From the IMG/VR virus record IMGVR_UViG_2563366978_000001: 47,048 nt of DNA. The stretch is one strand, 5' to 3'. Below are positions 1-47,048 of the stretch, one piece after another. The position numbers and the translations under genes were made by a program. How positions within the stretch are numbered: position 1 is the first letter of the stretch; every line of letters starts with the position of its first letter. This DNA comes from a virus. Lineage: Duplodnaviria; Heunggongvirae; Uroviricota; Caudoviricetes. The notes under the pieces are model-generated. The model did not search any database. It was not told where the DNA came from and saw only the letters and a program-made list of their open reading frames with translations.

Positions 1-24
1 AGGAACAAATTTTAACGTTCCGAT

Positions 25-114
25 ATTGTGTTTTTATTTATTATCCGTTATTGTGTTCTGTTAGTTTGTGGCTAAGTTAACGCGTTATTAGTTATCTTAT
101 TCTCAAATTGTGTT
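25..114. repeat. Left telomere-proximal repeat cluster (ATTGTGTT at 25-32 and 107-114, GTGTTCT at 53-59); also the telN upstream region
   Basis: Direct reading; GTGTTCT is the reverse complement of the AGAACAC repeats at the right end. Confidence 0.6.
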
Positions 115-148
115 ACGATAATCCGAGCGGATAATCAGGAGAGGAAAG

Positions 149-2050
149 ATGAGCAAAGTAAAAATCGGTGAATTAATAAACTCACTTGTTAGCGATGTTG
201 AGTCAATAGATAACTCTGACCGTCCTCAAGGGGAGAAAACAAAAAAAATAAAGGCTGTTGCATTAAAATTTAAAAATGCATTATTTAATGACAAGCGAAA
301 GTTTAGGGGGAAAGGATTAGAAAAAAGAATTACAGCCAACACATTCAATGCCTATATGAGCAGGGCCAGAAAACGGTTTGATGATAAACTTCATCATAGC
401 TTTGAAAAAAATATACATCGCCTATCTGAAAAGTATCCTTTATATAATGAGGAGCTATTGTCATGGCTTTCTCTACCTGCTGCCGATATTCGCCAGAGAA
501 TGTCAGCTTTACAGGCAAAATTAAAATTAATTCTCCCTCTATCAGAAGATTTATCTAATATCAGAATTGGCGATAACAAAAGTCATAATAAGTTATTGAA
601 ATTATCAAATAAATATAAAGAGTGGCAATTCGCCATTTCTGATTTAACTAGCGATAACTGGAAAGATAAGCGCGATTATTTATATAAATTACTACAGCAA
701 GGATCTGCCTTACTTGAGGAGTTGAATCAGCTAAAAGTTAACCATGAGATTCTCTATCATCTTCAACTAAGCCCTGCCGAACGTGCATCTATCCAGCAAC
801 GATGGGCGGACGTTCTGCACAATAAGAAACGTAACGTGGTGGTCATTGATTACCCTAAATATATGCAAGCTATTTACGATATTATAAATAGCCCTGCTAC
901 ATTAAATAATCTAAACACTCGTTCAGGTATGGCTCCTTTGGCATTTGCACTTGCTGCATTGTCAGGAAGACGAATGATTGAGATTATGTATCAAGGTACA
1001 TTTACTGTTTCTGGTAAGTATACCGTTGATTTTTTAGGCCAAGCTAAAAAAAGAACTTCTGATAATATAACCAGAAAAATATATACATTATGCGAAGCAA
1101 AAACATTTGTTTATTTAATAAATGTACTTCGCTCATGCCCAGCAGCATCTGATTTTGATGATGTCGTTAAAGGTTATGGAGATAACGACACACGCTCTGA
1201 AAACGGACGTATTAATGCCATATTAGCAAAGGCTTTTAACCCGTGGGTTAAATCATTTTTCAAAGATGACCGCCGTGTTTATAAAGATAGTCGTGCTATT
1301 TATGCCCGTATTGCGTATGAAATGTTTTTCCGCGTAGATCCTCGTTGGAAAAACGTAGATGAAGATGTTTTCTTTATGGAAATTTTAGGCCATGACGATG
1401 AAAACACTCAATTACACTATAAGCAATTCAAGCTGGCCAACTTCTCAAAGACATGGAGGCCAAATACTGGAAACGAAAATACCAGGCTGGAAGCATTGCA
1501 GCAGCTTGATGACGAAATGCCTGGATTCGCCAGAGGAGATGCCGGGGTTCGTCTGCATAACACAGTTAAGCAGCTGGTAGAGCAGGACCCCTCTATAAAA
1601 ATCACGAACAGCACTCTAAGAGCGTTCAAATTTAGCCCAACAATGATTAGTCGATACCTGGAATTTGCTGCTGATGCTCTGGGGCAATTTGTTGGCGAAA
1701 ACGGACAATGGCAACTGAAAATAGATACTCCAGAAATCGTTATGCCTGACGAAGAAGAACTGGAAGCAATACCTGAACTGGCGGATGAATTATCAGAGGA
1801 TGACGATCTGGATGACGACGAAATTGAGATAGAGGAAGAGGAAGAGGAAGAGGAAGATAGCGTAGAAGAACAGCAACCGCCTGCACCTTCTTCGCCTGTA
1901 TCTAAGCCGGTATTTAAGCCGGTGAGAAATATTGGTGATGGCTCATACGTTGTTGAGTTTCATTATAATGGCCAGAATTATGCGTGGTCCGGCAGTGCAA
2001 ACAGCCCCATGTCAGCAATGCAGTTAGCATGGCTGACATATTTCGGTTAA
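149..2050 (+). CDS. telN: Protelomerase (telomere resolvase), N15 TelN-like, 633 aa
   Basis: 633-aa ORF with RBS AGGAGAGG upstream; length, N-terminus and acidic C-terminal tract match my memory of N15 TelN; sits next to the telomere end as in N15. Confidence 0.9.
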   Translation: MSKVKIGELINSLVSDVESIDNSDRPQGEKTKKIKAVALKFKNALFNDKRKFRGKGLEKRITANTFNAYMSRARKRFDDKLHHSFEKNIHRLSEKYPLYNEELLSWLSLPAADIRQRMSALQAKLKLILPLSEDLSNIRIGDNKSHNKLLKLSNKYKEWQFAISDLTSDNWKDKRDYLYKLLQQGSALLEELNQLKVNHEILYHLQLSPAERASIQQRWADVLHNKKRNVVVIDYPKYMQAIYDIINSPATLNNLNTRSGMAPLAFALAALSGRRMIEIMYQGTFTVSGKYTVDFLGQAKKRTSDNITRKIYTLCEAKTFVYLINVLRSCPAASDFDDVVKGYGDNDTRSENGRINAILAKAFNPWVKSFFKDDRRVYKDSRAIYARIAYEMFFRVDPRWKNVDEDVFFMEILGHDDENTQLHYKQFKLANFSKTWRPNTGNENTRLEALQQLDDEMPGFARGDAGVRLHNTVKQLVEQDPSIKITNSTLRAFKFSPTMISRYLEFAADALGQFVGENGQWQLKIDTPEIVMPDEEELEAIPELADELSEDDDLDDDEIEIEEEEEEEEDSVEEQQPPAPSSPVSKPVFKPVRNIGDGSYVVEFHYNGQNYAWSGSANSPMSAMQLAWLTYFG

Positions 2051-2062
2051 AGCATACAGTAA

Positions 2063-2090
2063 AGGCACCGAATTAACGGTGCCTTGTTGT
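2063..2090 (+). terminator. Intrinsic terminator after telN (AGGCACCG-loop-CGGTGCCT then T-rich)
   Basis: 8-bp stem, 6-nt loop, T-rich tail 13 nt after the telN stop. Confidence 0.6.
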
Positions 2091-2221
2091 GTGACCTACC
2101 TCGCCTGCCCCCTGCAAAGGGCAGAAGTAACGGAGGAAACGCGGCTGCAACCACAGACATCACCGCCCCGACTGCGAGGCTTCCCTTCTCTAAGAAGGGC
2201 ATAAATTCGGGCTGGTCAACC

Positions 2222-3004
2222 CTATTTATTGGTGATTTCTGCTGGCTTTAGCTGCGCGGATAACTGCTCAAGTTTTTGAACTGCCAGTTCAAAATGCGCG
2301 GGTAACGCCTTTTCCAGATCAGAGTTAATATCGGTGATGGGTAAATCACCACACGACATACTCCGCCTACCCCCACGAACAACATCACGCAACAACTCTC
2401 GTTCATACGTGCGCATGTTCCCCAATGCCGACTCAGCAGCCGTCAAAATCCGGCGCAGTTCTGCCGTAATTGCTGGCAAATCATCAACCGTTATGGGGTT
2501 CGGGGATGGATTACGACACGCCCGACGCAAAGCTAACCATACACCGCTAATCCAGGCATTTCGGTACTGAAAACTTTGTGCTATATCGTTAATCAGCCCT
2601 CGCAGATACTCTTTCTGCCTCCAGTTCAACGGCTCCGCTGCTCGCATTGGCTCAGGCTCGATGTAAACGTACTCTCCATTTTTGCGAATAGAGGGCAAGA
2701 CTTCGTTCGTTACCCATTTGCGAAACCGCCAAGCTGTTGTGCCTTGCTTCACCGCGTCACGGCAGCGGAGGATCAGGGTGTATAGACCTGACTCTGAAAT
2801 AATATTTAGCTTTTGCTCTCCGCCAGGGGTGTAACTTAAAGTTACACCCTTTTCATCCTCATCCAGAGACATTAGCGCCTTCCGGGAATTAACGAGTCTT
2901 AAAGCATCACATACATCCTTAGCCACAAACCACGGCTCACCGTTAATCATCACTACACGAACCTGATGCTCTTCCTGAAAGGAAAAGACTGCTAACGCGC
3001 TCAT
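2222..3004 (-). CDS. Phage antirepressor-like protein (BRO-N type N-terminal domain), 260 aa
   Basis: N-terminus FSFQEEHQVRVVMINGEPWFVAKDVCDALRL resembles the BRO-N/antirepressor fold; last gene of a coupled operon. Confidence 0.7.
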   Translation of the reverse strand: MSALAVFSFQEEHQVRVVMINGEPWFVAKDVCDALRLVNSRKALMSLDEDEKGVTLSYTPGGEQKLNIISESGLYTLILRCRDAVKQGTTAWRFRKWVTNEVLPSIRKNGEYVYIEPEPMRAAEPLNWRQKEYLRGLINDIAQSFQYRNAWISGVWLALRRACRNPSPNPITVDDLPAITAELRRILTAAESALGNMRTYERELLRDVVRGGRRSMSCGDLPITDINSDLEKALPAHFELAVQKLEQLSAQLKPAEITNK

Positions 3005-3234
3005 TCAGCCTCCTTATCGCGCAGCAAGTGCGACGAGAGAGACGCAGAATATCCCTGTGCTTCATGCGTTAACTCACACGCAATCTGCAGAAGTTTTCCA
3101 GCCTCTGAGAGGTAAATCGACGCCTCACAACTGGAGACTGTCCGATGGGCTGATGATACGAGCGCATAGACCTGAGCCAGACGTTCATCCAACGATTCCA
3201 GCAGGCCAACAGTGTTCATTTTTACCTGATTCAT
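3001..3234 (-). CDS. Hypothetical 77-aa protein, translationally coupled (ATGA overlap) to the antirepressor gene
   Basis: ORF stop overlaps the downstream start by ATGA at 3001-3004. Confidence 0.55.
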   Translation of the reverse strand: MNQVKMNTVGLLESLDERLAQVYALVSSAHRTVSSCEASIYLSEAGKLLQIACELTHEAQGYSASLSSHLLRDKEAE

Positions 3235-3395
3235 GCAGCCACCTCGCGCACCGGAATACGGGCAGACAATACCAGGACAAACCGGCTGGCGAACTGGCGA
3301 CGAGCTTCCCGTTCAGATGACGCGATAGTGGAAAGATGATGAATGTGGGACTTTTTGTCTGTGCGAACGACTGCCGCAAATTTGAATTTGAACAT
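3231..3395 (-). CDS. Small 54-aa ORF (MFKFKFAAVVRTDKK...), first gene of the antirepressor operon; icd-like position
   Basis: Hand-translated; not in the ORF track (below 60 aa); GGAG RBS 9 nt upstream; ATGA overlap with the next gene at 3231-3234. Confidence 0.45.
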   Translation of the reverse strand: MFKFKFAAVVRTDKKSHIHHLSTIASSEREARRQFASRFVLVLSARIPVREVAA

Positions 3396-3404
3396 GGTAT
3401 GCAC

Positions 3405-3540
3405 TCCGTTTTATTGGTCGTGCTACCACCAGAGTTGCGAATCTCTTTATTGGTGGTAGCCCAGGCGGGGTTCGCAATACCGGTAAACGAAGAAACCGGC
3501 CCGACCGAAGTCAGCCCCACCTGAGCCACCATAATTCGGA
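3405..3540 (-). ncRNA. Candidate C4-type antisense regulatory RNA / structured leader upstream of the antirepressor operon
   Basis: GC-rich inverted repeats (GCTACCACC...GGTGGTAGC) immediately 5' of the first small ORF; by analogy with P1/N15 c4-icd-ant organisation; no homology check possible. Confidence 0.25.
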
Positions 3541-3694
3541 TATGCGCAGGTCTATACACACAAAAAAACACGCTGGCGCGTGTTGTGCGCTTCGTTTTGC
3601 CAGGATTGCGAAGTCCCGACTGCGGGATTTACCGCAGCGAGGTGACTTTACCTCCAAAACGACGCACACGTCAATAATTTGCAAAGACATTTTA

Positions 3695-3727
3695 CCCCGT
3701 GACCAGTCACGGGGACAGGTGTTTTTA
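3695..3727 (+). terminator. Hairpin CCCCGTGACCAGTCACGGGG followed by GTTTTTAT; intrinsic terminator, possibly bidirectional
   Basis: 8-9 bp GC-rich stem, T-tract on plus strand, A-rich on the other side; lies between the lipoprotein gene end and the antirepressor operon. Confidence 0.5.
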
Positions 3728-3775
3728 TAGTTTGCTTGAACAAACGATCAGAACATGAACAATGTTATTGTTCCG

Positions 3776-4588
3776 TTATAAGAAAGCCTCACGCGAACGG
3801 AACACCCACTCTAGCTGTACTGGATAAATTTCTCCCGTTTTAATATTTATTAGGCGCGCGGCTAATAACTCACCCATAAAAACCTGAGTTTTATGGCTCA
3901 TATCTGACGGGTTAAAAATAGTAGGTGATGTTATATCAATATGATTACTGCTTAACCCATTTATCTTTGCTAAATATTCAATTCTAAGGTCTTTTACATT
4001 AACATCTTTTGGTATTTGTCCTTTTATATCAATATCTGCCCATATTGTTTCAGGGTTCCCTTCATTTATTTGTGTACTACCAAAGATAATTTCGGCACCT
4101 AAAGTATTTAACACTTCTACATCAGCAGATATTCCAAAAGCATTAGCACCAACATAGCTTCCATGCTTTGTTATTTCAGAGGAATCGACATGAAAACCAT
4201 ACCATCCAGACATATCTCGAGATGTTATCACGCTATCACTACCGCTATTCTCAACAAAATCACGGTTAAGATATGTTCCTGAGTATGTGATACTTCTAGG
4301 GATAGACAAACCTTGAGATGTTAAAACGTTGTTGTATGGCGCGTATGTTAATGAGTGAACGACATATCCACGCCATGAACCATCATCTATCTTTGATGCA
4401 ATAATTCTATTAAATTCCTTACCTGTGAGTATTTTGCTGCTAAAATCACCAACAGAGTTGATAGGTACTCTTTTTTCTTTTTCGAATTTATACTCAACGT
4501 CCGTTGATGCCTTATTATCATATTGATAAGTGCATCCAGATAATAACAAGATAGAGAGTAATAAAGCTGTTGTTTTTTTGTTACGCAT
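3776..4588 (-). CDS. Lipoprotein, 270 aa (signal peptide with lipobox LLSGC)
   Basis: N-terminal MRNKKTTALLLSILLLSGC; AT-rich codon usage unlike the flanking backbone. Confidence 0.75.
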   Translation of the reverse strand: MRNKKTTALLLSILLLSGCTYQYDNKASTDVEYKFEKEKRVPINSVGDFSSKILTGKEFNRIIASKIDDGSWRGYVVHSLTYAPYNNVLTSQGLSIPRSITYSGTYLNRDFVENSGSDSVITSRDMSGWYGFHVDSSEITKHGSYVGANAFGISADVEVLNTLGAEIIFGSTQINEGNPETIWADIDIKGQIPKDVNVKDLRIEYLAKINGLSSNHIDITSPTIFNPSDMSHKTQVFMGELLAARLINIKTGEIYPVQLEWVFRSREAFL

Positions 4589-4677
4589 AATATTAACTTA
4601 ACCTATTTGATTAATAATATGTTATTCCATTAAATAAAATATGCCGAGAACGGTTTAACTTGAACAGTCATCACTAT

Positions 4678-5085
4678 TCAATCAACTTTTTTAGCATCAG
4701 CCATACGCTTCAACCAGTAATCAACAATCGGCTGCTCATCCACAGAATGTTTACCTGGTATAACTCGCCAGCTATCTTGCGAAAATCTGCCGTACTTACG
4801 CGGGAATAGGCCTTTCTTTATCTCCCGCCATGTACTAGGAAAACCATCCACAAAAGTACCAATTAACAGGAGAGGGACAAAAATCAGAGCTACAAACCAT
4901 CGTGCAAGAAAGTGTTCAACAACAACATTTTCACCGTTGTAGTAATACGCATACGCATCCAATATGCGAATTTTCCTTACCTTAAAAATAGCCTTATGCT
5001 GAGAACGACTTAACTTGATACGAATGTATCCCTTATCCAAAGGGGATTCGTATTTGTATGATTGAACAGCCATTTTTAACCCCAC
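4678..5085 (-). CDS. Hypothetical membrane protein, 135 aa (one central hydrophobic segment)
   Basis: ORF with hydrophobic stretch WFVALIFVPLLLIGTFV; AT-rich. Confidence 0.55.
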   Translation of the reverse strand: MGLKMAVQSYKYESPLDKGYIRIKLSRSQHKAIFKVRKIRILDAYAYYYNGENVVVEHFLARWFVALIFVPLLLIGTFVDGFPSTWREIKKGLFPRKYGRFSQDSWRVIPGKHSVDEQPIVDYWLKRMADAKKVD

Positions 5086-5402
5086 TCACCATCAGCAAAC
5101 AAAGCGTTATACTCTGACAATGGTAGACGGTTGCCCTCGATGTAGAGATTCAGTTCATACTTCGTCTCCGGGTTTTCCTTGTCGGCTCGTTCCCAACGCT
5201 CAGCAGCCTTACGCGCCAATAATTCCACTGCTTTCAGATAATCCTCCGTACGGAACCAGCCAAAGATAAGGCCACGATCTGTTACAGCCCAGGCGACCTT
5301 TTTTTCTTCCTCCTGGATAGCCCTAATGCGTCGTTCGCATTCATCCCGGCAGAACTGCAGCTGACGGTAATCAAGTTTGTCCAAAAATGCAGTAGTAGAC
5401 AT
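5076..5402 (-). CDS. Hypothetical protein, 108 aa
   Basis: ORF tightly packed with its neighbours in the same AT-rich operon. Confidence 0.55.
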   Translation of the reverse strand: MSTTAFLDKLDYRQLQFCRDECERRIRAIQEEEKKVAWAVTDRGLIFGWFRTEDYLKAVELLARKAAERWERADKENPETKYELNLYIEGNRLPLSEYNALFADGEWG

Positions 5403-5406
5403 ATTT

Positions 5407-5598
5407 TTACTCCCCGTTCACCGAAAATTCACGATAGAAACGTTTCCACATACGATAAGTCTGCGCAAATTGTTCACCACGAAACATCGCCTTCCTGGCC
5501 TTCATGTTTTCCTTGTGAGACTTTCGGTCTATGAACCAAAACCATTGATGGAACACACAAAGCAAGAGACACAAAGATAATATCCAATCATTACCCAT
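5407..5598 (-). CDS. Small hypothetical membrane protein, about 63 aa (MGNDWILSLCLLLCVF...)
   Basis: In-frame ATG at 5596-5598 just beyond the repA stop; the longer track ORF would overlap repA. Confidence 0.4.
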   Translation of the reverse strand: MGNDWILSLCLLLCVFHQWFWFIDRKSHKENMKARKAMFRGEQFAQTYRMWKRFYREFSVNGE

Positions 5599-8500
5599 AG
5601 AAAGCGCCCTGCTCTTCGTAGCTGCATGAGCTATTCCCCGTAATGTATTCACGTAACCGCCGCAGCTCATTGCTGGAAAGGTGATCCATGAACTCTGTGA
5701 GGTACAGGGATGCAAACGTCATAGCTATGCTGGCTGATGACCATGATGACATAGTGGCCAACTCCTCACTGGAAAGCGCACTCATCGCCCAGGACTCAGG
5801 TACAGCCACTGGCAACACGGCCAAAGCCTCAGAAATTACTGAATGAGGGGCGTTTTGAACCTGCTCGTTTGTGGATCGCGTTTTATCATCCATATATATA
5901 TTGAGATCCAAATCGCGATCCATTTCGATGGCTGTCTTCTCGGCTTTACGCGTTTTTAGGGTTAGGCCATCTTTCTGACGCTGAACAAGAATATCCAGCA
6001 TAAATGCCGCTGATTCAGGCTCAACAAAACGCAAGGTTGGACGCTTATCGCCGTCTCTGCCGCGACGTTTACCTGTTTTAAGGCCAAGAGAGTCGCAAAT
6101 GTTTTTAAACAACGCTTCCGGCACTTTAGGCTTCCCTTTTGGCGTCATAAAACCACCAATGTGCAGAACGTTATTCAACAGGTCACGGCGTTCGGCTGTC
6201 ATGAGGTTATCTCGAGCGAATTTGAGACGCTCCTGAGTCGCCTCGCCGGTCATAGTCTCAGGGTTGATACCGCAGTCGATAAAGTACTGCCGGAGAGTTG
6301 CTGATTTAAGCGCATAGAAACCGCGCGCCCCGACTTCAACAGTAGGAGTAGCTTTTACCTTGTGATCGATTATTCCAGGGAATTTAGTTTTAAAGACATC
6401 ATCAGCCTGCTCGCGAGTCATCGCGGTCACTACAAAATATTGCCACTGTCCCGCCTGACGGTATGTGTAGGTAAAATTGATGGCTGCTTCTTCCCGGTCG
6501 TAACGACGAGCTGTTACCTCATCTAAAAGCATTGTTTCATAGCGGCGAACTTTGTCTCGAGCACCATCGAAATAGAATTTCAGCGTGCCTTCTTCAACCG
6601 GTAGTTTCAGTTCGTTTTCAATATCCCAGCGGACAAGTTTTGCCTGTTCTTCAAGCGTCAGCGCGCGTTTTTTTAGCAGTTCTTCACGCTCTGATTCTTG
6701 TGGTGTTTCTGTATTGAGGTGCAGATCCAGTGTCTGTTCCCACACAATATCCCGCGCTTCTTTACGCAGATCTTTACCGATATCATTCGCAGCATAATCG
6801 GTGGCCAGCGGTGATACCTTATAACCGTCGCTGTGCATGATGCAGATCATGTTGCTGGCGTAGTCGTTACGCGCAGTCGCTTCAATTGCGGCTGCTTTAA
6901 TTTTCATCCTGGTAAAGTCGGTATTGGCCACCCCCATTGATATACGGTCGCCATCGAAAACGACATCCGTAAGTTCACCGTTCATACCTGCGGTAGCAAG
7001 CAATGCCTGGGCGAATGCTCGTTCTATTTTTTGCGGGTCAGTTTCACGTTTTGCACGAGCTTTATCAAAGCCGATAATAAATTCTTTTGCTGTACGGTCG
7101 CGGCGTAGCATTTGCACTGCATCACTGGGTACAACTTCACCACAGAACATGCCGAAATGACGGTCAAAATGTTTTTGCTCAATCGACACGCCGGATGAAA
7201 TAGACGGGCTATAAATCAGGCCGTCGTATTTTTTGACCATCTTTTTCGGTTGATTGGTAAATGCTTCAACTTCTGGCTCTGGTTTGTTTTTCTGGTTTAC
7301 ACACAGAAATTTCTTACCAGGAAAATGCATTCTCAGGGTGGCTGTCACATCTTCTGCAAAGGTGGAGCTGTCGGTGGCCAACATGATTTTTTCGCCATCC
7401 GATACAGCTTTCACCACCTCGGTCATGATGCGATCTTTTTCTGTATAAAAAACCCGGATTGGCTCACCTGTTTCGCGGTTGCGAACATCAACAGGTAATT
7501 CAATTACGTGGATCTGCAGCCATGCCGGTAAACCTAGTTCTTCACGGCGTTTCATAGCCAGTTCAGCCAGGTCAACCAGCAGATCGTTCGCATCAGCATC
7601 CACCATGATTGGGTGTTGTTCCGTTCTGGCCAGCGCGTCAATTAGCGTATTGAATACAGCCACCGGGTTTTCCATAGCCCGACCGGAAAGAACGGCACGT
7701 AGCCCTTGTGTGGCCTCGTCAAAGCCAAAATAGTCGTGCTGGCGCATCAACGGTTGCCAGCAGTTTTTAACAATCGAGTTTATGCAGATGGTCAGTTTAC
7801 TGGCGTATGGAGCCATTTCCTGATAGCCAGGGTCCTGATAGTGCAGGATATCGGTTTTTACACCTTTTCCTTCTGTCATCATTTCCCACAGGCCACCAAT
7901 AAGGGAAACACGGTGAGCAACAGAGATACCACGTTCTGAGCTATGCATTAAAGGTCGTAACAATCCAGTAGATTTGCCGGAACCCATACCAGCACGAACG
8001 ATGACTATCCCCTGTAGTGATTGCACATACTTCAGGACGTCATCGGTCATTACCGAAGTTTCAAGACGCTTATAGGTGATATGTTGAGGACGTTTATTGG
8101 GATCAGTTATGCGTTCGCTGAATGAGCGCGGAGCCTGGGCAATACGGCACTTTTTATTCAGGCGACGGGCAATGTGGTCTTTTACCGTAGCGCGATAGAT
8201 ATTTTCCAGCCCCATTTCACGCAGAACGATGCAGAACATGTTAAATAAGTCTGACGGACTGTTAGGAACCGGACAGGTTAGCATGCCAATATCCACCGCT
8301 CTCAGCAGCTCTTTGGCAAAAGTACGACGGTTATCCCGCTTAATTGTCTTCAGGCGGTTGAGCGTCAGAGATAGCAAATCAGTGCCGGTTTTCAGGCGGT
8401 TTGCAGTTGCAAACAGTTGACGTGCTGTTTCACGAAGTCCACGCAGTTTGTGCAGGTCGTTGAAGTCACTGCACTCCATTTGCGGATCGTCTTCAAAAGT

Positions 8501-9586
8501 TGGATAGACGCAGCGGACATCGTTGAATTTCGATAAGATTTCATAGCCAGTCCGCAGGCCGGTATTCCCTTTTCCTTCTGTGGCTGATTTCCGGTCATTA
8601 TCCAGTGCGCAGGTGATTTTTGCCGCCGGGTACATGTTTACCAGTTGTTCCACAACATGAACCATGTTATTAGCGGATACAGCGACAACCACAGCGTCAA
8701 AGCGTTTATCTTTTTTCGTGGCAAGCCAGATGGATGCACCAGTAGCAAAACCTTCTGTAACAGCGATGTTTTGCGCCCCTTTTAGCTCACCGATAACAAA
8801 GCAGGCACCGACGAAATCGCCGCTGGTTACGGCGCTGGTCTGGTATTTTCCACCTTGTTTGTCGATTCGCTGCCAACCCACAATACGACCATCGTAACGA
8901 CCGTCCAGGTGAGCCAGAGGGATAGCCATATACGTGGTTGGCCCCCTGCTCCATTTTGCGCTGTCGTGACTGGTCACGCGACGCACATCACACGAATTAA
9001 AAACGTCACGAATACCTTTTTTAATCGCATATGGCCATGAGCCGTCTTCTGCAGGAGCATGTTCCCACGCGCTGTGGAATGCCAGCCATCCCAGCAAACG
9101 TTCATGGTCCATTTGGTTGTTTTTCAGGTCATTAATTCGTTTTTGTTCTTCACGGCGACGACGTGCTTCGGCCTGACGTTCTATTCTTGCCCGTTCTTCT
9201 TCCGGTTGTGCGACCACGGTCGCATTATTCCGTTGTTGCTCACGGCGATATTCAGAAAACAGGAAGGAGAAACCGCTCCATGAGCCAGCATCGCTGCCTT
9301 TATGGACGAAGTTAATGAACGGGTAATCAATCCCTTTGCTGTGTTCCAGCCGGGAGTAAATTTCTACGCGTCCTTTGAGGCTCTTTTCGAGAGCTTCTGG
9401 AGATGTTTTATTGTATGAAGAGTAACGCTCAACACCCCCGCGAGGGTTGAGTTGGATGTTGTCGGAACAGGCAGACCAGTTGATACCAGCCATCTGTGCC
9501 AGCTCGGTTAGTTCATCCCGTGCTGCTTCAATTAGCGAGAACGGATCGCTGCCAAAGCGATCCGCATAGAAATCGTTTAATGTCAT
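5591..9586 (-). CDS. repA: Replication protein RepA (primase-helicase), 1331 aa
   Basis: Single ORF of N15 RepA size (about 1324 aa from memory) in the N15 position between immunity region and telN side. Confidence 0.9.
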   Translation of the reverse strand: MTLNDFYADRFGSDPFSLIEAARDELTELAQMAGINWSACSDNIQLNPRGGVERYSSYNKTSPEALEKSLKGRVEIYSRLEHSKGIDYPFINFVHKGSDAGSWSGFSFLFSEYRREQQRNNATVVAQPEEERARIERQAEARRRREEQKRINDLKNNQMDHERLLGWLAFHSAWEHAPAEDGSWPYAIKKGIRDVFNSCDVRRVTSHDSAKWSRGPTTYMAIPLAHLDGRYDGRIVGWQRIDKQGGKYQTSAVTSGDFVGACFVIGELKGAQNIAVTEGFATGASIWLATKKDKRFDAVVVAVSANNMVHVVEQLVNMYPAAKITCALDNDRKSATEGKGNTGLRTGYEILSKFNDVRCVYPTFEDDPQMECSDFNDLHKLRGLRETARQLFATANRLKTGTDLLSLTLNRLKTIKRDNRRTFAKELLRAVDIGMLTCPVPNSPSDLFNMFCIVLREMGLENIYRATVKDHIARRLNKKCRIAQAPRSFSERITDPNKRPQHITYKRLETSVMTDDVLKYVQSLQGIVIVRAGMGSGKSTGLLRPLMHSSERGISVAHRVSLIGGLWEMMTEGKGVKTDILHYQDPGYQEMAPYASKLTICINSIVKNCWQPLMRQHDYFGFDEATQGLRAVLSGRAMENPVAVFNTLIDALARTEQHPIMVDADANDLLVDLAELAMKRREELGLPAWLQIHVIELPVDVRNRETGEPIRVFYTEKDRIMTEVVKAVSDGEKIMLATDSSTFAEDVTATLRMHFPGKKFLCVNQKNKPEPEVEAFTNQPKKMVKKYDGLIYSPSISSGVSIEQKHFDRHFGMFCGEVVPSDAVQMLRRDRTAKEFIIGFDKARAKRETDPQKIERAFAQALLATAGMNGELTDVVFDGDRISMGVANTDFTRMKIKAAAIEATARNDYASNMICIMHSDGYKVSPLATDYAANDIGKDLRKEARDIVWEQTLDLHLNTETPQESEREELLKKRALTLEEQAKLVRWDIENELKLPVEEGTLKFYFDGARDKVRRYETMLLDEVTARRYDREEAAINFTYTYRQAGQWQYFVVTAMTREQADDVFKTKFPGIIDHKVKATPTVEVGARGFYALKSATLRQYFIDCGINPETMTGEATQERLKFARDNLMTAERRDLLNNVLHIGGFMTPKGKPKVPEALFKNICDSLGLKTGKRRGRDGDKRPTLRFVEPESAAFMLDILVQRQKDGLTLKTRKAEKTAIEMDRDLDLNIYMDDKTRSTNEQVQNAPHSVISEALAVLPVAVPESWAMSALSSEELATMSSWSSASIAMTFASLYLTEFMDHLSSNELRRLREYITGNSSCSYEEQGAFYG
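5873..5922. other. Candidate replication origin inside the 3' part of repA: 8-bp inverted repeat GGATCGCG/CGCGATCC around an AT-rich core with three GATC sites
   Basis: Direct reading; N15-type origins are reported within the 3' part of repA (from memory). Confidence 0.3.
9209..9224. repeat. sopC-like palindrome TGCGACCACGGTCGCA (inside repA); putative centromere site
   Basis: 16-bp core of the palindrome family repeated five times in the window. Confidence 0.55.
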
Positions 9587-9831
9587 TTTTTAGCCATTCC
9601 ATGCGAATTATGTTTTTTCGGGTTGAAAAAATCCGCAGGAGCAGCCACAATAAACGCATCTTGAATTGACGGAATCCGTCGCGTTACTGTGGCTGCTTCC
9701 TGAAAAGGACCCGAGTTTGCCGACTCGGGTTTTTTTTCGTCTTTTTTCTGCTGCTGTAACCTGAGTCAACCCACAGAACATATGCTCTGCATTAAACCAG
9801 ATTTACAGCAAACAATAAACCCCGTATTAAG

Positions 9832-10428
9832 TCATCTACCCTCAACCATGAATGATTTGATCGTTCCGACTATTTGGTGAACAAATTCAAGATCGCTTTT
9901 CCTGAAGATGGCGCGTTGTGAATTTGTTCCGTCCAGATAGTAATTTTCATCATCAAAACGGGCCAGGCGCTGGATGGTGATATTTCCTGCAGTATCACGA
10001 ACCAGAACATCCTCGCCGGGAACCAGTTCCAGCGCAGAATCGACCAGGAGAAAATCGCCTGGCTGATAGTTTCCCTGCGCCAGATTGCTGATAGTTAACG
10101 CATAAACAGTATTGCGCTGGCTGATGAATGGCAGGAATCGCTCAGTATTTGGAACCTGTCCTGGCTTCCACTCTTCATCAGGTCCACTTTCAGTTGTGCC
10201 AATAACAGGAATGCGATCAGGGTCATATTCTGTCCCATACAGCACCCAATGCACTGGCTTGCGTAAGCACTTAGCCAGGGCAATACCTATCTCCAGTGAC
10301 GGCATTACGTCGCCACGTTCTAAGTTTTGGACGCCTGCAATAGAGATATCGACAGCCTCAGCAACTTCTCGCAACGTCAGCTTCATCTCTAAACGGCGTG
10401 CTTTCAGTCGTTCGCCTCGTGTTTTCAT
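9832..10428 (-). CDS. cB: CI-like prophage repressor (N-terminal HTH, C-terminal domain), N15 CB-like
   Basis: HTH motif LTLREVAEAVDISIAGVQNLERG; divergent from a cro-like gene across palindromic operators. Confidence 0.85.
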   Translation of the reverse strand: MKTRGERLKARRLEMKLTLREVAEAVDISIAGVQNLERGDVMPSLEIGIALAKCLRKPVHWVLYGTEYDPDRIPVIGTTESGPDEEWKPGQVPNTERFLPFISQRNTVYALTISNLAQGNYQPGDFLLVDSALELVPGEDVLVRDTAGNITIQRLARFDDENYYLDGTNSQRAIFRKSDLEFVHQIVGTIKSFMVEGR

Positions 10429-10450
10429 AGCTTAATCATAAATGATCTTC

Positions 10451-10492
10451 TTATAGCTGGCTATAAAATTTATTTATTATAGCTGGCTTTAA
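10451..10492. promoter_or_regulatory. Two operator palindromes, TTATAGCTGGCTATAA (10451-10466) and TTATAGCTGGCTTTAA (10477-10492), between cB and cro
   Basis: 7-bp inverted arms with a 2-bp centre, repeated 26 bp apart in the divergent promoter region. Confidence 0.75.
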
Positions 10493-10741
10493 ATGAGATT
10501 TATTGCTTATAATAACCGCATGAAACCAGAAGAACTTATTCGCCACTTTGGCAGTGTAGAAAAAGCAGCGGCTGGGGTAGGTGTAACACCCGGTGCTGTT
10601 TACCAATGGTTAACCGCTGGAGAGATTCCTTCATTGCGGCAAAGTGATATTGAAGTTCGTACTGCTTACAAGCTGAAGAGTGACTTTACAACTCGGCGGG
10701 TAAAGCAGTCGATTAAGGAGAGCCGTAAGCGTGGAGCTTGA
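10493..10741 (+). CDS. cro: Cro-like small DNA-binding regulator (start may be the second ATG at 10520)
   Basis: Small basic ORF divergent from the repressor; HTH-like GVGVTPGAVYQWL. Confidence 0.75.
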   Translation: MRFIAYNNRMKPEELIRHFGSVEKAAAGVGVTPGAVYQWLTAGEIPSLRQSDIEVRTAYKLKSDFTTRRVKQSIKESRKRGA

Positions 10742-11441
10742 GTATATACGCAGCTGCGTCTCCACGGCATTGGCTGATATTCATTATCGCCAGCGTGGCA
10801 TCCTAGAGGTCCAGCTTGAGCAGATGCGTCTAGGCAGATCAGGACGCTTTAACAATAAACCAGTCCGGTCAATCAGTGTAGGTGATGATAACTCATACGA
10901 AGTGTCCGTTCCTGCTGAGCCGGTTAGATTCCACCAGGGGAAAACATTTAAACAATCATCAATGTTGCTCACTGATATTGATTTTCAGAGCGCCAGCTGG
11001 CGCAGGGCTATTGGTCAGTTGAATAACGAGGAATCAGCTTGGCTTTATTATTGCTACGGATGCAAGCCTGATTACAACAATGATGTGATTGTTTGTCAGT
11101 GGTTATGGCTTGATTTTCTGGTTGCTCATTCGGGGGGCGGCTTTAAAAAAATGAAGGCCTCCACGAAAAAAGCCATGCGGAAATTGATTTATTACGCGGC
11201 ACAGCAGGTTAAATCAGAACTTACGTGTGCTGAGGCAGTTGATGAGAGAGAACAGGACAGGCATCTGAGTTTTCTACTGAATATATCTATTGATAGCTGG
11301 AGACAAGATTATAAAGAACGCTGGCTTTTAATTAAGTCGCGATGTCTGAGCTTAAATCGAACTGCATTATTAAATGCGGCGGAGAAGCGCAGTGAAATCA
11401 TCAAACGCCATCGGGCAGGAAGTGCCATTCTGCCTTTGTAA
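10731..11441 (+). CDS. Hypothetical protein, 236 aa, in the position of the N15 Q-like late regulator
   Basis: ORF directly downstream of cro; function inferred from position only. Confidence 0.5.
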   Translation: MELEYIRSCVSTALADIHYRQRGILEVQLEQMRLGRSGRFNNKPVRSISVGDDNSYEVSVPAEPVRFHQGKTFKQSSMLLTDIDFQSASWRRAIGQLNNEESAWLYYCYGCKPDYNNDVIVCQWLWLDFLVAHSGGGFKKMKASTKKAMRKLIYYAAQQVKSELTCAEAVDEREQDRHLSFLLNISIDSWRQDYKERWLLIKSRCLSLNRTALLNAAEKRSEIIKRHRAGSAILPL

Positions 11442-11445
11442 ACAA

Positions 11446-11694
11446 GTTATGTTCAGGAAACCGTCGAAGCCAGAATTAAGGTATTCGGGGGTAAGAAATG
11501 AATATGTTATCTGGTGTCCAACTTGTGGTTACAGGACACGACCAGATAGTAATAAGCAGTCTGTAATTGCCGATTGGTATTTATCAAATCAGCCAGGTAA
11601 TAAGCATATAGAAAATCTTTGGATTAAGCGTTACTTGGAAATCAGAGAGGGTGCGACCGTGGTCGCACAAGAAAATGAAAATAACGCCATTTAA
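11446..11694 (+). CDS. Small Cys-containing protein (CPTCGY motif), about 82 aa
   Basis: In-frame ATG after the upstream stop; contains one centromere-like palindrome at its 3' end. Confidence 0.45.
   Translation, partial: VMFRKPSKPELRYSGVRNEYVIWCPTCGYRTRPDSNKQSVIADWYLSNQPGNKHIENLWIKRYLEIREGATVVAQENENNAI
11651..11668. repeat. sopC-like palindrome GTGCGACCGTGGTCGCAC; putative centromere site
   Basis: 18-bp palindrome, 8-bp arms with 2-bp centre. Confidence 0.65.
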
Positions 11695-11878
11695 GCAGGG
11701 GCCGATGACGCATGATGAAGCAGAGCGTCTTTCAGATACTTATCGGCGGCGTGGTAAGAAAGTTCTGGTTGTTCGTTCTGATTTTTTAGGTGATGGATAT
11801 TGCGTTTATGTTCATTTACCTGAATCAGAAAGAACGCCAAAACCATCCAGAACATATCAACAGAAAATTTGGGTATAG
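11675..11878 (+). CDS. Small hypothetical protein (start uncertain)
   Basis: ORF track entry 11651-11878; internal Met chosen to reduce overlap. Confidence 0.35.
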   Translation: MKITPFKQGPMTHDEAERLSDTYRRRGKKVLVVRSDFLGDGYCVYVHLPESERTPKPSRTYQQKIWV

Positions 11879-11901
11879 ATAAACGTTGAGGAGAATTATT
11901 C

Positions 11902-12501
11902 GTGACTAATCAGATTATTTACGACAGGAAACGGTCTGATGTAATGATTGACCTTGAAACAATGGGTACTAACACATGTGCTCCAATTGTTTCTATCGGG
12001 GCAGTGTTTTTTTCTCCAGAAAGTGAGGAATTAGGTCCTACTTTTTATGTACCAGTGAATCTCAGAAGCTCGATGTTGAATGGTGGTGTCGCCGATGGTG
12101 ATACCATTTTATGGTGGTTGAAACAGAGCAAGGAAGCCAGAGCCGCAATTTGTACTAATGATGCCCTTGATATTAAGGATGCACTTTTTGAATTATCACA
12201 CTTTATTACTTGCCATGCATGTAATTTAAAAAAATTGAAAGTATGGGGAAATGGAGCAACGTTCGATAATGTAATTTTACGCGGTGCTTATGAGCGCGTT
12301 GGCTTAGCCTGTCCGTGGGAATATTTTAATGATCAGGATGTTCGAACAATCGTTAACCTTGGTCAGTTTATTGGTTTTAATCCTAAAAAAGATATGCCAT
12401 TTGATGGCGAACGACACAATGCCCTGGCTGATGCTATTCATCAGGCTAAATATGTATCAGCAATTTTCTCCCGTCTTGTAAAAGGGCAAGGAGAATCGTA
12501 A
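11902..12501 (+). CDS. DEDDh-type 3'-5' exonuclease, 199 aa
   Basis: Motifs MIDLETMG and HNALADA typical of the DnaQ-like exonuclease fold; RBS GAGGAGAA. Confidence 0.7.
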   Translation: MTNQIIYDRKRSDVMIDLETMGTNTCAPIVSIGAVFFSPESEELGPTFYVPVNLRSSMLNGGVADGDTILWWLKQSKEARAAICTNDALDIKDALFELSHFITCHACNLKKLKVWGNGATFDNVILRGAYERVGLACPWEYFNDQDVRTIVNLGQFIGFNPKKDMPFDGERHNALADAIHQAKYVSAIFSRLVKGQGES

Positions 12502-12920
12502 TGGCAAAGGCTTTTACACCAGAACAGAGGGAAGAACTGAATAAACAAATTGTGGAACTCGTGCGCCTGAATGGACGAGGAACGGTTAGACAACTTGCGG
12601 ATGAAACTGGTATTAGCCGGTGTGCTGTTAGTCGTTTATCAAGAGAGCTTGCTGCCAGTGGTGATTTGTATATCTCTGGCTCCGGGATATTTCTGTCTGC
12701 ACAAGCACGCAAGGACTGGCAAAACGCCCGTAAAAAACTATCAAGAGTAAAGCCGAAGACATCGGTAGTGGTTGATCCAGACCTTATCTGGTCATTACCT
12801 GACGGAGAAATACGTCGTTACGACAGGCGCTTGAACATGATTTGTCACGATTGCCGGAAAAGTGAAGTTATGCAGCGTGTGCTGGCTTTTTATCAGGGAA
12901 ATTTTCAGGAGGTGGCGTAG
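12501..12920 (+). CDS. Putative HTH DNA-binding protein, 139 aa
   Basis: HTH-like GTVRQLADETGISRCAVSRLSREL. Confidence 0.55.
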   Translation: MAKAFTPEQREELNKQIVELVRLNGRGTVRQLADETGISRCAVSRLSRELAASGDLYISGSGIFLSAQARKDWQNARKKLSRVKPKTSVVVDPDLIWSLPDGEIRRYDRRLNMICHDCRKSEVMQRVLAFYQGNFQEVA

Positions 12921-13210
12921 TGAATATCGACACCACGATAACGATCGATACGGCCATAAATATCGGTCTGGCACTTCTCGGTTGGTTTTACATCATGTTC
13001 AGTGCGGGGAAGTGGGCGGCCTCTGTTTTTCTAAAGCAGTGGGGAAAGCACCGCAAACAGGAAAGACGCCAGAAAGTGTTAGAGGCGTTCTATGACGCAT
13101 TTGAACTTAGCCGCATTGAGCCAGGCACAACAGCCAAGATAGCGACAAAAGGCGACCTGATGATAGTGATGTTCCGACAGGAGAGAGCAGAGAAAGGGGA
13201 ATCAGCATGA
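12920..13210 (+). CDS. Small membrane protein, 96 aa
   Basis: Hydrophobic N-terminal segment; overlapping start/stop with neighbours. Confidence 0.5.
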   Translation: MNIDTTITIDTAINIGLALLGWFYIMFSAGKWAASVFLKQWGKHRKQERRQKVLEAFYDAFELSRIEPGTTAKIATKGDLMIVMFRQERAEKGESA

Positions 13211-13920
13211 AATTTTCCAAATTTTCTGAGTTGGTGAATCGTATTTTGTCCAACAACCACAGCCATCGTCGCGATATGGATGTAACAATCGTTATTCATT
13301 CGCCTGGCAGCATTGGTTCAACACCTTCAGTTGAGGTTCAGTCAATTCACGCTGGTTTTGATTGGGATTCCGGGAAAGTGCTTATTTTCCCATCACAGCC
13401 ACTGACCACGCTAACACCAGAACAGATTACTGATATCACTGATAGTGTGCGCAAAGGTCAGTCCTGGCACGCATATCAGGAATACAAGAAGCATAAAGAG
13501 CAGTTGGAAAAATTATCGATTGAACTTGATGCCGCAAAACAGCGCATTGCAGAGCTGGAGGGTAATTTCACGGTGCTGGCAGTGGAGAATGCCTCAATGA
13601 AGCTGTTTATCAGGGGTTGTTGCTACGTGTTTGATGGCCAGCAGGATGAAATATCTGATGCGTATATCTGCGCAACAGACGGAGGGATGCCGCAAATTCC
13701 AGCCACCGATGCTTTCCTGTCTGAAGTGCGGGCGCAGGGGGTGGATGCTGCTATAGAAGCTGCAAAAAATCTGGTGGCCCAAGAATATGAGTATAAGGAT
13801 TTCAAAGCGGCGCAGAGTGATTGCTGTATGCACCCTGGTTCAGACTTGGTAGGGAAGGTTGAAATGACTGAGTGGTTAGTTGACTTTGCTGCCCAGCTTC
13901 GCAAAGGAGGCAACCAGTGA
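13207..13920 (+). CDS. Hypothetical protein, 237 aa
   Basis: ORF coupled to neighbours. Confidence 0.5.
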   Translation: MKFSKFSELVNRILSNNHSHRRDMDVTIVIHSPGSIGSTPSVEVQSIHAGFDWDSGKVLIFPSQPLTTLTPEQITDITDSVRKGQSWHAYQEYKKHKEQLEKLSIELDAAKQRIAELEGNFTVLAVENASMKLFIRGCCYVFDGQQDEISDAYICATDGGMPQIPATDAFLSEVRAQGVDAAIEAAKNLVAQEYEYKDFKAAQSDCCMHPGSDLVGKVEMTEWLVDFAAQLRKGGNQ

Positions 13921-14378
13921 GCGAAATTAATTACCAGGCACTGCGTGAGGCGGCGGAACGTGCAATTCCAGCAATGGAACGCCTGTTAATGTTGCCAGCT
14001 GATGATGATTTGTTAAGTGAACAGGAACTTAAAGATTACGGTGTGGATATTGATGCGCTCAACGCCTTCAAATTTCTGGCCGGACCAGAAACCGTGCTGG
14101 CACTACTGGATGAAAGGGAAAGAAACCAGCAATACATCAAACGCCGTGACCAGGAGAACGAGGATATTGCGCTAACGGTAGGGAAGCTGCGCGTTGAGCT
14201 GGAATCCGCAGAGAAGCGCATAGCAGAACTGGAAGCGCGGGAAATACTGCTCCCGGAACGTAGCAGTATGCTTCATCGAACAGATTTTAACGAGGATTAC
14301 CAAACGGTAATGGCATACAAAGTTTCTGAAGTCATCGCTGCAATCCGCGTCGCTGGCATTCGCATCAAAGGAGAGTGA
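13917..14378 (+). CDS. Ead/Ea22-like early-region protein, 153 aa
   Basis: N-terminus MSEINYQALREAAE resembles the Ead/Ea22 family of enterobacterial prophages (from memory). Confidence 0.55.
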   Translation: MSEINYQALREAAERAIPAMERLLMLPADDDLLSEQELKDYGVDIDALNAFKFLAGPETVLALLDERERNQQYIKRRDQENEDIALTVGKLRVELESAEKRIAELEAREILLPERSSMLHRTDFNEDYQTVMAYKVSEVIAAIRVAGIRIKGE

Positions 14379-14379
14379 T

Positions 14380-14925
14380 ATGACCACTTTCACCGACAAA
14401 GAACTGATTAAAGAAATCAAAGAACGTATCAGCAGCCTGGACGTACGAGACGATATTGAGCGCCGTGCTTATGAAATTGCTCTGGCATCGCTGGAAGAGG
14501 ATCCGGTGGCATGGCTGCATTCAGACAATGGCTTAGGTATTCCGGCAATAACGAGGAGTAAACACATTGCTGACAGTTGGTTATCAAAGGGCTGGTATGT
14601 TCAGCCGCTATATATAGCCAAGCCAGTACCGGTGGTGCCAGATGTTCGTCCGTCTTTAAATAATGGCATAGTCGGTTTTGATGAAGGCTGGAACGCCTGC
14701 CGCGCCGCCATGCTTCAGAGTCAAGGTAATTGCATTAAGGATGGTTGGATAAGCTGTAGTGAGCAAATGCCAGATGATGGTCGTATTCAGTTTTCTGTTT
14801 CACTTCCAGCAGCATGTGGTGGAGATAAATATTTTATTGATGGTGTATTTCAACCTTTGAGATATGAGCGTGACTGTGAAAAAGCGGTTGTGGCCGCTGG
14901 CGGTGTAGTTAATTGGGTTAAGTAA
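14380..14925 (+). CDS. Hypothetical early-region protein, 181 aa (DUF551-like C-terminus)
   Basis: C-terminal WISCSEQMPD... pattern common in lambdoid early regions. Confidence 0.5.
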   Translation: MTTFTDKELIKEIKERISSLDVRDDIERRAYEIALASLEEDPVAWLHSDNGLGIPAITRSKHIADSWLSKGWYVQPLYIAKPVPVVPDVRPSLNNGIVGFDEGWNACRAAMLQSQGNCIKDGWISCSEQMPDDGRIQFSVSLPAACGGDKYFIDGVFQPLRYERDCEKAVVAAGGVVNWVK

Positions 14926-14940
14926 TTTTTAGGAGGATTT

Positions 14941-15267
14941 ATGGCGCTGACACCGGCAGAACGGCAAAGAAGACGCAGGGAACGGTTGAAGAAGGAAGGA
15001 ACATCAAGACGTGACTGGATTCTGGAACCTGACGAGTTACGTATGTTGGGGGAAATTTGTGTATTGCGTAGACCAGGGCGAGTTCCATATTCAGAGAACG
15101 AAGTCATCGGACTGCTGATCAGGAAAAACTATAAGGAGTTGCAGAAACAGCTATCTACTACTTGTCCGCGATGTGGTCAAAAAATGCCTGTTTCAGAATG
15201 CATTTTTGATGGTGAAGGCTCATGCCACCTTACAACCACGAGGCTGAAACTTGCGCTCAAAGTGTGA
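14941..15267 (+). CDS. Hypothetical protein, 108 aa, with a possible Cys4 zinc ribbon
   Basis: CPRCGQ...C..C pattern; RBS AGGAGG. Confidence 0.5.
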   Translation: MALTPAERQRRRRERLKKEGTSRRDWILEPDELRMLGEICVLRRPGRVPYSENEVIGLLIRKNYKELQKQLSTTCPRCGQKMPVSECIFDGEGSCHLTTTRLKLALKV

Positions 15268-15285
15268 CTGGTCACGGAGGGATAA

Positions 15286-15441
15286 ATGGACAAAAAGGCA
15301 TTGCTTTTTGAAATGATACGAAAACGGAGCGAAAAGAGCTTTTCTGATGGTGGTGATGGGCTTTTGAAAGTGGTTGGGCGAGGCGTAGGAAGGGAACATA
15401 AGTATCAGACTACAAAGATATTTAACCAGTTAATCCATTGA
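15286..15441 (+). CDS. Small ORF, 51 aa (MDKKALLFEMIRKR...)
   Basis: Hand-translated; strong RBS GGAGGG 5 nt upstream of the ATG. Confidence 0.35.
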   Translation: MDKKALLFEMIRKRSEKSFSDGGDGLLKVVGRGVGREHKYQTTKIFNQLIH

Positions 15442-15469
15442 AAGTTGGCTATAAAATTTGAGTTTTACC

Positions 15470-15485
15470 CTGTAATTTTATACAG
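15470..15485. promoter_or_regulatory. LexA (SOS) box CTGTAATTTTATACAG
   Basis: Perfect CTGT-N8-ACAG with AT-rich spacer, about 25 bp upstream of the 15510 ORF. Confidence 0.65.
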
Positions 15486-15509
15486 TATCAAATAACCTTT
15501 TTTAATTAA

Positions 15510-15728
15510 ATGGTATTAGATTCAATGACTGAAGCACCTGTATCAACTCTTGAAGAACTCGGATCAAACCTAAAAGACATCGACGCCGTTTTGGATCTGG
15601 TTAGCGTTGCTCTGGCTTCTCCAGAAGCCAGCTTGCATCTTGGCGAGATTTCACGACTTGTTAGTATGTCGCGGGAGATTGCTCAGAATTGCCAACAAGT
15701 TATTGCTGTTGAGTGTTTGCATCATTGA
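15510..15728 (+). CDS. Small acidic protein, 72 aa; candidate SOS-controlled antirepressor (AntC-like role)
   Basis: ORF immediately downstream of the LexA box; role inferred. Confidence 0.45.
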   Translation: MVLDSMTEAPVSTLEELGSNLKDIDAVLDLVSVALASPEASLHLGEISRLVSMSREIAQNCQQVIAVECLHH

Positions 15729-15771
15729 TACACACCCCGCCCTTCTGGACGGGGTAGCGAAAAGGGTCTAA

Positions 15772-16059
15772 TCAATAGACGGCATTAATATTAATCGTTG
15801 CACCGCATGCTTGGGCATATTTTGATAAAGTTTTCATGCTTGCCCCTAAAGGATTGCTTTCCAGGCGGCTGATAGCTGACGGGCGCAATCCCATTCGTTC
15901 AGCCAGAGCTGACTTCGTTAAACCTGCTCTTTCCCTCATTTCGTATAACATTTCGACCATCTCCAGCTCTTTATCGGCCTCTTCATATCCTTTGATGGCT
16001 TCTGGAGTGTTGAGAAGTTTTTCTTTTACTTCGTTAAACGGGATGCCTTTCGCTTTCAT
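15772..16059 (-). CDS. HTH (XRE-family) antitoxin, HigA-like, 95 aa
   Basis: C-terminal HTH; overlaps the upstream toxin gene at 16059. Confidence 0.7.
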   Translation of the reverse strand: MKAKGIPFNEVKEKLLNTPEAIKGYEEADKELEMVEMLYEMRERAGLTKSALAERMGLRPSAISRLESNPLGASMKTLSKYAQACGATININAVY

Positions 16060-16370
16060 CAGTTCATCTCCTTCAGGCGAGTTCTGGCGATTTCGATAGC
16101 CTTCACCGGTGTTTTCTGTGTCTTTTTTACAAATGCATGCAATAGATAAATTTCGTTACCAGTCGCGTAGGCGTACAGCGTTCTTGCGATGTTTTTATCC
16201 CCTACTCGTAGTTCAAAAAGCCCTCCACCTATTACACGGCTATGGGGCATCTTCAGTTTGTTGCCTTCCTTCTCCAGTCGCTCAATTAATCTGGTCATGC
16301 GACCTCGCAAATCATCTGGTAGTTCAAGCAGTTCATCCAGTGCTGCAGGGTGGGTTATCACGTTAAACAT
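16059..16370 (-). CDS. RelE/ParE-superfamily toxin, HigB-like, 103 aa
   Basis: Small basic protein upstream of the HTH antitoxin in toxin-first (HigBA) order. Confidence 0.65.
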   Translation of the reverse strand: MFNVITHPAALDELLELPDDLRGRMTRLIERLEKEGNKLKMPHSRVIGGGLFELRVGDKNIARTLYAYATGNEIYLLHAFVKKTQKTPVKAIEIARTRLKEMN

Positions 16371-16428
16371 ATTATAGCCTCCATAGCCATAAAATACACC
16401 AAAACAAGAAAAAAGCGCAAATTAAAAA

Positions 16429-16446
16429 TTTCACTAAAAAGTGAAA
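16429..16446. promoter_or_regulatory. Palindrome TTTCAC-TAAAAA-GTGAAA in the toxin-antitoxin promoter region; putative antitoxin operator
   Basis: Inverted repeat about 60 bp upstream of the toxin start codon. Confidence 0.45.
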
Positions 16447-16517
16447 AATAACACTGGATGTGTTCGTTTGGCAGAGTTACAGTTCGTGTCATTGAGGGGC
16501 AATAACCCACTAACTAT

Positions 16518-16757
16518 ATGAATTTGGAGGATATTATGAATTATCAAGGTAACGAAAAAATGCGCGACGACGTTGCGGAGATAGCTAACGAACTGTATGA
16601 GTTGTGGCAGAAGGTTGAACGTTTCGAAAAGGAATATGGTTTCAACAGTACCAACCTGGCAGACCGACTGGCTGGTCGCTTAGTTGGGACTATGGGGCCA
16701 AAACTGGCTGAGTTGAACCGCTTTATGGCTGATGTTGATTTCCAGTTTCAAGATTGA
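16518..16757 (+). CDS. Hypothetical protein, 79 aa
   Basis: ORF with RBS GGAGGA. Confidence 0.5.
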   Translation: MNLEDIMNYQGNEKMRDDVAEIANELYELWQKVERFEKEYGFNSTNLADRLAGRLVGTMGPKLAELNRFMADVDFQFQD

Positions 16758-16770
16758 TTAGAGAGGCGTT

Positions 16771-16998
16771 ATGAATATTAATGAAATTCGTGGAAATATG
16801 ACTGAAGCGGCCCTGAGTGTGGAATGTGTTATGCGTGGATACCCACGCATTTCCCTGAAAGAGTTAAGCGAAGCCTGTTTTTTGAGTCAAGCTGCCGTTG
16901 AATTTATCATCGAACAGATGATCTGTTTTGGGGTTGCAAAGCGTAGCGGGTCTGGTCGATATTCTTTGACCGATGAATATAAGCAGGCAACTTTCTAA
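16771..16998 (+). CDS. Hypothetical protein, 75 aa
   Basis: ORF with RBS GAGAGG. Confidence 0.5.
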   Translation: MNINEIRGNMTEAALSVECVMRGYPRISLKELSEACFLSQAAVEFIIEQMICFGVAKRSGSGRYSLTDEYKQATF

Positions 16999-17001
16999 AA
17001 A

Positions 17002-17023
17002 CTGTGCGACCACGGTCGCACAG
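17002..17023. repeat. sopC-like palindrome CTGTGCGACCACGGTCGCACAG; putative centromere site
   Basis: 22-bp palindrome just upstream of the candidate late promoter region. Confidence 0.65.
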
Positions 17024-17107
17024 CACAAAAACGAAAAAGCTTGGCAAAATTACGGTTTTTAGTTATTGTTTTGTTAAGTTGGGTTTTTTGTACCCAACAG
17101 CCAACAA

Positions 17108-17131
17108 GCCGCCTTTATGGCGGTTTTTTTG
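17108..17131 (+). terminator. Intrinsic terminator (GCCGCC-TTTAT-GGCGG then T7); candidate tR'-like terminator of a short leader transcript
   Basis: Stem-loop plus 7-T tract about 60 nt downstream of a putative promoter (TTGGCA-17-TATTGT). Confidence 0.45.
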
Positions 17132-17265
17132 TGCCTGAAAAGTGGGCGCAGGACAAGTTGCAGCTTGTCCTGCGGTCAACCCATGCCAGAGCTATAGGCT
17201 GAACCTAAAGCCCACCCGCGATGCGCATCGCCGGGTTAGCTTACCCAGGCAAAAAAATAATAGCT

Positions 17266-18342
17266 ATGTTCAAAACCACTAATATTCATGGCGCGCAACT
17301 CGTTTGCGCAGATTCTCTGCAATTTATCAAAACCATCCCTGATAACTCGGTCAATTTGATTGCAACAGACCCACCATACTTCGGCGTAAAGGCTAACGCA
17401 TGGGATAACCAGTGGGATAGCGATGCTGACTTTTTGGGGTGGATTGATGAATTTTTGGCAGAATTTTGGCGGATATTGGCCCCTAATGGCAGCCTGTATA
17501 TGTTTACCGGCTCTCGCCTTGCGTCAAAAATTGAATTATTAACTCGCGACCGTTTCAATGTTCTGAACCATATCATTTGGGCTAAACCCAGTGGTATGTG
17601 GCGCGGTTGTCATAAAGAAAGTTTAAGGGCTTATTTTCCTGCCACTGAAAGAATATTATTTGCAGAGCATTACGGCGCGTCAGGTTATGCTAAAGGTCAG
17701 TCAGGTTATGCTTCAAAATGTGCAGATTTAAGAAAAAATATTTTTTCTCCACTAATTGATGCTTTTTCGCTGGCTCGCCGTCAGTTAGATATATCAGCCG
17801 CAGACATTAATTCAGCAACAGGAAAGCAGATGTGTTCGCACTGGTTTTCTTATTCGCAGTGGCGGCTTCCATCATTAAGTGATTTTAATAAACTATGCGA
17901 ATTATTTCGCAGGAAGGCAGATTCACTCGGTGTCCCGTGTCCATATCCTTTTAATGTTGATTATTCAGAACATGAAAAGCGTTATAGCGATCTGAAATTG
18001 CGTTATGAGGAAGTAAAGAAGCAGTATGATGATTTGAAGGCTCAGTATGAAAATTTGCGCCGCCCATTTCATGTTACTGCTGATGTACCTTATACCGATG
18101 TATGGGAGTTTCCTCCTGTGCAATATTATCCTGGCAAGCACCCATGTGAAAAACCTGCAGCGATGATGGAACATATTATAAAAAGTAGTTCCCGCCCCGG
18201 AGATATCGTTGCCGATTTCTTTATGGGATCAGGCTCTACTATTAAAGCCGCGCTGAAGTTAGGTCGTCAGGCAATCGGTATTGAGATTGAGGGTGAACGT
18301 TATCTTCAGACAGTTGATGAAGTGAAAAAGTTATTTGAGTAA
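17266..18342 (+). CDS. DNA methyltransferase (DPPY motif; N6-adenine or N4-cytosine class), about 358 aa, no adjacent restriction enzyme
   Basis: Motif IV ATDPPYFG before motif I FFMGSGST; start taken at the internal ATG 17266, the track ORF starts at 17221. Confidence 0.75.
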   Translation: MFKTTNIHGAQLVCADSLQFIKTIPDNSVNLIATDPPYFGVKANAWDNQWDSDADFLGWIDEFLAEFWRILAPNGSLYMFTGSRLASKIELLTRDRFNVLNHIIWAKPSGMWRGCHKESLRAYFPATERILFAEHYGASGYAKGQSGYASKCADLRKNIFSPLIDAFSLARRQLDISAADINSATGKQMCSHWFSYSQWRLPSLSDFNKLCELFRRKADSLGVPCPYPFNVDYSEHEKRYSDLKLRYEEVKKQYDDLKAQYENLRRPFHVTADVPYTDVWEFPPVQYYPGKHPCEKPAAMMEHIIKSSSRPGDIVADFFMGSGSTIKAALKLGRQAIGIEIEGERYLQTVDEVKKLFE

Positions 18343-18437
18343 CTGAAGAATATATTCCCCTGCCGTTTTTGATGGGGTTATTTCTCGCCGTATAGTTTCC
18401 AAGCCGAAACCTCAGCAACTATTGCGAGGTAAGAGAT

Positions 18438-18710
18438 ATGAAGATGGATGAACGATACAGCAGCGCATCTTATGGTAGTGCTGGTCTTACTGCGTTCTTT
18501 GCCAGCCTGTCATTGCAGGATTGGGGCTTCATTATCGGTGTCGCGTTCAGCATTATCCTCGGTGTACTTACATACCGGCTCAATAAACGCGAGCAGATGA
18601 AGCGCACGAAGATATTGCAGGACATATTGGATAAAACTGATGCCAATAATATTTCCGCCACGGCGATGGTTATTGGTGAATTGGGAAAGAGAGCACCGAA
18701 GGAAATATGA
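18438..18710 (+). CDS. S: Holin (pinholin, S21-like) with dual-start MKM motif
   Basis: Small two-TM protein resembling phage 21 S (from memory); precedes a SAR endolysin. Confidence 0.75.
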
Positions 18711-19207
18711 TGCAGTCATCATTACGCAAAGCTGTCGCAACTGCTATTGGTGGCGGGGCTATTGCCATAGCATCTGTGCTCATCTCTGGTCCGAGCGGCA
18801 ACGATGGTCTGGAAGGTGTGAGACATAACCCCTACAAAGACATCGTTGGTGTATGGACTGTATGTTACGGGCATACAGGAAAAGACATTATGCTCGGTAA
18901 AACGTATACCGAAGCAGAATGCAAAGCTCTCCTGAATAAAGACCTTGCTACTGTCGCCAGACAAATTAACCCGTACATCAAAGTCGATATACCGGAAACA
19001 ACGCGTGGTGCTCTTTACTCGTTCGTTTACAACGTGGGTGCAGGCAATTTCAGAACATCGACACTTCTTCGCAAAATCAACCAGGGCGATATCAAAGGTG
19101 CATGTGATCAACTACGTCGCTGGACATATGCTGGCGGCAAGCAATGGAAAGGGCTGATGACTCGCCGTGAGATTGAGCGTGAAGTCTGTTTGTGGGGGCA
19201 GCAATGA
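18707..19207 (+). CDS. R: SAR endolysin (lysozyme, R21-like)
   Basis: N-terminal Gly/Ala-rich signal-anchor ([19 protein letters not shown]) and near-identity to my memory of phage 21 R. Confidence 0.85.
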
Positions 19208-19671
19208 GCAGAGTAACCGCAATTATCTCCGCACTGGTTATCTGCATCATCGTCTGCCTGTCGTGGGCTGTTAATCATTACCGTGATAACGCCATCGCCT
19301 ACAAAGAACAGCGTGATAAAAAAGTCAGTGAGCTGAAGCAGGCGACCGCCACCATCGCTGACATGCAGCAGCGTCAGCGTGATGTTGCTGCGCTCGATGC
19401 AAAATACACGAAGGAGTTGGCTGATGCGAAAGCTGAAAATGATGCTCTTCGGCGCAAGCTTGATAATGGTGGTCGGGTGCTCGTCAAAGGAAAATGCTCT
19501 GTGCCATCCTCAGCCGAAACCTCCAGCGCCTCCGGCATGGGCAATGATGCCACCGTCGAACTCTCTCCAGTTGCTGGACGAAACGTTCTCGGTATCCGGG
19601 ACGGAATCATCAGAGACCAGACAGCACTGAGAACGCTTCAGGAATACATCAAGACGCAATGCCCGAATTAA
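19204..19671 (+). CDS. Rz: Rz i-spanin
   Basis: N-terminal TM, coiled-coil, position after the endolysin; contains an embedded Rz1 frame. Confidence 0.75.
19424..19630 (+). CDS. Rz1: Rz1 o-spanin lipoprotein embedded in the +1 frame of Rz
   Basis: RBS AAGGAG then ATG; signal peptide with lipobox VVGC; Pro-rich mature part. Confidence 0.7.
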
Positions 19672-19712
19672 TCCCTCTGTATCAAAAACGAACTCAATTT
19701 GTTGGATAGTGA

Positions 19713-20024
19713 ATGAAAATTTATATTGCCGGGCCAATGACTGGATATGAGAACTTTAATCGTGACGCCTTTAATAAAGAGGCAGATCGTTTGTCACGAC
19801 ATGGTCACTCTGTCTTGAATCCAGCCACTTTGCCTAATGGTCTGACACAACGTGAATACATGGATATTTGCTTTGCAATGCTTCGTTGTGCTGATGCTAT
19901 TTTGATGCTTCCTGGCTGGAAAGCGTCTGCTGGAGCAACTGCTGAGTATCATTACGCATACAAGATGGAGATGCCGGTATTCACTACGCTGAATTACCCG
20001 CCAGCTTGTTCCTCTGTAGCATAA
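19713..20024 (+). CDS. Nucleoside 2-deoxyribosyltransferase-like (DUF4406-type) protein, 103 aa
   Basis: MKIYIAGPMTG N-terminus typical of this fold. Confidence 0.55.
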   Translation: MKIYIAGPMTGYENFNRDAFNKEADRLSRHGHSVLNPATLPNGLTQREYMDICFAMLRCADAILMLPGWKASAGATAEYHYAYKMEMPVFTTLNYPPACSSVA

Positions 20025-20042
20025 AAATCTCTTTGTTTCTCG

Positions 20043-20062
20043 TGTGCGACCGTGGTCGCACA
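20043..20062. repeat. sopC-like palindrome TGTGCGACCGTGGTCGCACA; putative centromere site
   Basis: 20-bp palindrome. Confidence 0.65.
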
Positions 20063-20262
20063 TTAAATACCGCGCTGCATCGTCGCCGTATTTCCGCATT
20101 AACCATGACCGTAGCCCGACGGGGAACTCCTCTGCGCGAGTGTGCGGAAATAATCAAAAACGATGCACACCGGGTTTTTACCGCGCTAATGATTCGCGGG
20201 TTTGTCCCTCATGCTCGCCAGTCCTGTGCGAGGGTGGAAGAAACAGGGCATGTATTCAGGAG

Positions 20263-20282
20263 CGTGCGACCGTGGTCGCACG
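20263..20282. repeat. sopC-like palindrome CGTGCGACCGTGGTCGCACG; putative centromere site
   Basis: 20-bp palindrome. Confidence 0.65.
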
Positions 20283-20304
20283 GTATCTTTGTCAGGAGGT
20301 TTTG

Positions 20305-20619
20305 ATGAAAGAGTTGCAAAAAATTAATTCAATAATGGAAAGGTTAAGTGCTCTTGAGCGTAAGCTGGACGATTGTGGAAAGCTGTGTGTTGAAAAGCAA
20401 AATGAGCTTTACCGGGAATTTTTTACAATCGTAAGTGAGCTGATGCCAATTGTTAATAACTGCCTGATGACATCCAGATTTTTTAATGTCGATGCTACTA
20501 CATCCAGAAAATTTTCTGTGAAAATTCAAGAAAGGGTTTCTGGTAGTGTGACAAGAGAGATGGCTGAACAGTTGGTGGCAATGAGCAATAAAACAAAAAG
20601 AAAAAAGCATTGCTTGTAA
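20305..20619 (+). CDS. Hypothetical protein, about 104 aa, AT-rich moron just upstream of cos
   Basis: RBS AGGAGG then ATG at 20305; the upstream part of the track ORF covers the centromere palindromes. Confidence 0.45.
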   Translation: MKELQKINSIMERLSALERKLDDCGKLCVEKQNELYREFFTIVSELMPIVNNCLMTSRFFNVDATTSRKFSVKIQERVSGSVTREMAEQLVAMSNKTKRKKHCL

Positions 20620-20720
20620 CAGCAAATCAGCTTTCAGGGCGCGTTGACTTTCAGGTGTTGCGGCATGCAGATGATAATTATTATCATTGCGGGTCCTTTC
20701 CAGTGATCCGACAGGTTACG

Positions 20721-20732
20721 GGGCGGAAGGCG
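20721..20732. other. cos: cosN cohesive-end site, predicted 12-nt overhang GGGCGGAAGGCG, flanked by lambda-like cosQ/cosB
   Basis: Flanking sequence matches my memory of lambda cos; the 12-mer differs from lambda GGGCGGCGACCT at 5 positions. Confidence 0.7.
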
Positions 20733-20909
20733 CGCGGGTTTTCGCTATTTATGAAAATTTTCCGGTTTAAGGCGTTTCCGTTCTTCTTCTCCGTAACTTA
20801 ATGTTTTTATTTAAAACACCCCCTGAAAAGAAAGGAAACGACAGGTGCTGAAAACAGGCCTTTTGGCCTCTGTCGTTTCCTTTCTCTGTTTTTATCCGTG
20901 GAATGAACA

Positions 20910-21429
20910 ATGGAAGTCAACAAAAAGCAGCTGGCTGAAATTTTCGGTGCGAGTATCCGTACCATTCAGAACTGGCAGGAGCAGGGAATGCCCGTTCTGC
21001 GAGGCGGTGGAAAGGGTAATGAGGTGCTTTATGACTCTGCCGCCGTCATAAAATGGTATGCCGAAAGGGATGCTGAAATTGAGAACGAAAAGCTGCGCCG
21101 GGAGGTTGAAGAATTACGGCTGGCCAGCGAGGCAGATCTTCACCCCGGAACACTTGAATTTGAGCGCCATCGCCTGACTCGTGCTCAGGCGACGGCGCAG
21201 GAACTGAAAAATGCCAGAGAATCGGCTGAAGTGGTGGAAACCGCATTCTGTACTTTCGTGCTGTCGCGTATAGCAAGGGAAATATCCAGTATTCTCGACG
21301 GTATTCCTCTGTCGGTGCAGCGACGTTTTCCTGAGCTGGATAACCGGCATATTGATTTCCTGAAACGGGATATCATCAAAGCCATGAACAAAGCAGCCGC
21401 GCTGGATGAACTGATACCGGGGTTGCTGA

Positions 21430-21455
<26 letters not shown>
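20910..21455 (+). CDS. Nu1: Terminase small subunit
   Basis: Near-identical to lambda Nu1 (MEVNKKQLA...IEQSG), 181 aa. Confidence 0.95.
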
Positions 21456-25136
<3,681 letters not shown>

Positions 25137-25156
<20 letters not shown>

Positions 25157-26456
25157 TCTCCCGCATATTGCCAGCATGGCCTTTAATGAGCCGCTGATGC
25201 TTGAACCCGCCTATGCGCGGGTTTTCTTTTGTGCACTTGCAGGCCAGCTTGGGATCAGCCGCCTGACGGATGCGGTGTCCGGCGACAGCCTGACTGCCGG
25301 AGAGGCACCCGCGACGCTGGCGTTATCCGGTGATGATGACGGACCACGACAGGCCCGCAGTTATCAGGTCATGAACGGCATCGCCGTGCTGCCGGTGTCC
25401 GGCACGCTGGTCAGCCGGACGCGGGCGCTGCAGCCGTATTCGGGGATGACCGGTTACAACGGCATTATCGCCCGTCTGCAACAGGCTGCCAGCGATCCGA
25501 TGGTGGACGGCATTCTGCTCGATATGGACACGCCAGGCGGAATGGTGGCGGGAGCATTTGACTGTGCTGACATCATCGCCCGTGTGCGAGACATAAAACC
25601 GGTATGGGCGCTGGCCAACGACATGAACTGCAGTGCAGGTCAGCTGCTTGCCAGTGCCGCCTCCCGGCGTCTGGTCACGCAGACCGCCCGGACAGGCTCC
25701 ATCGGCGTCATGATGGCTCACAGTAATTACGGTGCTGCGCTGGAGAAACAGGGCGTGGAAATCACGCTGATTTACAGCGGCAGCCATAAGGTGGATGGCA
25801 ACCCCTACAGCCATCTTCCGGATGACGTCCGGGAAACACTGCAGTCCCGGATGGATGCAACCCGCCAGATGTTTGCGCAGAAAGTGTCAGCATATACCGG
25901 CCTGTCCGTGCAGGCTGTGCTGGATACAGAGGCTGCAGTGTACAGCGGTCAGGAGGCCATTGATGCCGGACTGGCTGATGAACTTGTTAACAGCACCGAT
26001 GCGATCACCGTCATGCGTGATGCACTGGATGCACGTAAATCCCGTCTCTCAGGAGGGCGAATGACCAAAGAGACTCAATCAACAACTGTTTCAGCCACTG
26101 CTTCGCAGGCTGACGTTACTGACGTGGTGCCAGTGACGGAGGGCGAAAACGCCAGCGCGGCGCAGCCGGACGTGAACGCGCAGATCACCGCAGCGGTTGC
26201 GGCAGAAAACAGCCGCATTATGGGGATCCTCAACTGTGAGGAGGCTCACGGACGCGAAGAACAGGCACGCGTGCTGGCTGAAACCCCCGGAATGACCGTG
26301 GAAACGGCCCGCCGCATTCTGGCCGCAGCACCGCAGAGTGCACAGGCGCGCAGTGACACTGCGCTGGATCGTCTGATGCAGGGTGCACCGGCACCGCTGG
26401 CTGCAGGTAACCCGGCATCAGATGCCGTTAACGATTTGCTGAACACACCAGTGTAA
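25137..26456 (+). CDS. C: Capsid maturation protease C (with in-frame scaffold Nu3), GTG start
   Basis: Lambda gpC N-terminus TAELRNLPHIASMAF begins at GTG 25137; the track ORF extends upstream. Confidence 0.9.
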
Positions 26457-26465
26457 GGGATGTTT

Positions 26466-26798
26466 ATGACGAGCAAAGAAACCTTTACCCATTACCAGCC
26501 GCTGGGCAACAGTGACCCGGCTCATACCGCAACCGCGCCCGGCGGATTGAGTGCGAAAGCGCCTGCAATGACCCCGCTGATGCTGGACACCTCCACCCGT
26601 AAGCTGGTTGCGTGGGATGGCACCACCGACGGTGCTGCCGTTGGCATTCTTGCGGTTGCTGCTGACCAGACCAGCACCACGCTGACGTTCTACAAGTCCG
26701 GCACGTTCCGTTATGAGGATGTGCTCTGGCCGGAGGCTGCCAGCGACGAGACGAAAAAACGAACCGCGTTTGCCGGAACGGCAATCAGCATCGTTTAA
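26466..26798 (+). CDS. D: Capsid decoration protein D
   Basis: 110 aa, matches lambda gpD. Confidence 0.95.
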
Positions 26799-26818
26799 CC
26801 TGACCCTTCATCACTAAA

Positions 26819-26840
26819 GGCCGCCTGTGCGGCTTTTTTT
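26819..26840 (+). terminator. Intrinsic terminator between D and E (GGCCGC-CTGT-GCGGC then T7)
   Basis: Stem-loop plus T-tract. Confidence 0.6.
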
Positions 26841-26853
26841 ACGGGATTTTTTT

Positions 26854-27879
26854 ATGTCGATGTACACAACCGCCCAGCTGCTGGCGGCAAATGAGCAGAA
26901 ATTTAAGTTTGATCCGCTGTTTCTGCGTCTCTTTTTCCGTGAGAGCTATCCCTTCACCACGGAGAAAGTCTATCTCTCACAAATTCCGGGACTGGTAAAC
27001 ATGGCGCTGTACGTTTCGCCGATTGTTTCCGGTGAGGTTATCCGTTCCCGTGGCGGCTCCACCTCTGAATTTACGCCGGGATATGTCAAGCCCAAGCATG
27101 AGGTGAATCCGCAGATGACCCTGCGTCGCCTGCCGGATGAAGATCCACAGAATCTGGCGGACCCGGCTTACCGCCGCCGTCGCATCATCATGCAGAACAT
27201 GCGTGACGAAGAGCTGGCCATTGCTCAGGTCGAAGAGATGCAGGCCGTTTCTGCCGTGCTTAAGGGCAAATACACCATGACCGGTGAAGCCTTCGATCCG
27301 GTTGAAGTGGATATGGGCCGCAGTGCGGCGAATAACATCACGCAGTCCGGCGGCACGCAGTGGAGCCAGCGTGACAAGTCCACGTATGACCCGACCGACG
27401 ATATCGAAGCCTACGCGCTGAACGCCAGCGGTGTGGTGAATATCATCGTGTTTGATCCGAAAGGCTGGGCGCTGTTCCGTTCCTTCAAGGCCGTCAAGGA
27501 TAAGCTGGATACCCGTCGCGGCTCTCATTCCGAGCTGGAGACAGCGGTGAAAGACCTGGGCAAAGCGGTGTCTTATAAGGGAATGTATGGCGATGTGGCC
27601 ATCGTCGTTTATTCCGGACAGTACGTGGAAAACGGCGTCAAAAAGAACTTCCTGCCGGACAACACGATGGTGCTGGGGAACACTCAGGCACGCGGTCTGC
27701 GCACCTATGGCTGCATTCAGGATGCGGACGCACAGCGCGAAGGCATTAACGCCTCTGCCCGTTACCCGAAAAACTGGGTGACCACCGGCGATCCGGCGCG
27801 TGAGTTCACTATGATTCAGTCAGCACCGCTGATGCTGCTGGCTGACCCTGATGAATTCGTGTCTGTACAACTGGCGTAA
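26854..27879 (+). CDS. E: Major capsid protein E
   Basis: 341 aa from MSMYTTAQLL, lambda gpE-like. Confidence 0.95.
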   Translation: MSMYTTAQLLAANEQKFKFDPLFLRLFFRESYPFTTEKVYLSQIPGLVNMALYVSPIVSGEVIRSRGGSTSEFTPGYVKPKHEVNPQMTLRRLPDEDPQNLADPAYRRRRIIMQNMRDEELAIAQVEEMQAVSAVLKGKYTMTGEAFDPVEVDMGRSAANNITQSGGTQWSQRDKSTYDPTDDIEAYALNASGVVNIIVFDPKGWALFRSFKAVKDKLDTRRGSHSELETAVKDLGKAVSYKGMYGDVAIVVYSGQYVENGVKKNFLPDNTMVLGNTQARGLRTYGCIQDADAQREGINASARYPKNWVTTGDPAREFTMIQSAPLMLLADPDEFVSVQLA

Positions 27880-27920
27880 TCATGGCCCTTCGGGGCCATT
27901 TTCTCTCTGTGGAGGAGTCC

Positions 27921-28319
27921 ATGACGAAAGATGAACTGATTGCCCGTCTTCAGGTGCTGGGTGAGCAACTGAACCGTGATGTCAGCCTGACGGGGACGAA
28001 AGAAGAACTGGCACTCCGTGTGGCAGAGCTGGAAGAGGAGCTTGATGACACGGATGACGCTGCCGGTCAGGACACATCTCTCAGCCCGGAAAATGTGCTG
28101 ACCGGGCATGAAAATGAGGTGGTATCAGCGCAGCCGGATACCGTGATTCATGATACGGCTGAACTGGTCACGGTAGTGGCACTGGTGACGCTGCATACCG
28201 ATGCACTTCACGCCACGCGGGATGAACCTGTGGCATTTGTGCTGCCGGGAACGGCGTTCCGTGTCTCTGCCGGTGTGGCAGCCGAAATGACAGAACGTGG
28301 CCTGGCCAGAATGCAATAA
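27921..28319 (+). CDS. FI: DNA packaging protein FI
   Basis: 132 aa from MTKDELIARL, lambda FI-like. Confidence 0.9.
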   Translation: MTKDELIARLQVLGEQLNRDVSLTGTKEELALRVAELEEELDDTDDAAGQDTSLSPENVLTGHENEVVSAQPDTVIHDTAELVTVVALVTLHTDALHATRDEPVAFVLPGTAFRVSAGVAAEMTERGLARMQ

Positions 28320-28330
28320 CGGGAGGCGCT

Positions 28331-28684
28331 GTGGCTGATTTCGATAACCTGTTCGATGCTGCCATTGCCCGCGCCGATGAAACGATACGCGGGTACATGG
28401 GAACGTCAGCCACCATGACATCCGGTGAGCAGTCCGGTGCGGTGATACGTGGTGTTTTTGATGACCCTGAAAATATCAGCTATGCCGGACAGGGCGTGCG
28501 CGTTGAAGGCTCCAGCCCGTCCCTGTTTGTCCGGACTGATGATGTGCGGCAGCTGCGGCGCGGCGACACGCTGACCATCGGTGAGGAAAACTTCTGGATA
28601 GACCGGATTTCGCCGGATGATGGCGGAAGTTGTCATCTCTGGCTTGGGCGTGGTGTGCCGCCTGCCGTTAACCGTCGTCGCTGA
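28331..28684 (+). CDS. FII: Head-tail connector FII
   Basis: 117 aa, lambda FII-like. Confidence 0.95.
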   Translation: MADFDNLFDAAIARADETIRGYMGTSATMTSGEQSGAVIRGVFDDPENISYAGQGVRVEGSSPSLFVRTDDVRQLRRGDTLTIGEENFWIDRISPDDGGSCHLWLGRGVPPAVNRRR

Positions 28685-28695
28685 AAGGGGGATGT

Positions 28696-29274
28696 ATGGC
28701 CATAAAAGGTCTTGAGCAGGCCGTTGAAAACCTCAGCCGTATCAGCAAAACGGCGGTGCCTGGTGCCACCGCAATGGCCATTAACCGCGTTGCTTCATCC
28801 GCGATATCGCAGTCTGCGTCACAGGTTGCCCGTGAGACAAAGGTACGCCGGAAACTGGTAAAGGAAAGGGCCAGGCTGAAAAGGGCCACGGTCAAAAATC
28901 CGCAGGCCAGAATCAAAGTTAACCGGGGGGATTTGCCCGTAATCAAGCTGGGTAACGCGCGGGTTGTCCTGTCCCGACGCAGGCGTCGTAAAAAGGGGCA
29001 GCGTTCATCCCTGAAAGGTGGCGGCAGCGTGCTTGTGGTGGGAAACCGTCGTATTCCCGGCGCGTTTATTCAGCAACTGAAAAATGGCAGGTGGCATGTT
29101 ATGCAGCGTGTGGCCGGGAAAAACCGTTACCCCATTGATGTGGTGAAAATCCCGATGGCGGTGCCGCTGACCACGGCGTTTAAACAGAATATTGAACGGA
29201 TACGGCGTGAGCGTCTTCCGAAAGAGCTGGGCTATGCGCTGCAGCATCAACTGAGAATGGTAATAAAGCGATGA
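28696..29274 (+). CDS. Z: Tail completion protein Z
   Basis: 192 aa, lambda gpZ-like. Confidence 0.9.
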   Translation: MAIKGLEQAVENLSRISKTAVPGATAMAINRVASSAISQSASQVARETKVRRKLVKERARLKRATVKNPQARIKVNRGDLPVIKLGNARVVLSRRRRRKKGQRSSLKGGGSVLVVGNRRIPGAFIQQLKNGRWHVMQRVAGKNRYPIDVVKIPMAVPLTTAFKQNIERIRRERLPKELGYALQHQLRMVIKR

Positions 29275-29666
29275 AACATACTGAACTCCGTGCAGCCGTA
29301 CTGGATGCACTGGAGAAGCATGACACCGGGGCGACGCTTTTTGATGGTCGCCCCGCTGTTTTTGATGAGGAAGATTTTCCGGCAATTGCCGTTTATCTCA
29401 CCGGCGCTGAATACACGGGCGAAGAGCTGGACAGCGATACCTGGCAGGCGGAGCTGCATATTGAAGTTTTCCTGCCTGCTCAGGTGCCGGATTCAGAGCT
29501 GGATTCGTGGATGGAGTCCCGGATTTATCCGGTGATGAGCGATATCCCGGCACTGTCAGATTTGATCACCAGTATGGTGGCCAGTGGCTATGACTACCGG
29601 CGCGACGATGATGCGGGCCTGTGGAGTTCAGCCGATCTGACGTATGTCATTACCTATGAAATGTGA
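29271..29666 (+). CDS. U: Tail terminator U
   Basis: 131 aa, lambda gpU-like. Confidence 0.9.
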
Positions 29667-29673
29667 GGACGCT

Positions 29674-30414
29674 ATGCCTGTACCAAATCCTGTAATGCCG
29701 GTGAAAGGTGCCGGGACCACCCTGTGGGTTTATAAGGGGAGCGGTGACCCTTATGCGAATCCGCTTTCAGACGTTGACTGGTCGCGTCTGGCAAAAGTTA
29801 AAGACCTGACGCCCGGCGAACTGACCGCTGAGTCCTATGACGACAGCTATCTCGATGATGAGGATGCGGACTGGACTGCGACCGGGCAGGGGCAGAAATC
29901 TGCCGGAGATACCAGCTTCACGCTGGCGTGGATGCCCGGAGAGCAGGGGCAGCAGGCGCTGCTGGCGTGGTTTAATGAAGGTGATACCCGTGCCTATAAA
30001 ATCCGCTTTCCGAACGGCACGGTCGATGTGTTCCGTGGCTGGGTCAGCAGTATCGGTAAGGCGGTGACGGCGAAGGAAGTGATCACCCGCACGGTGAAGG
30101 TCACCAATGTGGGACGCCCGTCGATGGCTGAAGATCGCAGTACGGTGACGGCAGCAACCGGCATGACGGTAACGCCAGCCAGTGCTTCCGTAGTGAAAGG
30201 GCAGAGCACCACGCTGACCGTGGCATTCCAGCCGGAAGGTGTAACCGACAAGAGCTTCCGTGCGGTGTCTGCGGATAAAACAAAAGCCACCGTGTCGGTC
30301 AGTGGTATGACCATCACCGTGAACGGCGTTGCTGCAGGCAAGGTCAACATTCCGGTTGTATCCGGTAATGGTGAGTTTGCTGCGGTTGCAGAAATCACCG
30401 TCACCGCCAGCTAA
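29674..30414 (+). CDS. V: Major tail protein V
   Basis: 246 aa from [12 protein letters not shown], lambda gpV-like. Confidence 0.95.
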
Positions 30415-30429
30415 TCCGGAGAGTCAGCG

Positions 30430-30852
30430 ATGTTCCTGAAAACCGAATCATTTGAATATAACGGCGTGACCGTCACGCTTTCTGAACTGTCAGCCCTGCA
30501 GCGTATTGAGCATCTTGCCTGGTTGAAAGAGCAGGAAAAAAAGGCTGAATCCAGTGGCAACCTGCAGGTGTCTGTAGAGGATCTTATCAGAGGCGGGGCG
30601 TTTCTGGTGGCGATGTCTCTGTGGCATAACCATCCGCAGAAGACAAAGCTGCCGTCCATGAATGAAGCCATTACGCAGATTGAGCAGGAAGTGCTTACCA
30701 CCTGGCCCACGGAGGCAATTGCTCAGGCTGAAAACGTGGTGTTACGTCTGTCCGGAATGTCTGAGTTTGTGGTGAATAATTCCCCTGAACAGGCAGATGA
30801 CGCCGGGCCTGCAGAGCCTGTTTCTGCGGGAAAGTGTTCGACGGTGAGCTGA
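30430..30852 (+). CDS. G: Tail assembly chaperone G
   Basis: 140 aa, lambda gpG-like. Confidence 0.95.
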   Translation: MFLKTESFEYNGVTVTLSELSALQRIEHLAWLKEQEKKAESSGNLQVSVEDLIRGGAFLVAMSLWHNHPQKTKLPSMNEAITQIEQEVLTTWPTEAIAQAENVVLRLSGMSEFVVNNSPEQADDAGPAEPVSAGKCSTVS

Positions 30853-31268
30853 GTTTTGCCCTGAAACTGGCGCGTGAGATGGGGCGACCCGACTGGCGCG
30901 CCATGCTTGCCGGGATGTCATCCACGGAGTATGCCGACTGGCACCGTTTTTACAGTACCCATTATTTTCATGATGTTCTGCTGGATATGCACTTTTCCGG
31001 GCTGACGTACACCGTGCTCAGCCTGTTTTTCAGCGATCCGGAGATGCATCCGCTGGATTTCAGTCTGCTGAATCGGCGCGAGGCTGACGAAGAGCCTGAA
31101 GATGATGTGCTGATGCAGAAAGCGGCAGGGCTTGCCGGAGGCGTTCGTTTTGGCCCGGACGGGAATGAAGTTATCCCCGCTTCCCCGGATGTGGCGGACA
31201 TGACGGAGGATGACGTAATGCTGATGACAGTATCAGAAGGGATCGCAGGAGGAGTCCGGTATGGCTGA
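30430..31268 (+). CDS. T: G-T fusion by -1 programmed ribosomal frameshift at slippery heptamer GGGAAAG (30828-30834)
   Basis: Slippery site read directly; the -1 frame ORF 30834-31268 continues as in lambda G-T. Confidence 0.85.
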
Positions 31269-33822
31269 ACCGGTAGGCGATCTGGTCGTTGATTTAAGTC
31301 TGGATGCGGCCAGATTTGACGAGCAGATGGCCAGAGTCAGGCGTCATTTTTCCGGTACGGAAACTGATGCGAAAAAAACAGCGGCAGTCGTTGAACAGTC
31401 GCTGAGCCGACAGGCGCTGGCTGCACAGAAAGCGGGGATTTCCGTCGGGCAGTATAAAGCAGCCATGCGTATGCTGCCTGCACAGTTCACCGACGTGGCC
31501 ACGCAGCTTGCAGGCGGGCAAAGTCCGTGGCTGATCCTGCTGCAACAGGGTGGTCAGGTGAAGGACTCCTTCGGCGGGATGATCCCCATGTTCAGGGGGC
31601 TTGCCGGTGCGATCACCCTGCCGATGGTCGGGGCCACCTCGCTGGCGGTGGCTACAGGGGCGCTGGCGTATGCCTGGTATCAGGGCAACTCAACCCTGTC
31701 CGATTTCAACAAAACGCTGGTCCTTTCCGGTCATCAGTCAGGTCTGACGGCAGATCGTATGCTGGTCCTGTCCAGAGCCGGGCAGGCGGCAGGGCTGACG
31801 TTTAACCAGACCAGCGAGTCACTCAGCGCACTGGTTAAGGCGGGGGTAAGCGGTGAGGCTCAGATTGCGTCCATCAGTCAGAGTGTGGCGCGTTTCTCCT
31901 CTGCATCCGGTGTGGAGGTGGACAAGGTCGCTGAAGCCTTCGGGAAGCTGACCACAGACCCGACGTCGGGGTTGACGGCGATGGCACGCCAGTTCCATAA
32001 CGTGACGGCGGAACAGATTGCGTATGTTGCTCAGTTGCAGCGTTCCGGCGATGAAGCCGGGGCATTGCAGGCGGCGAACGAGGCCGCAACGAAAGGGTTT
32101 GATGACCAGACCCGACGCCTGAAAGAGAACATGGGCACGCTGGAAACCTGGGCAGACAGGACAGCACGGGCATTCAAATCCATGTGGGATGCGGTGCTGG
32201 ATATTGGTCGTCCTGATACCGCTCAGGAGATGCTGATTAAGGCAGAGGCTGCGTTTAAGAAAGCGGACGACATCTGGAATCTGCGCAAGGATGATTATTT
32301 TGTTAACGATGAAGCGCGGGCGCGTTACTGGGATGATCGTGAAAAGGCCCGTCTTGCGCTTGAAGCCGCCCGAAAGAAGGCTGAACAGCAGAGTCAACAG
32401 GACAAAAATGCGCAGCAGCAGAGCGATACCGAAGCGTCACGGCTGAAATATACCGAAGAGGCGCAGAAGGCTTACGAACGACTGCAGACGCCGCTGGAGA
32501 AATATACCGCCCGTCAGGAAGAACTGAATAAGGCACTGAAGGACGGGAAAATTCTGCAGGCAGATTACAACACACTGATGGCGGCGGCGAAAAAGGACTA
32601 TGAAGCGACGCTGAAAAAGCCGAAACAGTCCGGCGTGAAGGTGTCTGCGGGCGATCGTCAGGAAGACAGTGCTCATGCTGCCCTGCTGACGCTTCAGGCT
32701 GAACTCCGGACGCTGGAGAAGCATGCCGGAGCAAATGAGAAAATCAGCCAGCAGCGCCGGGATTTGTGGAAGGCGGAGAGTCAGTTCGCGGTACTGGAGG
32801 AGGCGGCGCAACGTCGCCAGCTGTCTGCACAGGAGAAATCCCTGCTGGCGCATAAAGATGAGACGCTGGAGTACAAACGCCAGCTGGCTGCACTTGGCGA
32901 CAAGGTTACGTATCAGGAGCGCCTGAACGCGCTGGCGCAGCAGGCGGATAAATTCGCACAGCAGCAACGGGCAAAACGGGCCGCCATTGATGCGAAAAGC
33001 CGGGGGCTGACTGACCGGCAGGCAGAACGGGAAGCCACAGAACAGCGCCTGAAGGAACAGTATGGCGATAATCCTCTGGCGCTGAATAACGTCATGTCAG
33101 AGCAGAAAAAGACCTGGGCGGCTGAAGACCTGCTTCGCGGGAACTGGATGGCTGGCCTCAAGTCCGGCTGGAGCGAGTGGAAAGAGAGTGCCACGGACAG
33201 TATGTCGCAGGTTAAAAGTGCAGCCACGCAGACCTTTGATGGTATTGCGCAGAATATGGCGGCGATGCTGACCGGCAGTGAGCAGAACTGGCGCAGCTTC
33301 ACCCGTTCCGTGCTGTCCATGATGACAGAAATTCTGCTTAAGCAGGCAATGGTGGGGATCGTCGGGAGTGTGGGCAGTGTCATTGGCGGTGCTGTCGGTG
33401 GTGACGCATCAGCGTCAGGCGGTACAGCCATTCAGGCCGCTGCGGCGAAATTCCATTTTGCGACCGGGGGATTTACGGGAACCGGCGGCAAATATGAGCC
33501 TGCGGGGATTGTTCACCGCGGTGAATTTGTCTTCACGAAGGAGGCAACCAGCCGGATTGGCGTGGGGAATCTCTACCGGCTGATGCGCGGCTATGCCACC
33601 GGTGGTTATGTCGGTGGCACCGGAAGTCCGGCGCAAATGCGGCGTTCAGAGGGTATCAGGTTTGAGCAGAACAACAACGTGGTGATTAACAACGACGGCA
33701 CGAACGGTCAGATAGGGCCACAGGCGCTGAAGGCTGTTTATGACGTAGCCCGTAAGGGGGCCAGTGATGTTATGCCGGCGCAGATGCGCGATGGTGGTCT
33801 GTTCTCCGGAGGTGGACGATGA
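31261..33822 (+). CDS. H: Tail tape measure protein H
   Basis: 853 aa, lambda gpH-like. Confidence 0.95.
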   Translation: MAEPVGDLVVDLSLDAARFDEQMARVRRHFSGTETDAKKTAAVVEQSLSRQALAAQKAGISVGQYKAAMRMLPAQFTDVATQLAGGQSPWLILLQQGGQVKDSFGGMIPMFRGLAGAITLPMVGATSLAVATGALAYAWYQGNSTLSDFNKTLVLSGHQSGLTADRMLVLSRAGQAAGLTFNQTSESLSALVKAGVSGEAQIASISQSVARFSSASGVEVDKVAEAFGKLTTDPTSGLTAMARQFHNVTAEQIAYVAQLQRSGDEAGALQAANEAATKGFDDQTRRLKENMGTLETWADRTARAFKSMWDAVLDIGRPDTAQEMLIKAEAAFKKADDIWNLRKDDYFVNDEARARYWDDREKARLALEAARKKAEQQSQQDKNAQQQSDTEASRLKYTEEAQKAYERLQTPLEKYTARQEELNKALKDGKILQADYNTLMAAAKKDYEATLKKPKQSGVKVSAGDRQEDSAHAALLTLQAELRTLEKHAGANEKISQQRRDLWKAESQFAVLEEAAQRRQLSAQEKSLLAHKDETLEYKRQLAALGDKVTYQERLNALAQQADKFAQQQRAKRAAIDAKSRGLTDRQAEREATEQRLKEQYGDNPLALNNVMSEQKKTWAAEDLLRGNWMAGLKSGWSEWKESATDSMSQVKSAATQTFDGIAQNMAAMLTGSEQNWRSFTRSVLSMMTEILLKQAMVGIVGSVGSVIGGAVGGDASASGGTAIQAAAAKFHFATGGFTGTGGKYEPAGIVHRGEFVFTKEATSRIGVGNLYRLMRGYATGGYVGGTGSPAQMRRSEGIRFEQNNNVVINNDGTNGQIGPQALKAVYDVARKGASDVMPAQMRDGGLFSGGGR

Positions 33823-34148
33823 AAACCTTCCGCTGGAAAGTGAAACCCGGTATGGATGTGGCTTCGGCCCCTTCCGTAAGAAAGGTGCGCTTTGGTGATG
33901 GCTATTCCCAGCGAGCGCCTGCCGGGCTGAACACTGACCTGAAAACGTACAGCGTGACGCTTTCTGTTCCCCGTTGGGAGGCCGCGGCGCTGGAGTCGTT
34001 TCTGGCTGAGCACGGGGGCTGGAAGGCCTTTCTGTGGACGCCGCCTTATGGCTACCGGCAGATAAAGGTGACCTGCGCAAAATGGTCGTCGCGGGTCAGT
34101 ATGTTGCGTGTTGAGTTCAGCGCAGAGTTTGAACAGGTGGTGAACTGA
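33819..34148 (+). CDS. M: Tail tip protein M
   Basis: 109 aa, lambda gpM-like. Confidence 0.9.
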   Translation: MKTFRWKVKPGMDVASAPSVRKVRFGDGYSQRAPAGLNTDLKTYSVTLSVPRWEAAALESFLAEHGGWKAFLWTPPYGYRQIKVTCAKWSSRVSMLRVEFSAEFEQVVN

Positions 34149-34846
34149 TGCAGGATATCCAACAGGAAACACTGAATGAATGCACCCGTGCGGAGCAGTC
34201 GGCCAGCGTGGTGCTCTGGGAAATCGATCTGACAGAGGTCGGTGGAGAGCGTTATTTTTTCTGTAATGAGCAGAACGAAAAAGGTGAGCCGGTCACCTGG
34301 CAGGGGCGACAGTATCAGCCGTATCCCATTCAGGGGAGTGGTTTTGAACTGAATGGCAAAGGCGCCAGTACGCGCCCCACGCTGACGGTTTCTAACCTGT
34401 ACGGTATGGTCACCGGGATGGTGGAAGATCTGCAGAGTCTGGTCGGCGGAACGGTGGTCAGGCGTAAGGTTTACGCCCGTTTTCTGGATGCGGTGAATTT
34501 CGTCAACGGAAACAGCGATGCCGATCCGGAGCAGGAGGTGATCAGCCGCTGGCGCGTCGAGCAGTGCAGCGAACTGAGCGCGGTCAGTGCCTCCTTTGTG
34601 TTGTCCACGCCGACGGAAACGGATGGTGCTGTTTTTCCGGGGCGCATCATGCTGGCCAACACCTGCACCTGGACCTATCGCGGTGATGAGTGCGGTTATA
34701 GCGGTCCGGCGGTCGCGGATGAATATGACCAGCCGACGTCCGATATCACGAAGGATAAATGCAGCAAATGCCTGAGCGGCTGTAAGTTTCGCAATAACGT
34801 CGGCAACTTTGGCGGCTTCCTTTCCATTAACAAACTTTCGCAGTAA
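34148..34846 (+). CDS. L: Tail tip protein L
   Basis: 232 aa, lambda gpL-like. Confidence 0.9.
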   Translation: MQDIQQETLNECTRAEQSASVVLWEIDLTEVGGERYFFCNEQNEKGEPVTWQGRQYQPYPIQGSGFELNGKGASTRPTLTVSNLYGMVTGMVEDLQSLVGGTVVRRKVYARFLDAVNFVNGNSDADPEQEVISRWRVEQCSELSAVSASFVLSTPTETDGAVFPGRIMLANTCTWTYRGDECGYSGPAVADEYDQPTSDITKDKCSKCLSGCKFRNNVGNFGGFLSINKLSQ

Positions 34847-34851
34847 ATCCC

Positions 34852-35595
34852 ATGACAGAGACAGAATCAGCGATTCTGGCGCATGCCCGGCGATGTGCGC
34901 CAGCGGAGTCGTGCGGCTTCGTGGTGAGAGCGCCGGAGGGGGAAAGATATTTTCCCTGCGTGAATATTTCCGGTGAGCCGGAGGATTATTTCCGGATGGC
35001 TCCGGAGGACTGGCTGCAGGCAGAGATGCAGGGTGAGATTGTGGCACTGGTCCACAGTCATCCCGGTGGTCTGCCCTGGCTGAGTGAGGCTGACCGGCGG
35101 CTGCAGGTGCAGAGTGATTTGCCGTGGTGGCTGGTCTGCCGGGGGGCGATTCACAAGTTCCGCTGTGTGCCACATCTTACCGGGCGTCGCTTTGAGCACG
35201 GGGTGACGGACTGTTACACGCTGTTCCGGGACGCTTACCATCTGGCGGGGATTGAGATGCCGGACTTTCATCGTGAGGATGACTGGTGGCGTAACGGCCA
35301 GAATCTCTATCTTGATAATCTGGAGGCCACAGGGCTGTATCAGGTGCCGTTGTCAGCGGCGCAGCCGGGCGATGTGCTGCTGTGCTGCTTTGGTTCATCG
35401 GTGCCGAATCATGCCGCTATTTACTGTGGTGACGGCGAGCTGCTGCACCATATTCCTGAACAACTGAGTAAACGAGAGAGGTATACCGACAAATGGCAGC
35501 GACGCACACACTCCCTCTGGCGTCACCGGGAATGGCACGCATCTGCCTTTACGGGGATTTGCAACGATTTGGCCGCCGCATCGACCTTCGTGTGA
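34852..35595 (+). CDS. K: Tail tip assembly protein K (JAMM/NlpC-P60 type); lambda-annotated start would be 34996
   Basis: HSHPGG motif; ORF packed directly after L. Confidence 0.85.
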   Translation: MTETESAILAHARRCAPAESCGFVVRAPEGERYFPCVNISGEPEDYFRMAPEDWLQAEMQGEIVALVHSHPGGLPWLSEADRRLQVQSDLPWWLVCRGAIHKFRCVPHLTGRRFEHGVTDCYTLFRDAYHLAGIEMPDFHREDDWWRNGQNLYLDNLEATGLYQVPLSAAQPGDVLLCCFGSSVPNHAAIYCGDGELLHHIPEQLSKRERYTDKWQRRTHSLWRHREWHASAFTGICNDLAAASTFV

Positions 35596-36164
35596 AAACG
35601 GGGGCTGAAGCCATCCGCGCACTGGCCACACAGCTCCCGGCGTTTCGTCAGAAACTGAGCGACGGCTGGTATCAGGTACGGATTGCCGGGCGGGACGTCA
35701 GCACGTCCGGATTAACGGCGCAGTTACATGAGACTCTGCCTGATGGCGCTGTGATTCATATTGTTCCCAGAGTCGCCGGGGCCAAGTCAGGTGGTGTATT
35801 CCAGATTGTCCTGGGAGCAGCCGCCATTGCCGGATCATTCTTTACCGCCGGAGCCACCCTTGCAGCATGGGGGGCAGCCATTGGTGCCGGTGGTATGACC
35901 GGCATTTTGTTTTCTCTCGGTGCCAGTATGGTGCTCGGTGGTGTGGCTCAGATGCTGGCACCGAAAGCCAGAACTCCCCGCACACAGACAACGGATAACG
36001 GTAAGCAGAACACCTATTTCTCCTCACTGGATAACATGGTTGCCCAGGGGAATGTTCTGCCCGTTCTGTACGGTGAAATGCGCGTGGGGTCACGCGTGAT
36101 TTCTCAGGAGATCAGCACGGCAGACGAAGGGGATGGTGGTCAGGTTGTGGTGATTGGTCGCTGA
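35493..36164 (+). CDS. I: Tail tip assembly protein I
   Basis: 223 aa, lambda gpI-like, overlaps K. Confidence 0.9.
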   Translation: MAATHTLPLASPGMARICLYGDLQRFGRRIDLRVKTGAEAIRALATQLPAFRQKLSDGWYQVRIAGRDVSTSGLTAQLHETLPDGAVIHIVPRVAGAKSGGVFQIVLGAAAIAGSFFTAGATLAAWGAAIGAGGMTGILFSLGASMVLGGVAQMLAPKARTPRTQTTDNGKQNTYFSSLDNMVAQGNVLPVLYGEMRVGSRVISQEISTADEGDGGQVVVIGR

Positions 36165-36224
36165 TGCAAAATGTTTTATGTGAAACCGCCTCCGGGCGGT
36201 TTTATCGTTTATGGATCATGACGA

Positions 36225-39200
36225 ATGGGTAAAGGCAGCAGTAAGGGGCATACCCCGCGCGAAGCGAAGGACAACCTGAAATCATCCCAGATGCTGAGCG
36301 TGATAGACGCCATCAGTGAAGGGCCGGTTGAAGGTCCGGTGGACGGATTAAAAAGTGTGCTGCTGAACAGTACGCCAGTGCTGGACAGTGAGGGGAATAC
36401 CAATATCTCCGGTGTCACGGTGGTGTTCCGGGCAGGTGAGCAGGAGCAGACACCGCCGGAGGGATTTGAATCCTCCGGCTCCGAGACGGTGCTGGGTACG
36501 GAAGTGAAGTACGACACGCCGATTACCCGGACCATCACGTCTGCAAACATCGACCGTCTGCGCTTTACCTTCGGTGTGCAGGCACTGGTGGAAACCACCT
36601 CAAAGGGGGACCGGAATCTGTCGGAAGTTCGCCTGCTGGTTCAGATACAGCGTAATGGTGGCTGGGTGACGGAAAAAGACATCACCATTAAGGGCAAAAC
36701 CACCTCACAGTATCTGGCCTCGGTGGTGGTGGATAACCTGCCGCCGCGCCCGTTTAATATCCGGATGCGCAGAATGACGCCGGACAGCACCACAGACCAG
36801 CTGCAGAACAAAACGCTCTGGTCGTCATACACCGAAATCATCGATGTGAAACAGTGCTACCCGAACACGGCACTGGTCGGCGTGCAGGTGGACTCGGAGC
36901 AGTTCGGCAGCCAGCAGGTGAGCCGTAATTATCATCTTCGCGGGCGCATTCTGCAGGTGCCGTCGAACTATAACCCGCAGACGCGGCAATACAGCGGTAT
37001 CTGGGACGGAACGTTTAAGCCAGCATACAGCAACAACATGGCCTGGTGTCTGTGGGATATGCTGACCCATCCGCGCTACGGCATGGGGAAACGTCTTGGT
37101 GCGGCAGATGTGGATAAATGGGCGCTGTATGTCATCGGCCAGTATTGCGACCAGTCGGTGCCGGATGGCTCTGGCGGCACGGAGCCGCGCATCACCTGTA
37201 ATGCGTACCTGGCCACACAGCGCAAGGCGTGGGATGTGCTCAGTGATTTCTGCTCGGCGATGCGCTGTATGCCGGTATGGAACGGGCAGACGCTGACATT
37301 CGTGCAGGACCGACCGTCGGATAAGGTGTGGACCTATAACCGCAGTAATGTGGTGATGCCGGATGATGGCGCGCCGTTCCGCTACAGCTTCAGCGCCCTG
37401 AAGGACCGCCATAATGCCGTTGAGGTGAACTGGATTGACCCGAACAACGGCTGGGAGACGGCGACAGAGCTTGTGGAGGACACGCAGGCCATTGCCCGTT
37501 ACGGTCGTAACGTCACGAAGATGGATGCCTTTGGCTGTACCAGCCGGGGGCAGGCACACCGCGCCGGGCTGTGGCTGATTAAAACGGAACTGCTGGAGAC
37601 GCAGACCGTGGATTTCAGCGTGGGTGCTGAAGGGCTTCGCCATGTACCGGGCGATGTCATTGAAATCTGCGATGATGACTATGCCGGTATCAGCACCGGT
37701 GGTCGCGTGCTGGCGGTGAACAGCCAGACCCGGACGCTGACGCTCGACCGTGAAATCACGCTGCCATCCTCCGGTACCACGCTGATAAGCCTGGTTGACG
37801 GAAGTGGTAATCCGGTCAGCGTGGAGGTTCAGTCCGTCACCGACGGACTTAAGGTGAAAGTGAATCGGGTTCCTGACGGCGTTGCAGAATACAGTGTGTG
37901 GGGGCTGAAGTTGCCGACGTTGCGTCAGCGCCTGTTCCGCTGTGTGAGTATCCGTGAGAACGATGACGGCACGTATGCCATCACTGCCGTGCAGCATGTA
38001 CCGGAAAAAGAAGCCATCGTGGATAACGGGGCGCACTTTGACGGCGACCAGAGCGGCACGGTGAATGGTGTCACGCCGCCAGCGGTGCAGCACCTGACCG
38101 CCGAAGTCACCGCAGACAGCGGGGAATACCAGGTGCTGGCGCGCTGGGATACGCCGAAGGTGGTGAAGGGCGTGAGCTTTATGCTTCGCCTGACCGTGGC
38201 AGCGGATGACGGCAGTGAGCGGCTGGTCAGCACGGCCCGGACGACGGAAACCACATACCGCTTCAGGCAGCTGGCTCTGGGAAATTACAGTCTGACAGTC
38301 CGGGCGGTAAATGCGTGGGGGCAGCAGGGCGATCCGGCGTCGGTATCGTTCCGGATTGCCGCACCGGCAGCACCATCGCGGATTGAGCTGACGCCGGGCT
38401 ATTTTCAGATAACCGCCACGCCGCATCTTGCGGTTTATGATCCGACTGTACAGTTTGAGTTCTGGTTCTCGGAAAATCGGATTGCGGATATCAGGCAGGT
38501 TGAAACCAGCGCGCGTTATCTTGGCACGGCGCTGTACTGGATAGCCGCCAGTATCAATATCAAACCGGGCCATGATTATTATTTTTACGTTCGCAGTGTG
38601 AACACCGTCGGCAAATCGACATTCGTGGAGGCTGTCGGCCGGGCGAGCGATGATGCGGAAGGTTACCTGGATTTTTTCAAAGGCCAGATAACCGAATCCC
38701 ATCTCGGCAAGGAGCTGCTGGAAAAAGTCGAGCTGACGGAGGATAACGCCAGCAAACTGGAGGAGTTCTCGAAAGAGTGGAAAGACGCCAACGATAAATG
38801 GAATGCCATGTGGGGTGTCAAAATTGAGCAGACCGAAGACGGCAAACATTATGTCGCGGGGCTTGGCCTCAGCATGGAGGATACAGAGGAAGGCAAACTG
38901 AGCCAGTTCCTGGTTGCCGCTAACCGTATCGCGTTTATTGACCCGGCAAACGGGAATGAAACGCCGATGTTTGTGGCGCAGGGCAACCAGATATTCATGA
39001 ACGAAGTGTTCCTGAAGTATCTGACGGCTCCCACCATTACCAGTGGCGGCAATCCTCCGGTATTTTCCCTGACACCGGACGGGCGGCTGACGGCGAAAAA
39101 TGCCGATATCAGCGGTAACGTGAATGCGAACTCCGGGACGCTCAATAATGTCACGATTAACGAGAACTGTCGGGTTCTGGGAAAACTGTCCGCGAACCAG

Positions 39201-39620
39201 ATTGAAGGCGATCTCGTTAAAACAGTGGGCAAAGCTTTCCCCCGGGACTCCCGTGCACCGGAGCGGTGGCCATCAGGGACTATTACCGTCAGGGTTTATG
39301 ACGATCAGTCGTTTGACCGGCAAATTGTTATTCCAGCGGTGGCTTTCTGCGGTGCCAGACATGAGCGGGAGAATAGCGATACTTATTCGTCATGCCGCCT
39401 GATAGTGAAGAAAAACGGGGCTGAAATTTATAACCGAACGGCTCTGGATAATACTCTGATTTACACGGGTGTTATTGATATGCCTGCAGGCAGTGGTGTA
39501 ATGACACTGGAGTTTTCTGTATCAGCATGGTGGGTAAATGGTTGGTATCCCACAGCAAGTATCAGCGATTTGCTGGTTGTTGTGATGAAGAAAGCCACTG
39601 CAGGCATCAGTATCAGCTGA
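36225..39620 (+). CDS. J: Central tail fibre / host specificity protein J
   Basis: 1131 aa, lambda gpJ-like. Confidence 0.95.
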
Positions 39621-39639
39621 ATTTTATAACCCCAATACG

Positions 39640-39663
39640 GGCGTCAGAAATGACGCCTTTTTT
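39640..39663 (+). terminator. Intrinsic terminator after J (GGCGTCA-GAAA-TGACGCC then T6)
   Basis: Stem-loop plus T-tract. Confidence 0.65.
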
Positions 39664-39687
39664 ATTGCAGAAAAGCGAGAGGTAATT

Positions 39688-40287
39688 ATGCGTAAATTAT
39701 GTGCTGTTATTCTGTCCGCAGTAGTCTGGCTGGTTGCCGCTGGTACGCCAGCGAGCGCAGCAGAGCATCAGTCCACACTAAGCGCCGGGTATCTTCAGAC
39801 CCATACTGATATGCCAGGCAGTGATGACCTGAAGGGCATTAACGTGAAATACCGTTATGAATTTACGGACACGCTGGGGCTGGTGACGTCATTCAGTTAT
39901 GCCAATGCCAAAGATGAGCAAAAAACGCATTACAGCGATACCCGCTGGCATGAAGATTCCGTGCGTAACCGCTGGTTCAGCATGATGGCGGGGCCATCTG
40001 TACGCGTGAATGAATGGTTCAGTGCTTATGCGATGGCGGGTATGGCTTACAGCCGTGTGTCGACCTTCTCCGGGGATTATCTCCGCGTAACTGACAACAA
40101 GGGGAAAACGCACGATGTGCTGACCGGAAGTGATGACGGTCGCCACAGCAACACGTCTCTGGCGTGGGGGGCTGGCGTGCAGTTTAACCCGACCGAATCC
40201 GTGGCCATTGACCTTGCTTATGAAGGTTCCGGCAGTGGTGACTGGCGCACTGACGGTTTCATCGTGGGTGTCGGTTATAAATTCTGA
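39688..40287 (+). CDS. lom: Outer membrane protein Lom (Ail/Lom family)
   Basis: Signal peptide; C-terminus AYEGSGSGDWRTDGFIVGVGYKF matches lambda Lom. Confidence 0.9.
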   Translation: MRKLCAVILSAVVWLVAAGTPASAAEHQSTLSAGYLQTHTDMPGSDDLKGINVKYRYEFTDTLGLVTSFSYANAKDEQKTHYSDTRWHEDSVRNRWFSMMAGPSVRVNEWFSAYAMAGMAYSRVSTFSGDYLRVTDNKGKTHDVLTGSDDGRHSNTSLAWGAGVQFNPTESVAIDLAYEGSGSGDWRTDGFIVGVGYKF

Positions 40288-40313
40288 TTAGCCAGGTAAC
40301 ACAGTGTTATGAC

Positions 40314-40341
40314 AGCCCGCCGGTTCAGGCGGGCTTTTTTG
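40314..40341 (+). terminator. Intrinsic terminator after lom (AGCCCGCC-GGTTCA-GGCGGGCT then T6)
   Basis: Stem-loop plus T-tract. Confidence 0.65.
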
Positions 40342-40351
40342 TGGAGTGGAT

Positions 40352-42727
40352 ATGGCAGCAGTAAAAATCTCAGGTGTGCTGAAAGATGGTGCGGGAAAAC
40401 CAATACAGAACTGCACTATTCAACTGAAGGCAAAGCGTAACAGCACCACGGTACTGGTGAACACGGTGGCCTCTGAAAATCCTGATGAAGCCGGGCGTTA
40501 CAGTATGGACGTTGAGTATGGTCAGTACAGCGTCATCCTGTGGATTGAGGGTTCTCAGCCATCACATGTTGGGACCATTACCGTCTATGAAGGTTCCTGT
40601 CCGGGGACGCTGAATGATTTTCTCGGTGCCATGACGGAAGATGATGTCATGCCGGAGGCATTGCGCCGTTTTCAGGAAATGGTGGAAGAAGCGGCACGCA
40701 ACGCCGAAGCCGCCTCTCAGAGCGCAGCGGCGGCAAAGAAATCCGAAACTGCAGCGGCATCATCGAAGAACGCGGCGAAAACCTCAGAAACGAATGCAGC
40801 TAACAGCGCACAGGCGGCAGCGACCTCACAGACTGCATCGGCAAACTCCGCGACAGCAGCCAAAAAATCAGAAACCAACGCGAAAAACAGCGAGACAGCC
40901 GCAAAGACGAGCGAAACCAACGCAAAGTCCAGCCAGACGGCAGCGAAAACCAGCGAAACGAATGCCAAAGCCAGTGAAACTGCGGCGAAAAGCAGTCAGG
41001 ATGCAGCAGCCGAAAGCGAGAGCGCGGCAGCTGGTTCTGCGACTTCAGCTGCTGGATCAGCAACTGCTGCGGCTAACAGTCAGAAAGCAGCGAAGACGAG
41101 TGAAACTAACGCAAAGTCCAGCCAGACGGCAGCGAAGACCAGCGAAACGAATGCCAAAGCCAGCGAAACTGCGGCGAAAAGCAGTCAGGATGCAGCAGCC
41201 GAAAGCGAGAGTGCTGCAGCTGGTTCTGCAAGCGCGGCTGCTGCTTCTGCCACTGCATCAGCTAACAGTCAAAAAGCAGCAAAAACCAGTGAAACCAACG
41301 CAAAGGTGAGCGAAACAGCGGCTGCGAACTCAGCGAAAGCATCGGCAGCAAGCCAGACGGCAGCTAAAGCAAGCGAAGATGCAGCCAGAGAGTACGCAAG
41401 CCAGGCTGCGGAGCCGTATAAATATGTCTTACAGCCGCTGCCTGATGTGTGGATACCATTTAACGATTCGCTGGATATGATTACGGGCTTTTCGCCGTCA
41501 TATAAAAAGATTGTTATTGGTGATGATGAAATAACGATGCCTGGCGACAAGGTTGTTAAGTTTAAACGCGCATCGAAAGCAACCTATATTAATAAATCTG
41601 GTGTGCTGACAGAGGCTGCCATTGACGAGCCACGGTTTGAACGTGATGGCCTGCTTATTGAGGGGCAAAGAACGAACTACATGCTCAATTCGGAAAGCCC
41701 TGCCAGTTGGGGGCGATCGTCAAATATGGATGTTCCCGAAACCGGGACGGATAGTTTTGGTTTTACCTATGGAAAGTTCGTCTGTAACGATTCTCTGATT
41801 GGGCAAACCTCAGCCATTAATATGGCATCAATTGCTGCAACAAAGTCAGTTGATGTCTCAGGCGATAATAAACACGTGACAACCTCATGTCGTTTTAAAA
41901 CAGAACTGCAGGTAAGGTTGCGTATCCGGTTTGATAAATATGACGGTAGCGCAACAACTTTTCTTGGTGATGCGTATATTGATACACAAACGCTTGAAAT
42001 TAATATGACAGGCGGTGCTGCCTCAAGGATTACAGCGAGAGTCAGAAAGGACGAAGCTACCGGATGGATTTTTGCAGAGGCAACAATTCAGGCAATTGAT
42101 GGGGAGTTAAAAATAGGCTCTCAGATACAGTATTCTCCTAAGCAGAGCGGGGCAACCGTATCTGGTGACTATATTTATCTGGCCACCCCACAAGTAGAAG
42201 ATGGGCCTTGTGTATCATCTTTTATTATATCAGGAGCGACGGCGGCGACCCGCGCAAGCGATATAGTTACAGTTCCAATTAAGAATAATCTTTATAAGAT
42301 TCCTTTTACGGTTCTTTGTGAGGTACATAAGAACTGGTATAAAACGCCAAATGCAGCGCCACGTGTTTTTGATACCGGCGGTCATCAAACCGGAGCGGCT
42401 ATTATTCTTGGCTTCGGTCGTTCAACAGATTACGACGGATTTCCTTATTGCGATATTGGAGGAGCTAACAGACGGGTAAACGAAAACGCATCGCTTGAAA
42501 AAATGGTTATGGGGATGCGTGTAAAGTCAGAGCAGTCTACGTGCTCAGTAAGTAACGGGCATATATCCAGCGAAACAAAAACCACATGGTCCTGTATTCA
42601 GAACACCGCAATTATCCGTATTGGAGGCCAGACTACAGCCGGGTTACGTCATTTATTTGGTCATGTCAGGAATTTCAGAATATGGCACAAGGCATTGACT
42701 GATGCTCAGGTGGGGGAGTCAATCTAA
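40352..42727 (+). CDS. stf: Side tail fibre: lambda Stf-like N-terminus, repetitive Ala/Ser/Thr-rich shaft, different C-terminal receptor-binding domain (LamG-like motif NFRIWHKALTDAQV)
   Basis: N-terminal about 120 aa match lambda Stf; internal 189-bp tandem repeat; C-terminus unlike lambda. Confidence 0.8.
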   Translation: MAAVKISGVLKDGAGKPIQNCTIQLKAKRNSTTVLVNTVASENPDEAGRYSMDVEYGQYSVILWIEGSQPSHVGTITVYEGSCPGTLNDFLGAMTEDDVMPEALRRFQEMVEEAARNAEAASQSAAAAKKSETAAASSKNAAKTSETNAANSAQAAATSQTASANSATAAKKSETNAKNSETAAKTSETNAKSSQTAAKTSETNAKASETAAKSSQDAAAESESAAAGSATSAAGSATAAANSQKAAKTSETNAKSSQTAAKTSETNAKASETAAKSSQDAAAESESAAAGSASAAAASATASANSQKAAKTSETNAKVSETAAANSAKASAASQTAAKASEDAAREYASQAAEPYKYVLQPLPDVWIPFNDSLDMITGFSPSYKKIVIGDDEITMPGDKVVKFKRASKATYINKSGVLTEAAIDEPRFERDGLLIEGQRTNYMLNSESPASWGRSSNMDVPETGTDSFGFTYGKFVCNDSLIGQTSAINMASIAATKSVDVSGDNKHVTTSCRFKTELQVRLRIRFDKYDGSATTFLGDAYIDTQTLEINMTGGAASRITARVRKDEATGWIFAEATIQAIDGELKIGSQIQYSPKQSGATVSGDYIYLATPQVEDGPCVSSFIISGATAATRASDIVTVPIKNNLYKIPFTVLCEVHKNWYKTPNAAPRVFDTGGHQTGAAIILGFGRSTDYDGFPYCDIGGANRRVNENASLEKMVMGMRVKSEQSTCSVSNGHISSETKTTWSCIQNTAIIRIGGQTTAGLRHLFGHVRNFRIWHKALTDAQVGESI

Positions 42728-43008
42728 TGAAAGATTTAACACTCAAATTTGCCGACAGGGCCGACTTTTCGGCCTTTATGGATAGCACTGGCTATTATGA
42801 TGACGAGTCGATGCAGGATGATATTCTTATTGACGTGATAGGTAACGTGTACAAAGAAACCGGAGAACTGACTGAAGATGGCGAACCGGTATGTGTTAAG
42901 GAAGACGGATATTTTGTAAACGTGCGCATCATTAATGATTCGCAAATATCGTCATTATTCGATGAATACGTGGTTGCTGTTGAGCATCAACTTCGTGGCT
43001 GGATGTGA
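42727..43008 (+). CDS. Hypothetical acidic protein, 93 aa, between the two fibre genes
   Basis: ORF coupled to the stf stop. Confidence 0.45.
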   Translation: MKDLTLKFADRADFSAFMDSTGYYDDESMQDDILIDVIGNVYKETGELTEDGEPVCVKEDGYFVNVRIINDSQISSLFDEYVVAVEHQLRGWM

Positions 43009-43017
43009 GGAAGAATA

Positions 43018-44058
43018 ATGGCTACATCGACAGTAATTCCTGATGACATCAAAACGCTAAAATCCGATGTTAGCAAATTAAAAAACGATCAAGGAAGCTA
43101 CGTAACAAAATCATATGTAGACAGCAAAAATGAAACCGTTAATGACTGGTCTGCTGCATGGTATCAGCAGGTACTGCCAACTAGCGGAGCTATATTTGGG
43201 CGAAAACTTCGCTCAACTCACAGGACGGCAGGTGTTGAGGATGCGTATTGCGAACTATACCTTAAAAAATGGATAGACAGCCCAGGGAACGCAATGGCGC
43301 GCCTTAACCTGAACGATAACGGTGAAAATATTTGCTGGGATTTTACCAACCTTTACGGCGGAACAATGATCTTCCCTGGTACTTCAGGCTATCTGAAAAT
43401 GGGGAACTGTCTCATGTCGTATAGTGTGCGGGGAAGTAACGCGCTTATTAAGTTTGATTACACCGACACATTACAGATCAAATATGCTAATCATGGGTCA
43501 ACCATGACATTAACCACACAGGGATCCGCTCACGCTGGCGTAACAACTAGACTATGGGGTAATTCTAGCCGTCCGGTTGTTTATGAAGTTGGCGTAGATG
43601 AGGCTCTGTATATGTTCTACGCACAGAAAACTACCAGCAATACCTACGAATTAACGGTTAACGGCGCGTGCAATGCAAGTGCATTTAATCAAGGCTCTGA
43701 CCGGGATCTGAAAGACAATATTCAGGTGATCGATAATGCAACCGACCGCATTCGTAAAATGAACGGCTATACATACACGCTTAAAGAAAACGGTATGCCT
43801 TACGCTGGTGTTATTGCACAAGAAACCCTGGAAGCCATCCCCGAAGCCGTAGGGTCTATGATGAAATATCCAGACGGCGGGAGTGGATTAGATGGAGAAG
43901 AAGGTGAACGGTATTACACTGTAGATTATTCTGGTGTTACTGGCTTGCTTGTTCAGGTAGCCAGAGAGTCAGACGACAGAATAACAGCACTGGAAGAAGA
44001 AAACGCAGAATTAAAACAAAGATTATCTGCAATTGAGGCGGCGCTTGCGTCTAAATAA
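43018..44058 (+). CDS. Tail fibre/spike-like protein with C-terminal intramolecular chaperone (S74-type) domain
   Basis: C-terminal ...SDRDLKDNIQVIDNATDRIRKMNGYTY... and terminal coiled coil typical of self-cleaving fibre chaperone domains. Confidence 0.6.
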   Translation: MATSTVIPDDIKTLKSDVSKLKNDQGSYVTKSYVDSKNETVNDWSAAWYQQVLPTSGAIFGRKLRSTHRTAGVEDAYCELYLKKWIDSPGNAMARLNLNDNGENICWDFTNLYGGTMIFPGTSGYLKMGNCLMSYSVRGSNALIKFDYTDTLQIKYANHGSTMTLTTQGSAHAGVTTRLWGNSSRPVVYEVGVDEALYMFYAQKTTSNTYELTVNGACNASAFNQGSDRDLKDNIQVIDNATDRIRKMNGYTYTLKENGMPYAGVIAQETLEAIPEAVGSMMKYPDGGSGLDGEEGERYYTVDYSGVTGLLVQVARESDDRITALEEENAELKQRLSAIEAALASK

Positions 44059-44085
44059 TATTAAGGGGCCGAGCGCCCCGTTTTA

Positions 44086-44388
44086 TTGGGTGGGATGAAA
44101 ATGGATATAACACCTTTCCTTCATGCACTTTGTGCTGTGGCTGCGCAGGTACTGGTTGGTCTTTTTACCGGAAACTGGGCTTACGGGGCGATAGCCGGTT
44201 GTACATTCTTCATTGCGCGGGAACACACCCAGGCAGAATATCGCTGGATTGAAATGTTCGGGCATGGCAAGCGTATGAATATGCCGTGGTGGGGCGGTTT
44301 TGATCTACGCGCGTGGGATGTAGCAAGCCTGATGGATTTTGCTGTGCCGGTGGTGGCGTGTTTACTTGTATTTATATTTTTTGAATAA
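44086..44388 (+). CDS. Small membrane protein, about 100 aa (possible superinfection-exclusion type cargo)
   Basis: Two hydrophobic segments; AT-rich; function is a guess. Confidence 0.4.
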   Translation: MGGMKMDITPFLHALCAVAAQVLVGLFTGNWAYGAIAGCTFFIAREHTQAEYRWIEMFGHGKRMNMPWWGGFDLRAWDVASLMDFAVPVVACLLVFIFFE

Positions 44389-44393
44389 AATTA

Positions 44394-44428
44394 AGACCCC
44401 ATCTATAACTGATGGGGTCTATTCTATT
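44394..44428. terminator. Hairpin AGACCCCATC-TATAACT-GATGGGGTCT between convergent genes; likely bidirectional terminator
   Basis: 10-bp stem flanked by A/T-rich sequence on both sides. Confidence 0.6.
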
Positions 44429-44436
44429 TTCTGCTA

Positions 44437-45426
44437 TTAGTTATTTTTTACATCGGAAGAATTTCCAAACGCCTCCTCAAGAATAGATTCAATTTTACTC
44501 ATTAGGTGCGATGGTATTTTTCTGTTATCTAATTTTAATGTTGTGAAATTTTTCCCATATTTCGCCACAACACCGTCTCCATATTTCTTTTCCCTTTTCT
44601 CTCCATGTGAATTGTTTTTCTCAACAATAATGAAATCATGAAGAGCCTGTATTATTCTTTGCGCATCTAAACTTTCACCTGATTTTTTCATCCTCAGCAA
44701 CTGAGATGCAGCATTTTTCATGGCTGCTTCCTGTCCCTGATATGCTTTAAAAAGAGCGTCTCCTGCTCTGGCTGATAACTCACCAGGATGGTTAAATATT
44801 GCCAATATATCTTTAGGTAAACCGGCTGTATTAATACATCGGCTGATAATATTTCTATCCACGCCTTCGGCTTCAGCTAAAGATTTTACGTTACCGTCAA
44901 ATTCATGGAGCCTTCGCAGGTATCTTTTCCCCCTTTCATAGGCGCTGATAGGTCTATAGTCGTTGCCTATCTGCGATAACCATTGCATTTGTTCATCATC
45001 TAAATCGCCAATAAGAACACGATAATCGCATCCAGTTATAATGGCTGCTTTACGTCTTCGAGAACCATCAGCTACTTCAACAATACCTGACACTTTTCTT
45101 GCGAAAGCCGGATTTTGTTGCCCAGAAGTTAGAAAAGATGGAATTAAATCAGCTAGAGAAGATTCATTTAATAAATCTTGATCACGCTCATTACCTAGCC
45201 ATACCATTGTTGCCATTTCTACTTTATCTGCGGGGATCGTTTCTAACTTAAAGTTAACATTACGTCCGCATACTGGCAAAGTTATGCTATTACCGGTTAA
45301 TGAACTCAGTTGACGTTTTAAATCACCAACCATAGGTGATACCGGCTGATGTTCAGGTGCATGATGATTATTACTCATAATGCGATTAATATCCGGAGCA
45401 TTTTTTAGAAGAGAGCGTTGTTTCAT
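44437..45426 (-). CDS. sopB: Partition protein SopB (ParB family)
   Basis: 329 aa; conserved block ITLPVCGR...SGNERDQ...DGSRRRKAA...GNDYRP as in F SopB. Confidence 0.95.
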   Translation of the reverse strand: MKQRSLLKNAPDINRIMSNNHHAPEHQPVSPMVGDLKRQLSSLTGNSITLPVCGRNVNFKLETIPADKVEMATMVWLGNERDQDLLNESSLADLIPSFLTSGQQNPAFARKVSGIVEVADGSRRRKAAIITGCDYRVLIGDLDDEQMQWLSQIGNDYRPISAYERGKRYLRRLHEFDGNVKSLAEAEGVDRNIISRCINTAGLPKDILAIFNHPGELSARAGDALFKAYQGQEAAMKNAASQLLRMKKSGESLDAQRIIQALHDFIIVEKNNSHGEKREKKYGDGVVAKYGKNFTTLKLDNRKIPSHLMSKIESILEEAFGNSSDVKNN

Positions 45427-46592
45427 TCTTCGTTCTCCCAGCGAGGTTTTATTAGATCATCAAAAATTTCTCGACAAACAGGGTCCCATATAGAGACGGC
45501 ATTTCTCCATGCATTAAGTGTTGAACGCTGGTTTGCCGCTTGTTCAAATACTGTTCGCATTTTTATCTGACCTTTACCTACTTCATCGGTAACGCGTACA
45601 ACCTGACGTAATACCATTGATCCCCATGTATTTCTTATTTGCTCTTCCATCCATCGTGATTGATTTCCTGTAGTGAGACTATATTTAGTCAGAAGCAAGC
45701 GAACGGTCGGCTCAAATCCGCCTAGGTCAACGCTTTCTAGGAGATCGAGAAGCATTGTGAAAAACTGTAGAACAGAGGCGTAATCAAATAATTCTGCAGG
45801 GGTAGCAACAACGATAACGTCAGCTGCGCAAACAACGTTAATGGTTCCTGTACCGAGGTTTGGAGCACTATCTATAACGATAACATCGTAGTTATCCCAA
45901 ACTGATTCTATAGCTGCGCGTAGCATCAGGTGAGGAGGGTGAGGCAATTTACCCTGAGCATGATATTGCATGAGATCTGTTTCTATACGGTGTAAAGCTA
46001 GGCAGCTAGGAATAATGTCCAGTCCAGGCCAGCATGTTGGTTTTATAGCATATTCAGCGTTATCGCGTTCGCCCAAGTAAAATGGCAGTAAAGTATCCTC
46101 GGCATGTATATGTAAATCAGGTACATAACCGTGATACATGGAGGCTGTTCCCTGAGGATCGTTACCTTCAACTAAAAGAACACGATGACCTTGTAATGCT
46201 AGCCATTGTGCCTGATGTACTGCAGACGATGTTTTATAAACGCCGCCTTTGTGTGACATAACAGCAAGCACAACTGGGTTTTTATCTTGTGGCCGTTGGT
46301 TTGGGTTGCCAAAAACAGCTCGCATACTATTGATTTGATCTATGGTATAACCGGCACGACGTTCAACTCTTCCTCTCATTTCAAAGTCAGGTGCAGGTAA
46401 ACGCCCGTTCTTCTCAGCATCTCTTATTGCTTGAGGAGTTACACCAATTAAATCTGCTACTTCAGTTATCCCCCATCTACGCGTGATACGCCGAGCTTCA
46501 GGACTATCATCACCGAATTGAGCTATAGCAATTGCTTGGGTCATTTCTTGACCGCGCGTAACACAATCTTGTAATAACTTTTTCAAAGACAT
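45423..46592 (-). CDS. sopA: Partition ATPase SopA (ParA family)
   Basis: 389 aa; Walker A KGGVYKTS and long blocks identical to F SopA. Confidence 0.95.
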   Translation of the reverse strand: MSLKKLLQDCVTRGQEMTQAIAIAQFGDDSPEARRITRRWGITEVADLIGVTPQAIRDAEKNGRLPAPDFEMRGRVERRAGYTIDQINSMRAVFGNPNQRPQDKNPVVLAVMSHKGGVYKTSSAVHQAQWLALQGHRVLLVEGNDPQGTASMYHGYVPDLHIHAEDTLLPFYLGERDNAEYAIKPTCWPGLDIIPSCLALHRIETDLMQYHAQGKLPHPPHLMLRAAIESVWDNYDVIVIDSAPNLGTGTINVVCAADVIVVATPAELFDYASVLQFFTMLLDLLESVDLGGFEPTVRLLLTKYSLTTGNQSRWMEEQIRNTWGSMVLRQVVRVTDEVGKGQIKMRTVFEQAANQRSTLNAWRNAVSIWDPVCREIFDDLIKPRWENEE

Positions 46593-46613
46593 ACTGTCAT
46601 CTCCAGCTTATAA

Positions 46614-46691
46614 CTTTGCTTAATAATTATTGCTTTGCATATTTCTAGCAAATTGACATAGAAAAAGCAAAGTAAAACAAAAAAGGCAAAG
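46614..46691. promoter_or_regulatory. sopAB promoter/operator: CTTTGC hexamers at 46614-46619 and 46633-46638, inverted GCAAAG at 46667-46672 and 46686-46691
   Basis: Direct reading; F SopA autoregulates through CTTTGC repeats (from memory). Confidence 0.5.
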
Positions 46692-46882
46692 ACGAAGATT
46701 TGAGCAAAATCATCTTTTGTTTTATCCCTTAAATGCAAAAAAAAACAACGACAGGCTCATAACAAATTGATAATAAAGGATTTTTTAAAAGAAAGGAAAT
46801 CGTATAAAACTAGTGAAACATGATGAAAATCATCAATGAGATACGTTTCCTCTATTTATTCTCCTAATCCTCACCAACAAAA

Positions 46883-47022
46883 GAACACAATCAAAGATCG
46901 TAAAACAACAATAATAATTCACACAAAATAAAGAACACAAATACAGAAAACAACAACACAATAAAAACAAGAGAACACAAGCTATAAATATTACACCAAT
47001 AGAGAACACTAATCAAGAACAT
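46883..47022. repeat. Right telomere-proximal repeat array: AGAACAC at 46883, 46933, 46973, 47003, and AGAACAT at 47016
   Basis: Direct reading; spacing shortens toward the end (50, 40, 30, 13 bp). Confidence 0.65.
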
Positions 47023-47048
47023 ATCAGCACATAATTCCCCATTATACG
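47022..47048. other. Half of the telomere resolution palindrome (telO/telRL-like): TATCAGCACATAATTCCCCATTATACG
   Basis: Matches the N15 telRL half-site TATCAGCACACAATTGCCCATTATACGC as I remember it with 2 mismatches; the window ends one base short of the predicted symmetry centre. Confidence 0.8.

Follow-up and report, generated by a model that had tools for sequence, protein, structure and literature searches.

An N15 antC ortholog behind a conserved LexA box: very probably what sets off induction in an N15-like linear plasmid prophage

How does a linear plasmid prophage of the N15 type leave lysogeny, and does a small open reading frame (ORF) behind a LexA box give the signal? The DNA that we analyse, a stretch of 47,048 nucleotides (IMG/VR record IMGVR_UViG_2563366978_000001, Caudoviricetes; hereafter the window), raises this question at an ATG-initiated ORF of 72 aa (15510-15728), which follows the SOS box CTGTAATTTTATACAG (CTGT-N8-ACAG, 15470-15485). 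An earlier note on this DNA placed both features at the right coordinates, and proposed a candidate SOS-triggered antirepressor under the dual control of LexA and the prophage repressor CB. Our answer is that the locus is very probably the induction trigger of the prophage, an ortholog of N15 antC whose sigma-70 promoter would be blocked by host LexA. Established here are the orthology and synteny of the gene, the purifying selection on it, the conservation of box and promoter, and the degeneracy of the protease domain in CB; LexA control and the action of AntC against CB are taken from published work on N15.

The element itself has to be placed before the locus can be read. The earlier note argues from N15; the window is a relative of that phage, an N15-like phage-plasmid (Ravinvirus type) related to the linear plasmid prophage, with about 92% identity to YDC107_1 and PhiR46_1 and a nucleotide identity to N15 of only about 71%, over part of the small ORF. 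The gene order follows that of N15, with repA, cB, cro, Q and the exonuclease gene leading on to gp46, gp47 and the small ORF, and with a convergent toxin-antitoxin pair, gp50, gp51, the methylase, the lysis genes and the terminase after it. The telN gene and the immA antirepressor operon are likewise present. The small ORF is not part of immB but sits between the homolog of gene 47 and the convergent toxin-antitoxin pair, and the order gp46, gp47, antC, toxin-antitoxin pair is kept in elements from E. coli, Enterobacter, Citrobacter and Klebsiella. Among 5,426 complete E. coli genomes the antC promoter segment is found in 11, every time on plasmids.

The two neighbours of the ORF show variation of their own. 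The gp47 homolog (15286-15441) is only 51 aa long in the window, having lost 29 internal in-frame residues (FVFASMLAFDVGLN...LEK) relative to N15 gp47, phiKO2 Gp46 and the YDC107_1 protein, and in some window-type plasmids this remnant is further altered and carries no annotation. In the Citrobacter and E. asburiae relatives the toxin-antitoxin slot holds a HicA/HicB-type pair instead, and the E. asburiae slot contains a TnpB insertion as well (locus L011, 7064-8449).

To which gene family does the small ORF belong? Its product is 57% identical over 68 residues (BLASTP, E = 9e-27) to that of an ORF which N15 carries, without annotation, between its genes 47 and 48, the conserved motifs being DAVLD...SPEASLH...MSR, and the homology is also found when the window ORF is compared with N15 by tblastn (E = 2e-17). 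The homologous N15 sequence sits in an unannotated gap of 380 bp that runs from gene 47 to gene 48, and the N15 ORF is preceded by CTGTGTTTATATACAG at the same distance as in the window. A scan of the whole N15 genome gives two strong LexA boxes only, one before the umuD-like gene 26 and one before this ORF, which argues that the ORF between genes 47 and 48 is the LexA-controlled antC. As an observation apart, the box of gene 26 (TACTGTATAAAAAAACAGTT, just upstream of the gene at 21658-21677 of N15 locus L136) is a very good one, and the window has no second box comparable to it. PMC4488713, PMC3121763 and PMC11652158 present antC as a LexA-controlled gene outside immA and immB that starts induction through a product directed against the prophage repressor, and they credit its description to Mardanov and Ravin (2007, J Bacteriol 189:6333). 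These papers, together with PMC10432266, agree with the statement in the earlier note that N15 induces through a LexA-controlled antirepressor and leaves its repressor uncleaved. On the LexA-box argument and these secondary citations, the N15 ORF is antC; and as judged from the 57% identity, the synteny and the conserved LexA box, the window ORF is its ortholog, which bears out the earlier note's candidate.

The family to which the two proteins belong is narrow. The tblastn search places antC in 13 records of phages and 213 of plasmids (Klebsiella 176, Escherichia 27, Enterobacter 7, Citrobacter 2 and Shigella 1), and it is often missing from the annotation of the records that carry it. Searched exhaustively with HMMER, 1.8 billion representatives yield no more than 4 clusters at 50% identity, and AntC would therefore be specific to the N15-like phage group. 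A peptide-pattern scan of genome contigs with the window protein as the single query found no relatives, and Pfam gives no family at E <= 0.01 for AntC, nor for gp46 or gp47. In PHROGs, AntC falls into phrog_6301 (function unknown) with a weak match to phrog_10889, "anti-repressor".

That the ORF is a real gene is indicated by purifying selection, with dN/dS between 0.17 and 0.34 against seven relatives, although synonymous sites are near saturation in the distant pairs. The AlphaFold2 monomer model, built on a shallow alignment, is a two-helix hairpin (helices 4-30 and 33-66, pLDDT 86.5) that places the invariant SPEASL motif at the predicted turn. A PDB sequence search and a Foldseek search against the PDB return generic helical-hairpin matches only (E > 1), so that no function can be drawn from the fold.

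Where the protein begins can be decided by comparison of the relatives. The first ATG, taken as the start in the earlier note, reads ATG GTA TGA in YDC107_1, PhiR46_1 and pS159-3, with a stop directly after two codons, and is CTG in phiKO2; the second ATG (15525) is found in every relative compared and is where the PGAP and GenBank annotations of relatives start the gene. The true start is thus probably the second ATG, which gives a product of 67 aa, and the start at 15510 very probably has to be given up. No clear Shine-Dalgarno sequence precedes either ATG. The ATGGTA that lies 15 nt before the presumed start (window 15510-15518) is kept in all relatives but phiKO2, and in the three relatives with the stop it amounts to a mini-ORF of two codons.

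We turn to the LexA box. The window box is a perfect CTGT-N8-ACAG with a spacer consisting entirely of A and T. Such a core by itself is not significant in 47 kb: the window has two against an expectation of 0.54, and two or more turn up in 9 of 100 shuffles. The site before antC is nevertheless clearly real, as seen from its rank in the window and from its conservation. On a heterology index that is rough and approximate, built from 19 E. coli SOS boxes (the training sites score 0.5-9.5), the box before antC scores 5.4, the best value for any 20-mer of the window, and the N15 antC box scores 3.3. The next-best site of the window, TTCTGTATAAAAAACCCGGA at 7439 inside repA, has a rough index of 9.2, and the other perfect core (at 33313, spacer CCATGATG) lies above 15 and is a poor LexA site. 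A scan with the 20-mer LexA consensus at up to 3 mismatches gave no match, the window site having 5 mismatches in its flanks and spacer.

The box is perfect, and at the same place and distance before antC, in 13 of 14 related loci, and in each of these 13 loci (about 6-17 kb) it is the sole perfect CTGT-N8-ACAG. In phiKO2 (locus L014, about 6962-6977) the left arm reads ATGT in place of CTGT, and the only perfect core of that locus lies elsewhere; LexA control may be weaker in this lineage. A scan of viral contigs with the 19-nt box pattern gives at least 120 matches, mostly unrelated phage LexA boxes before genes, and 6 antC loci are among the matches listed. When 11 distinct sequences are anchored on the box, TTTG.G is invariant 8-13 nt upstream of it, and so is TGT..TT.TATACAGTAT.A.

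Conservation alone points to TTGAGT-17-TACAGT as the putative antC promoter. Its hexamers match the consensus at 8 of 12 positions, and a consensus scan for promoters and terminators over 15200-16500 with a threshold of 9 of 12 called none. The box covers the -10 TACAGT and lies downstream of the TTG of the -35; with either choice of -10 in Table 1 the box lies over the core promoter, which LexA would occlude. A second promoter overlapped by CB, with TATAAA or TAAAAT of the CB-like element as its -10, was considered and dropped, there being no acceptable -35 at 16-18 bp. Past the end of the gene, the hairpin at 15734..15755 (-14.1 kcal/mol, z = -0.82) is no better than those of shuffled sequence and is rejected as a terminator; the N15 hairpin at the equivalent position is much stronger.

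Table 1. Features of the antC locus and of the cB region, in window coordinates
Feature	Position	Strand	Remarks
antC ortholog, 67 aa from the second ATG, MTEAPVSTLEEL...	15525..15728 (stop included)	+	N15 homology, synteny, dN/dS
Upstream in-frame ATG and four codons, ATGGTATTAGATTCA	15510..15524	+	most likely 5' leader, noncoding
LexA (SOS) box 20-mer, CCCTGTAATTTTATACAGTA	15468..15487 (core 15470-15485)	.	conserved in 13/14 relatives; rough index 5.4
Putative -35 hexamer, TTGAGT	15458..15463	+	TTTG.G invariant in 11 relatives; 17 bp before TACAGT
Putative -10 hexamer, TACAGT	15481..15486	+	in right arm of LexA box; invariant in all relatives
Alternative -10, TATCAA	15486-15491	+	without conserved -35
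CB-operator-like 16-mer, TGAAAGTTGGCTATAA, function doubtful	15439..15454	.	right half good, left half poor
Weak hairpin, no U-tract	15734..15755	+	past antC stop, between the convergent antC and antitoxin genes
HTH_3 antitoxin	15772-16059	-	directly downstream of antC, convergent
Gp49/RelE-ParE-like toxin, PF05973	16059-16370	-	partner of the HTH_3 antitoxin
cB prophage repressor, presumed AntC target	9832..10428	-	HTH domain and degenerate S24-like C-terminal domain
OR3, OR2, OR1	10451..10515 (10451-10466, 10477-10492, 10500-10515)	.	between cB and cro; homologous to footprinted N15 operators

The presumed target of AntC is the CB repressor, and the question is whether CB could respond to DNA damage by itself. 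The window CB matches HTH_3 (E = 3e-11) and, under the curated cut-off, Peptidase_S24 (E = 2e-4). The residues that correspond to Ser119 and Lys156 of LexA are Ala and Gln in CB, in a pairwise alignment that is weak (E = 0.23) and consistent at the level of the motifs. The CB proteins of N15 and phiKO2 are reported to have neither the cleavage site nor the Ser/Lys residues (PMC4997575), and gels show that the N15 repressor escapes proteolysis in the SOS response (PMC10432266). With a cognate repressor that lacks the residues for self-cleavage, an antirepressor is the expected route of induction.

The OR3 palindrome TTATAGCTGGCTATAA (10451-10466) is identical to the footprinted OR3 of N15 and is common to all 14 elements examined. 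In the gel shifts with phiKO2 CB, OR3 half-sites were not bound and the minimum target was 18 bp; all bound CB operators of the group contain the motif T-A-(N)10-T-A, and CB is described as a tetramer-forming protein of rather low binding specificity (PMC4997575). An operator-like site, TTATAGTTTGCTTGAA, lies at window 3725-3740, upstream of the immA antirepressor operon, and its N15 counterpart TTATAGTTTGCTTTAC (locus L136, 28576-28591) ranks fourth in the N15 genome by the CB matrix described below, above OR1 and OL1. This site is probably a real CB operator that carries no annotation in the records, and with its conservation in N15 it is a candidate precedent for CB at an antirepressor promoter. 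Ravin et al. are said to have described, in 1999, that CB acts at the promoter of the immA antirepressor operon.

With these components the induction of the prophage can be pictured. In a lysogen, LexA on the box would cover the spacer and the -10 of TTGAGT-17-TACAGT, and antC would be silent. After DNA damage, active RecA would lead LexA to cleave itself, and antC would be transcribed. The predicted helical-hairpin protein of 67 aa, made from the ATG at 15525, is expected to bind CB, which would be unable to cleave itself in the absence of the Ser/Lys dyad. CB would then leave OR and OL, and the derepression of cro, Q and the replication genes would bring about lytic growth.

The antC segment and the repressor region have had different histories. 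Relative to PhiR46_1 and YDC107_1, the antC segment (window 15286-15800) has a nucleotide identity of about 84% and its surroundings 92-99.8%, and the cB-cro region (9800-10760) is 97-99.8% identical. In the same comparison AntC has 76% amino-acid identity (24% of the residues differ) and the cB genes are near-identical. This greater divergence of the antC segment suggests mosaicism, in which the antirepressor allele was exchanged, or diverged, independently of the target repressor.

Does CB act at the antC promoter as well? The earlier note pointed out that the 14-mer TGGCTATAAAATTT (15446-15459) exactly repeats the right half of the cB operator together with its flank, and this is correct; the 14-mer recurs exactly once, at 10458-10471, as the right half of OR3 with 5 flanking bases. 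With a symmetrised matrix made from five footprinted N15 operators, the 16-mer at 15439-15454 scores 13.7 and ranks 7 of 47,033, above the operator OL1 (13.0); OR3, OR2, OR1, the OL site at 9803 and two intragenic sites rank higher. A random window should contain about 0.34 sites of this score by chance, and a stretch of 60 positions with the AT-rich composition of the neighbourhood about 0.009. The 16-mer matches OR3 at 13 of 16 positions, with the similarity all in the right half; in the left half it has TGAAAG for TTATAG and departs from the five footprinted operators at two positions where these do not vary. The candidate reads G-A-(N)10-T-A, and a second functional half-site is missing from it. 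It lies upstream of the -35 hexamer, 3 bp short of it, and is centred near -46. The sequence at issue between the window-type and YDC107-type antC promoter alleles is GGCTATAA. Binding of Cro to this element was rejected, the Cro of this group binding the complete OR3 only (PMC4997575). The intragenic 16-mers of equal score lie at 43245-43260 (GTATTGCGAACTATAC) and 45248-45263 (TTAAAGTTAACATTAC). The latter falls in ORF 44437-45426, which we provisionally take to be the partition gene sopB. Both are probably false positives, and their presence puts the true false-positive rate above that of the random model.

Dual control, in which CB bound at 15439-15454 beside the -35 would repress or modulate antC together with LexA, is in our judgement unlikely. 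The antirepressor would in that case be kept shut by the SOS repressor of the host and by its own target alike. In favour of the idea, the score exceeds that of an accepted operator and is rare by chance, and over about 180 kb of related loci scores of at least 12 fall almost exclusively on the known OR and OL operators; against it, equal scores are found inside two genes of the window. CB is reported to be of rather low specificity and to form tetramers, but the left half breaks two invariant positions, and half-sites were left unbound in vitro, where at least 18 bp were needed (PMC4997575). The imperfect site upstream of the immA operon offers a parallel that is conserved in N15, whereas the site at antC is confined to the window subclade: it is present in 4 of 4 members scored with the matrix, with the same sequence in three further window-type plasmids, and missing from YDC107_1, PhiR46_1, pS159-3, N15 and the Enterobacter, Citrobacter and phiKO2 elements, although OR3 is the same in each of these. 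In these other elements the best matrix scores near antC are 1-11 and fall on the LexA box. The position of the site, upstream of the -35, is moreover no classical one for repression. Within the subclade, wherever this stretch departs from the YDC107-type sequence it shifts toward OR3, the plasmid LR883007 carries AGCTGGCTATAAAATTT / TGAAAGCTGGCTATAA, 17 nt that reproduce OR3 and flank exactly, and the promoter region, site included, is invariant in window-type plasmids despite 6 differing positions in the 51 nt upstream. It is conceivable, if doubtful, that in this subclade of E. coli N15-like plasmid prophages the antC promoter has gained a weak CB site abutting the -35, by which CB would tune its own antirepressor, perhaps through looping with OR and OL; such a site could have arisen by point changes toward OR3 or by copying of a 17-nt patch from OR3.

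The same facts can be read in the opposite sense, and we hold it likely that the identity of the 14-mer with OR3 has no regulatory role and reflects common descent, AT-rich promoter-like sequence or a short recombination patch in one subclade, antC being controlled by LexA only, as in N15. Other lineages have related sequences that are not operators at the same position (TGGCTGTAT, TGGTTGTAT and CAGCTATAT), so much of the match to OR3 may be ancestral and not a gained operator; the TTT of the flank is part of the -35 region, which is invariant; and the drop to 84% identity between the surroundings at 92-99.8% fits a mosaic exchange with respect to the nearest phages. This reading has to accept a statistically rare site, substitutions that all run toward OR3, and the invariance in the subclade, although the invariant stretch also covers the promoter and the LexA box. 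A much more sceptical view would dismiss the locus altogether as a chance CTGT-N8-ACAG beside a noncoding open frame, in keeping with the frequency of such cores in shuffled windows, the lack of a Pfam match for the ORF and the failure of the consensus scan to call a promoter. This is very improbable and is refuted by the comparative data: box, spacing and ORF are conserved across four genera, the dN/dS values are those given above, the ORF has its homolog in N15, and the structure model is a confident one. For the 16-mer, we judge the evidence against a CB-site function to be stronger than the evidence for it. The poor left half, the unbound half-sites (PMC4997575), the absence from relatives and the location upstream of the -35 speak against the dual LexA and CB control of the earlier note, and the preferred reading of the locus is antC under LexA.

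What does the identification offer? The gene is labelled "hypothetical protein", or is not called, in N15 (GenBank and RefSeq) and in the majority of the 13 phage and 213 plasmid records that contain it. It probably acts as the SOS trigger in a common group of phage-plasmids of Enterobacteriaceae, and some members of this group carry resistance genes. With antC named and its start codon fixed, it becomes plain which small gene is to be deleted or expressed for the control of induction. If the CB site of the subclade were true, it would add to SOS induction a repressor-dependent threshold or a feedback loop that N15 lacks.

Among known systems, the antirepressors 186 Tum and GfoA/GftA of the Gifsy prophages of Salmonella, which LexA represses directly, resemble the locus in plan, each being a small protein made from outside the immunity region that binds a non-cleavable prophage repressor and inactivates it (PMC3121763), as AntC is expected to do. 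They are analogues and not relatives, with no detectable sequence relationship; the DinI domain that is present in Tum does not appear in window AntC, either among Pfam families at E <= 0.01 or as a PDB sequence or fold match. The immA operon (antA/antB/icd, window about 2200-3770), controlled in N15 by the small CA RNA, is a second antirepressor system. Its AntA, a large protein of the BRO family, is unrelated to AntC, and its control is by RNA-mediated termination and not by LexA. The closest comparison is with N15 AntC itself, with which the window locus shares a protein of 57% identity, the location after gene 47 and before the gene 48/49 toxin-antitoxin pair, the position of the LexA box over the promoter, a CB of the non-cleavable type and an identical OR3. 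The two differ in 43% of the residues, the C-terminal tail among them, in the spacer of the box (AATTTTAT in the window, GTTTATAT in N15), in the 29 residues lost from window gp47, and in the CB-half-site-like element beside the -35, which is absent from N15. The window antC is thus an ordinary, uncharacterised member of the N15 AntC family, whose mechanism has been known since 2007.

Follow-up and report, generated by a model that had tools for sequence, protein, structure and literature searches.

The stretch of DNA analysed here, a sequence of 47,048 nt that is called the window below, carries at positions 15772-16446 a toxin-antitoxin (TA) gene pair together with the palindrome upstream of it. 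By sequence and synteny, this pair is an orthologue of gp49/gp48 of N15. In our preferred reading, to which we assign a probability of roughly 85%, the locus is a gp49/gp48 (Tad-Ata) type II TA operon, HigBA-like with its reverse gene order, that resides on an N15-like prophage and is autorepressed via the palindrome. The N15 system has been characterised and is annotated as a matter of routine, and its orthologue in the window therefore counts as already known, which the original prediction had not recognised.

The replicon and the gene pair

The window is a complete linear plasmid prophage of the N15 type (telomere phage), and the linear plasmid assumed in the original prediction is thereby borne out. 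Encoded are a protelomerase with Pfam TelK/ResT domains (149-2050), a large RepA with Toprim/ori-binding domains (5591-9586), and SopB/SopA with the SopB_HTH and ParA ATPase domains (44437-46592). A telomere half-site is present at the 3' end, where the last 32 nt of the window align to the left half of N15 telRL with 94% identity, stopping 1 nt before the annotated cut. The matching 28-nt half-site is missing at the 5' end of the window, from which it was probably trimmed in assembly.

Both genes of the pair are located on the minus strand. The toxin gene (16370..16059), the orthologue of N15 gene 49, is an ORF of 103 aa for a Tad/Gp49-type, HigB-like member of the RelE superfamily; its Shine-Dalgarno sequence (GGAGG, 16382..16378, minus strand), 7 nt 5' of the ATG, is invariant in 37 variants. 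The antitoxin gene (16059..15772), the orthologue of N15 gene 48, is an ORF of 95 aa for an Ata/HigA-like protein of the Xre-HTH type. The toxin thus precedes and overlaps an HTH antitoxin, just as had been predicted: toxin stop and antitoxin ATG share a single nucleotide (TGATG, base 16059), AAGGAG is found 8 nt 5' of the antitoxin ATG, and residues 38-88 of the antitoxin match Pfam HTH_3 with E=1.6e-12. Every relative that was examined keeps this toxin-first order with an overlapping HTH gene, the overlap ranging from -1 to -14 nt. Sequence searches against the PDB matched the antitoxin to HipB, HigA2 and S. pneumoniae HigA (6af3_B), and matched toxin and antitoxin to chains A and B, respectively, of one solved HigBA complex (6af3), chain A being the best match of the toxin. 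In NCBIfam, nothing matched the toxin and the HTH matches of the antitoxin stayed below threshold, and PHROGs labels the toxin family as 'unknown function' and the antitoxin as 'transcriptional regulator'.

The RelE/ParE fold that had been proposed for the toxin agrees with the results of both profile and structure searches. The protein matches Pfam PF05973 (Gp49) over profile positions 1-90 of 90 with E=2.5e-29 and 101.6 bits (cut-off 23.9), and this was its sole Pfam match at E<=0.01, with neither PF05015 (HigB_toxin) nor PF05016 (ParE) being returned. Structure prediction, which had been named with the original prediction as one way of checking it, yielded an AF2 model (25-sequence alignment) with a pLDDT of 89.4 and a pTM of 0.82, the best matches of which are of the HigB/RelE type. 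Foldseek ranked S. pneumoniae HigB first (6af4; E=3e-6, TM 0.79) and M. tuberculosis HigB1, in a structure with ribosome and mRNA, second (7nbu; E=9e-6), and matched the model to the RelE structures 4fxh and 1wmi with E=4e-4 to 6e-4. The HigB-type structural neighbours reach TM values of 0.75-0.79 at only about 25-30% identity over the structure-aligned regions. Taken together, these data support the assignment of the toxin to the Gp49 family of the RelE/ParE superfamily, with a predicted RelE/HigB fold. The alignment of 25 sequences of the toxin family contains invariant residues at K82, K83 and R63, and R55 is conserved in at least 90%. In the PDB sequence comparison, K82 was paired with the alanine present in the K95A mutant chain of HigB1 from M. 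tuberculosis, which is no more than a lead to a possible catalytic lysine.

In tblastn searches the toxin shares 92.2% identity with N15 gp49 and 100% with its counterparts in the N15-like phages YDC107_1 and PhiR46_1. The antitoxin is 86% identical to N15 gp48, and the pair is flanked, as in N15, by gp47, gp50 and gp51. N15 gp49 is the protein behind the Pfam name Gp49, and gp49/gp48 is the founder pair of that family. The likeness to N15 includes the lengths of the two proteins (103 and 95 aa), their 1-nt overlap, the place between gp47 and gp50/gp51, the linear plasmid prophage as carrier, and the upstream palindrome, which is identical and located at an equal distance from the ATG. The nucleotide sequence, however, has diverged, and a megablast search with the 1.4-kb region returned nothing from N15. 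The promoter hexamers differ as well (TTGTGT-17-TGgTATATT in N15, TTGCGC-18-TATTTT in the window), and the region downstream of the antitoxin is unlike that of the window. In RefSeq, N15 gene 49 is labelled 'type II toxin-antitoxin system RelE/ParE family toxin'. The locus was found in 16 of 5,426 complete E. coli genomes, in all 16 cases on plasmids and never on a chromosome. The plasmids listed have sizes of roughly 36-75 kb, mostly around 46 kb, and in the 12 listed of the 16 the toxin gene has the same label as in N15, while the partner gene is called an HTH protein or a transcriptional regulator.

Several other known systems resemble the locus to different degrees. The HigBA systems with a Gp49-domain toxin, namely A. 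baumannii HigBA2, HigB1/HigA1 of the M. tuberculosis TAC and the S. pneumoniae pair (6af3/6af4), share with it PF05973, the toxin-first order, an Xre-HTH antitoxin and the same predicted toxin fold at the TM values given above, but the mycobacterial TAC has a gene for a SecB-like chaperone, whereas the window locus is without one. Canonical HigBA (Rts1, E. coli K-12, V. cholerae) is alike in its reverse gene order, in its RelE-superfamily mRNA interferase and in its HTH antitoxin, which binds palindromes in its own promoter (PMC11980606), a property that is only proposed for the window. Its toxin, however, belongs to PF05015, and the term HigBA-like used in the original prediction accordingly holds for organisation and superfamily but not as membership in this canonical family. 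Phd-Doc of the phage-plasmid P1 is similar in being an addiction module on a low-copy plasmid prophage beside an active partition system, but it differs in its Fic-fold kinase toxin, its Phd/YefM antitoxin and its opposite gene order, and the proteins are unrelated.

The palindrome and the predicted promoter

The palindrome, originally noted as TTTCAC-N6-GTGAAA, is located at exactly 16429-16446. It is perfect and better read as TTTCACT-AAAA-AGTGAAA (+ strand), with arms of 7 bp and a spacer of 4 nt (7-N4-7). The sequence occurs as a single copy in the window and sits in the region of 165 nt and 34% GC that separates the divergent genes 49 and 50. By chance alone it is unremarkable: perfect repeats with arms of 7 bp or more, separated by no more than 8 nt, arose in 10% of dinucleotide-preserving shuffles of the intergenic region, and in 5.5% if at least two G:C pairs were required, and the whole window contains 85 such inverted repeats. 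Its significance derives solely from the comparison of related loci. The half-sites are 11 bp apart, corresponding to one helical turn, and half-sites with this spacing fit an HTH dimer bound to one face of the helix.

For the comparison, 68 viral and 80 genomic loci were gathered as relatives. Relative to N15, the intergenic DNA has diverged, yet the two share the block TTATTTTTCACTTTTTAGTGAAATTT without a change. No other intergenic block is as well conserved as the palindrome in the 37 distinct N15-like variants: its mean majority frequency is 0.97, as opposed to 0.81-0.87 in the intergenic flanks, 0.886 in the toxin CDS and 0.855 in the antitoxin CDS. The constraint on it is not absolute, since about one third of the distinct N15-like variants have a mismatch of 1-2 nt in one arm; these mismatches, as in L003, L004, L009, L021, L031-33 and L057, are concentrated in the core triplet.

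A wider set of 18 lineages, in which toxin identity ranges from 100% down to about 53%, was searched for inverted repeats with arms of 6 bp or longer, a spacer no longer than 6 nt and a centre between -85 and -55 from the toxin ATG. Such a repeat is found at that position in 15 of the 18, mostly centred at -61 to -70, compared with 1.6 on average and never more than 6 in shuffled sequences and with 1-3 in other 30-nt windows of the real sequences; a perfect repeat is lacking in three lineages (L046, L051 and L074). As the lineages are related by descent, the copies of the N15 type are not independent of each other, and the informative point is the change of the core on both arms. At least seven different repeat cores, altered on both arms, were distinguished: CAC/GTG in the N15-like phages, CTC/GAG in Xenorhabdus (L072) and Erwinia (L077), CTAT/ATAG in L050, ATC/GAT in L054 and Gilliamella, TTTAGTTA/TAACTAAA in Erwinia tasmaniensis (L075), AGTTAAT/ATTAACT, present in two copies, in Edaphovirga (L076), and TTATAT/ATATAA in L079. 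All lineages with the predicted recognition helix PSAISRLE have the CAC/GTG core, and the helices QSGINSLM, QSALNRLE, PSTITQLE, PPAINRLE, PSNINRIE and PSNLNKLE are mostly found with other cores. The helix PSAITRLE is accompanied by mixed cores; L073 ('SAIT') has CAC/GTG. Furthermore, the repeat is kept where gp50, gp51 and gp47 are undetectable (L072, L074-L081 and L055, with that of L074 not being perfect), and it therefore travels with the TA pair. Conserved position, two-arm changes and the broad, though imperfect, tracking of the recognition helix form the pattern that is expected of a cognate operator co-evolving with a dimeric HTH protein. Judged from these alignments, the palindrome most likely serves as the binding site of the antitoxin in the repression of the TA operon.

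The sigma-70 promoter predicted for the TA operon (16420..16391, minus strand) consists of the -35 hexamer TTGCGC (16420..16415), an 18-nt spacer and the -10 hexamer TATTTT (16396..16391). It was read from the sequence and from the alignment to relatives with better hexamers, which have TTTACA-18-TATAAT (L047) or TTGTGT-17-TGgTATATT (N15 and Klebsiella phages) instead; TTGCGC-18-TATTTT itself is too weak for a consensus promoter scan, which made no call here. From this promoter we infer a start of TA transcription near 16384 and a short leader. The palindrome is separated by 8 nt from the predicted -35 downstream of it, and its centre would lie at about -53 from the inferred start, in the A/T-rich zone of UP elements. 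A site upstream of the predicted -35 is an unusual place for a simple repressor. The original prediction, which regarded the palindrome as the pair's own operator within the promoter, gains good comparative support as far as a putative operator is concerned, since the position is conserved and the core changes on both arms. The palindrome is at the promoter but does not cover the predicted core promoter.

Three other arrangements of promoter and operator were considered and rejected. The sole call of the promoter scan was TTCATA-16-TATAGT (16540..16513, minus strand); if it were used, the palindrome would become part of a long 5' leader. The -10 of this call, however, has a majority frequency of 0.3-0.6 and reads TGCGGT in N15, and it also lies inside the start/RBS region of gene 50, where conservation is explained by the other strand. 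A promoter overlapped by the palindrome, TTCACT-17-TATTGT, can be read in N15 and the Klebsiella phages, but ATTTGC occupies its -10 position in the window. Finally, the second operator that covers the -35 in the Klebsiella-phage relatives (TTTCTCT-ATTG-TGTGAAA) is absent from the window.

Alternative roles of palindrome and toxin

Situated within the 165-nt region between the divergent genes 49 and 50, the palindrome could also regulate the gene 50-51 operon, or both promoters, with either the antitoxin or a different protein of the phage as its ligand. A possible -10 of gene 50 (TACAGT, 16478-16483) is contained in a strongly conserved block, and with it the palindrome would be approximately midway, at about -52 from both inferred starts. 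We nevertheless consider this role unlikely: the repeat persists at an equal distance from the toxin ATG in the loci without gp50 and gp51 listed above, and therefore belongs primarily to the TA operon; moreover, its core tends to change with the recognition helix of the antitoxin, and both promoters are predicted only. Equally doubtful is a more far-reaching version, in which the palindrome represents a family-wide, rapidly re-specified operator 'code' and the antitoxin or the TA complex might also regulate neighbouring phage genes. If true, such a code midway between divergent promoters would link the status of the addiction module to prophage gene expression. A quite different function is implied by the GenBank record of N15, which labels the palindrome as a putative terminator (stem_loop 40551..40571) and not as an operator. 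As RNA, the sequence would indeed form a hairpin of 7 pairs that is flanked by T/A runs and has a fold energy of -6.2 kcal/mol, better than that of shuffled sequences (z = -3.3), and the changes on both arms would also keep an RNA hairpin. Only 2 of the 7 pairs are G:C, however, which makes the stem weak, and the terminator scan made no call. In addition, the palindrome lies between divergent genes and upstream of both predicted promoters, and therefore no known transcript reaches it. Its fixed position relative to the toxin ATG in unrelated genomic contexts fits a promoter-proximal protein-binding site, and we rejected the label of a rho-independent terminator as extremely improbable. We retain the palindrome as the putative operator of the TA operon.

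As regards the module, its main role might be anti-phage defence by abortive infection, as had been suggested originally, or the exclusion of competing phage-plasmids, rather than addiction. A general precedent, though nothing more specific, is HigBAC, which is triggered by a lambda tail protein and causes abortive infection, and defence toxins are included in the RelE/ParE superfamily (PMC11980606). Against PADLOC-DB v2, however, the matches were weak and partial: the toxin matched NsnC over no more than 53 residues (43-95; E=2.6e-7), the antitoxin matched generic HTH models, no system was common to both proteins, and the suggestion of abortive infection found no support. The literature on the N15 homologue describes stabilisation, and all E. 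coli copies are on low-copy phage-plasmids, which makes addiction the simpler reading. Defence as the main role therefore appears rather improbable; defence and addiction are not mutually exclusive. Membership in the RelE/ParE superfamily and the generic NCBI label 'RelE/ParE family toxin' would also be compatible with a ParE-like gyrase poison in place of an mRNA endonuclease. Yet the gp49 family is tabulated under ribosome-dependent mRNA degradation (PMC11980606), Pfam returned Gp49 only and not ParE (PF05016), and in the Foldseek search the HigB, HigB1 and RelE neighbours are found at E = 1e-6 to 1e-4, whereas ParE structures rank far below them with E>=1.4e-2. The basic residues described above, three invariant and R55 nearly so, point in the same direction, and we consider a gyrase poison very improbable. 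An mRNA endonuclease serving addiction remains the preferred reading for the toxin.

Proposed mechanism and significance

Dziewit et al. (2007, J Bacteriol 189:1983), who are cited in PMC2701414, PMC5906591 and PMC3581621, reportedly described N15 gp49/gp48 as a TA stabilising system. Growth inhibition by the toxin, neutralisation by the antitoxin and plasmid stabilisation are reported for the N15 homologue in citing papers (PMC2701414, PMC2654960). Tad toxins, for example N15 gp49, correspond to COG4679/DUF891 and are related to RelE (PMC2701414), and the 'chaperone-less gp49-gp48 locus of the E. coli N15 prophage' has been named as a HigBA-like TA pair and a relative of mycobacterial HigBA (PMC3581621). 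Operons encoding Gp49-domain toxins are always toxin-first. HigBA2 of A. baumannii, which is of this type, confers stability on a plasmid, and its promoter is repressed by the antitoxin together with the toxin as co-repressor (PMC5906591). The order toxin-then-antitoxin is also tabulated for the gp49 family together with its mode of action (PMC11980606). Deletion of the homologues in SXT, on the other hand, left the native element stable (PMC2654960), and the stabilisation of a test plasmid therefore does not prove a role in the native replicon. Our literature search found no paper on an operator of N15 gp48/gp49.

By analogy with the published work on N15 gp49/gp48 and on the Gp49 family (A. 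baumannii HigB2, M. tuberculosis HigB1), the toxin would function as a ribosome-dependent mRNA endonuclease, which the antitoxin would neutralise by direct binding. On the same basis, plasmid-free cells would be arrested or killed because the antitoxin is expected to be less stable than the toxin, and such post-segregational killing would complement the SopAB partition of the low-copy linear plasmid. The comparative data suggest that a dimer of the antitoxin, alone or with the toxin as co-repressor, would bind the 7-N4-7 palindrome at 16429-16446 and thereby autorepress the TA operon. Since this site abuts the predicted -35 from upstream, repression might be exerted by blocking the upstream contacts of RNA polymerase or the -35 region, and not by covering the -10.

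That an N15-like phage-plasmid carries the expected addiction module besides SopAB is useful for annotation but unsurprising. Two modest points are new. The putative terminator of the N15 record behaves, as far as can be judged from sequence comparison, like a protein-binding operator, the position of which is conserved across the wider Gp49-HTH family. In addition, the natural series of operators and recognition helices could serve as a ready data set on the divergence of specificity in TA autoregulation.

At the other end of the operon, just 3' of the antitoxin stop, a G+C-rich hairpin (15731..15759, minus strand) is common to the pair and the convergent gene 47. Its fold energy on the minus strand is -20.6 kcal/mol (z = -3.1); no T-run follows it, and the terminator scan made no call for it. 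It may end transcription or protect the 3' end of the mRNA. In N15 this place is taken by a different, canonical terminator.

Sequence variation in and around the putative operator

The proposed operator of the toxin–antitoxin (TA) locus, the palindrome TTTCACT-N4-AGTGAAA upstream of the toxin gene (16429–16446), is subject to natural variation among otherwise near-identical N15-like phages. One of its arms carries 1–2 nt changes at the collected loci L003, L004, L009, L012, L021, L027, L031–L033, L042, L057, and L070. These changes nearly always fall in the core triplet, with CAC replaced by AAC, CGC, CTC, CCC, or ATC in one arm, or GTG by GTT in the other, and the recognition helix of the antitoxin is unaltered alongside them. 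Such variants could be operator-down forms with altered TA expression, or they could reflect drift.

In Klebsiella phiKO2-like phages (L030–L045), an imperfect second 7-N4-7 site, TTTCTCT-ATTG-TGTGAAA, occupies roughly positions −60 to −40 relative to the toxin ATG, directly adjoining the first palindrome and overlapping the −35 element. N15 retains only a degenerate form of this site, and the window lacks it. The arrangement suggests that some relatives possess tandem operators.

Strong conservation is also seen in a second non-coding block, situated between the palindrome and gene 50 (16467–16487; minus-strand reading ACGAACTGTAACTCTGCC). It is almost invariant among the 37 N15-like variants compared, and its core, TAACTCT, is discernible in the remoter relatives L047, L050, L054, L073, and L079. 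The block may contain the gene-50 promoter, with a predicted −10 element TACAGT on the plus strand at 16478–16483, or else represent another regulatory site.

Neighboring genes and the convergent intergenic region

The homolog of gene 47 (15510–15728, plus strand) has a weak PHROG match to the 'anti-repressor' family phrog_10889 (E = 1.4e-6), and the homolog of gene 51 (16771–16998, plus strand) has a marginal match to the Pfam PCI domain (E = 3.6e-4), which at 21.1 bits stays below the Pfam cut-off of 22. The antitoxin gene and gene 47 converge on a G+C-rich hairpin (15731–15759; −20.6 kcal/mol on the minus strand) that has no accompanying T-run. The equivalent position in N15 is occupied by a canonical T-tailed terminator of unrelated sequence.

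Telomeric ends and mirror-image contigs

The window is an entire linear plasmid prophage. Its 3′ end (47017–47048) corresponds to the left half-site of an N15-type telRL, stopping 1 nt short of the cut position. The complementary 28-nt telRL half is absent from the 5′ end (1–60), whose first base corresponds to the one immediately following the half-site in N15; probably, the hairpin telomere was trimmed or collapsed during assembly.

On several IMG/VR contigs, the TA locus is present twice, in inverted orientation and at mirror-image coordinates. IMGVR_UViG_2791355284_000001 (92,470 bp), for example, carries L023/L024 at 13933–17241 (reversed) and 75230–78538, and the pairs L005/L011, L034/L044, L035/L039, and L038/L043 share this arrangement. 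Such contigs resemble palindromic dimers in which a ~46-kb linear plasmid is joined head to head, and are either assemblies that read round the hairpin telomere or replication intermediates.

Follow-up and report, generated by a model that had tools for sequence, protein, structure and literature searches.

In phage N15, Northern blots and lacZ fusions reportedly identified p52 as the late promoter, and the same work is said to describe terminators between p52 and the first open reading frame (two terminator-like sequences are mentioned), antitermination by the N15 Q analogue, and stimulation of late transcription by IR2 and IR3 together with SopAB, the effect of IR3 being exerted in cis. A more distant model is the lambda pR'-qut-tR' unit, in which a constitutive-looking sigma70 promoter is followed by a short terminated leader and then by the lysis genes, read-through depends on the Q protein, and the hexamer AACGAT is the sigma70-dependent pause element at which Q is loaded. 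Late regions of the phage 82 type, such as those of Gifsy-1 and E. coli PPompW, likewise place a strong intrinsic terminator after a promoter, and their Q proteins belong to the Q82 family, PF06323 (PMC9388147). In Shiga-toxin phages the constitutive late promoter pR' with its immediate terminator yields StxS, a small RNA made of a hairpin plus a U-tail (PMC7547250).

The window analysed here, which is the whole 47,048-nucleotide stretch of IMG/VR record IMGVR_UViG_2563366978_000001, is a complete N15-like linear plasmid-prophage (telomere phage-plasmid) encoding TelN, SopA/SopB, RepA, CB, Cro and Q. Its maintenance genes are the following:

149-2050: protelomerase, with TelK domains
5591-9586, minus strand: RepA-like primase of 1331 amino acids, with a Toprim match
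44437-45426: SopB, with a SoPB_HTH domain
45423-46592: SopA, a ParA-type ATPase
Also encoded in the window: a CB-type repressor, Cro, and a Gp49/HTH toxin-antitoxin pair

Positions 16500-17800 are 100% identical to Escherichia phages YDC107_1 and PhiR46_1, have relatives in telomere phages of Enterobacter, Klebsiella (phiKO2-like) and Yersinia (PY54), and match 210 plasmid records, mostly from Klebsiella and E. coli. Within this segment, the N15 late-promoter region has its ortholog at 16990-17290, which is 82% identical to AF064539 41124-41421. At aligned positions the GenBank entry of N15 (AF064539) carries an annotated -35, -10 and rho-independent terminator, all 5' of gene 52 (methylase) and gene 53 (holin), and the phiKO2 entry a 'putative plasmid partitioning site', a 'putative late promoter' and a 'terminator'. 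By alignment, the late-promoter unit is a re-identification, as it is already annotated in N15; new details are a box at the start site, a hairpin termed H1, a covarying fold at 17142-17231 and the methylase start at 17266. Orthology, protein families, conservation and covariation make it highly probable that this region controls the late genes of a telomere phage-plasmid of the N15 type. The initial annotation had likened the layout to pR'-qut-tR', a reading that the N15 orthology, a Q82-family protein and a lambda-like box at the start support. The likeness extends to promoter, box, terminator and late genes and fails for the position of the Q gene, which lies 5.6 kb upstream instead of adjoining the unit.

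Promoter, start-site box and terminated leader

Orthologous leaders (n=116) were gathered from annotated phages and plasmids, IMG/VR, GTDB genomes and metagenomes, and N15, phiKO2, PY54 and their relatives are all represented among them. Every leader (116/116) has one and the same order of parts, namely centromere palindrome, promoter, CTAAGTTGG box, H1, terminator, a leader of ~135 nt and the methylase ATG, and the distance from palindrome to methylase ATG is nearly constant at 269-274 nt. Our first generic anchor had returned mostly unrelated terminators, which were removed by BLAST filtering. We also considered a more widespread element, since the terminator tail combined with a TGGGCGC anchor matched Pseudomonas, Kordiimonas, Halomonas, Shewanella and a Myxococcota MAG, but the downstream sequences were dissimilar and the matches were attributed to chance; judged by sequence similarity, true orthologs of the leader region are limited to N15-like elements of Enterobacterales. 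The parts in the window are as follows:

17002-17023: centromere palindrome CTGTGCGACCACGGTCGCACAG, ortholog of N15 IR3, SopB-binding by orthology
17041-17069, plus strand: late promoter, ortholog of N15 p52, with -35 TTGGCA (17041-17046), a 17-nt spacer and -10 TATTGT (17064-17069)
17075-17083, plus strand: TAAGTT+GGG box at the predicted start site, candidate sigma70-dependent pause or Q-loading element
17078-17098, plus strand: hairpin H1 (GTTGGGT / ACCCAAC), from RNA folding, with pairing kept in orthologs
17106-17130, plus strand: intrinsic terminator (tR' analogue), an 8-bp G+C-rich stem followed by T7, from a terminator scan
17266-18342, plus strand: DNA adenine methyltransferase (PF01555, E=1e-46), the first late gene, starting at ATG 17266

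The promoter TTGGCA-17-TATTGT proposed in the initial annotation was recovered by a promoter scan with 9/12 consensus matches; its hexamers coincide with the GenBank -35 and -10 of the N15 and phiKO2 late promoters, and the -35 is invariant across the N15 and phiKO2 clades. As a single feature such a site is within chance, the window containing 8 promoter-like sites against 6.3 ± 2.6 in shuffled sequences, and the same applies to terminator-like sites (2 versus 3.9 ± 2.0 in shuffles) and to perfect 14-bp palindromes (5 versus 2.8 ± 1.7 expected). We therefore regard promoter, terminator and palindrome as real because they are conserved as a set and covary, and not by single-feature statistics.

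Transcription would start at about 17076, at the TAAGTT+GGG box, which follows the -10 after 5 nt; in lambda, the -10 is followed by 6 nt and then by AACGAT GGG. The box is kept as TA(A/T/C)G(T/C)T followed by GG in every clade, including PY54, the Q protein of which is just 31% identical to that of the window. Since the box is conserved despite this divergence of Q, an element directed to the host sigma factor fits better than a Q-specific site, and by analogy with lambda we infer that it serves as a sigma-dependent pause and Q-loading site. Gifsy-1 and PPompW have no TAAGTTGGG box at the start, PPompW having a -10-like GATATT further downstream. Transfer of the qut geometry from the phage 82-type late regions was considered and dropped, these regions not being homologous here, and a Q-binding element could not be identified in the region, there being no defined site of the Q82 family to search with.

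Immediately behind the start site lies H1, a hairpin that the initial annotation did not list. Among the orthologs its mismatches comprise 22 G.U against 3 A.C. The terminator that follows had been placed at 17108-17131, which is essentially correct: we find an 8-pair stem at 17106-17126, AAGCCGCC-TTTAT-GGCGGTTT, and a T7 run at 17124-17130. All orthologs keep this terminator, the stem of which is almost invariant over 22 variants, with 3 G.U and 0 A.C. As both H1 and the terminator carry G.U rather than A.C, both act in plus-strand RNA, and folding of the short leader 17076-17131 gave z=-4.69 on the plus strand versus -2.78 on the minus strand. The counterpart of StxS in the window would be the predicted RNA 17076-17130, ~55 nt long; the terminated RNA of lambda, in contrast, is ~194 nt long.

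The Q gene and the centromere sites

Two further elements of the unit are located far upstream of the promoter:

10731-11441, plus strand: Q antiterminator gene of the Q82 family (PF06323, 283 bits, E=2e-84)
11651-11668: second centromere site, IR2-like, an exact match to the palindrome core, 210 bp past the Q stop codon

The protein at 10731-11441 had been nominated as the antiterminator, and the family assignment agrees with this. It is 67% identical to N15 gp40, 31% to PY54 Q and 26-29% to Q proteins of the 82 type (e.g. Gifsy-1), and a relative with a solved structure was not found for it. In the PY54 clade, the q gene of P840 prevents lysogeny when supplied in trans (PMC10612081). From the Q stop codon at 11441 to the -35 at 17041 there are 5.6 kb with ~12 open reading frames, an arrangement that N15 shares. 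Downstream of the control region, methylase, holin, lysozyme, Rz and terminase Nu1 genes all lie on the plus strand, so that the features do precede the methyltransferase (PF01555) and lysis genes as had been claimed. Measured against the description of Q-dependent cassettes in PMC9388147, the window has the Q gene, the terminator before the late genes and the late genes downstream, but not a Q gene directly before the transcription unit. Lambda differs further in its Q family (PF03589 rather than PF06323), in having its Q gene adjacent, and in that the promoter of the window is flanked by a partition site and its terminator is followed by a conserved, structured 135-nt leader. In the phage 82-type regions as well, Q adjoins the promoter, and they contain neither a centromere site nor a homologous leader.

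Four features that mark the N15 type are in the window: orthology of the p52 region, a palindrome upstream of the -35, a centromere site by Q, and genes for SopA/SopB, protelomerase and RepA. The two loci agree in the order of IR palindrome, -35, -10, hairpin, terminator, leader, methylase and lysis genes, in the Q family, and in the distant Q (~6 kb upstream in N15) with a centromere site beside it. The DNA itself is orthologous, at 82% identity overall and 92% in the post-terminator leader, which is the most conserved part; the flanking genes reach 48-82%. The window, which belongs to the YDC107_1 / PhiR46_1 type, differs from N15 in its -10 (TATTGT versus TATCTT in N15), in three pairs of the hairpin that we call hairpin 2, and in having 5 centromere copies rather than 4. 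Toward PY54, the only upstream segments still alignable are the start-to-terminator segment and the leader.

The palindrome at 17002-17023, which the initial annotation had taken for a centromere site, is borne out as such. The window holds 5 copies of its 18-bp core (at 9208, 11651, 17004, 20044 and 20264) against 0.02 expected, it aligns with N15 IR3, and the equivalent in phiKO2 is the annotated 'putative plasmid partitioning site'. The IR3 sequence in Table 4 of PMC7205306 matches the N15 ortholog, and the palindrome of the window agrees with the N15 IR consensus given in that paper. It ends 17 bp before the -35. Clades of the PY54 type have a different palindrome, TGGGACCNNGGTCCCA, which lies 7-8 bp upstream of the -35 and is itself dispersed, with 2-5 copies per locus. 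Since a partition site adjoins the late promoter under two centromere specificities, the sequence comparison supports the view that a functional link between partition and late transcription has been selected and is not accidental. The N15 scheme, with a distant Q82-family antiterminator and a promoter flanked by a partition site, is common to a large family of enterobacterial phage-plasmids.

Put together, these elements suggest the following course of events. The sigma70 promoter at 17041-17069 would fire from about 17076, and RNA polymerase would meet the -10-like TAAGTT+GGG at the start, where a sigma-dependent pause may allow Q to load. Without Q, transcription is expected to stop at 17106-17130, leaving the ~55-nt RNA composed of H1 and the terminator hairpin. 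After induction, the Q82-family protein encoded at 10731-11441 would permit read-through of the terminator, and hence production of the 135-nt structured leader, the methylase, the holin-lysozyme-Rz set and the packaging and virion genes. The SopB palindrome at 17002-17023 and the site at 11651 by Q would be expected to assist late transcription, as is reportedly the case in N15.

The fold downstream of the terminator

Between the terminator and the methylase, the initial annotation had listed an 11-bp-stem hairpin (17147-17174) and a 14-bp palindrome (17218-17231) as extra palindromes. Both are present: the hairpin arms 17147-17160 and 17161-17174 are 93% complementary and form 10-12 pairs as RNA, and GCGATGCGCATCGC at 17218-17231 is a perfect palindromic 14-mer. 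The word palindrome, on the other hand, does not do them justice, for they are not independent DNA palindromes and instead appear, from covariation, as members of one conserved single-strand fold with these parts:

17142-17215: three-way junction, in which S1 (GTGGGC, 17142-17147) pairs with S4 (GCCCAC, 17210-17215) and encloses hairpin 2 and H3
17148-17157 / 17164-17173: hairpin 2, with 23 sequence variants and pairing kept
17187-17189 / 17199-17201: H3, a weak helix of 3 bp in the window (3-4 bp overall)
17218-17231: H4, the 14-bp palindrome GCGATGCGCATCGC, with a 5-bp stem and a GCGC loop

The pairing of 17142-17147 with 17210-17215 is long-range and was absent from the initial annotation. 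S1 and S4 covary, being ATGGGC/GCCCAT in 58 leaders and GTGGGC/GCCCAC in 56, with an A.C in 2. A proximal pairing of S1 with S3 (ACCCAT) was rejected, as S1 covaries with the distal S4 and not with S3. The stem of H4 covaries among clades too, in the forms GCGAT/ATCGC, GCTG(A)TT/AACAGC and GCTGAT/ATCAGC. A covariance model was built from the phiKO2 clade (A3, R1), and 33 distinct leaders from all clades were aligned to it (A5). In this alignment, which is fitted to the model, the four helices S1:S4, hairpin 2, H3 and H4 had 92.9% of their cells paired versus 74.1% in shuffles, none of 500 shuffles reaching the observed value; 18 of the 27 pairs were altered on both sides, and the covariation score was 0.425 against 0.137 in shuffles and at most 0.114 in slid controls. 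A search of Rfam gave 17 matches, all under the gathering threshold, the best being AgrB with 27.3 bits versus 40.

The variation within hairpin 2 also bears on an explanation in which hairpin and 14-bp palindrome are bound as duplex DNA by dimeric proteins, for example one that regulates the late operon or the methylase. In line with this, both elements are inverted repeats, and most clades retain the TGCGCA core of the 14-bp palindrome. The sequence of hairpin 2, however, is not conserved and its complementarity is, which is the signature of a single-strand fold; with 23 variants that all retain pairing, a sequence-specific protein site in duplex DNA is excluded for this hairpin. Moreover, a cruciform or a duplex would leave the type of mismatch without strand bias, contrary to the bias described below. 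We consider this very unlikely, and the least probable of the explanations offered here.

The strand that uses the fold

An A.C mismatch on the plus strand is a G.U mismatch on the minus strand, so the mismatches tolerated by a helix carry information on the strand in which it pairs. An ungapped hairpin search over the 116 leaders (23 variants) showed hairpin 2 with 227 Watson-Crick pairs, 0 G.U and 20 A.C, and the internal pairs of hairpin 2 in alignment A5 showed 0 G.U and 26 A.C. The A.C mismatches fall into 7 combinations of site and type and occur in several clades, the events not all being phylogenetically independent. Compensatory paths in hairpin 2 pass via A.C (C-G to C.A to T-A, and A-T to A.C to G-C), and the S1:S4 mismatches are likewise 0 G.U and 2 A.C. 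H3 differs in having an excess of G.U (9, against 2 A.C). The signature of hairpin 2 hints at the strand opposite the late mRNA. Mutation bias was rejected as its cause, because the plus strand of the late region is slightly G-rich, which would give G.U and not A.C, and because the pattern is reversed 60 nt away, in H1 and the terminator (G.U:A.C of 22:3 and 3:0).

Upstream of the fold on the minus strand we found a conserved hexamer, from which a short transcript may be drawn:

17238-17243, minus strand: TAAGCT hexamer, candidate -10 of a minus-strand promoter, TARGCT in 40/40 distinct leaders
17231 to 17138, minus strand: hypothetical antisense RNA of ~94 nt, with a 5' hairpin H4', the three-way junction and a U-run, both ends being predicted

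Among the 40 distinct leaders, T1, A2 and T6 of TARGCT are invariant, as is a G at -14, and TGn is found in all clades except that of N15 and the window. The distance from the hexamer is 6-7 nt to the first base of H4' and 96-100 nt to the end of S1', after which come 2-6 U; one clade has the hexamer in a stem, another in a loop. These observations raise the possibility, which we hold tentatively, that the fold belongs to a cis-antisense RNA for which TAAGCT (17243 to 17238) serves as a weak or extended -10, directing transcription leftward. Hypothetically, this RNA would start at the palindrome (about 17231), and its 3' end would be either the U-run that follows S1' (about 17138) or the bidirectional terminator. 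Its transcription would be convergent with that from the late promoter and yield a complete complement of the late mRNA leader, which might plausibly act in lysogens as a fail-safe against leaky expression of late (lysis) genes. In its favour are the excess of A.C over G.U in hairpin 2, the passage of compensatory changes and S1:S4 intermediates via A.C, the opposite pattern in nearby H1 and terminator, and the fixed distance of TARGCT from H4' in all 40 leaders. Against it, a canonical -35 is missing, the clade of the window and N15 lacks the TG of an extended -10, the U-run is just 2-6 nt long and 6 nt away from hairpin 2, H3 leans opposite, and the A.C events are in part phylogenetically non-independent.

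Folding energies speak on both sides of the question. Raw energy was rejected as a criterion for the strand: although 42 of 43 leaders fold more stably as the minus strand, this strand is G+T-rich, so that its advantage is mostly compositional, and z for the whole leader is equal on both strands. A difference appears only for the interval defined by the landmarks named above, where composition-controlled z favours the minus strand in the window (-4.93 versus -3.51 on the plus strand), in phiKO2 (-2.99 versus -1.76) and in PY54 (-3.69 versus -1.77). The energies of the consensus fold, by contrast, are nearly equal on the two strands, which argues against the antisense RNA, and folding of 17070-17270 on the plus strand gave z=-4.26.

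The latter value is consistent with a fold that acts in the plus-strand late mRNA leader, whether in processing or stability (e.g. as an RNase III site), as a second terminator-like or pause structure, or in translational control of the methylase, for which a Shine-Dalgarno sequence is not obvious. By N15 orthology, the plus strand is certainly transcribed in lytic growth, and the fold supported by covariation can be formed equally well on either strand; H3 has its G.U on the plus strand, the length from palindrome to ATG is held constant, and two terminator-like sequences before the first open reading frame were reportedly mentioned for N15. A hairpin selected in the plus strand should, however, tolerate G.U, and hairpin 2 has none of these against 20-26 A.C; it also has no U-tract on the plus strand. 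Translational control, in addition, seems a weak reason for such conservation, as the methylase of P840 (PY54 clade) tolerates insertion and is dispensable (PMC10612081). On balance we regard action in the plus-strand leader as quite possible, if somewhat short of an even chance, and the antisense RNA as roughly level with it.

The minus-strand signature could also reflect a function of single-stranded DNA, for instance priming or single-strand initiation in lytic replication. G.T is the best-tolerated mismatch in DNA hairpins too, which would produce the same asymmetry, and a clear minus-strand promoter was not found. Yet the N15-type RepA has its own primase (Toprim match), rightward forks from repA would, as we infer, expose the plus strand as the lagging template here, and we know of no precedent in N15-type phages. 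Such a role is thus improbable. With regard to other products of the minus strand, no open reading frame is conserved across the leaders, the candidate minus-strand promoters inside the methylase gene (ATG+55, +301 and +389) were rejected because neither N15 nor phiKO2 conserves them and because they fall within coding motifs, and a search within the phage for a target of the antisense RNA in trans gave only 9-11-mers at chance level.

The type of mismatch found in the best-conserved non-coding DNA of the region points to the antisense strand. Should the antisense RNA exist, late and lysis genes of N15-type phage-plasmids would be subject to an additional brake at the RNA level that is not known to have been described, with a weak promoter of its own facing the late promoter across the terminator, recognised solely by strand-specific mismatches of the wobble type; such a convergent small RNA would represent an unrecognised control of lysis genes in elements that are spreading widely in Klebsiella and E. 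coli.

Two corrections to the annotation of the region also follow. The open reading frame 17041-17202, a hypothetical protein in PhiR46_1, is spurious: it has no family match, it spans promoter and terminator, and indels in N15 break its frame. The methylase starts at ATG 17266, which is conserved in all clades, and not at 17221, the in-frame extension to which is stopped in phiKO2 and PY54; the 14-bp palindrome is therefore non-coding.

Start of the first late gene

The annotated start of the methylase, the first late gene, is an ATG at 17221 that lies within the 14-bp palindrome; all clades instead conserve the start at 17266, the extension between them being 17221-17265. Directly before the ATG of this gene, the window (17250-17265) carries CAAAAAAATAATAGCT and no recognisable Shine-Dalgarno sequence, and an A-rich tract likewise precedes the ATG of the first late gene in the other clades. 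The corresponding gene of phage N15 (AF064539), gene 52, is deposited with a start at 41621 and a length of 284 aa, while from the conserved ATG at 41387 its reading frame is open over 362 aa; the start in the GenBank record is probably placed too far downstream. A 53-aa 'hypothetical protein' annotated in PhiR46_1, a phage 100% identical here, corresponds to 17041-17202 (+) of the window and covers the late promoter, the terminator and hairpin 2, the inverted repeat that follows the terminator; this ORF is almost certainly spurious.

Late control region in relatives

In the Yersinia phages PY54 and P840, hairpin 2 reads GCTGCGACCACGTGGGACCGTGGTCACAGC and contains GGGACCGTGGTC. The core of these phages' own centromere palindrome has 14 bases, of which GGGACCGTGGTC comprises 12. 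This likeness, absent from the window, may be a coincidence or may reflect a degenerate partition site. In the PPompW prophage (L246, 1640-1670), whose 82-type late region is unrelated, the terminator tail, GCGGGTTTTGTTGTGCC, is similar to the N15-type tail, GGCGGTTTTTTTGTGCC; the similarity may represent a common preference 3' of the U-tract, or chance. In the relative L170 (IMG/VR 3300036846_000707, about 6250-6360), an unrelated sequence that ends with the hairpin CTGAGTCCGGTACAGTACCGGACTCAG takes the place of the late promoter, of hairpin H1 and of the terminator's 5' half; the leader downstream is intact. The replacement looks like a mobile-element insertion within the terminator loop.

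Palindromes in the window

In N15 four SopB-type inverted repeats have been described, but in the window this centromere palindrome occurs five times:

9208-9225, SopB-type centromere palindrome
11651-11668, SopB-type centromere palindrome
17004-17021, SopB-type centromere palindrome
20044-20061, SopB-type centromere palindrome
20264-20281, SopB-type centromere palindrome

The copies at 20044 and 20264 are spaced by just 220 bp, with the lysis genes on one side and the terminase on the other; cos should be located close to this pair. The longest perfect palindrome of the window is an 18-bp A+T sequence, AGAAAAAATATTTTTTCT, within the methylase gene:

17731-17748, perfect A+T palindrome

Follow-up and report, generated by a model that had tools for sequence, protein, structure and literature searches.

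Chromatin footprinting and RNA engineering both make wide use of M.EcoGII. In experiments, M.EcoGII, ARM81ld_p56 and OS31_p25, three divergent natural members of the family, show no or extremely relaxed sequence specificity, with ARM81ld_p56 being without sequence specificity and OS31_p25 being relaxed as judged by an endonuclease-protection assay (PMC7556043). The purified ancestors of the family all methylate both DNA and RNA, with a DNA activity that varies little and in bulk resembles that of M.EcoGII (the data on Anc250 being bulk activity), and for the ancestors Anc291 and SUPREM no sequence motif was found on RNA (PMC11551740). The recognition domain of M.EcoGII is a four-helix bundle with a helix-turn-helix, and the charged linker that is present in M.EcoGII is missing from the site-specific M.PflMI, its nearest site-specific relative, at 27% identity (PMC11551740). 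It is noted that M.EcoGII stays silent in the lysogen that carries it, that its constitutive expression is deleterious (PMC5778455), and that the role proposed for the family is anti-restriction (PMC5778455, PMC11551740).

The stretch of DNA analysed here (the window, 47,048 nucleotides) is a whole N15-like linear plasmid-prophage, with the protelomerase at one end and SopBA at the other. Its methyltransferase gene is an intact, full-length member of the M.EcoGII family. The gene as such is already known: N15 gene 52 and phiKO2 gp52 are its orthologs, and it is called 'DNA methylase' in records that are 100% identical to the window. The gene and the parts of its product are the following.

17266-18342, plus strand: methyltransferase, beta-class N6-adenine DNA enzyme of the M.EcoGII family, N15 gp52 ortholog (homology, Pfam, AF2 model)
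17368-17379, plus strand: catalytic motif IV DPPY, aa 35-38 (sequence; invariant in 59 homologs)
17707-17928, plus strand: target-recognition domain, a helical bundle with helix-turn-helix, aa 148-221 (AF2 helices, invariant columns)
17962-18057, plus strand: long charged helical linker, aa 233-264, EKRYSDLKLRYEEVKKQYDDLKAQYENLRR (AF2 helix 233-264)
18217-18240, plus strand: SAM-binding motif I FFMGSGST, aa 318-325 (read in the sequence; in RsrI and M.BceJIV it aligns with motif I)

The reading frame starts at ATG 17266 and ends at TAA 18340-18342, giving 358 aa. A longer frame from ATG 17221, giving 373 aa, is also open; the shorter form is preferred because the N-terminus of M.EcoGII, an expressed enzyme, and the phage homologs align from its residue 1, which is the alignment start for M.EcoGII, N15, phiKO2, PY54, SfV and P27. 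The start codon has no Shine-Dalgarno sequence, while by contrast a GAGG ribosome-binding site serves the holin. Relative to N15 the gene is under purifying selection, with pN=0.11 and saturated synonymous sites; due to this saturation dN/dS is not computable and pN and pS are given alone, and the saturation implies an old allele and no recent copy. All residues that are invariant across 59 family members are kept, and the protein cluster to which the product belongs has 574 member sequences.

The protein matches Pfam PF01555 (N6_N4_Mtase) with E=1.2e-46 and 159.9 bits against a cut-off of 26.7, and the order of motif IV, recognition domain and motif I places it in the beta class. Thus the claim in an earlier note on this DNA that the methyltransferase is of DPPY type is confirmed by the motif at aa 35-38, the PF01555 match and the intact ORF. 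The AF2 model (pLDDT 82.8) has recognition-domain helices at 148-174, 178-185, 190-194 and 204-221, and the domain contains the motif HWF..QW.LP, invariant in the family. The linker helix is rich in K, E, R and D and has a weak leucine-zipper-like Pfam match at aa 240-265; further downstream, HPCEKP is found at aa 292-297. The best Foldseek matches of the model are CcrM, M.BceJIV, MboIIA and RsrI (E from 1e-15 to 1e-11), and the PDB sequence matches to these same four span the two Rossmann halves only. Membership of the Dam type (alpha-class, GATC) was considered and rejected, as no match was found and PF01555 is the sole Pfam class matched, and the NCBIfam equivalogs for the specific enzymes YhdJ and CcrM gave scores far under the cut-offs. 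Judging from these motifs and matches, the protein is a beta-class adenine methyltransferase, predicted to move a methyl group from SAM to the N6 of adenine.

Over its full length the protein has 56% identity and 70% similarity to M.EcoGII (E=1e-143), 69% identity to the resurrected ancestor Anc250 and 56% identity to ARM81ld_p56 of phage phiARM81ld, where the sequences of M.EcoGII and of the ancestors were machine-read from a PDF and contain a few reading errors, but are in close agreement with phage 1720a-02 in the alignment. This full-length similarity is far above the level of M.PflMI and thus places the protein within the M.EcoGII family; moreover, the four recognition-domain helices are present in the AF2 model, as is the charged helical linker. 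Since it is a full-length member of this family, sequence-independent m6A methylation is likely, and it is expected that its adenine targets are most probably chosen with little or no sequence preference. In the earlier note the target specificity was said to be unknown, which was too pessimistic: via the M.EcoGII family it can be narrowed to probable non-specific adenine methylation.

By contrast, the enzyme might be a sequence-specific orphan adenine methyltransferase, with a Dam-like or other motif, that guards against particular systems or serves phage gene regulation or replication. Changes in methyltransferase specificity usually map to the recognition domain, which here is the most divergent part of the protein (47% identity to that of M.EcoGII and 71% to that of N15); the first linker has 28% identity to that of M.EcoGII. 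Thus at 56% overall and 47% recognition-domain identity the specificity of this enzyme could differ from that of M.EcoGII. Homologs are also named 'DNA adenine methylase', 'dam' or 'site-specific DNA-methyltransferase', but these names come from automatic annotation, and the protein is of the beta class rather than the Dam family, far under the cut-offs of the YhdJ and CcrM models. Moreover, the family-invariant residues of the recognition domain and the charged linker are kept, and all experimentally tested members and ancestors of the family are non-specific or very relaxed. We therefore regard a sequence-specific enzyme as unlikely, although it is the strongest of the competitors to non-specific methylation.

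The methyltransferase is an orphan. It had been described as such before, and the endonuclease check has now been run: with Pfam and PADLOC no restriction endonuclease or other defence protein, the methyltransferase aside, was found among the scanned non-structural ORFs of the whole plasmid-prophage, where a few small ORFs match no family. A Type II restriction-modification system was rejected on the same Pfam and PADLOC scan, which gave no cognate endonuclease among the non-structural ORFs, either adjacent or elsewhere on the element. Note also that no second methyltransferase resembling N15 gp58 was found in the window by tblastn. The earlier suggestion that the gene gives anti-restriction protection to progeny DNA matches the function proposed in the literature for the family (PMC5778455, PMC11551740), and as a role of this particular gene we retain it as probable. 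Weighing against it, an insertion mutant of the methylase ORF62 of P840, a PY54-like phage, shows normal lysis and lysogeny on a permissive host (PMC10612081). It is also noted that broad m6A could lay the phage open to methylation-dependent nucleases.

The signals and genes around the methyltransferase are the following.

10731-11441, plus strand: Q-type antiterminator gene, N15 gene 40 homolog, presumed late-operon activator (PF06323 Phage_antiter_Q, E=2e-84)
16771-16998, plus strand: gene of a small winged-helix protein, N15 gp51 homolog (phiKO2 gp51 is annotated as winged helix-turn-helix)
17004-17021, no strand: 18-bp palindrome GTGCGACCACGGTCGCAC, homolog of the N15 centromere site IR3, SopB-binding in N15 (N15 alignment)
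17041-17069, plus strand: putative late promoter, TTGGCA, 17 nt spacer, TATTGT (promoter scan)
17106-17132, plus strand: intrinsic terminator, 8-bp stem with 5 GC pairs and T-run (terminator scan)
17129-17265, plus strand: conserved structured RNA leader, about 140 nt (conservation, fold, covariation)
18357-18386, plus strand: weak hairpin with T-rich tail in the gap between methyltransferase and holin (sequence reading)
18438-19671, plus strand: lysis cassette of holin, endolysin and Rz (ORFs; annotation of PhiR46_1 and YDC107_1)

The methyltransferase is the first gene past the putative Q-dependent late promoter and the terminator, and it is directly followed by the holin (18438-18710), the endolysin (18707-19207) and Rz (19192-19671); it occupies the same position in eight other phages, Stx phages among them. 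The gene had been placed at the head of the late/lysis region, and this is where it lies. It is immediately 5' of the holin in N15, phiKO2, PY54, SfV, phiARM81ld and Vibrio ST2-1pr, while in P27 and 1720a-02 it stands just after Q and before stx. YDC107_1 lists the product of the Q gene as a Q family protein. The putative late promoter, with 9/12 matches to sigma-70 in the promoter scan, aligns with the -35/-10 signals annotated in N15 and with the 'putative late promoter' of phiKO2, and the terminator at 17106-17132 aligns with terminators annotated in both phages. This terminator can be likened to lambda tR', which implies that it would end a short promoter-proximal transcript and that read-through would be needed for the methyltransferase. 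The late promoter, the Q-dependence and the read-through are thus putative, based on annotation and analogy. At the equivalent of 18357-18386 a terminator is annotated in N15, phiKO2 and SfV, although the terminator scan did not call it in the window. The palindrome at 17004 lies about 20 bp upstream of the putative late promoter and belongs to a family with copies at 9207, 11651, 17004, 20044 and 20264; the N15 IR3 oligonucleotide (PMC7205306, Table 4) is the aligned N15 sequence, and at this place phiKO2 has the annotation 'putative plasmid partitioning site'. The gp51 homolog has 28% identity to SfV orf47 (pairwise E=8e-4), and a gp51-like or orf47-like ORF stands 5' of the leader in 119/140 distinct contexts.

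Immediately 5' of the methyltransferase start codon lies the structured RNA leader, with helices P1 (17143-17146/17180-17183), P2 (17147-17157/17164-17174), P3 (17185-17187/17197-17199), P5 (17208-17211/17239-17242) and P6 (17215-17221/17228-17235). It is about 95% identical to N15 in spite of the synonymous saturation in the gene next to it, and its fold has a z-score of -5.4. When 44 leaders were simply aligned with MAFFT, RNAalifold gave no more than a single invariant long-range helix of 5 bp; this poor yield arises because the variable hairpins are misaligned, and covariance-model alignments with controls and a hand-mapped structure were therefore used. The covariation is strong. When 41 sequences are fitted to the model, 91.7% of the aligned cells are paired and compensatory change occurs in 20/25 pairs; cells changed on both sides number 180, as compared with 58 for shuffles and no more than 37 for slid controls, while with the structure mapped by hand on the MAFFT alignment P1 is 98% paired and P5 96%. 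The leader occurs nearly always with the methyltransferase family: among the IMG/VR pattern matches, 119/121 have a methyltransferase 20-30 nt downstream. A genome-wide pattern scan (596 Gb) gave 34 matches with no methyltransferase downstream, of which 33 belong to unrelated phyla, fail the covariance model and are about as many as chance would give for so loose a pattern; the remaining one, in Erwinia psidii, is a genuine leader with no methyltransferase downstream.

A coding role for the leader was rejected: indels of 1-2 nt among relatives show that neither ORF 17041-17202 nor ORF 17142-17282 is conserved, and a zinc-finger pattern is missing from both. No internal promoter was called in the leader by the promoter scan. 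No Rfam 15 family matched the leader region at the gathering threshold, and in permissive scans of window 16900-17400 and SfV 2900-3560 the matches touching the leader were weak and far below gathering scores, with the best ones spanning the terminator region only. Elsewhere in the window the Rfam matches are C4 and isrK only, and ARAGORN found no tRNA in the window. Searches of the literature returned no described leader of this kind and no biochemistry of N15 gp52.

Per-sequence folding gives, in most leaders, an alternative hairpin close to the start codon, with an energy weakly better than that of shuffles (mean z -1.2), and we put it forward as a hypothesis. We infer that the leader probably gates the synthesis of the toxic enzyme. 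More tentatively, and as something that we think quite possible though short of probable, the leader may represent an undescribed cis-regulatory RNA class dedicated to M.EcoGII-family genes and acting as a translation switch for the toxic enzyme. In such a switch, the 5' UGGGC would pair with either of two GCCCR segments, the alternative to P1 being a distal pairing of 17143-17147 with 17210-17214, and the 3' strand of P5 would pair either within P5 or with a segment beside the start codon, in the latter case as a hairpin of 17237-17241 with 17262-17266. The signal for the switch might be the enzyme itself, the small winged-helix protein that occurs alongside, or a metabolite, for instance SAM or SAH.

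Taken together, we propose the following scheme. Transcription from the late promoter, expected to start near 17076, would in the lysogen stop at the terminator 17106-17132, keeping the potentially toxic enzyme off, and the SopB-bound centromere site beside the promoter may add silencing. Upon induction, RNA polymerase modified by Q would pass the terminator, and the enzyme would then be produced together with the lysis and packaging proteins. The replicating phage DNA would become broadly methylated, so that the progeny would arrive in a new host with resistance to many Type I, II and III restriction systems already in place. The structured leader, lying between the terminator and the start codon with no Shine-Dalgarno sequence, would probably add post-transcriptional control of the amount of enzyme. 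We consider the scheme as a whole, i.e., an active orphan beta-class enzyme of the M.EcoGII family that is made as first late gene under leader control and puts broad m6A on the progeny, to be likely.

An alternative to late production is a low-level expression in the lysogen from the plasmid-prophage, marking or protecting plasmid or host DNA in an epigenetic or establishment role. This would suit N15-like prophages, which are extrachromosomal and able to pass between hosts, and it is noted that terminators leak and that the promoter, with its 9/12 matches, resembles a constitutive sigma-70 promoter. However, the gene stands behind a strong terminator, with no Shine-Dalgarno sequence and with a structured leader; the methylation by M.EcoGII is undetectable in its lysogen and the enzyme is harmful if expressed (PMC5778455); and integrating phages, too, keep the gene at the head of their lysis genes. 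Expression in the lysogen is thus improbable in our estimate, and late production is preferred.

It may also be asked whether the physiological substrate is RNA, of host or phage transcripts, with the methylation of DNA being a side activity. To our knowledge, m6A has no known function in bacterial mRNA. M.EcoGII and the ancestors do methylate RNA in vitro, and the gene bears a structured RNA leader, but the DNA activity of M.EcoGII is about 90-fold above its RNA activity (Table S3, PMC11551740) and the authors of that work regard DNA as the relevant substrate, which makes RNA as the main substrate very improbable. Finally, the idea that the gene has become an inactive remnant and travels with the lysis module is hardly credible, with nothing specific in its favour besides a start codon that has no Shine-Dalgarno sequence, and with the intact ORF, the full set of catalytic and SAM-binding motifs, the purifying selection relative to N15 and the large protein cluster noted above standing against it.

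N15 and phiKO2 gp52, which have long been annotated, are now tied to M.EcoGII, and it is predicted that the virion DNA of telomere phages is heavily m6A-modified. The methyltransferase itself is one more member of a known family, for which little changes. If the proposal on the leader is true, a dedicated RNA element would be present in hundreds of prophages, Stx-converting ones included, which would explain part of the silencing of M.EcoGII, and the leader would offer a compact natural control device.

It is useful to compare the locus with the known systems. M.EcoGII resembles the window enzyme in the beta-class motif order, the helical-bundle recognition domain with helix-turn-helix and the charged helical linker, and it is likewise prophage-borne and orphan. 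The gene of 1720a-02, very similar to M.EcoGII, lies directly after Q and is preceded by the same structured leader (L003 5859-6003). By contrast, 44% of the residues differ between the window protein and M.EcoGII, more so in the recognition domain and the first linker, and the window protein has a 9-aa insertion after the recognition domain; moreover, the window element is a linear plasmid-prophage whereas that of M.EcoGII is an integrated lambdoid prophage. Enzymes of the Hia5 type are also phage-associated and probably represent a lineage different from the M.EcoGII family. As described in PMC7556043, which cites Drozdz et al. 2012, Hia5 and related enzymes of Haemophilus and Neisseria are non-specific m6A methyltransferases.

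The telomere-phage orthologs N15 gp52 and phiKO2 gp52, both putative adenine methylases, have 84% and 62% identity to the window protein, respectively, and the layout is the same, with gp50, gp51, centromere site, late promoter, terminator, leader, methyltransferase and holin; N15 differs in carrying a C5-cytosine methyltransferase (gene 58), which is missing from the window phage. ARM81ld_p56 of the Aeromonas linear plasmid-prophage phiARM81ld and OS31_p25 of Serratia phage OS31 belong to the same family and are located directly before the holin. In phiARM81ld a Com-like zinc-finger ORF lies between the leader and the methyltransferase, overlapping the start of the latter, while it is absent from the window, where no small ORF with the CxxC...CxxC pattern of a Mu Com-type regulator was found in 17000-17300. 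In Mu com-mom, a late DNA-modification gene is gated translationally, with RNA structure near the start codon. In outline, and by analogy only, the locus would work like this system, with a late and potentially toxic adenine modification under control at multiple layers and an RNA structure close to the start codon. Mu Mom, however, does not belong to the methyltransferases and has no sequence relationship to the window enzyme, and the leader described here, with about 140 nt and five helices, is much larger than, and unrelated to, the translation-inhibition stem of mom.

The ORF at 17266-18342 (+) encodes a protein of 358 aa that matches Pfam PF01555 (N6_N4_Mtase) with E=1.2e-46. DPPY stands at aa 35-38, HPCEKP at aa 292-297 and FFMGSGST at aa 318-325, a motif order that, as judged from the sequence, is that of the beta class; the methyltransferase noticed here earlier is thus borne out. 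An alignment that includes M.EcoGII and eleven homologs from phages favours the start at 17266 over the upstream ATG at 17221. A PDB sequence search returns RsrI, M.BceJIV, M1.HpyAVI, MboIIA and CcrM, with the matches confined to the Rossmann domain, spanning both of its halves and leaving aa ~113-247 uncovered. The AlphaFold2 model (pLDDT 82.8) has a split Rossmann fold, with four helices within aa 148-221 and a single long helix at 233-264, and is grouped by Foldseek with CcrM, M.BceJIV, MboIIA and RsrI. Relative to N15, pN of the gene is 0.11 with synonymous sites saturated, so the protein is under purifying selection. Note also that N15 gene 52 is given in RefSeq as 285 aa with the start at 41621, which cuts off DPPY; the intact ORF of 362 aa begins at 41387, and its alignment to the window protein runs from residue 1 (6001-7089 in our N15 locus, L004, from NC_001901, being 41387-42475 of the record).

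By tblastn against phage genomes, the window protein is 84% identical to the product of N15 gene 52, 80% to the homolog of Enterobacter phage MStein, 62% to phiKO2 gp52, 59% to that of PY54 gene 60 and 55-58% to those of many Stx-converting and other lambdoid phages (P27, SfV, mEp460, 1720a-02), the 1720a-02 enzyme being, according to Murray et al., very similar to M.EcoGII (PMC5778455). With the M.EcoGII sequence machine-read from the supplement of the SUPREM paper (PMC11551740), which contains a few obvious reading errors and agrees closely with 1720a-02, the comparison from end to end gives 56% identity and 70% similarity, while the identity to the reconstructed ancestor Anc250 is 69%. By region, the identity to M.EcoGII is 65% and 69% in the N-terminal and C-terminal halves of the Rossmann domain, 47% in the recognition domain, where every family-invariant residue is retained, and 45% in the helical linker. 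At E<=1e-20 the M.EcoGII-type family numbers 3,285 clusters. M.EcoGII methylates adenines irrespective of their context (PMC5778455); ARM81ld_p56, encoded by a different linear plasmid-prophage, is without sequence specificity, and with OS31_p25 DNA is protected against six unrelated m6A-sensitive enzymes (PMC7556043). All of the purified ancestors along the path from M.EcoGII towards M.PflMI act as methyltransferases on DNA as well as RNA and differ little in bulk DNA activity, and M.PflMI, the closest site-specific enzyme, has only 27% identity to M.EcoGII and is without the charged linker (PMC11551740). The window protein, by its sequence, falls well within the non-specific group and has the charged linker, from which the best prediction is a non-specific or very relaxed m6A activity. 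The target specificity, taken as unknown in the earlier note, can therefore be replaced by a predictable one. As the family is characterised and the gene itself already carries an annotation, the gene alone is of low interest.

The features of the window that are referred to below are as follows.

149-2050: protelomerase, the first gene in the window
3449-3536 (-): C4 antisense RNA (Rfam, 82 bits), adjoining the Ash and Bro-N genes
3563-3638 (-): isrK-like RNA (Rfam, 53 bits), adjoining the Ash and Bro-N genes
9207-9224, 11651-11668, 17004-17021, 20044-20061 and 20264-20281: palindrome GTGCGACC(A/G)(C/T)GGTCGCAC, five copies, four of them perfect
10731-11441: Q antiterminator
15772-16370 (-): Gp49 (HigB/RelE-like) toxin and HTH_3 antitoxin pair, homologs of N15 genes 48 and 49
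16771-16998 (+): winged-helix gene of the gp51/orf47 type
17041-17069: putative sigma-70-like promoter
17106-17132: predicted strong intrinsic terminator
40844-41322 (+): degenerate 21-nt (7-aa) tandem repeats within a 793-aa ORF (40346-42727), presumably a tail-fibre gene

With the protelomerase, a RepA-type primase, the cB repressor, Q, genes for a lambda-like head and tail, and SopB/SopA at the end opposite the protelomerase, the gene content indicates that the window is a complete N15-like linear plasmid-prophage. Over 16500-19300 the window shares 100% identity with Escherichia phage YDC107_1 (genus Ravinvirus) and 99.8% with PhiR46_1 of E. coli ECOR13; the methyltransferase region is found in 16 of 5,426 complete E. 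coli genomes, with all 16 copies on plasmids (46-75 kb among the matches listed). The C4 and isrK-like RNAs together with Ash/Bro-N form a secondary immunity (antirepressor) locus as is typical in P1 and N15. The stretch 20025-20900, from the DUF4406 gene to the small terminase subunit, differs from N15 in having no homologs of gp56, gp58 and gp59, and differs from PhiR46_1 as well; it holds one unassigned ORF and two centromere-like palindromes 220 bp apart. A 25-nt inverted repeat (20829-20885), possibly cos-related, lies immediately before Nu1.

Scanned with Pfam and PADLOC, the non-structural ORFs over the whole element match Q, an exonuclease, DUF977, Ea22, DUF551, the Gp49/HTH pair, DUF4406, TelN, Bro-N, Ash and SopA/B, and no restriction-system nuclease. 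N15 gene 58, a second (C5-cytosine) methyltransferase, has no counterpart found in the window, and the window protein is the sole DNA methyltransferase found on the element. The methyltransferase is an orphan, as the earlier note had it; that note is correct in its observation and mostly right in its interpretation. CTGCAG occurs 37 times and GAATTC once over the 47 kb. The toxin-antitoxin pair is encoded on the other strand, ~0.9 kb 5' of the methyltransferase.

Upstream of the gene the order is gp50 homolog, gp51 homolog, the 18-bp palindrome 17004-17021, promoter, terminator, methyltransferase. The annotated -35/-10 signals and terminator of N15 align with the promoter and terminator, and the annotated "partitioning site / putative late promoter / terminator" of phiKO2 aligns with the upstream elements. 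In N15, phiKO2, PY54, SfV, phiARM81ld and a Vibrio phage the family member lies immediately 5' of the holin, in agreement with the place at the head of the late region, with the lysis genes, assigned before; in P27 and 1720a-02 it directly follows Q and precedes the stx genes. That the methyltransferase comes first in the late transcript is conserved in the family. On the analogy of lambda pR'/tR', and given that M.EcoGII is reported to be silent and toxic (PMC5778455), we infer that the gene would be off in the lysogen and would be switched on late by Q-dependent read-through. The short promoter-proximal transcript 17076-17132 (+), in the same position as the lambda pR'-tR' short RNA, has a weak likeness to Rfam RF02891 (listed as AgrB; 27 bits, gathering score 40), and a possible connection with AgvB, the prophage anti-sRNA, is a guess. 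The five palindromes are SopB-binding centromere sites of N15-type plasmids, compared with four (IR1-4) in N15. That at 17004-17021, the homolog of IR3, is ~20 bp upstream of the putative late promoter, so the partition complex might influence late and methyltransferase transcription.

More than the methyltransferase gene, the part worth follow-up is the leader RNA (17129-17265, +) directly 5' of the ATG. The 134 nt from terminator to ATG are ~95% identical to N15, despite the saturated synonymous sites in the gene, and they fold much better than their shuffles do (z=-5.4). A covariance model built on six telomere phages places the leader directly 5' of the methyltransferase start in ~60 of 91 loci, including the lambdoid phages SfV, P27 and 1720a-02. 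In the model-fitted alignment of 41 distinct sequences, where the fitting biases the alignment towards the model structure, 91.7% of cells are paired, 20 of 25 pairs have a compensatory change, and both-side changes number 180 cells versus 58 in shuffles (0 of 500 reaching 180) and at most 37 with slid partners. In the model-independent MAFFT alignment, helix P1 is 98% paired, every variation being a change to a G-U wobble, and in helix P5 the paired fraction is 96%, with compensatory changes in 14 cases. Scanning IMG/VR with a pattern of sequence alone gives 121 matches, 119 with the methyltransferase 20-30 nt downstream and two at contig ends. Among GTDB representative genomes, 46 matches, nearly all in Enterobacterales, have a methyltransferase downstream (23-24 nt past the pattern in 45), and 34 have none, 33 of these being in unrelated phyla with no covariance-model match, as chance predicts. 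The remaining match, the only leader found without a methyltransferase downstream, is in an Erwinia psidii locus, apparently a decayed prophage, where an orf47-like gene and a genuine leader (79 bits with model R2) occupy 3655-4007. No Rfam 15 family matches the leader, and no description of it was found in the literature. The leader is a conserved, covarying structured RNA of ~140 nt tied almost exclusively to M.EcoGII-family genes in telomere and lambdoid phages.

No Shine-Dalgarno is present at the methyltransferase start, unlike at the holin of the same element. The invariant 5' UGGGC can base-pair either with a GCCCR nearby (P1) or with an identical, more distal GCCCA that overlaps P5; in phiARM81ld, the one lineage with an altered 5' strand (GUGGC), both partners become GCCAC. 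The 3' strand of P5 also has a possible alternative partner within ~25 nt of the AUG, and in the window this pairing (17237-17241 with 17262-17266) would extend over the first base of the AUG. These two alternative pairings suggest that the leader is a switch. A start-proximal hairpin of this kind is present in most leaders but is only weakly better than shuffles, and a T-run lies at most 25 nt upstream of the leader in 101 of 147 contexts. We favour the reading that the leader would gate the toxic enzyme post-transcriptionally.

Two types of small ORF lie beside the leader in relatives.

Locus L007, 3157-3351: winged-helix gene of the gp51/orf47 type
Erwinia psidii locus L216, 3655-3864: winged-helix gene of the same type
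phiARM81ld locus L009, 3335-3550: Mu Com-like zinc-finger ORF
Locus L010, about 3340-3474: Mu Com-like zinc-finger ORF

The winged-helix ORF (64-75 aa, window copy included) is found with the leader in 119 of 140 distinct contexts and, in lambdoid phages, ends ~24 nt before it; its product could be a regulator of the leader-methyltransferase cassette. In phiARM81ld and a Vibrio phage, the leader precedes the Com-like ORF, which lies between leader and methyltransferase and overlaps the methyltransferase start. This arrangement in the Aeromonas/Vibrio relatives recalls the com-mom system of Mu and hints, by analogy, at translational activation of the kind known there.

Follow-up and report, generated by a model that had tools for sequence, protein, structure and literature searches.

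We found that the DNA between two neighbouring palindromes of an N15-like prophage holds a non-coding element common to hundreds of lambdoid phages, and that the predicted base pairs of this element are maintained by compensatory changes on the strand read in late transcription. The window (the whole stretch of 47,048 nt that was analysed) is a linear plasmid prophage resembling N15, with genes for TelN, SopA, SopB, Rz and Nu1. The element, here called E, shares its strand with the late promoter region near 17040-17130, which lies upstream of it (Table 1). With somewhat better than even confidence, we regard it as a structured RNA that acts in cis where the lysis cassette ends on its 3′ side, and that may serve the processing or the stability of the mRNA. 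Its left neighbour is a homolog of N15 gene 57 and phiKO2 gp58. On its right, the lambda-like cos region contains GGGTCCT (20692-98), which we take to be a cosQ-like subsite, a stretch near 20722-33 that is presumably the cohesive-end region, and a hairpin at 20824-91; both subsite names follow the annotation of 434 and 21 and a comparison with lambda.

Table 1. Features of the window that bear on element E and on the palindromes around it
Feature	Position	Strand	Basis or remark
Protelomerase	149-2050
IR3-equivalent SopB site	17004-17021	.	just 5′ of the late promoter and terminator that would serve E
DUF4406 gene (nucleoside 2-deoxyribosyltransferase-like), left neighbour	19713-20024	+	Pfam PF14359, E = 3.7e-34
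Mechanical ORF over the segment	20006-20305		TTG start, 99 aa
IR4a, GTGCGACC-GT-GGTCGCAC	20044-20061	.	19 nt past the DUF4406 stop; fits the N15 IR1-IR4 consensus
Mechanical ORF over the segment	20044-20619		GTG start, 191 aa
Linker from IR4a to E, 10 nt, ATTAAATACC	20062-20071	.	lineage-specific; lambdoid homology begins at 20072
E, conserved non-coding lambdoid element, candidate structured RNA	20072-20247	+	nhmmer E = 1.2e-54, full profile length
Long interrupted hairpin P1-P4	20077-20166	+	helices 1-4 97.8-100% paired
P1	20077-83/20160-66	+
P2	20089-98/20143-52	+
P3	20110-14/20132-36	+
P4	20115-17/20122-24	+
P5 hairpin, CCGCG/CGCGG	20181-20199	+	alignment helices 5 and 6; both-side changes in two pairs
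P6 (20210-18/20228-36) and P7 (20223-27/20243-47)	20210-20247	+	candidate H-type pseudoknot; A-rich loop GAAGAA
Right linker	20248-20263	.	first ~11 nt common to some lambdoid loci, rest lineage-specific
IR4b, second identical SopB-site palindrome	20264-20281	.	exact consensus match
Right neighbour, 104-codon ORF	20305-20619	+	truncated 5′ part of a 286-aa PhiR46_1 gene
Lambda-like cos region	20657-20909	+	upstream of Nu1
Nu1	20910-21455		Pfam match, E = 1.1e-95
SopB ORF	44437-45426	-	SoPB_HTH match, E = 1.5e-23
SopA ORF, ParA-type ATPase	45423-46592	-	same replicon as sopB

BLAST homologs of the element are 82-93% identical, begin exactly at 20072 and come from lambda-like phages, 434, 21 and Stx phages. 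In total, a homologous element of ~165-180 nt was found in 424 phage records; all copies belong to Escherichia and Shigella phages, share 80-95% identity and, among the 81 distinct ones, range from 163 to 182 nt. Searches relied on a sequence profile (nhmmer) and not on a covariance model. The profile detects one full-length copy in the window and another copy in HK630. In lambda it finds the element between bor and lambdap78 (46,868-47,032; E = 1e-35), in a region that is non-essential. A further copy lies in DLP12 (E. coli K-12, 579,009-579,174), a cryptic prophage that retains the element; among these lambdoid copies, matches over the full length of the profile give E = 1e-34 to 1e-35. The lambda bor-lambdap78 region, the HK630 region annotated as a promoter and the DLP12 borD-ybcV region are all homologous to E, being ~82-83% identical over P1-P4. 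They differ from the window in some respects: P5 is missing from the lambda copy, in which P6 and the 3′ domain have diverged, and bor and a p78/ybcV-type gene flank the element in lambda and DLP12, but neither adjoins it in the window. What could be taken for a feature of plasmid prophages is instead an imported copy of a lambdoid element, and the profile finds no copy in the stretches of N15 (24,000-46,375) and phiKO2 (45,600-51,601) examined.

The element occurs in 4,592 of 5,426 complete E. coli genomes (~85%), with a median of two copies, a maximum of 11 and ~11,770 copies in all. In these genomes PGAP places no annotation under most of the matches listed, and never an RNA feature. A scan of genome contigs for host range returned mostly lambda DNA contaminating unrelated assemblies (contigs of ~3.5 kb and ~48.5 kb); the genuine matches were confined to Escherichia. 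No database annotates the fold, and as far as we found the non-coding element itself is previously undescribed: no published account came to light, although one may have been missed, and searches of the literature on the bor promoter, on sRNAs of borD, ybcV or rzpD and on the lambda transcriptome of the region yielded nothing. Partial copies are also present on large plasmids, and the one inspected sits between IS elements. We considered the iss/bor locus as the seat of these partial copies, but no iss is annotated at the copy inspected.

The genomic context of the element is both constant and variable. In most lambda-like phages of E. coli the element directly follows the lysis genes. Its place is invariably downstream of Rz, in the sense of late transcription; in the ~128 loci with an identifiable Rz, this gene precedes it on the same strand, in many cases by no more than 12-21 nt. 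The boundaries of the element are sharp. To the left, the flanks differ among phages, and to the right the neighbour may be Nu1, a 933W-type terminase, a TonB-like gene, a DUF3950 gene or ybcV. In many phages the bor start codon is found 117-184 bp from the element, which also occurs directly after Rz without bor. E has been kept while its surroundings were swapped.

The element is non-coding. The preliminary description had seen no convincing ORF here, and indeed the two mechanical ORFs over the segment are neither frame-conserved nor similar to any Pfam family. A small protein, be it from the window frame at 20044-20619, from a 77-aa "Rz-like spanin" frame or from a mini-ORF of 10 codons at the element's 5′ edge, is hardly credible to us. 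It is true that a frame runs open across the element in 37 of the 81 copies, the window included, that CDSs are annotated over it in some phage records and that ATG...TAA, encoding MRCIVAVFPH, opens most copies. However, the frame is closed in the other 44, copy lengths differ by non-multiples of three through indels of 1-2 nt, the least variable codon position is the third, and the ORFs over the element match no Pfam family; moreover, the mini-ORF has no ATG in the window and in 434-type copies. None of the marks of coding sequence (a conserved open frame, frame-preserving indels, third-position variation, a family match) is thus seen in E, and the 77-aa "Rz-like spanin" annotated over it in Stx2a_F451 is probably a mis-annotation.

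At the level of RNA the picture is different. In the predicted fold of the late-sense transcript, a ~90-nt interrupted hairpin (P1-P4) would be followed by the small hairpin P5 and a pseudoknotted P6/P7 domain. The long hairpin had already been noted from the letters alone, correctly to within 1 nt: its inner arms, TATTTCCGCA (20089-98) and TGCGGAAATA (20143-52), are complementary at 10 of 10 positions, and GCATCGT (20077-83) pairs with ACGATGC (20160-66) in the outer ones. It belongs to a larger predicted structure, the pairing of which is kept intact on the + strand by compensatory changes. Across the 81 copies, 97.7% of the cells in the consensus fold of seven helices and 43 pairs are paired, compared with 94.9% in shuffles, none of 500 of which reach the observed value; 11 pairs show changes on both sides versus 5.7 expected. 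When partners are slid, only 31-60% of cells remain paired. Among cells that depart from the consensus, 81% stay canonical, a level reached in 0 of 20,000 resamples of a control that keeps relatedness, in which null column pairs give 40%. The signal is also strand-specific: read on the minus strand, the same pairs keep 45% of departing cells canonical and 87.7% of all cells paired, and the RNAalifold consensus energy is -11.6 kcal/mol versus -28.8 kcal/mol on the + strand. Base pairs maintained beyond phylogenetic expectation, and on one strand, are what a new structured-RNA family is expected to show.

The individual changes are spread over the fold. In P1-P4 they include U-A to C-G exchanges at alignment columns 21/109 and 35/93, C-G to U-A at 36/92 and 53/80, and C-G to G-C at 40/88. 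In P6 and P7 (alignment helices 7 and 8), three pairs of P6 changed on both sides, and columns 175/197 of P7 hold G-C in 43 copies, U-A in 19 and G-U in 12. P5 is variable or replaced in some phage types; copies of the lambda type have lost it or carry something else in its place. Compensatory events are not numerous, and common descent accounts for some of their sharing. An alternative pairing of GUGUGC (20140-45) with GCACAC (20165-70) would compete for the 3′ arms of both P1 and P2; its bases never vary, so that it lies beyond the reach of covariation. The 9-nt direct repeat TACCGCGCT at 20068 and 20179 is present, as previously reported, but coincidental. It is not conserved, its first copy straddles the junction between the linker and the element while its second is the 5′ arm of P5, and the left flanks of other phages differ, so we attach no meaning to it. 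A Chi-like octamer, GATGGTGG, occurs in many copies; we set it aside, as the variable positions covary as RNA pairs. A folded site resembling integron attC was likewise set aside, there being neither core-site motifs nor an integrase.

Support for the structure comes from this comparative evidence and not from single-sequence folding. The whole segment folds much like its shuffles (z = -0.33 on the + strand and -0.40 on the minus strand), and the hairpin alone is marginal (z = -2.1; 7 of 200 shuffles fold equally well). The preliminary description held that the lack of a transcript or of conservation, together with folding no better than in shuffled controls, would speak against its proposal; for the whole segment the folding energies come close to this, whereas conservation and covariation argue the opposite. 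Shuffle-like folding energy is also in line with the idea that the element is functionless, a piece of mosaic "junction" DNA retained by lambdoid recombination through it, with the structural signal a by-product of linked substitutions in a few haplotypes. Segments of ~90% identity are numerous among lambdoid phages, the element lies in a region of moron insertion with variable flanks on both sides, and its distribution is limited to Escherichia and Shigella phages. Nevertheless, we find this explanation quite unlikely. Neutral DNA would not retain G-U-compatible changes on one strand only. The strand-specific excess of canonical departing cells over a control that keeps relatedness, the collapse of pairing with slid partners and the persistence of the element amid swapped surroundings point the same way. 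Were the element inert after all, the segment would still be fully explained and a false lead removed.

The preliminary description offered three options for the segment: a small RNA, a regulatory DNA structure or a roadblock on late transcription. Among these, RNA structure is best supported, given the compensatory changes on the + strand and the late sense. An independent sRNA gene is unsupported, because neither a promoter nor a terminator of its own was found: consensus scans, which are weak tests, revealed no conserved promoter upstream of E and no promoter-like site within it, and a scan for a GC-rich hairpin followed by a U run revealed no intrinsic terminator, be it within the element or at its end. 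By the same weak scans, what defines an Hfq-type sRNA gene (a dedicated promoter, and a terminator that ends in a U tail) is missing. The only terminator-like flag in the segment is IR4b, which as RNA would form a hairpin followed by GGTATCTTTGT (20263-82). For a DNA-level regulatory structure or a roadblock we found nothing in support.

The DNA reading may be framed more broadly, with the element acting as a protein-binding or cruciform site, as a relic of a minus-strand bor promoter or, together with SopB at IR4a and IR4b, as a roadblock or insulator of late transcription; we consider it improbable. What brings it to mind is the HK630 annotation of a minus-strand promoter (TGGACA, 15 nt, TACAAT) within the homologous region, the bor start codon within 117-184 bp in many phages, and the two SopB sites around the window copy. 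However, the hexamers annotated in HK630 differ elsewhere; the window counterpart reads CGGTCA...TACGGC, and 434 and 21 likewise have TACGGC where HK630 has TACAAT. borD is PhoP-regulated, and a PhoP-box-like repeat much closer to bor is the likelier bor promoter region. We therefore rejected the relic promoter, as its hexamers are unconserved and the element occurs directly after Rz without bor. Covariation that admits G-U on the + strand would not be expected of duplex-DNA recognition, and bracketing by the palindromes is seen in this lineage only. ParB-type proteins spread from centromere sites, which might be counted in favour of a DNA-level role. Such spreading is treated in PMC7205306.

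Does E belong to a known RNA family? No Rfam 15 match falls within 20062-20263 even at E <= 10 (permissive search over 19500-21100), and a search of the entire window with gathering thresholds gave C4 and isrK (3449-3638) and nothing else. The known prophage sRNAs AgvB, AsxR, Esr41, STnc100 and PasA-D were dismissed as identities for the element, since they occupy other loci or give no Rfam match. Like E, prophage sRNAs are non-coding, reside on lambdoid prophages of Escherichia and Shigella and are often multicopy in a genome. Unlike them, E is ~180 nt long, lacks a dedicated promoter and terminator by the scans above and shows no Rfam match to AgvB, AsxR, Esr41 or STnc100. Location differs as well: AgvB and AsxR (EcOnc) occupy a moron site downstream of PR′, PasA, PasC and PasD are found close to antiterminator Q and the holin-lysozyme operon, and PasB inside a structural-gene operon, whereas E follows Rz.

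A trans-acting role is nonetheless conceivable for a processed product. The element may be the precursor of a regulatory RNA, either a 3′UTR-derived sRNA cut from the late transcript or one transcribed in lysogens, whose invariant single-stranded stretches would recognise mRNAs of the host or the phage, or a protein. Four unpaired segments, CAUUAAC, AUCAAAAACGAU, CACACCGGG and GGAAGAAAC, are indeed near-invariant across the 81 copies, the last three being as conserved as the stems. The A-rich GAAGAAAC and the U-rich GGGUUUUU resemble Hfq-binding motifs, the element persists in DLP12 and other cryptic prophages as well as in 85% of E. coli genomes, and in the window the GC-rich palindrome hairpins could delimit an RNA of ~240 nt. 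On the other hand, the left flank is variable and holds no conserved promoter, the element often starting 12-21 nt past the Rz stop; no intrinsic terminator occurs in it or ends it; and it stands outside the Rfam prophage sRNA families, the described members of which are located elsewhere. On balance, a trans-acting RNA seems to us unlikely.

We therefore return to a cis-acting RNA as our preferred interpretation. The element sits after Rz, at the 3′ end of the lysis cassette, and would be part of the Q-dependent late transcript. Once folded, it may mark, in cis, a boundary in the late polycistronic mRNA for processing or for stability. In one version it would be a structured barrier to 3′-5′ exonucleases; in the other, a site for RNase III or RNase E. 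Either way, the mRNA of the lysis genes would be uncoupled from that of the downstream cargo and packaging genes. Known elements offer a functional analogy: the put RNA of HK022, the RNase III site in lambda sib and REP-type hairpins are all structured, embedded in a transcript and cis-acting on its fate, and RNase III substrates are typically long interrupted hairpins. The likeness would be one of function only. E has no sequence or Rfam relationship to these elements, lies in the late operon after Rz and not near pL, pR or att, and differs from them in its predicted pseudoknotted 3′ domain. The conservation of unpaired stretches is not explained by a simple exonuclease barrier and hints at a more specific partner. 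A bolder proposal, which we consider rather doubtful, would make the element a new class of phage structured RNA with a specific molecular activity of its conserved internal loops and pseudoknot: binding of a protein or ligand, or else catalysis or guidance of a cleavage. Such an RNA would govern where lysis genes give way to cargo or packaging genes in essentially all lambdoid phages of E. coli, lambda included, and in the window the placement of the SopB sites would physically couple assembly of the partition complex to late-RNA function.

If the element is functional, lambda and its kin, the most thoroughly studied group of phages, carry an undescribed structured RNA in the late operon, and ~85% of complete E. 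coli genomes hold, often in several copies, an RNA that current annotation does not mark as such. It would also offer a handle on a long-standing question, the very unequal expression of genes within a single late transcript of ~25 kb, and a fixed landmark for the exchange of morons such as the bor, TonB-like, ybcV and DUF3950 genes.

The palindromes that bracket the segment are real and lie where they had been reported. Their 9-bp arms, separated by a 2-nt spacer, are TGTGCGACC/GGTCGCACA at 20043-20062 and CGTGCGACC/GGTCGCACG at 20263-20282, and the 18-bp core GTGCGACCGTGGTCGCAC is identical at 20044-61 and 20264-81, at a spacing of 220 bp. The pattern GTGCGACCNNGGTCGCAC occurs five times in the window (9208, 11651, 17004, 20044 and 20264) versus 0.14 expected by chance, a count reached in none of 100 shuffles. 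Both palindromes match exactly the 18-bp inverted repeat GTGCGACC-N2-GGTCGCAC, the N15 SopB consensus, and cognate sopA and sopB are present on the same replicon. They match the consensus of N15-type SopB-binding centromere sites and are putatively such sites. Their position, past the lysis and DUF4406 genes and before cos, is homologous to that of N15 IR4 and of the phiKO2 partition site. The N15 IR1-IR4 sequences match the window palindromes (PMC7205306, Table 4), and phiKO2 has the same palindrome. N15 and phiKO2 resemble the window in replicon type, with sopA, sopB and a protelomerase. The N15-type sites of the window are likewise placed in repA, after a Q-like gene, before the late promoter and in the interval between the lysis region and cos; the layout at 17004 has its N15 counterpart in an inverted repeat at 41124-41, a -35 at 41162 and a terminator at 41229. 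In F, sopC also consists of short inverted repeats for a SopB-family ParB, and the SopB of the window has SoPB_HTH. However, sopC is made of tandem 43-bp repeats in 10 copies, whereas the window sites are dispersed, and N15 sites are not used by F SopB (PMC7205306).

In one respect the window departs from N15. There, four inverted repeats occupy homologous positions, a single one at this spot; here there are five, with the cos-proximal site doubled around a foreign lambdoid element. In N15 a methylase gene separates IR4 from the DUF4406 gene, and E is absent; its IR4 lies 19 nt past gene 58 and is annotated as a putative rho-independent terminator. In phiKO2, one "putative plasmid partitioning site" lies 16 nt past the stop of gp58 (DUF4406-like). 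Because N15 and phiKO2 have a single palindrome here and no element, the palindrome-E-palindrome arrangement looks like a lineage-specific product of recombination that added a putative fifth centromere site; such a site need not couple partition to E. This shows that in N15-like prophages the putative centromere site next to cos can be duplicated, with imported lambdoid DNA between the copies, which bears on the evolution of dispersed centromeres. Among the phages compared, bracketing by the palindromes is confined to this lineage. To the right of the element, the flanks of four lambdoid loci (L033, L034, L074 and L112) read CGTGTATTCAGG... The arrangement is common to YDC107_1 and PhiR46_1, each of which has a second copy of the element beside cos. 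The window junction 20656|20665 corresponds to 2758|4139 of a related locus (L190), revealing a 1.38-kb deletion with which the second copy was lost.

Between two centromere palindromes of the window lies a conserved, non-coding and strand-specifically structured element (hereafter E), located after Rz in the late transcription unit. Starting exactly at 20072 and extending to about 20250, this sequence is 80-93% identical to 424 phage records, among them lambda-like phages, 434, 21 and many Stx1 and Stx2 phages. A search profile built from 81 distinct copies detects a single full-length copy in the window (20072-20247, E-value 1e-54) and also matches HK630, lambda (46,868-47,032, between bor and lambdap78) and DLP12, a cryptic prophage of E. 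coli K-12 (579,009-579,174, between borD and ybcV). As many as 4,592 of 5,426 complete E. coli genomes carry E, with a median of 2 copies and a maximum of 11. Most of the listed matches have no PGAP annotation and none has an RNA feature; E matches no Rfam family either. Described prophage small RNAs sit elsewhere in lambdoid prophages, so E is not one of them. A literature search of partial coverage found no paper describing E, and an earlier description is possible. The finding is broader than the preliminary description envisaged: E represents a candidate structured RNA, unannotated and widespread in the late operons of lambdoid phages.

All matches outside Escherichia/Shigella came from contaminating lambda DNA in other assemblies. 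Assemblies of unrelated bacteria, among them Cohnella, Flavobacterium, Pedobacter, Arcanobacterium, Pseudomonas and Shewanella, contain the lambda copy of E on contigs of roughly 3.5 or 48.5 kb (the Arcanobacterium one is 'plasmid unnamed1', 3,566 bp), and these matches have the appearance of lambda DNA used as a control or spike-in rather than of real genes. E. coli plasmids hold 696 E places in total. Partial copies, spanning query positions 5-98 at 86.5% identity, are found on large plasmids such as NZ_CP022731.1 (90603-90698), where the copy is unannotated and has ISApl1 and IS2 transposase genes on either side.

The earlier impression that no convincing ORF covers this segment proved correct. 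Of the 81 copies, which differ by 1-2-nt indels and measure 163-182 nt, 37 keep the sole long frame open; its would-be third codon position shows the least variation, and ORFs covering E have no match in Pfam. A 10-codon mini-ORF (MRCIVAVFPH, with an ATG and an in-frame TAA) is present at the 5' edge of most copies (columns 14-46 of A2, the alignment of the 81 copies), its ATG being missing from the window and from 434-type copies. Two existing annotations overlie E, namely a 77-aa CDS called 'Rz-like spanin' in Stx2a_F451 (locus L007, 1504-1737) and a 'promoter' in HK630 (locus L004, 1814-1840); since conservation supports neither, both are likely mis-annotations. The HK630 feature is a minus-strand TGGACA-15 nt-TACAAT within the E-homologous stretch. 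As a bor promoter it is contradicted by its -10 equivalent, which is TACGGC in the window, 434 and 21, and by the presence of E also without bor; a promoter scan of E found none. The borD gene is PhoP-regulated, and in HK630 a PhoP-box-like direct repeat, TGTTTAgggttTGTTTA (L004 ~1739-1755, minus strand), lies about 55-70 bp upstream of the bor start codon. Far nearer to bor than E is, this repeat is the likelier control region, which would put the real bor promoter outside E.

The long interrupted hairpin noticed earlier is real, with inner arms pairing at 10 of 10 positions and 7-bp outer arms. The accompanying 9-nt direct repeat exists as well, but is coincidental, because it spans a junction that is different in every other phage. 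Compared with shuffles, the segment is unremarkable by folding energy alone (z = -0.33 and -0.40 for the whole segment, -2.1 for the hairpin); the case for a structure comes from comparison of the copies. RNAalifold applied to A2 predicted the same hairpin (helices P1-P4) and a 3' helix. Seven helices, P1-P7, were then written out (P6 and P7 forming a predicted pseudoknot) and, scored on the same 81 sequences from which they were derived, have standard pairs in 97.7% of 3,417 cells compared with 94.9% in shuffles, none of 500 shuffles being as high. In these copies, 80-95% identical and from a single host group, both sides have changed in 11 pairs and 84 cells, whereas the shuffle control gives 5.7 and 24, and pairing is only 31-60% once the partners are slid by 1-3 columns. 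At least one compensatory pair occurs in each of P1, P2, P3, P5, P6 and P7; for example, CCCGGA/UCCGGG in lambda corresponds to CCCGCA/UGCGGG in 434. All seven helices are intact in the window. Because the shuffle control ignores relatedness, we added a second null that keeps kinship, consisting of all other column pairs with complementary consensus. Among cells departing from the consensus pair, 81% are still canonical in the proposed pairs compared with 40% in this null, and none of 20,000 resamples reached 81%. The minus-strand reading of these pairs gives 45%, that is, the null level, because many U-G wobbles turn into A-C mismatches. The RNAalifold energy is -28.8 kcal/mol for the plus strand versus -11.6 for the minus strand. 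GUGUGC (20140-20145) and GCACAC (20165-20170) are complementary and invariant across copies; if paired with each other, they would be in competition with the 3' arms of P2 and P1, and the resulting helix would lie 4 nt ahead of the U run GGGUUUUU. This may be an alternative conformation, one that through its invariance lies beyond the reach of covariation.

Positions of the marker genes and of the proposed helices of E in the window
Feature	Position or 5' arm	3' arm	Strand
protelomerase	149-2050		
SopB	44437-45426		minus
SopA	45423-46592		minus
Rz protein	19192-19671		
Nu1, lambda-type	20910-21455		
P1	20077-83	20160-66	
P2	20089-98	20143-52	
P3	20110-14	20132-36	
P4	20115-17	20122-24	
P5	20181-85	20195-99	
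P6	20210-18	20228-36	
P7	20223-27	20243-47	

Both edges of E are sharp (left, ...(A)TGCGC; right, GGAAGAAACNGG), and beyond them the sequence is completely different from phage to phage. Across the roughly 128 loci surveyed, Rz lies upstream on the same strand wherever it could be identified, with a gap of just 12-21 nt in many loci; in others, bor (opposite strand) or further inserts separate Rz from E. The right neighbour may be lambda-type cos/Nu1, a 933W-type terminase, a TonB-like gene or, on the opposite strand, DUF3950, ybcV or p78 genes. Given the upstream Rz and the variable right side, the lysis cassette of the late operon has its 3' end at E, which is flanked left and right by moron insertion points.

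Scans, flank alignment and the locus survey found no conserved promoter or terminator belonging to E, and hence E would be produced within the Q-antiterminated late transcript. What the preliminary description observed thus stands, and its RNA option is supported, in the form of a structured RNA, by pair-preserving changes specific to the plus strand; an independent small RNA gene, lacking conserved signals of its own, is not supported, and neither is a roadblock on late transcription. We infer that E acts in cis on the late mRNA. An interrupted hairpin of about 25 bp followed by a pseudoknot, placed at the boundary between lysis genes and interchangeable DNA, would best fit a processing or stability boundary, where E might either shield the upstream S/R/Rz message from 3'-5' decay or supply a defined endonuclease site. 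We propose this particular role tentatively and consider it rather doubtful. Its first rival, which we keep alive, is a trans-acting or protein-binding role: the unpaired stretches AUCAAAAACGAU, CACACCGGG and GGAAGAAAC are strongly conserved, and a simple barrier leaves this unexplained. On balance, we lean slightly towards E being a functional cis-acting RNA of the late transcript, captured here between duplicated centromere sites.

The protelomerase, SopB, SopA, Rz and Nu1 genes, together with the close match of the studied region (98-99.7% identity) to two Ravinvirus phages, YDC107_1 and PhiR46_1, identify the window as an N15-like linear plasmid prophage, telomere to telomere. Comparison with the N15 annotation places the late promoter and terminator near 17.04-17.13 kb; methylase, holin, lysozyme, Rz, DUF4406, the palindrome IR4a, E, the palindrome IR4b, a truncated ORF, cos (near 20.7 kb) and Nu1 follow in this order, and here too E has the orientation of the late transcript. 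Within 17004-17135, an IR3-equivalent SopB site precedes a late-promoter-like TTGGCA...TAGTTAT by about 20 bp, and hairpins with U runs lie downstream (17080-17100 and 17108-17133), a layout the same as in N15.

The palindromes flanking E exist as originally claimed. Each has two arms of 9 bp separated by 2 nt, and the 18-bp core is identical in IR4a (20044-61) and IR4b (20264-81). The pattern GTGCGACCNNGGTCGCAC occurs 5 times in the window versus 0.14 expected by chance, and the same sequence is given for IR1-IR4 of N15 (PMC7205306 Table 4). Their sequence, their position and the presence of cognate genes all place the palindromes in the family of N15-type SopB sites. In N15 the pattern is found inside repA, downstream of a Q-like gene, some 20 bp ahead of the late promoter, and in the gene 58-gene 59 interval; the window has counterparts of all four (9208, 11651, 17004 and 20044) and an additional copy at 20264. 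In phiKO2, one copy, annotated 'putative plasmid partitioning site', lies 16 nt past the DUF4406-like gp58, an order corresponding to IR4a. The suggested comparison with N15 and phiKO2 thus recovers one palindrome at the same position, but the profile found no E in the stretches examined. IR4b is followed by GGTATCTTTGT and is terminator-like as RNA, matching the annotation of N15's own IR4 as a putative terminator.

The IR4a-E-IR4b arrangement is common to the window, YDC107_1 and PhiR46_1. Both phages have a second copy of E (E2), 92-93% identical to the first (E1) and ending 11 nt before the lambda-like cos region; therefore, E arrived originally with the lambda-like cos/terminase module of the lineage, in its usual place. 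The E between the palindromes is a second copy, arisen together with the IR4 duplication through a rearrangement. The window lacks E2 through a 1.38-kb deletion relative to PhiR46_1 (at 20656|20665), which took two small genes, E2 beside cos and the remainder of a 286-aa gene whose 5' part persists after IR4b as a 104-codon ORF (20305-20619); YDC107_1 has a smaller deletion. Only this one lineage has the IR4a-E-IR4b order, and we saw no evidence of a functional link between partition and E; in the window, E is a passenger enclosed by duplicated centromere sites.

Near the left telomere end, Rfam gives gathering-level matches to C4 antisense RNA (82 bits, 3449-3536, minus strand) and, adjoining it, isrK (53 bits, 3563-3638, minus strand); this locus (3449-3638) is presumably the antirepressor-control RNA locus of P1, P7 and N15-type phages. 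The cos region (20692-20733) is lambda-like, with a cosQ-like GGGTCCT. The 12-nt cohesive-end sequence of the window is GGGCGGAAGGCG; that of lambda, GGGCGGCGACCT, has no match anywhere in the window with up to one mismatch allowed. Directly upstream of Nu1, a near-perfect hairpin of about 30 bp (20824-20891), common to lambda-type phages, gives rise to spurious miRNA-precursor matches in Rfam.

Follow-up and report, generated by a model that had tools for sequence, protein, structure and literature searches.

A lambda-type cos site with a recurrent AAGGCG allele in cosN's right half on an N15-like linear plasmid prophage

What does it mean when a cos site that is almost that of phage lambda carries a different cohesive end? 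This question is raised by a locus in a 47,048-nt stretch of viral DNA (Caudoviricetes; IMG/VR record IMGVR_UViG_2563366978_000001), which as a whole is called the window below. The original prediction held that the flanks of this cos are nearly those of lambda, that the 12-nt overhang is a different one and that this difference matters for compatibility with lambda terminase. We arrive at a simpler reading, to which we assign a probability of about 0.85: The locus is a working lambda-type cos belonging to a temperate phage with the lifestyle of a linear plasmid like N15, and the hexamer AAGGCG is an established natural allele of cosN's right half.

To compare the cos sites, the two ends of lambda (J02459) and the two of N15 (NC_001901) were aligned to the window. 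The features are compiled in Table 1. The predicted cohesive-end segment occurs only once in the whole window, and no match with two or fewer mismatches to the lambda end GGGCGGCGACCT is present anywhere near it. cosQ is located 23 bp from the position of the top-strand nick, which is the same distance as in lambda, and it is invariant across the lambda-R3 loci compared (pi = 0). The sole change in the spacer between cosQ and cosN is a G-to-A exchange at -19. The left half of cosN (bp 1-6, GGGCGG) agrees with lambda at 6/6 positions. By contrast, the right half (bp 7-12) reads AAGGCG, where lambda has CGACCT. Only one of these six positions is the same, the changes being at bp 7, 8, 9, 10 and 12. 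Over the full 12-mer, 7/12 positions are identical to lambda, so that the alignment bears out a lambda-like cos whose predicted cohesive end is unlike that of lambda. The predicted 12-nt 5' overhangs would be GGGCGGAAGGCG at the left end and CGCCTTCCGCCC at the right end. CG pairs are found on both sides of the predicted nicks (CG/GGGCGGAAGGCG/CG, 20719-20734).

Table 1. Coordinates of the cos subsites, the terminase genes and the plasmid functions in the window
Feature	Position	Strand	Remarks
Protelomerase (TelN)	149-2050		TelK/ResT domains
RepA-type replication protein, 1331 aa	5591-9586	-	Toprim/ori-binding
cosQ, GGGTCCT	20691..20697	+	Packaging-termination signal; 7/7 identical to lambda 48473-48479
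cosQ-cosN spacer	20698..20720	+	Ends in the CG that flanks nick site N1; 22/23 identical to lambda
cosN, predicted cohesive-end segment GGGCGGAAGGCG	20721..20732	+	Nick positions by homology to lambda
bp 13-49, CG flanking nick site N2 and cosN-to-R3 spacer	20733..20769	+	37/37 identical to lambda
cosB R3, AGGCGTTTCCGTTCTT	20770..20785	+	Critical TerS (Nu1) binding site; 16/16 identical to lambda bp 50-65
R3-R2 interval	20786..20828	+	I1, IHF-binding region in lambda; IHF site by homology alone
cosB R2, AGAAAGGAAACGACAG	20829..20844	-	Inverted TerS site; 16/16 identical to lambda bp 109-124
cosB R1, CTGTCGTTTCCTTTCT	20870..20885	+	TerS site; 16/16 identical to lambda R1
Nu1, terminase small subunit, 181 aa	20910..21455	+	Pfam Phage_Nu1, E = 1e-95
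A (gpA), terminase large subunit, 641 aa	21430..23355	+	Pfam GpA_ATPase, GpA_nuclease
SopA/SopB partition proteins	44437-46592	-	ParA/SopB_HTH domains
Telomere half-site, right end	47020-47048		…CCCCATTATACG; matches the tel half annotated in PhiR46_1

Downstream of cosN the site returns to lambda. Because bp 13-49 are identical to lambda, the spacing between cosN and R3 is preserved, and the identity extends over bp 13-69 (57/57). The interval between R3 and R2 (bp 66-108) contains five mismatches at bp 70, 71, 73, 97 and 102; its core TAACTTAATGTTTTTATTTAAAA is the same as in lambda. Between R2 and R1, a 1-bp deletion displaces R1 by one base compared to lambda; the start of Nu1 lies at bp 190 (lambda: 191). 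With cosQ, bp 13-69 and all three R sites identical to lambda, the term "nearly lambda" for the flanks is, if anything, an understatement. Between -30 and +135, 12 mismatches to lambda were counted, and five of them fall within the 6-bp hexamer (hypergeometric P = 4.8e-6). Therefore, bp 7-12 represent a sharply localised replacement and not a part of general divergence. In a small and related sample of lambda-R3 loci, nucleotide diversity is 0.076 for bp 7-12 and 0.075 for the spacer between cosQ and cosN, and this comparison gave no sign of a special constraint on, or acceleration of, bp 7-12.

The window is a near-complete N15-like linear plasmid prophage in plasmid orientation with cos in its middle, and not an integrating prophage of the lambda type. 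It encodes a protelomerase, a RepA-type replication protein and the partition proteins SopA and SopB, and its right end is a telomere half-site (Table 1). The left end is about 54 nt shorter, including the tel half, than that in the record of Escherichia phage PhiR46_1 (PV340565), with which the window shares 97-99% identity along most of its length. The late region is of the lambda type and not of the N15 type: Compared to lambda, W shows 0/68 differences and B 3/533. The terminase genes are followed by a complete series of head and tail ORFs with the sizes known from lambda, and every ORF for packaging, head and tail has its full length. PhiR46_1 was deposited as a phage from host ECOR13 with telL and telR annotated; we found no paper describing PhiR phages, and its status as a virion-forming, plaque-forming phage is taken from the wording of the GenBank record. 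Further relatives of the window are YDC107_1 (CP025712, classified there as Ravinvirus) and several Escherichia plasmids of ~46 kb, which it resembles. Both phage records, YDC107_1 and PhiR46_1, have the phage-plasmid architecture and the AAGGCG cosN in common with the window. They differ from it at two positions of the spacer (…CCGGCAGGCTACG); moreover, sequence is inserted or replaced upstream of cos as well as in the early region.

Just upstream of cos, a replacement hot-spot was observed when window positions 20044-20619 were compared with locus L001 (2746-3900) and locus L002 (1268-2960). Here, YDC107_1 and PhiR46_1 contain ~0.5-1 kb of different or extra ORFs. From ~55 bp upstream of cosN (window 20665) onward, the window is collinear with both. 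Two further genes are common to the three elements: one of the DUF4406 / nucleoside 2-deoxyribosyltransferase-like type (19713-20024), which separates the lysis cassette from cos, and a gene upstream of the holin gene (17221-18342) for a 373-aa N6/N4 DNA methylase.

To see how often AAGGCG recurs, a 48-mer centred on cosN was used as query against 5426 complete E. coli genomes and against PLSDB. Since this 48-mer cannot seed on the lambda allele, its matches are allele-specific. It was found at 169 places (153 chromosomal, 16 on plasmids) in 158 of the 5426 genomes. The 48-mer with the lambda allele was found in the same set at 8404 places in 4482 genomes. This means, AAGGCG accounts for about 2% of the lambda-type cos sites in complete E. 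coli genomes. In PLSDB, the AAGGCG 48-mer is present in 23 plasmids, all of them non-mobilizable and most of them 42-47 kb in size, whose hosts are E. coli, E. fergusonii, E. albertii and Shigella sonnei. These 23 plasmids are a phage-plasmid family, and the allele is typical of it. The species spread was taken from the organism counts of PLSDB in place of a scan with a 17-base pattern, which was discarded as too short and too G+C-rich (120 chance matches in high-GC genomes). In IMG/VR, 57 loci combine AAGGCG with a cosQ at the correct distance. The spacer between cosQ and cosN varies among loci, and the allele is linked to 19 spacer haplotypes and 5 right flanks. Furthermore, the identical 48-mer resides in an integrated lambdoid prophage of the APEC strain E14033, which carries cII, O/P-type replication genes, Q and iss. 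Many of the carriers are prophages that may or may not be viable. Phage records and contigs were also searched for a start or an end at the variant cosN, and none was found.

This recurrence bears on the most trivial explanation, a decayed, non-functional cos of a defective element or an error of sequencing or assembly in a G+C-rich stretch. Many E. coli lambdoid prophages are indeed defective, and the incomplete left telomere indicates that the assembly is imperfect. However, hundreds of assemblies that are independent of each other contain the identical hexamer, and the haplotypes that flank it differ. Decay would not be confined precisely to bp 7-12, with 57 bp to one side and 28 of 29 to the other left untouched. 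In addition, the essential subsites – cosQ, bp 1-6, the CG flanks, the spacing and R3 – are all intact, the ORFs for packaging, head and tail are complete and the close relative PhiR46_1 was deposited as a phage. Based on the recurrence of the allele and the intact essential subsites, sequencing error and local decay were rejected; we consider this explanation extremely improbable.

If AAGGCG is a genuine allele, does it require a terminase of its own? The original prediction pointed in this direction, and a stronger version can be formulated: The hexamer defines a distinct cutting specificity, lambda terminase cuts it poorly and its carriers have a co-adapted large terminase subunit. Five of six right-half positions differ from lambda, and two of the symmetric base pairs of lambda are lost. 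However, gpA of the window is identical to lambda gpA at 638/641 residues (N9D, S21A, T466I). Nu1 differs from its lambda counterpart by 12 aa (169/181 identical); D10E is the only exchange before residue 71, and the other 11 are located at or beyond residue 71. For a broader view, homologues of gpA and Nu1 were extracted downstream of every lambda-flanked cos locus in IMG/VR, which yielded a co-variation set of 64 full-length lambda-type gpA and 93 Nu1 sequences. Among these 64 gpA and 93 Nu1, no residue is fixed between AAGGCG and CGACCT. Moreover, one gpA and four Nu1 proteins were found in identical form next to both alleles, so in nature the same enzyme is paired with either hexamer.

A single position gave a hint of co-variation. 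At gpA residue 466, 16 I and 18 T were counted with AAGGCG versus 9 I and 50 T with CGACCT, which makes T466I commoner with the variant (16/34 vs 9/59). After removal of duplicates, this association has a Fisher P of 0.04. Against a causal role, both T466 and I466 are found with each allele, and a weak association of this kind is what linkage within lineages would give. Co-variation of the terminase with the allele was rejected on these grounds. Published data point the same way, as cleavage by lambda TerL is unaffected by right-half changes (PMC4669245). A distinct cutting specificity is thus very unlikely, and it is probably wrong to claim that the change bears on compatibility with lambda terminase: The proteins are nearly or fully shared between the alleles, and changes in cosN's right half have been reported to have little effect (PMC4669245). 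Codon 466 corresponds to window positions 22825-22827 and belongs to the motif CWD(T/I)GGID in the nuclease domain; the T/I polymorphism is common in nature.

The reading of AAGGCG as a natural allele agrees well with what has been published on cosN. Lambda-like phages commonly differ from each other at bp 7-12 (Feiss et al. 2015, PMC4669245): N15 and phiD326 deviate from lambda at bp 9 and 12 and Gifsy-1 at bp 8, 9 and 11. Mutations in cosN's right half have a minimal phenotype, whereas the symmetric changes in the left half are severe. For instance, G2C causes a tenfold cost and C11G none (PMC4669245). This asymmetry between left and right is due to TerS, which, when bound at R3, anchors TerL for nicking of the bottom strand (PMC4669245). 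The yields obtained with lambda TerL are the same for cosN-lambda and for cosN-N15 (PMC4669245). Conservation thus concerns bp 1-6 together with the CG pairs on the flanks, and bp 7-12 can vary freely (PMC4669245, PMC12315714). The cohesive end of phage 21 is identical to lambda GGGCGGCGACCT (PMC4669245).

Three further scans of IMG/VR were performed with degenerate patterns, so that the allele counts are biased by the patterns used. On the scaffold cosQ-23 bp-CG-GGGCGG-N6-CG, at least 20 different hexamers were found at bp 7-12 (loci L346-L455 included). In these pattern-biased counts, CGTCCG (N15 type) is represented by 51 loci and CAGCGT (Gifsy-1 type) by 50. The hexamer of lambda was recovered as well. 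Further hexamers are CGTCCT, AGACCT, CAGACT, CAGACG, CAGCGG and GAGCGG, and even one-step neighbours of AAGGCG, AAGGCT and CAGGCG, are present. The phages 434 and phi80 have cohesive ends identical to lambda GGGCGGCGACCT. The right-half alleles of Gifsy-1, phiD326 and mEp213/LLS represent the same phenomenon as AAGGCG, which is among the alleles furthest from lambda (5/6) and yet is located on an otherwise lambda-identical cos. AAGGCG is therefore one point, albeit a distant one, in the known cloud of right-half variation. Vahanian et al. (2017, Virology 509:140-145) are said to have devoted a survey to natural cosN variation in lambda-like phages. We found the 12-mer GGGCGGAAGGCG in none of the phage papers searched, and this survey may already tabulate the allele.

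Both lambda and N15 are close known counterparts of the window. With lambda it shares cosQ, the spacing, the left half of cosN, the CG pairs that flank the nicks, bp 13-69 and R3, R2 and R1. It differs from lambda, an integrating phage, in the hexamer, in the 1-bp deletion between R2 and R1 and in its lifestyle as a linear plasmid prophage. Of the features of a lambda-type cos, the window has cosQ, GGGCGG with its CG flanks and adjacent genes for Nu1 and gpA. From the lambda packaging-specificity group, the window has the complex cosB-lambda (R3, R2, R1 and bp 13-69) and lacks the lambda-identical cohesive end. Since packaging specificity is set by cosB and TerS, the window should, judged from its sequence, share that of lambda.

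N15 (Ravinvirus N15) is, like the window, a telomere phage-plasmid with TelN, RepA and SopAB, and in the record of N15, a single-stranded 5' extension is annotated that comprises its first 12 bases. Its cos has the same cosQ and GGGCGG, and, again like the window, a right half unlike that of lambda with a G at bp 12. N15 is the natural case that has been published and tested. However, its right half CGTCCG differs from lambda at bp 9 and 12 only, whereas AAGGCG differs at 5/6 positions. N15 also has a simple cosB with a single R3-N15, GAGGTTGTTGTT (bp 48-59), and rR2 inside the TerS gene. Its gene 1 (TerS) starts at about bp 89, in contrast to Nu1 in the window. The window carries lambda R sites in place of an N15-type cosB, and N15 bp 50-65 are unrelated in sequence. 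In summary of the alignment with both phages, the cosB is of the lambda type, bp 7-12 read AAGGCG and the R3 of N15 is missing.

How would such a site work? Nu1 would bind R3, R2 and R1 of the lambda-identical cosB, and IHF would bend the DNA at I1. gpA would thereby be positioned to nick the top strand at 20720/20721 and the bottom strand at 20732/20733, leaving the two predicted 12-nt 5' ends, and cosQ would serve for termination as in lambda. Both the nick positions and the activity of cos in this element are transferred here from lambda by homology. Anchoring of terminase at cosB would make nicking insensitive to the sequence of bp 7-12. If so, the hexamer could drift or be exchanged among lambda-like phages.

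The duplex formed by the overhangs has a G+C content of 10/12 and a nearest-neighbour dG37 of -17.8 kcal/mol, compared to -18.2 kcal/mol for lambda. With regard to two-fold symmetry, the pairs (-2,14), (-1,13) and (2,11) are kept, (3,10) and (6,7) are lost and (4,9) is gained, i.e. two of the five symmetric pairs of lambda are missing. This loss may reduce or shift nicking of the bottom strand. As part of the explanation that we favour, AAGGCG very probably leaves both terminase recognition and duplex stability unchanged.

A different situation is expected when one lambda end meets one variant end. In a hybrid chromosome, pairing would be confined to GGGCGG with about -8 kcal/mol versus -18 kcal/mol, and mismatches would adjoin the bottom-strand nick. 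Both cyclisation and ligation should therefore be inefficient, and this is the only functional consequence that we expect of the allele. For comparison, a 2-base mismatch between the two ends already causes a yield loss of about fourfold (PMC4669245). It is hence plausible that the change affects the compatibility between the two kinds of DNA ends, as distinct from that between DNA and terminase.

One could go further and propose that AAGGCG is kept by selection as a cohesive-end compatibility group in telomere phage-plasmids of Escherichia, some prophages and satellites. According to this proposal, chromosomes with mixed ends cannot cyclise, and a partial recombination barrier arises between co-resident lambdoid elements. 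In addition to the weak hybrid pairing, the hexamer is nearly dimorphic on lambda flanks with few intermediates (117 loci with CGACCT, 5 with AAGGCG and 1 with CGACCG), and the allele is typical of one phage-plasmid family. However, AAGGCG is also found on many other flanks, in integrated prophages and in satellite-like loci. On so many backgrounds, it must move freely between them and is not the marker of an isolated lineage. Moreover, one-step intermediates do exist, and common descent with occasional introgression yields dimorphism equally well. We therefore consider maintenance as a compatibility group very improbable and give the recombination barrier only a slim chance. If this proposal were true, right-half cosN alleles would partly isolate their lineage from recombination with lambda-type prophages.

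Taken as a natural right-half allele, AAGGCG is real but ordinary: Natural variation of cosN's right half was known before and now includes one more well-populated allele, which has little import for biology at large. The allele is also a piece of comparative evidence that five of the six right-half positions can change without any need for lambda terminase to adapt. For genome annotation it means that GGGCGGCGACCT is not to be expected at the ends of every lambda-like genome. When both types of cos are mixed in cosmid work or in vitro packaging, molecules with non-annealing ends could result. Likewise, recombinant hybrid chromosomes with the two cos types are predicted to be poorly infectious.

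Two minor observations were made in the course of the searches. In IMG/VR, four loci (L065 4086-4800, L143, L197 and L210) carry the AAGGCG cosN and cosQ in front of a 175-aa Nu1 homologue (37% identity), and they are devoid of lambda R sites and of a downstream gpA. This layout resembles cos-rpp of the phage-inducible chromosomal islands of Gram-negatives (PMC9026076). Counterparts with the lambda allele, which also have a Nu1 homologue without gpA, are L058, L077 and L105. The second observation concerns "plasmid" matches of the lambda-allele 48-mer in PLSDB, which are mostly either lambda-sized records of unrelated genera or very large misassigned replicons. The perfect lambda 48-mer is contained in CP036489 (Rahnella), HM037272 (Bacillus thuringiensis), NZ_CP104070 (Alicyclobacillus) and NZ_CP068597 (Paenibacillus, 48499 bp). 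The Paenibacillus and Rahnella records (48-49 kb) have about the size of lambda. Such records from unrelated genera are probably contaminations with lambda control DNA or vector-derived sequences.

Follow-up and report, generated by a model that had tools for sequence, protein, structure and literature searches.

Several described fibre systems provide the framework in which we consider the locus analysed here. An AlphaFold-Multimer model, itself a prediction, of the fibre of phage IrisVonRoten (Bas32, Tequintavirus) has a distal fibre attached to a proximal one, whose C-terminal domain protrudes and is 'galectin-like' (PMC11990801). Genetic precedent for branched fibres is provided by LtfA and LtfB of phage DT57C, in which attachment is via a conserved N-terminus (PMC4728585). 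For Peptidase_S74 intramolecular chaperones, the reference catalytic dyad is S1264/K1269 of T5 pb1 (PMC4690869). OmpC and unmodified O16 O-antigen are reported ligands of the lambda Stf (PMC12617516, PMC11990801), whose collar chain 9e7m_Ta contacts gpV/gpM in the Ur-lambda virion (PMC12617516). In addition, the head-spike fibre of the gene transfer agent RcGTA binds capsular polysaccharide, as determined experimentally (PMC10218006, PMC7296036).

We analysed a stretch of 47,048 nucleotides of viral DNA (IMGVR_UViG_2563366978_000001; hereafter the window), in which positions 40352-44388 contain four intact genes, all on the plus strand, for an Stf protein of 791 aa, a 93-aa protein (orf93), a 346-aa Peptidase_S74 protein (orf346) and a membrane protein of ~97 aa. 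These ORFs are real genes rather than chance ORFs, as shown by the hundreds of conserved homologues found for each and by the recurrence of the module as a whole. We favour, with a probability of roughly 60%, the reading that the region represents a lateral (side) tail-fibre cassette, acquired by horizontal exchange and set on a lambda-type Stf stem in an N15-like linear phage-plasmid of E. coli, and that its products form a two-part or branched fibre. The backbone of the genome is N15-like and not that of lambda, as evidenced by its protelomerase and sopAB. N15 itself has other genes at the position of the module. The J protein of the window is 88.9% identical to lambda J. Here, an N15-like plasmid-prophage has acquired a lambdoid-type J-lom-stf host-range region, which replaced that of N15. 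An Ail/Lom gene (39688-40287) is located upstream of stf, and the lom-stf gap contains a terminator-like hairpin on the plus strand (40314..40335; an 8-bp GC-rich stem followed by TTTTTT). At its other end the module is separated from the convergent sopB (44437-45426, minus strand; SoPB_HTH Pfam match) by a bidirectional terminator-like hairpin (44394..44420), whose 10-bp stem was scored on both strands.

The module is common, horizontally exchanged and has been sequenced many times already, and is nothing new in kind. It recurs in its entirety in sequenced phages and E. coli genomes at 95-97% nucleotide identity and was found in 383 of 5,426 complete E. coli genomes. The lambdoid phages Tritos, 2G7b, HannyBb, PhiR63_1 and PhiR46_1, as well as E. 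coli prophages, have all four genes (94.5-96.7% nucleotide identity), although those five phages are integrative with int/xis downstream, whereas the module here belongs to a linear N15-like phage-plasmid and lies next to sopBA. The same cassette is also shared by virulent T1-like, Queuovirinae, T5-like and rV5-like phages. Its significance lies in adsorption, the specificity of which it probably determines in part for a widespread group of E. coli prophages and phage-plasmids.

The stf gene extends from either a GTG at 40346 or an ATG at 40352 (with GGAG 5 nt upstream) to 42727 on the plus strand. The original prediction, which was made from the sequence of the window, held that its product keeps the lambda N-terminal anchor and has a different C-terminus, and both parts of that claim were borne out. 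The collar/anchor domain (40352..40747) is lambda-like, with residues 5-134 matching phage_tail_N (PF08400; E 1.3e-63, 213 bits against a Pfam cut-off of 26.6) and the collar profile matching chain 9e7m_Ta of the Ur-lambda Stf (E 2e-24). The following Ala/Ser/Thr-rich shaft (40748..41431) has 189-nt tandem repeats (Tandem Repeats Finder: period 189, 2.2-2.6 copies, 40886-41385), a GC content of 0.55-0.57 and a strong AT skew. The lambda Stf can be aligned to residues 5-275 only, at 59.6% identity. Homology breaks at nt 41432 (Stf aa 363), the same point at which GC content drops from 0.55 to 0.43; the DNA match to phage ESCO3 begins at query position 1087 and those to VogelGryff and phage 21 at 1087-1089. 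Neither lambda orf-314, the C-terminal half of the lambda Stf, nor Tfa was found by tblastn in the whole window (best E 0.5-1.5), in agreement with the absence of tfa that had been predicted. As judged from these alignments, Stf is a chimera of a lambda-like anchor and shaft and a foreign C-terminus, and the proposed swap relative to lambda stands, the Stf C-terminus and downstream genes being different from those of lambda. Similarities to the lambda Stf/Tfa system are the collar and coiled-coil shaft, the position after J and lom, and a small downstream gene that probably assists the fibre end. However, the distal half of the lambda fibre and Tfa are unrelated to the genes here, which instead provide a lectin-like end and a separate distal protein.

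The swapped C-terminal module of Stf (aa 363-793; 41432..42727, plus strand) has ~430 aa, a lower GC content and no lambda counterpart, and consists of a conserved joint, a sugar-binding-type beta-sandwich, a variable region and an end that may be LamG-like. Residues 437-637 match GTA_spike_fiber (NCBIfam NF048003; 50.9 bits against a cut-off of 36), and RcGTA Rcc01080 was matched both by its single sequence from the PDB (E 3e-7) and by profile (E 7.6e-8). The link to Rcc01080 is one of sequence only since the homologous region is not resolved in the PDB entry. A predicted model gives the Stf core a carbohydrate-binding-module fold, with confident modelling of only 170 of 425 C-terminal residues. 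At the extreme C-terminus there is a weak match to Laminin_G_3 (PF13385; E 0.0015; 19.2 bits, below the cut-off of 27.6), which covers only the last ~50 residues in a low-confidence part of the model. Based on homology and modelled fold, the core is a carbohydrate-binding-type beta-sandwich related by descent to the RcGTA head-spike fibre, and sugar binding is predicted for it. Three Stf chains would form the stem, from which the lectin-like C-terminal domains could bind surface polysaccharide (e.g., O-antigen, LPS or capsule). Rcc01080 has a homologous domain of ~240 aa and binds capsular polysaccharide, but it decorates the head as a monomer with an N-terminal Leu-Gly peptide anchor, rather than terminating a trimeric tail fibre.

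Possibly, the C-terminal module of Stf is a structural docking platform only, without receptor binding, in which case all specificity would reside in orf346. Such a role would fit Stf residues 364-443 and 766-785, which are almost invariant across diverged cassettes from phages with different hosts. It is less compatible with residues 444-618 and 678-745, which vary strongly between cassettes, with the fold of the core and its homology to a capsule-binding GTA fibre, or with the phage-21-type and rV5-like phages, which retain the module without a distal protein, and we regard a platform without receptor binding as unlikely.

The 93-aa ORF that had been expected after stf is present at 42727-43008 (plus strand), its ATG overlapping the Stf stop codon (TAATG) and preceded by GGGGGAG. 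The encoded protein is small and acidic (pI 4.05) and belongs to PHROG 1361, a group with function unknown; no fold or family match to it was found. A homologue is located directly 3' of the homologous fibre domain in all five lineages examined (lambdoid, T1-like, Queuovirinae, T5-like and rV5-like), both with and without the third gene, the latter situation being that of phage CarlMeissner (rV5-like) and of all informative loci of the phage-21 type (47/47). The homologues are always free-standing proteins of roughly 90-125 aa, and none was seen fused to a fibre protein. Because its gene follows this Stf end in all five lineages, orf93 is probably a partner or chaperone of the Stf C-terminal domain, gene linkage being the sole basis for this assignment. 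It would act on that domain, or remain bound to it, as an assembly partner comparable to lambda Tfa. In the phage 21/mEp460-type cassette, the Stf C-terminus is of the same family (63% identity) and is accompanied by a homologue of orf93 (54%) and by the membrane gene (about 92%), but there is no third gene, and the counterpart of Stf aa 678-745 has diverged.

The orf346 gene (43018-44058, plus strand) begins with an ATG 9 nt past the orf93 stop codon and has its own ribosome-binding site. Its product was predicted to end in an intramolecular-chaperone-type domain, which our analyses confirmed: residues 227-278 match Peptidase_S74 (PF13884; 52 bits against a cut-off of 22), the sole Pfam domain of the protein, and the putative Ser/Lys dyad is intact. 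The segment S227-D-R-D-L-K232-D-N-I matches S1264-D-A-R-L-K1269-N-D-V of T5 pb1, and the conservation of Ser227 and of Lys232 across 22 homologues is at least 90%. The monomer model of orf346 is poor (mean pLDDT 57), with a C-terminal helix at aa 304-345. Cleavage at Ser227 would separate an intramolecular chaperone/S74 autoprotease domain (aa 227-346; 43696..44058) from a predicted mature part (aa 1-226; 43018..43695) that has a predicted N-terminal docking motif, a variable middle and a fibre segment resembling T4 gp34, roughly residues 150-225 matching the C-terminal region of gp34 (profile positions 159-233, E 3e-8). Only the first ~25 residues and the chaperone are conserved, with the middle differing between alleles (346-aa and ~234-aa). 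The N-terminal motif M-A-T-x-T-V-I-P-x-D-I-x-x-L-K is common to otherwise unrelated alleles and to different phage families, and T-x-I-P-x-D-I-x-x-L-K was present in every third-gene allele examined. A third gene with the same starting motif was found in 78 of 78 IMG/VR loci having downstream sequence, in two sets of divergent contigs (4/4 and 5/5), and in the isolated virulent phages ESCO3, tunus, VogelGryff and IrisVonRoten. In addition, T1-like, Queuovirinae and T5-like contigs have the same three-gene order of Stf end, ~92-aa gene and S74 protein. Across the cassettes compared, orf346 is an optional, allele-swapping protein.

A role for orf346 solely as a trans-acting chaperone of Stf, and not as a structural receptor-binding protein, is suggested by the annotations of its counterparts in ESCO3 and VogelGryff ('endosialidase chaperone' and 'putative lateral tail fiber chaperone') and by the chaperone being its only Pfam domain. 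We consider this highly improbable, as S74 chaperones work in cis on the upstream polypeptide (PMC4690869), and orf346 has 226 upstream residues with a gp34-like segment and allelic variation typical of receptor-binding regions. Moreover, phage-21-type and rV5-like cassettes lack it and yet assemble the same Stf end.

That orf346 is a separate fibre protein agrees with the 'second fibre' of the original prediction, although its independence is less probable than a position as a distal or branch subunit on the Stf end. An independent fibre attached to the tail tip or baseplate, giving the virion two separate fibre sets, would be in keeping with the gene's own ribosome-binding site and trimerisation chaperone, and many phages have several independent receptor-binding proteins (PMC11990801). 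Such an arrangement seems improbable in light of the N-terminal motif being common to lambdoid, T1-like, Queuovirinae and T5-like phages with differing tail-tip proteins. In the loci examined, an orf346-type protein was never found away from the pair formed by the Stf C-terminal domain and orf93. Since the phage families that carry the cassette have unrelated tails, the partner of the orf346 N-terminus must travel with the cassette. In line with the prediction for the homologous Gp22 and Gp24 of IrisVonRoten, orf346 is most likely a distal or branch fibre attached to the Stf end. No clear co-variation was found between N-terminus subtypes of the third protein and particular Stf residues. In the docking mechanism that we propose, orf346 would trimerise with the aid of its chaperone domain, which would then cut itself off at Ser227 and unmask the tip. 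With its conserved first ~25 residues, the mature 226-aa trimer would attach to the Stf end or to orf93, and the resulting fibre, two-part or branched, would have a second receptor specificity that can be exchanged.

The comparison with IrisVonRoten extends to gene order (Gp22/Gp23/Gp24) and to homology of all three proteins, with 52% identity in the Stf C-terminal region and 38% for orf93 (E 7e-24); the third protein likewise starts with the N-terminal motif and carries an S74 chaperone. The two systems differ in their anchors (a T5-type N-terminus with LtfC in IrisVonRoten, a lambda-type collar here) and in their distal proteins, that of IrisVonRoten being T-shaped with 574 aa and two receptor-binding domains, whereas orf346 has an unrelated middle. 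LtfA/LtfB of DT57C and gp14/gp15 of phiEco32 are likened here by their description, as two-protein fibres whose second protein is attached via a short conserved N-terminus and which have S74 chaperones (PMC4728585). However, LtfA and LtfB each have a C-terminal chaperone domain, and no 93-aa gene is described in PMC4728585. Knowledge of the parts of the cassette is useful for host-range prediction and fibre engineering. The stem is fixed, the lectin-like end has its own probable 93-aa partner, and the distal protein can be exchanged while its predicted docking motif stays the same.

A more far-reaching interpretation, which we put forward tentatively and consider rather doubtful as a whole, is that the ~92-aa protein, as a chaperone or joint subunit, represents a class of fibre partners that has so far not been described and is dedicated to lectin domains of the GTA head-spike type. 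The Stf end and orf346 would then form a branched fibre with two independent glycan specificities, its distal arm exchanged by recombination at the N-terminal motif, and the membrane protein would be an exclusion or conversion factor travelling with receptor-binding genes in temperate phages.

The last gene of the module (44095..44388, plus strand), with possible starts at TTG 44086, ATG 44095 (97 aa) and ATG 44101 (95 aa), encodes the small membrane protein that had been anticipated, with hydrophobic stretches at about aa 4-42 and 73-96. It belongs to PHROG 1443, where its function is given as unknown, and has no Pfam, NCBIfam or PADLOC family. The gene is directly 3' of fibre genes in at least 110 temperate loci, and in phiHAP-1 a 39%-identical homologue follows a tail-fibre assembly gene; both observations could point to a functional part of the fibre system, for instance a factor in assembly, or an exclusion protein that masks receptors and is specific to these fibres. 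We judge that role unlikely, as the protein is nearly constant in temperate loci (79-97% identity) whatever fibre alleles are present, and its gene was not found in any virulent-phage cassette examined, including that of IrisVonRoten. Comparison of loci identifies the membrane gene as an accessory gene that can be separated from the fibre genes. Its product would function outside the fibre and, encoded by the last gene of the late operon, may take part in lysogenic conversion or exclusion. The gene also occurs 3' of the tailspike of the P22-like phage Gally, without an Stf cassette, which likewise argues against a dedicated fibre role. No promoter-like site was found upstream of it. Hairpins flank the gene on both sides, a further point against its being part of the fibre system, the upstream one being a short GC hairpin with a T-rich tail in the gap after orf346 (44065..44079, plus strand; GGGGCCGAGCGCCCC then GTTTTATT).

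In this analysis, all four ORFs of the predicted host-range module were confirmed on the plus strand of the window, where they are closely packed. The gene for the side tail fibre, Stf, extends to 42727 from either a GTG at 40346 or an ATG at 40352, the latter having a GGAG motif 5 nt upstream and corresponding to the lambda start. The gene orf93 (42727-43008, +), encoding a 93-aa protein, starts inside the Stf stop codon (TAATG) after a GGGGGAG motif, orf346 (43018-44058, +) starts 9 nt past the orf93 stop, and the small membrane protein ORF (+), with candidate starts at TTG 44086, ATG 44095 and ATG 44101, ends at 44388. Pfam domains were found far over cut-off in both fibre proteins, phage_tail_N at Stf aa 5-134 and Peptidase_S74 at aa 227-278 of the 346-aa protein. 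A degenerate cassette was ruled out, since none of the four ORFs is truncated and each matches an intact phage gene.

The original prediction had proposed a receptor-binding swap relative to lambda, with a foreign Stf C-terminus and replacement of tfa, and this was borne out. The alignment with lambda Stf is limited to aa 5-275 of the window Stf (59.6% identity), and neither lambda orf-314, the distal half of Stf, nor Tfa had a match in the whole window (best E 0.5-1.5). The Stf C-terminus and downstream genes are therefore not the same as those of lambda, and the swap stands. DNA matches to ESCO3, VogelGryff and phage 21 start at query positions 1087-1089 (nt 41432-41434), equivalent to Stf aa 363, and the GC content drops from 0.55-0.57 to 0.43-0.46 at this junction (41250-41750) and stays low until 44.4 kb. 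Upstream of the junction, the Stf shaft contains 2.2-2.6 copies of a 189-nt (63-aa) tandem repeat (40886-41385) with nested 42- and 21-nt periodicity. These repeats are compatible with the length differences in that stretch between Stf homologues, which range from 597 to 742 aa among the full-length, non-partial matches listed. The swap is nonetheless a correct but ordinary finding. The module of four genes shares 94.5-95% identity with Tritos, HannyBb, 2G7b and PhiR63_1, and the figure rises to as much as 96.7% for chromosomal prophages. Of 5,426 complete E. coli genomes, 383 contain at least 80% of the module, and its architecture has already been discussed in the literature for a homologous cassette.

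The swapped end of Stf was matched over cut-off by the NCBIfam model GTA_spike_fiber at aa 437-637, and it was similar to the RcGTA head-spike fibre Rcc01080 (E 3e-7 by sequence, 7.6e-8 by profile). The ligand of the RcGTA head-spike fibre is capsular polysaccharide (PMC10218006). As residues 2-10 alone of Rcc01080 are resolved in its PDB entry (PMC7296036), the link between the two proteins is one of sequence and not of structure. Comparison of eight diverged cassettes revealed that Stf aa 364-443 are almost invariant and aa 766-785 are conserved, with variable stretches at aa 444-618 and 678-745. Such a fixed frame bearing variable surfaces is more consistent with a binding domain than with one that serves purely as an adaptor. 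Structure prediction of both fibre proteins, which had been suggested as a check, was informative in part. An AlphaFold2 monomer of Stf aa 369-793 (19-sequence alignment) was confident for aa 448-618 alone, the last 175 residues, including a putative LamG-like end, having pLDDT < 50, and the orf346 monomer had a mean pLDDT of 57 and no Foldseek match in the PDB at E <= 0.001. The alignments available for modelling were shallow because none of the best 120 listed homologues of the Stf end and of orf93 fell below 75-82% identity.

The proposal that the 346-aa protein ends in an intramolecular-chaperone-type domain held up, and the S227-DRDL-K232 motif of its Peptidase_S74 domain aligns with S1264-DARL-K1269 of T5 pb1. 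Cleavage in T5 requires Ser1264 and exposes the receptor-binding tip (PMC4690869); by analogy, mature orf346 would be aa 1-226. Relatives of orf346 have in common only the first ~25 residues, the chaperone and a stretch that precedes it, and the middle region is exchanged between alleles. A profile match to the C-terminal fibre region of T4 gp34 covers roughly aa 150-225. The N-terminus is shared by phage families with otherwise unrelated tails, always adjoining the Stf end and orf93, and because the motif adjoins both across these tails, its predicted binding partner must be one or the other. For the homologous trio of phage IrisVonRoten, a published model has the distal fibre Gp24 attached to the proximal fibre Gp22, whose lectin-like C-terminal domain protrudes (PMC11990801); DT57C offers a genetic precedent for such attachment in its LtfA/LtfB fibres (PMC4728585). 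The Stf end and orf346 therefore probably form a two-part fibre.

The Stf end was found in 217 phage records, comprising lambdoid, Drexlerviridae, Dhillonvirus, Queuovirinae, T5-like and rV5-like phages, and was followed by an orf93 homologue in every case examined (ESCO3, tunus, VogelGryff, phage 21, four metagenomic contigs, a T5-like contig, IrisVonRoten and CarlMeissner). From this linkage we concluded that orf93 is probably a functional partner of the Stf C-terminal domain. No match to orf93 was found in Pfam, NCBIfam, PADLOC or the PDB, and an exhaustive HMMER search returned just 50 clusters, all of small free-standing proteins, with no fusion to a partner among them. In the rV5-like myovirus CarlMeissner (locus L155, 824-5595), a 1479-aa lateral tail fibre terminates in a domain with 45% identity to the Stf end, and the next gene encodes an orf93 homologue of 110 aa; the pair therefore spans the siphovirus/myovirus divide.

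The third gene, orf346 or an allele in its slot, is an optional part of the cassette. It was present in all 78 IMG/VR loci that have close orf93 relatives and downstream sequence, starting 13 nt past orf93 and encoding the N-terminus MATSTVIPxDIxTLK, with the 346-aa allele in ~52 and a ~234-aa allele in 26. The shorter allele (~234-245 aa; for example, L064 4292-4996, L018 4292-4996 and L005 5632-6369), also found in the T1-like phage tunus, combines the N-terminal motif of orf346 with coiled-coil heptad repeats, a tip of very small size and a chaperone similar to S74. In phage-21-type loci, orf93 leads directly to the membrane gene without a third gene (47 of 47 informative loci), and the third gene is likewise absent after the orf93 homologue of CarlMeissner. 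Phage-21-type cassettes (L002 3237-5878 and L099-L148) consist of the Stf end, in which aa 678-745 are diverged, an orf93 with 54% identity, and the membrane gene. A search for Stf residues that co-vary with the third gene, either its presence or its subtype, gave no clean signal, because the phage 21 differences in aa 364-443 are partly shared by IrisVonRoten, which has a third gene. In Queuovirinae, a Gly-rich protein of ~220-236 aa with a Cys-rich C-terminus takes the place of the membrane gene after the cassette (L004 7795-8505, L006 6818-7483).

We treated the membrane gene as a separable accessory gene. Its product, which is hydrophobic at about aa 4-42 and 73-96, matched no family in Pfam or NCBIfam and no defence system in PADLOC. 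Temperate loci conserve it to 79-97%, whatever fibre alleles accompany it, and it was not found in any of the virulent-phage cassettes examined. Further homologues (L095 3501-3788; L096 3501-3806) lie between the tailspike and integrase of the P22-like phage Gally, directly ahead of the latter, and, at 39% identity, after the tail-fibre assembly gene of phiHAP-1, a linear-plasmid prophage. Hairpins lie on either side of the gene (44065-44079 and 44394-44420); a promoter scan upstream of it detected no promoter-like site, and overall such sites were less numerous in the region than in shuffled controls.

Strictly speaking, the window is no relative of lambda; it appears to be an entire N15-like linear phage-plasmid. 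It encodes a protelomerase with four TelK domains (149-2050, +), a 1331-aa replication-type ORF (5591-9586, -) and the partition genes sopB and sopA (44437-46592, -), which are convergent with the tail-fibre module. The top plasmid match was an E. coli plasmid with 96.7% identity across 39000-47048. In N15, the interval corresponding to the lambda-type J, Ail/Lom gene and module of the window is occupied by gene 21, genes 22-23, cor, gene 25 and a umuD-like gene, and thus the whole stretch from J to sopB has been exchanged compared with N15. Within 36225-40287, similarity to lambda is uneven: J, the central fibre, has 88.9% identity with its lambda counterpart, but the Ail/Lom gene only 44% with lambda Lom. 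A 674-aa antisense ORF within J (36825-38849, -) most likely reflects the high GC content there rather than a real gene.
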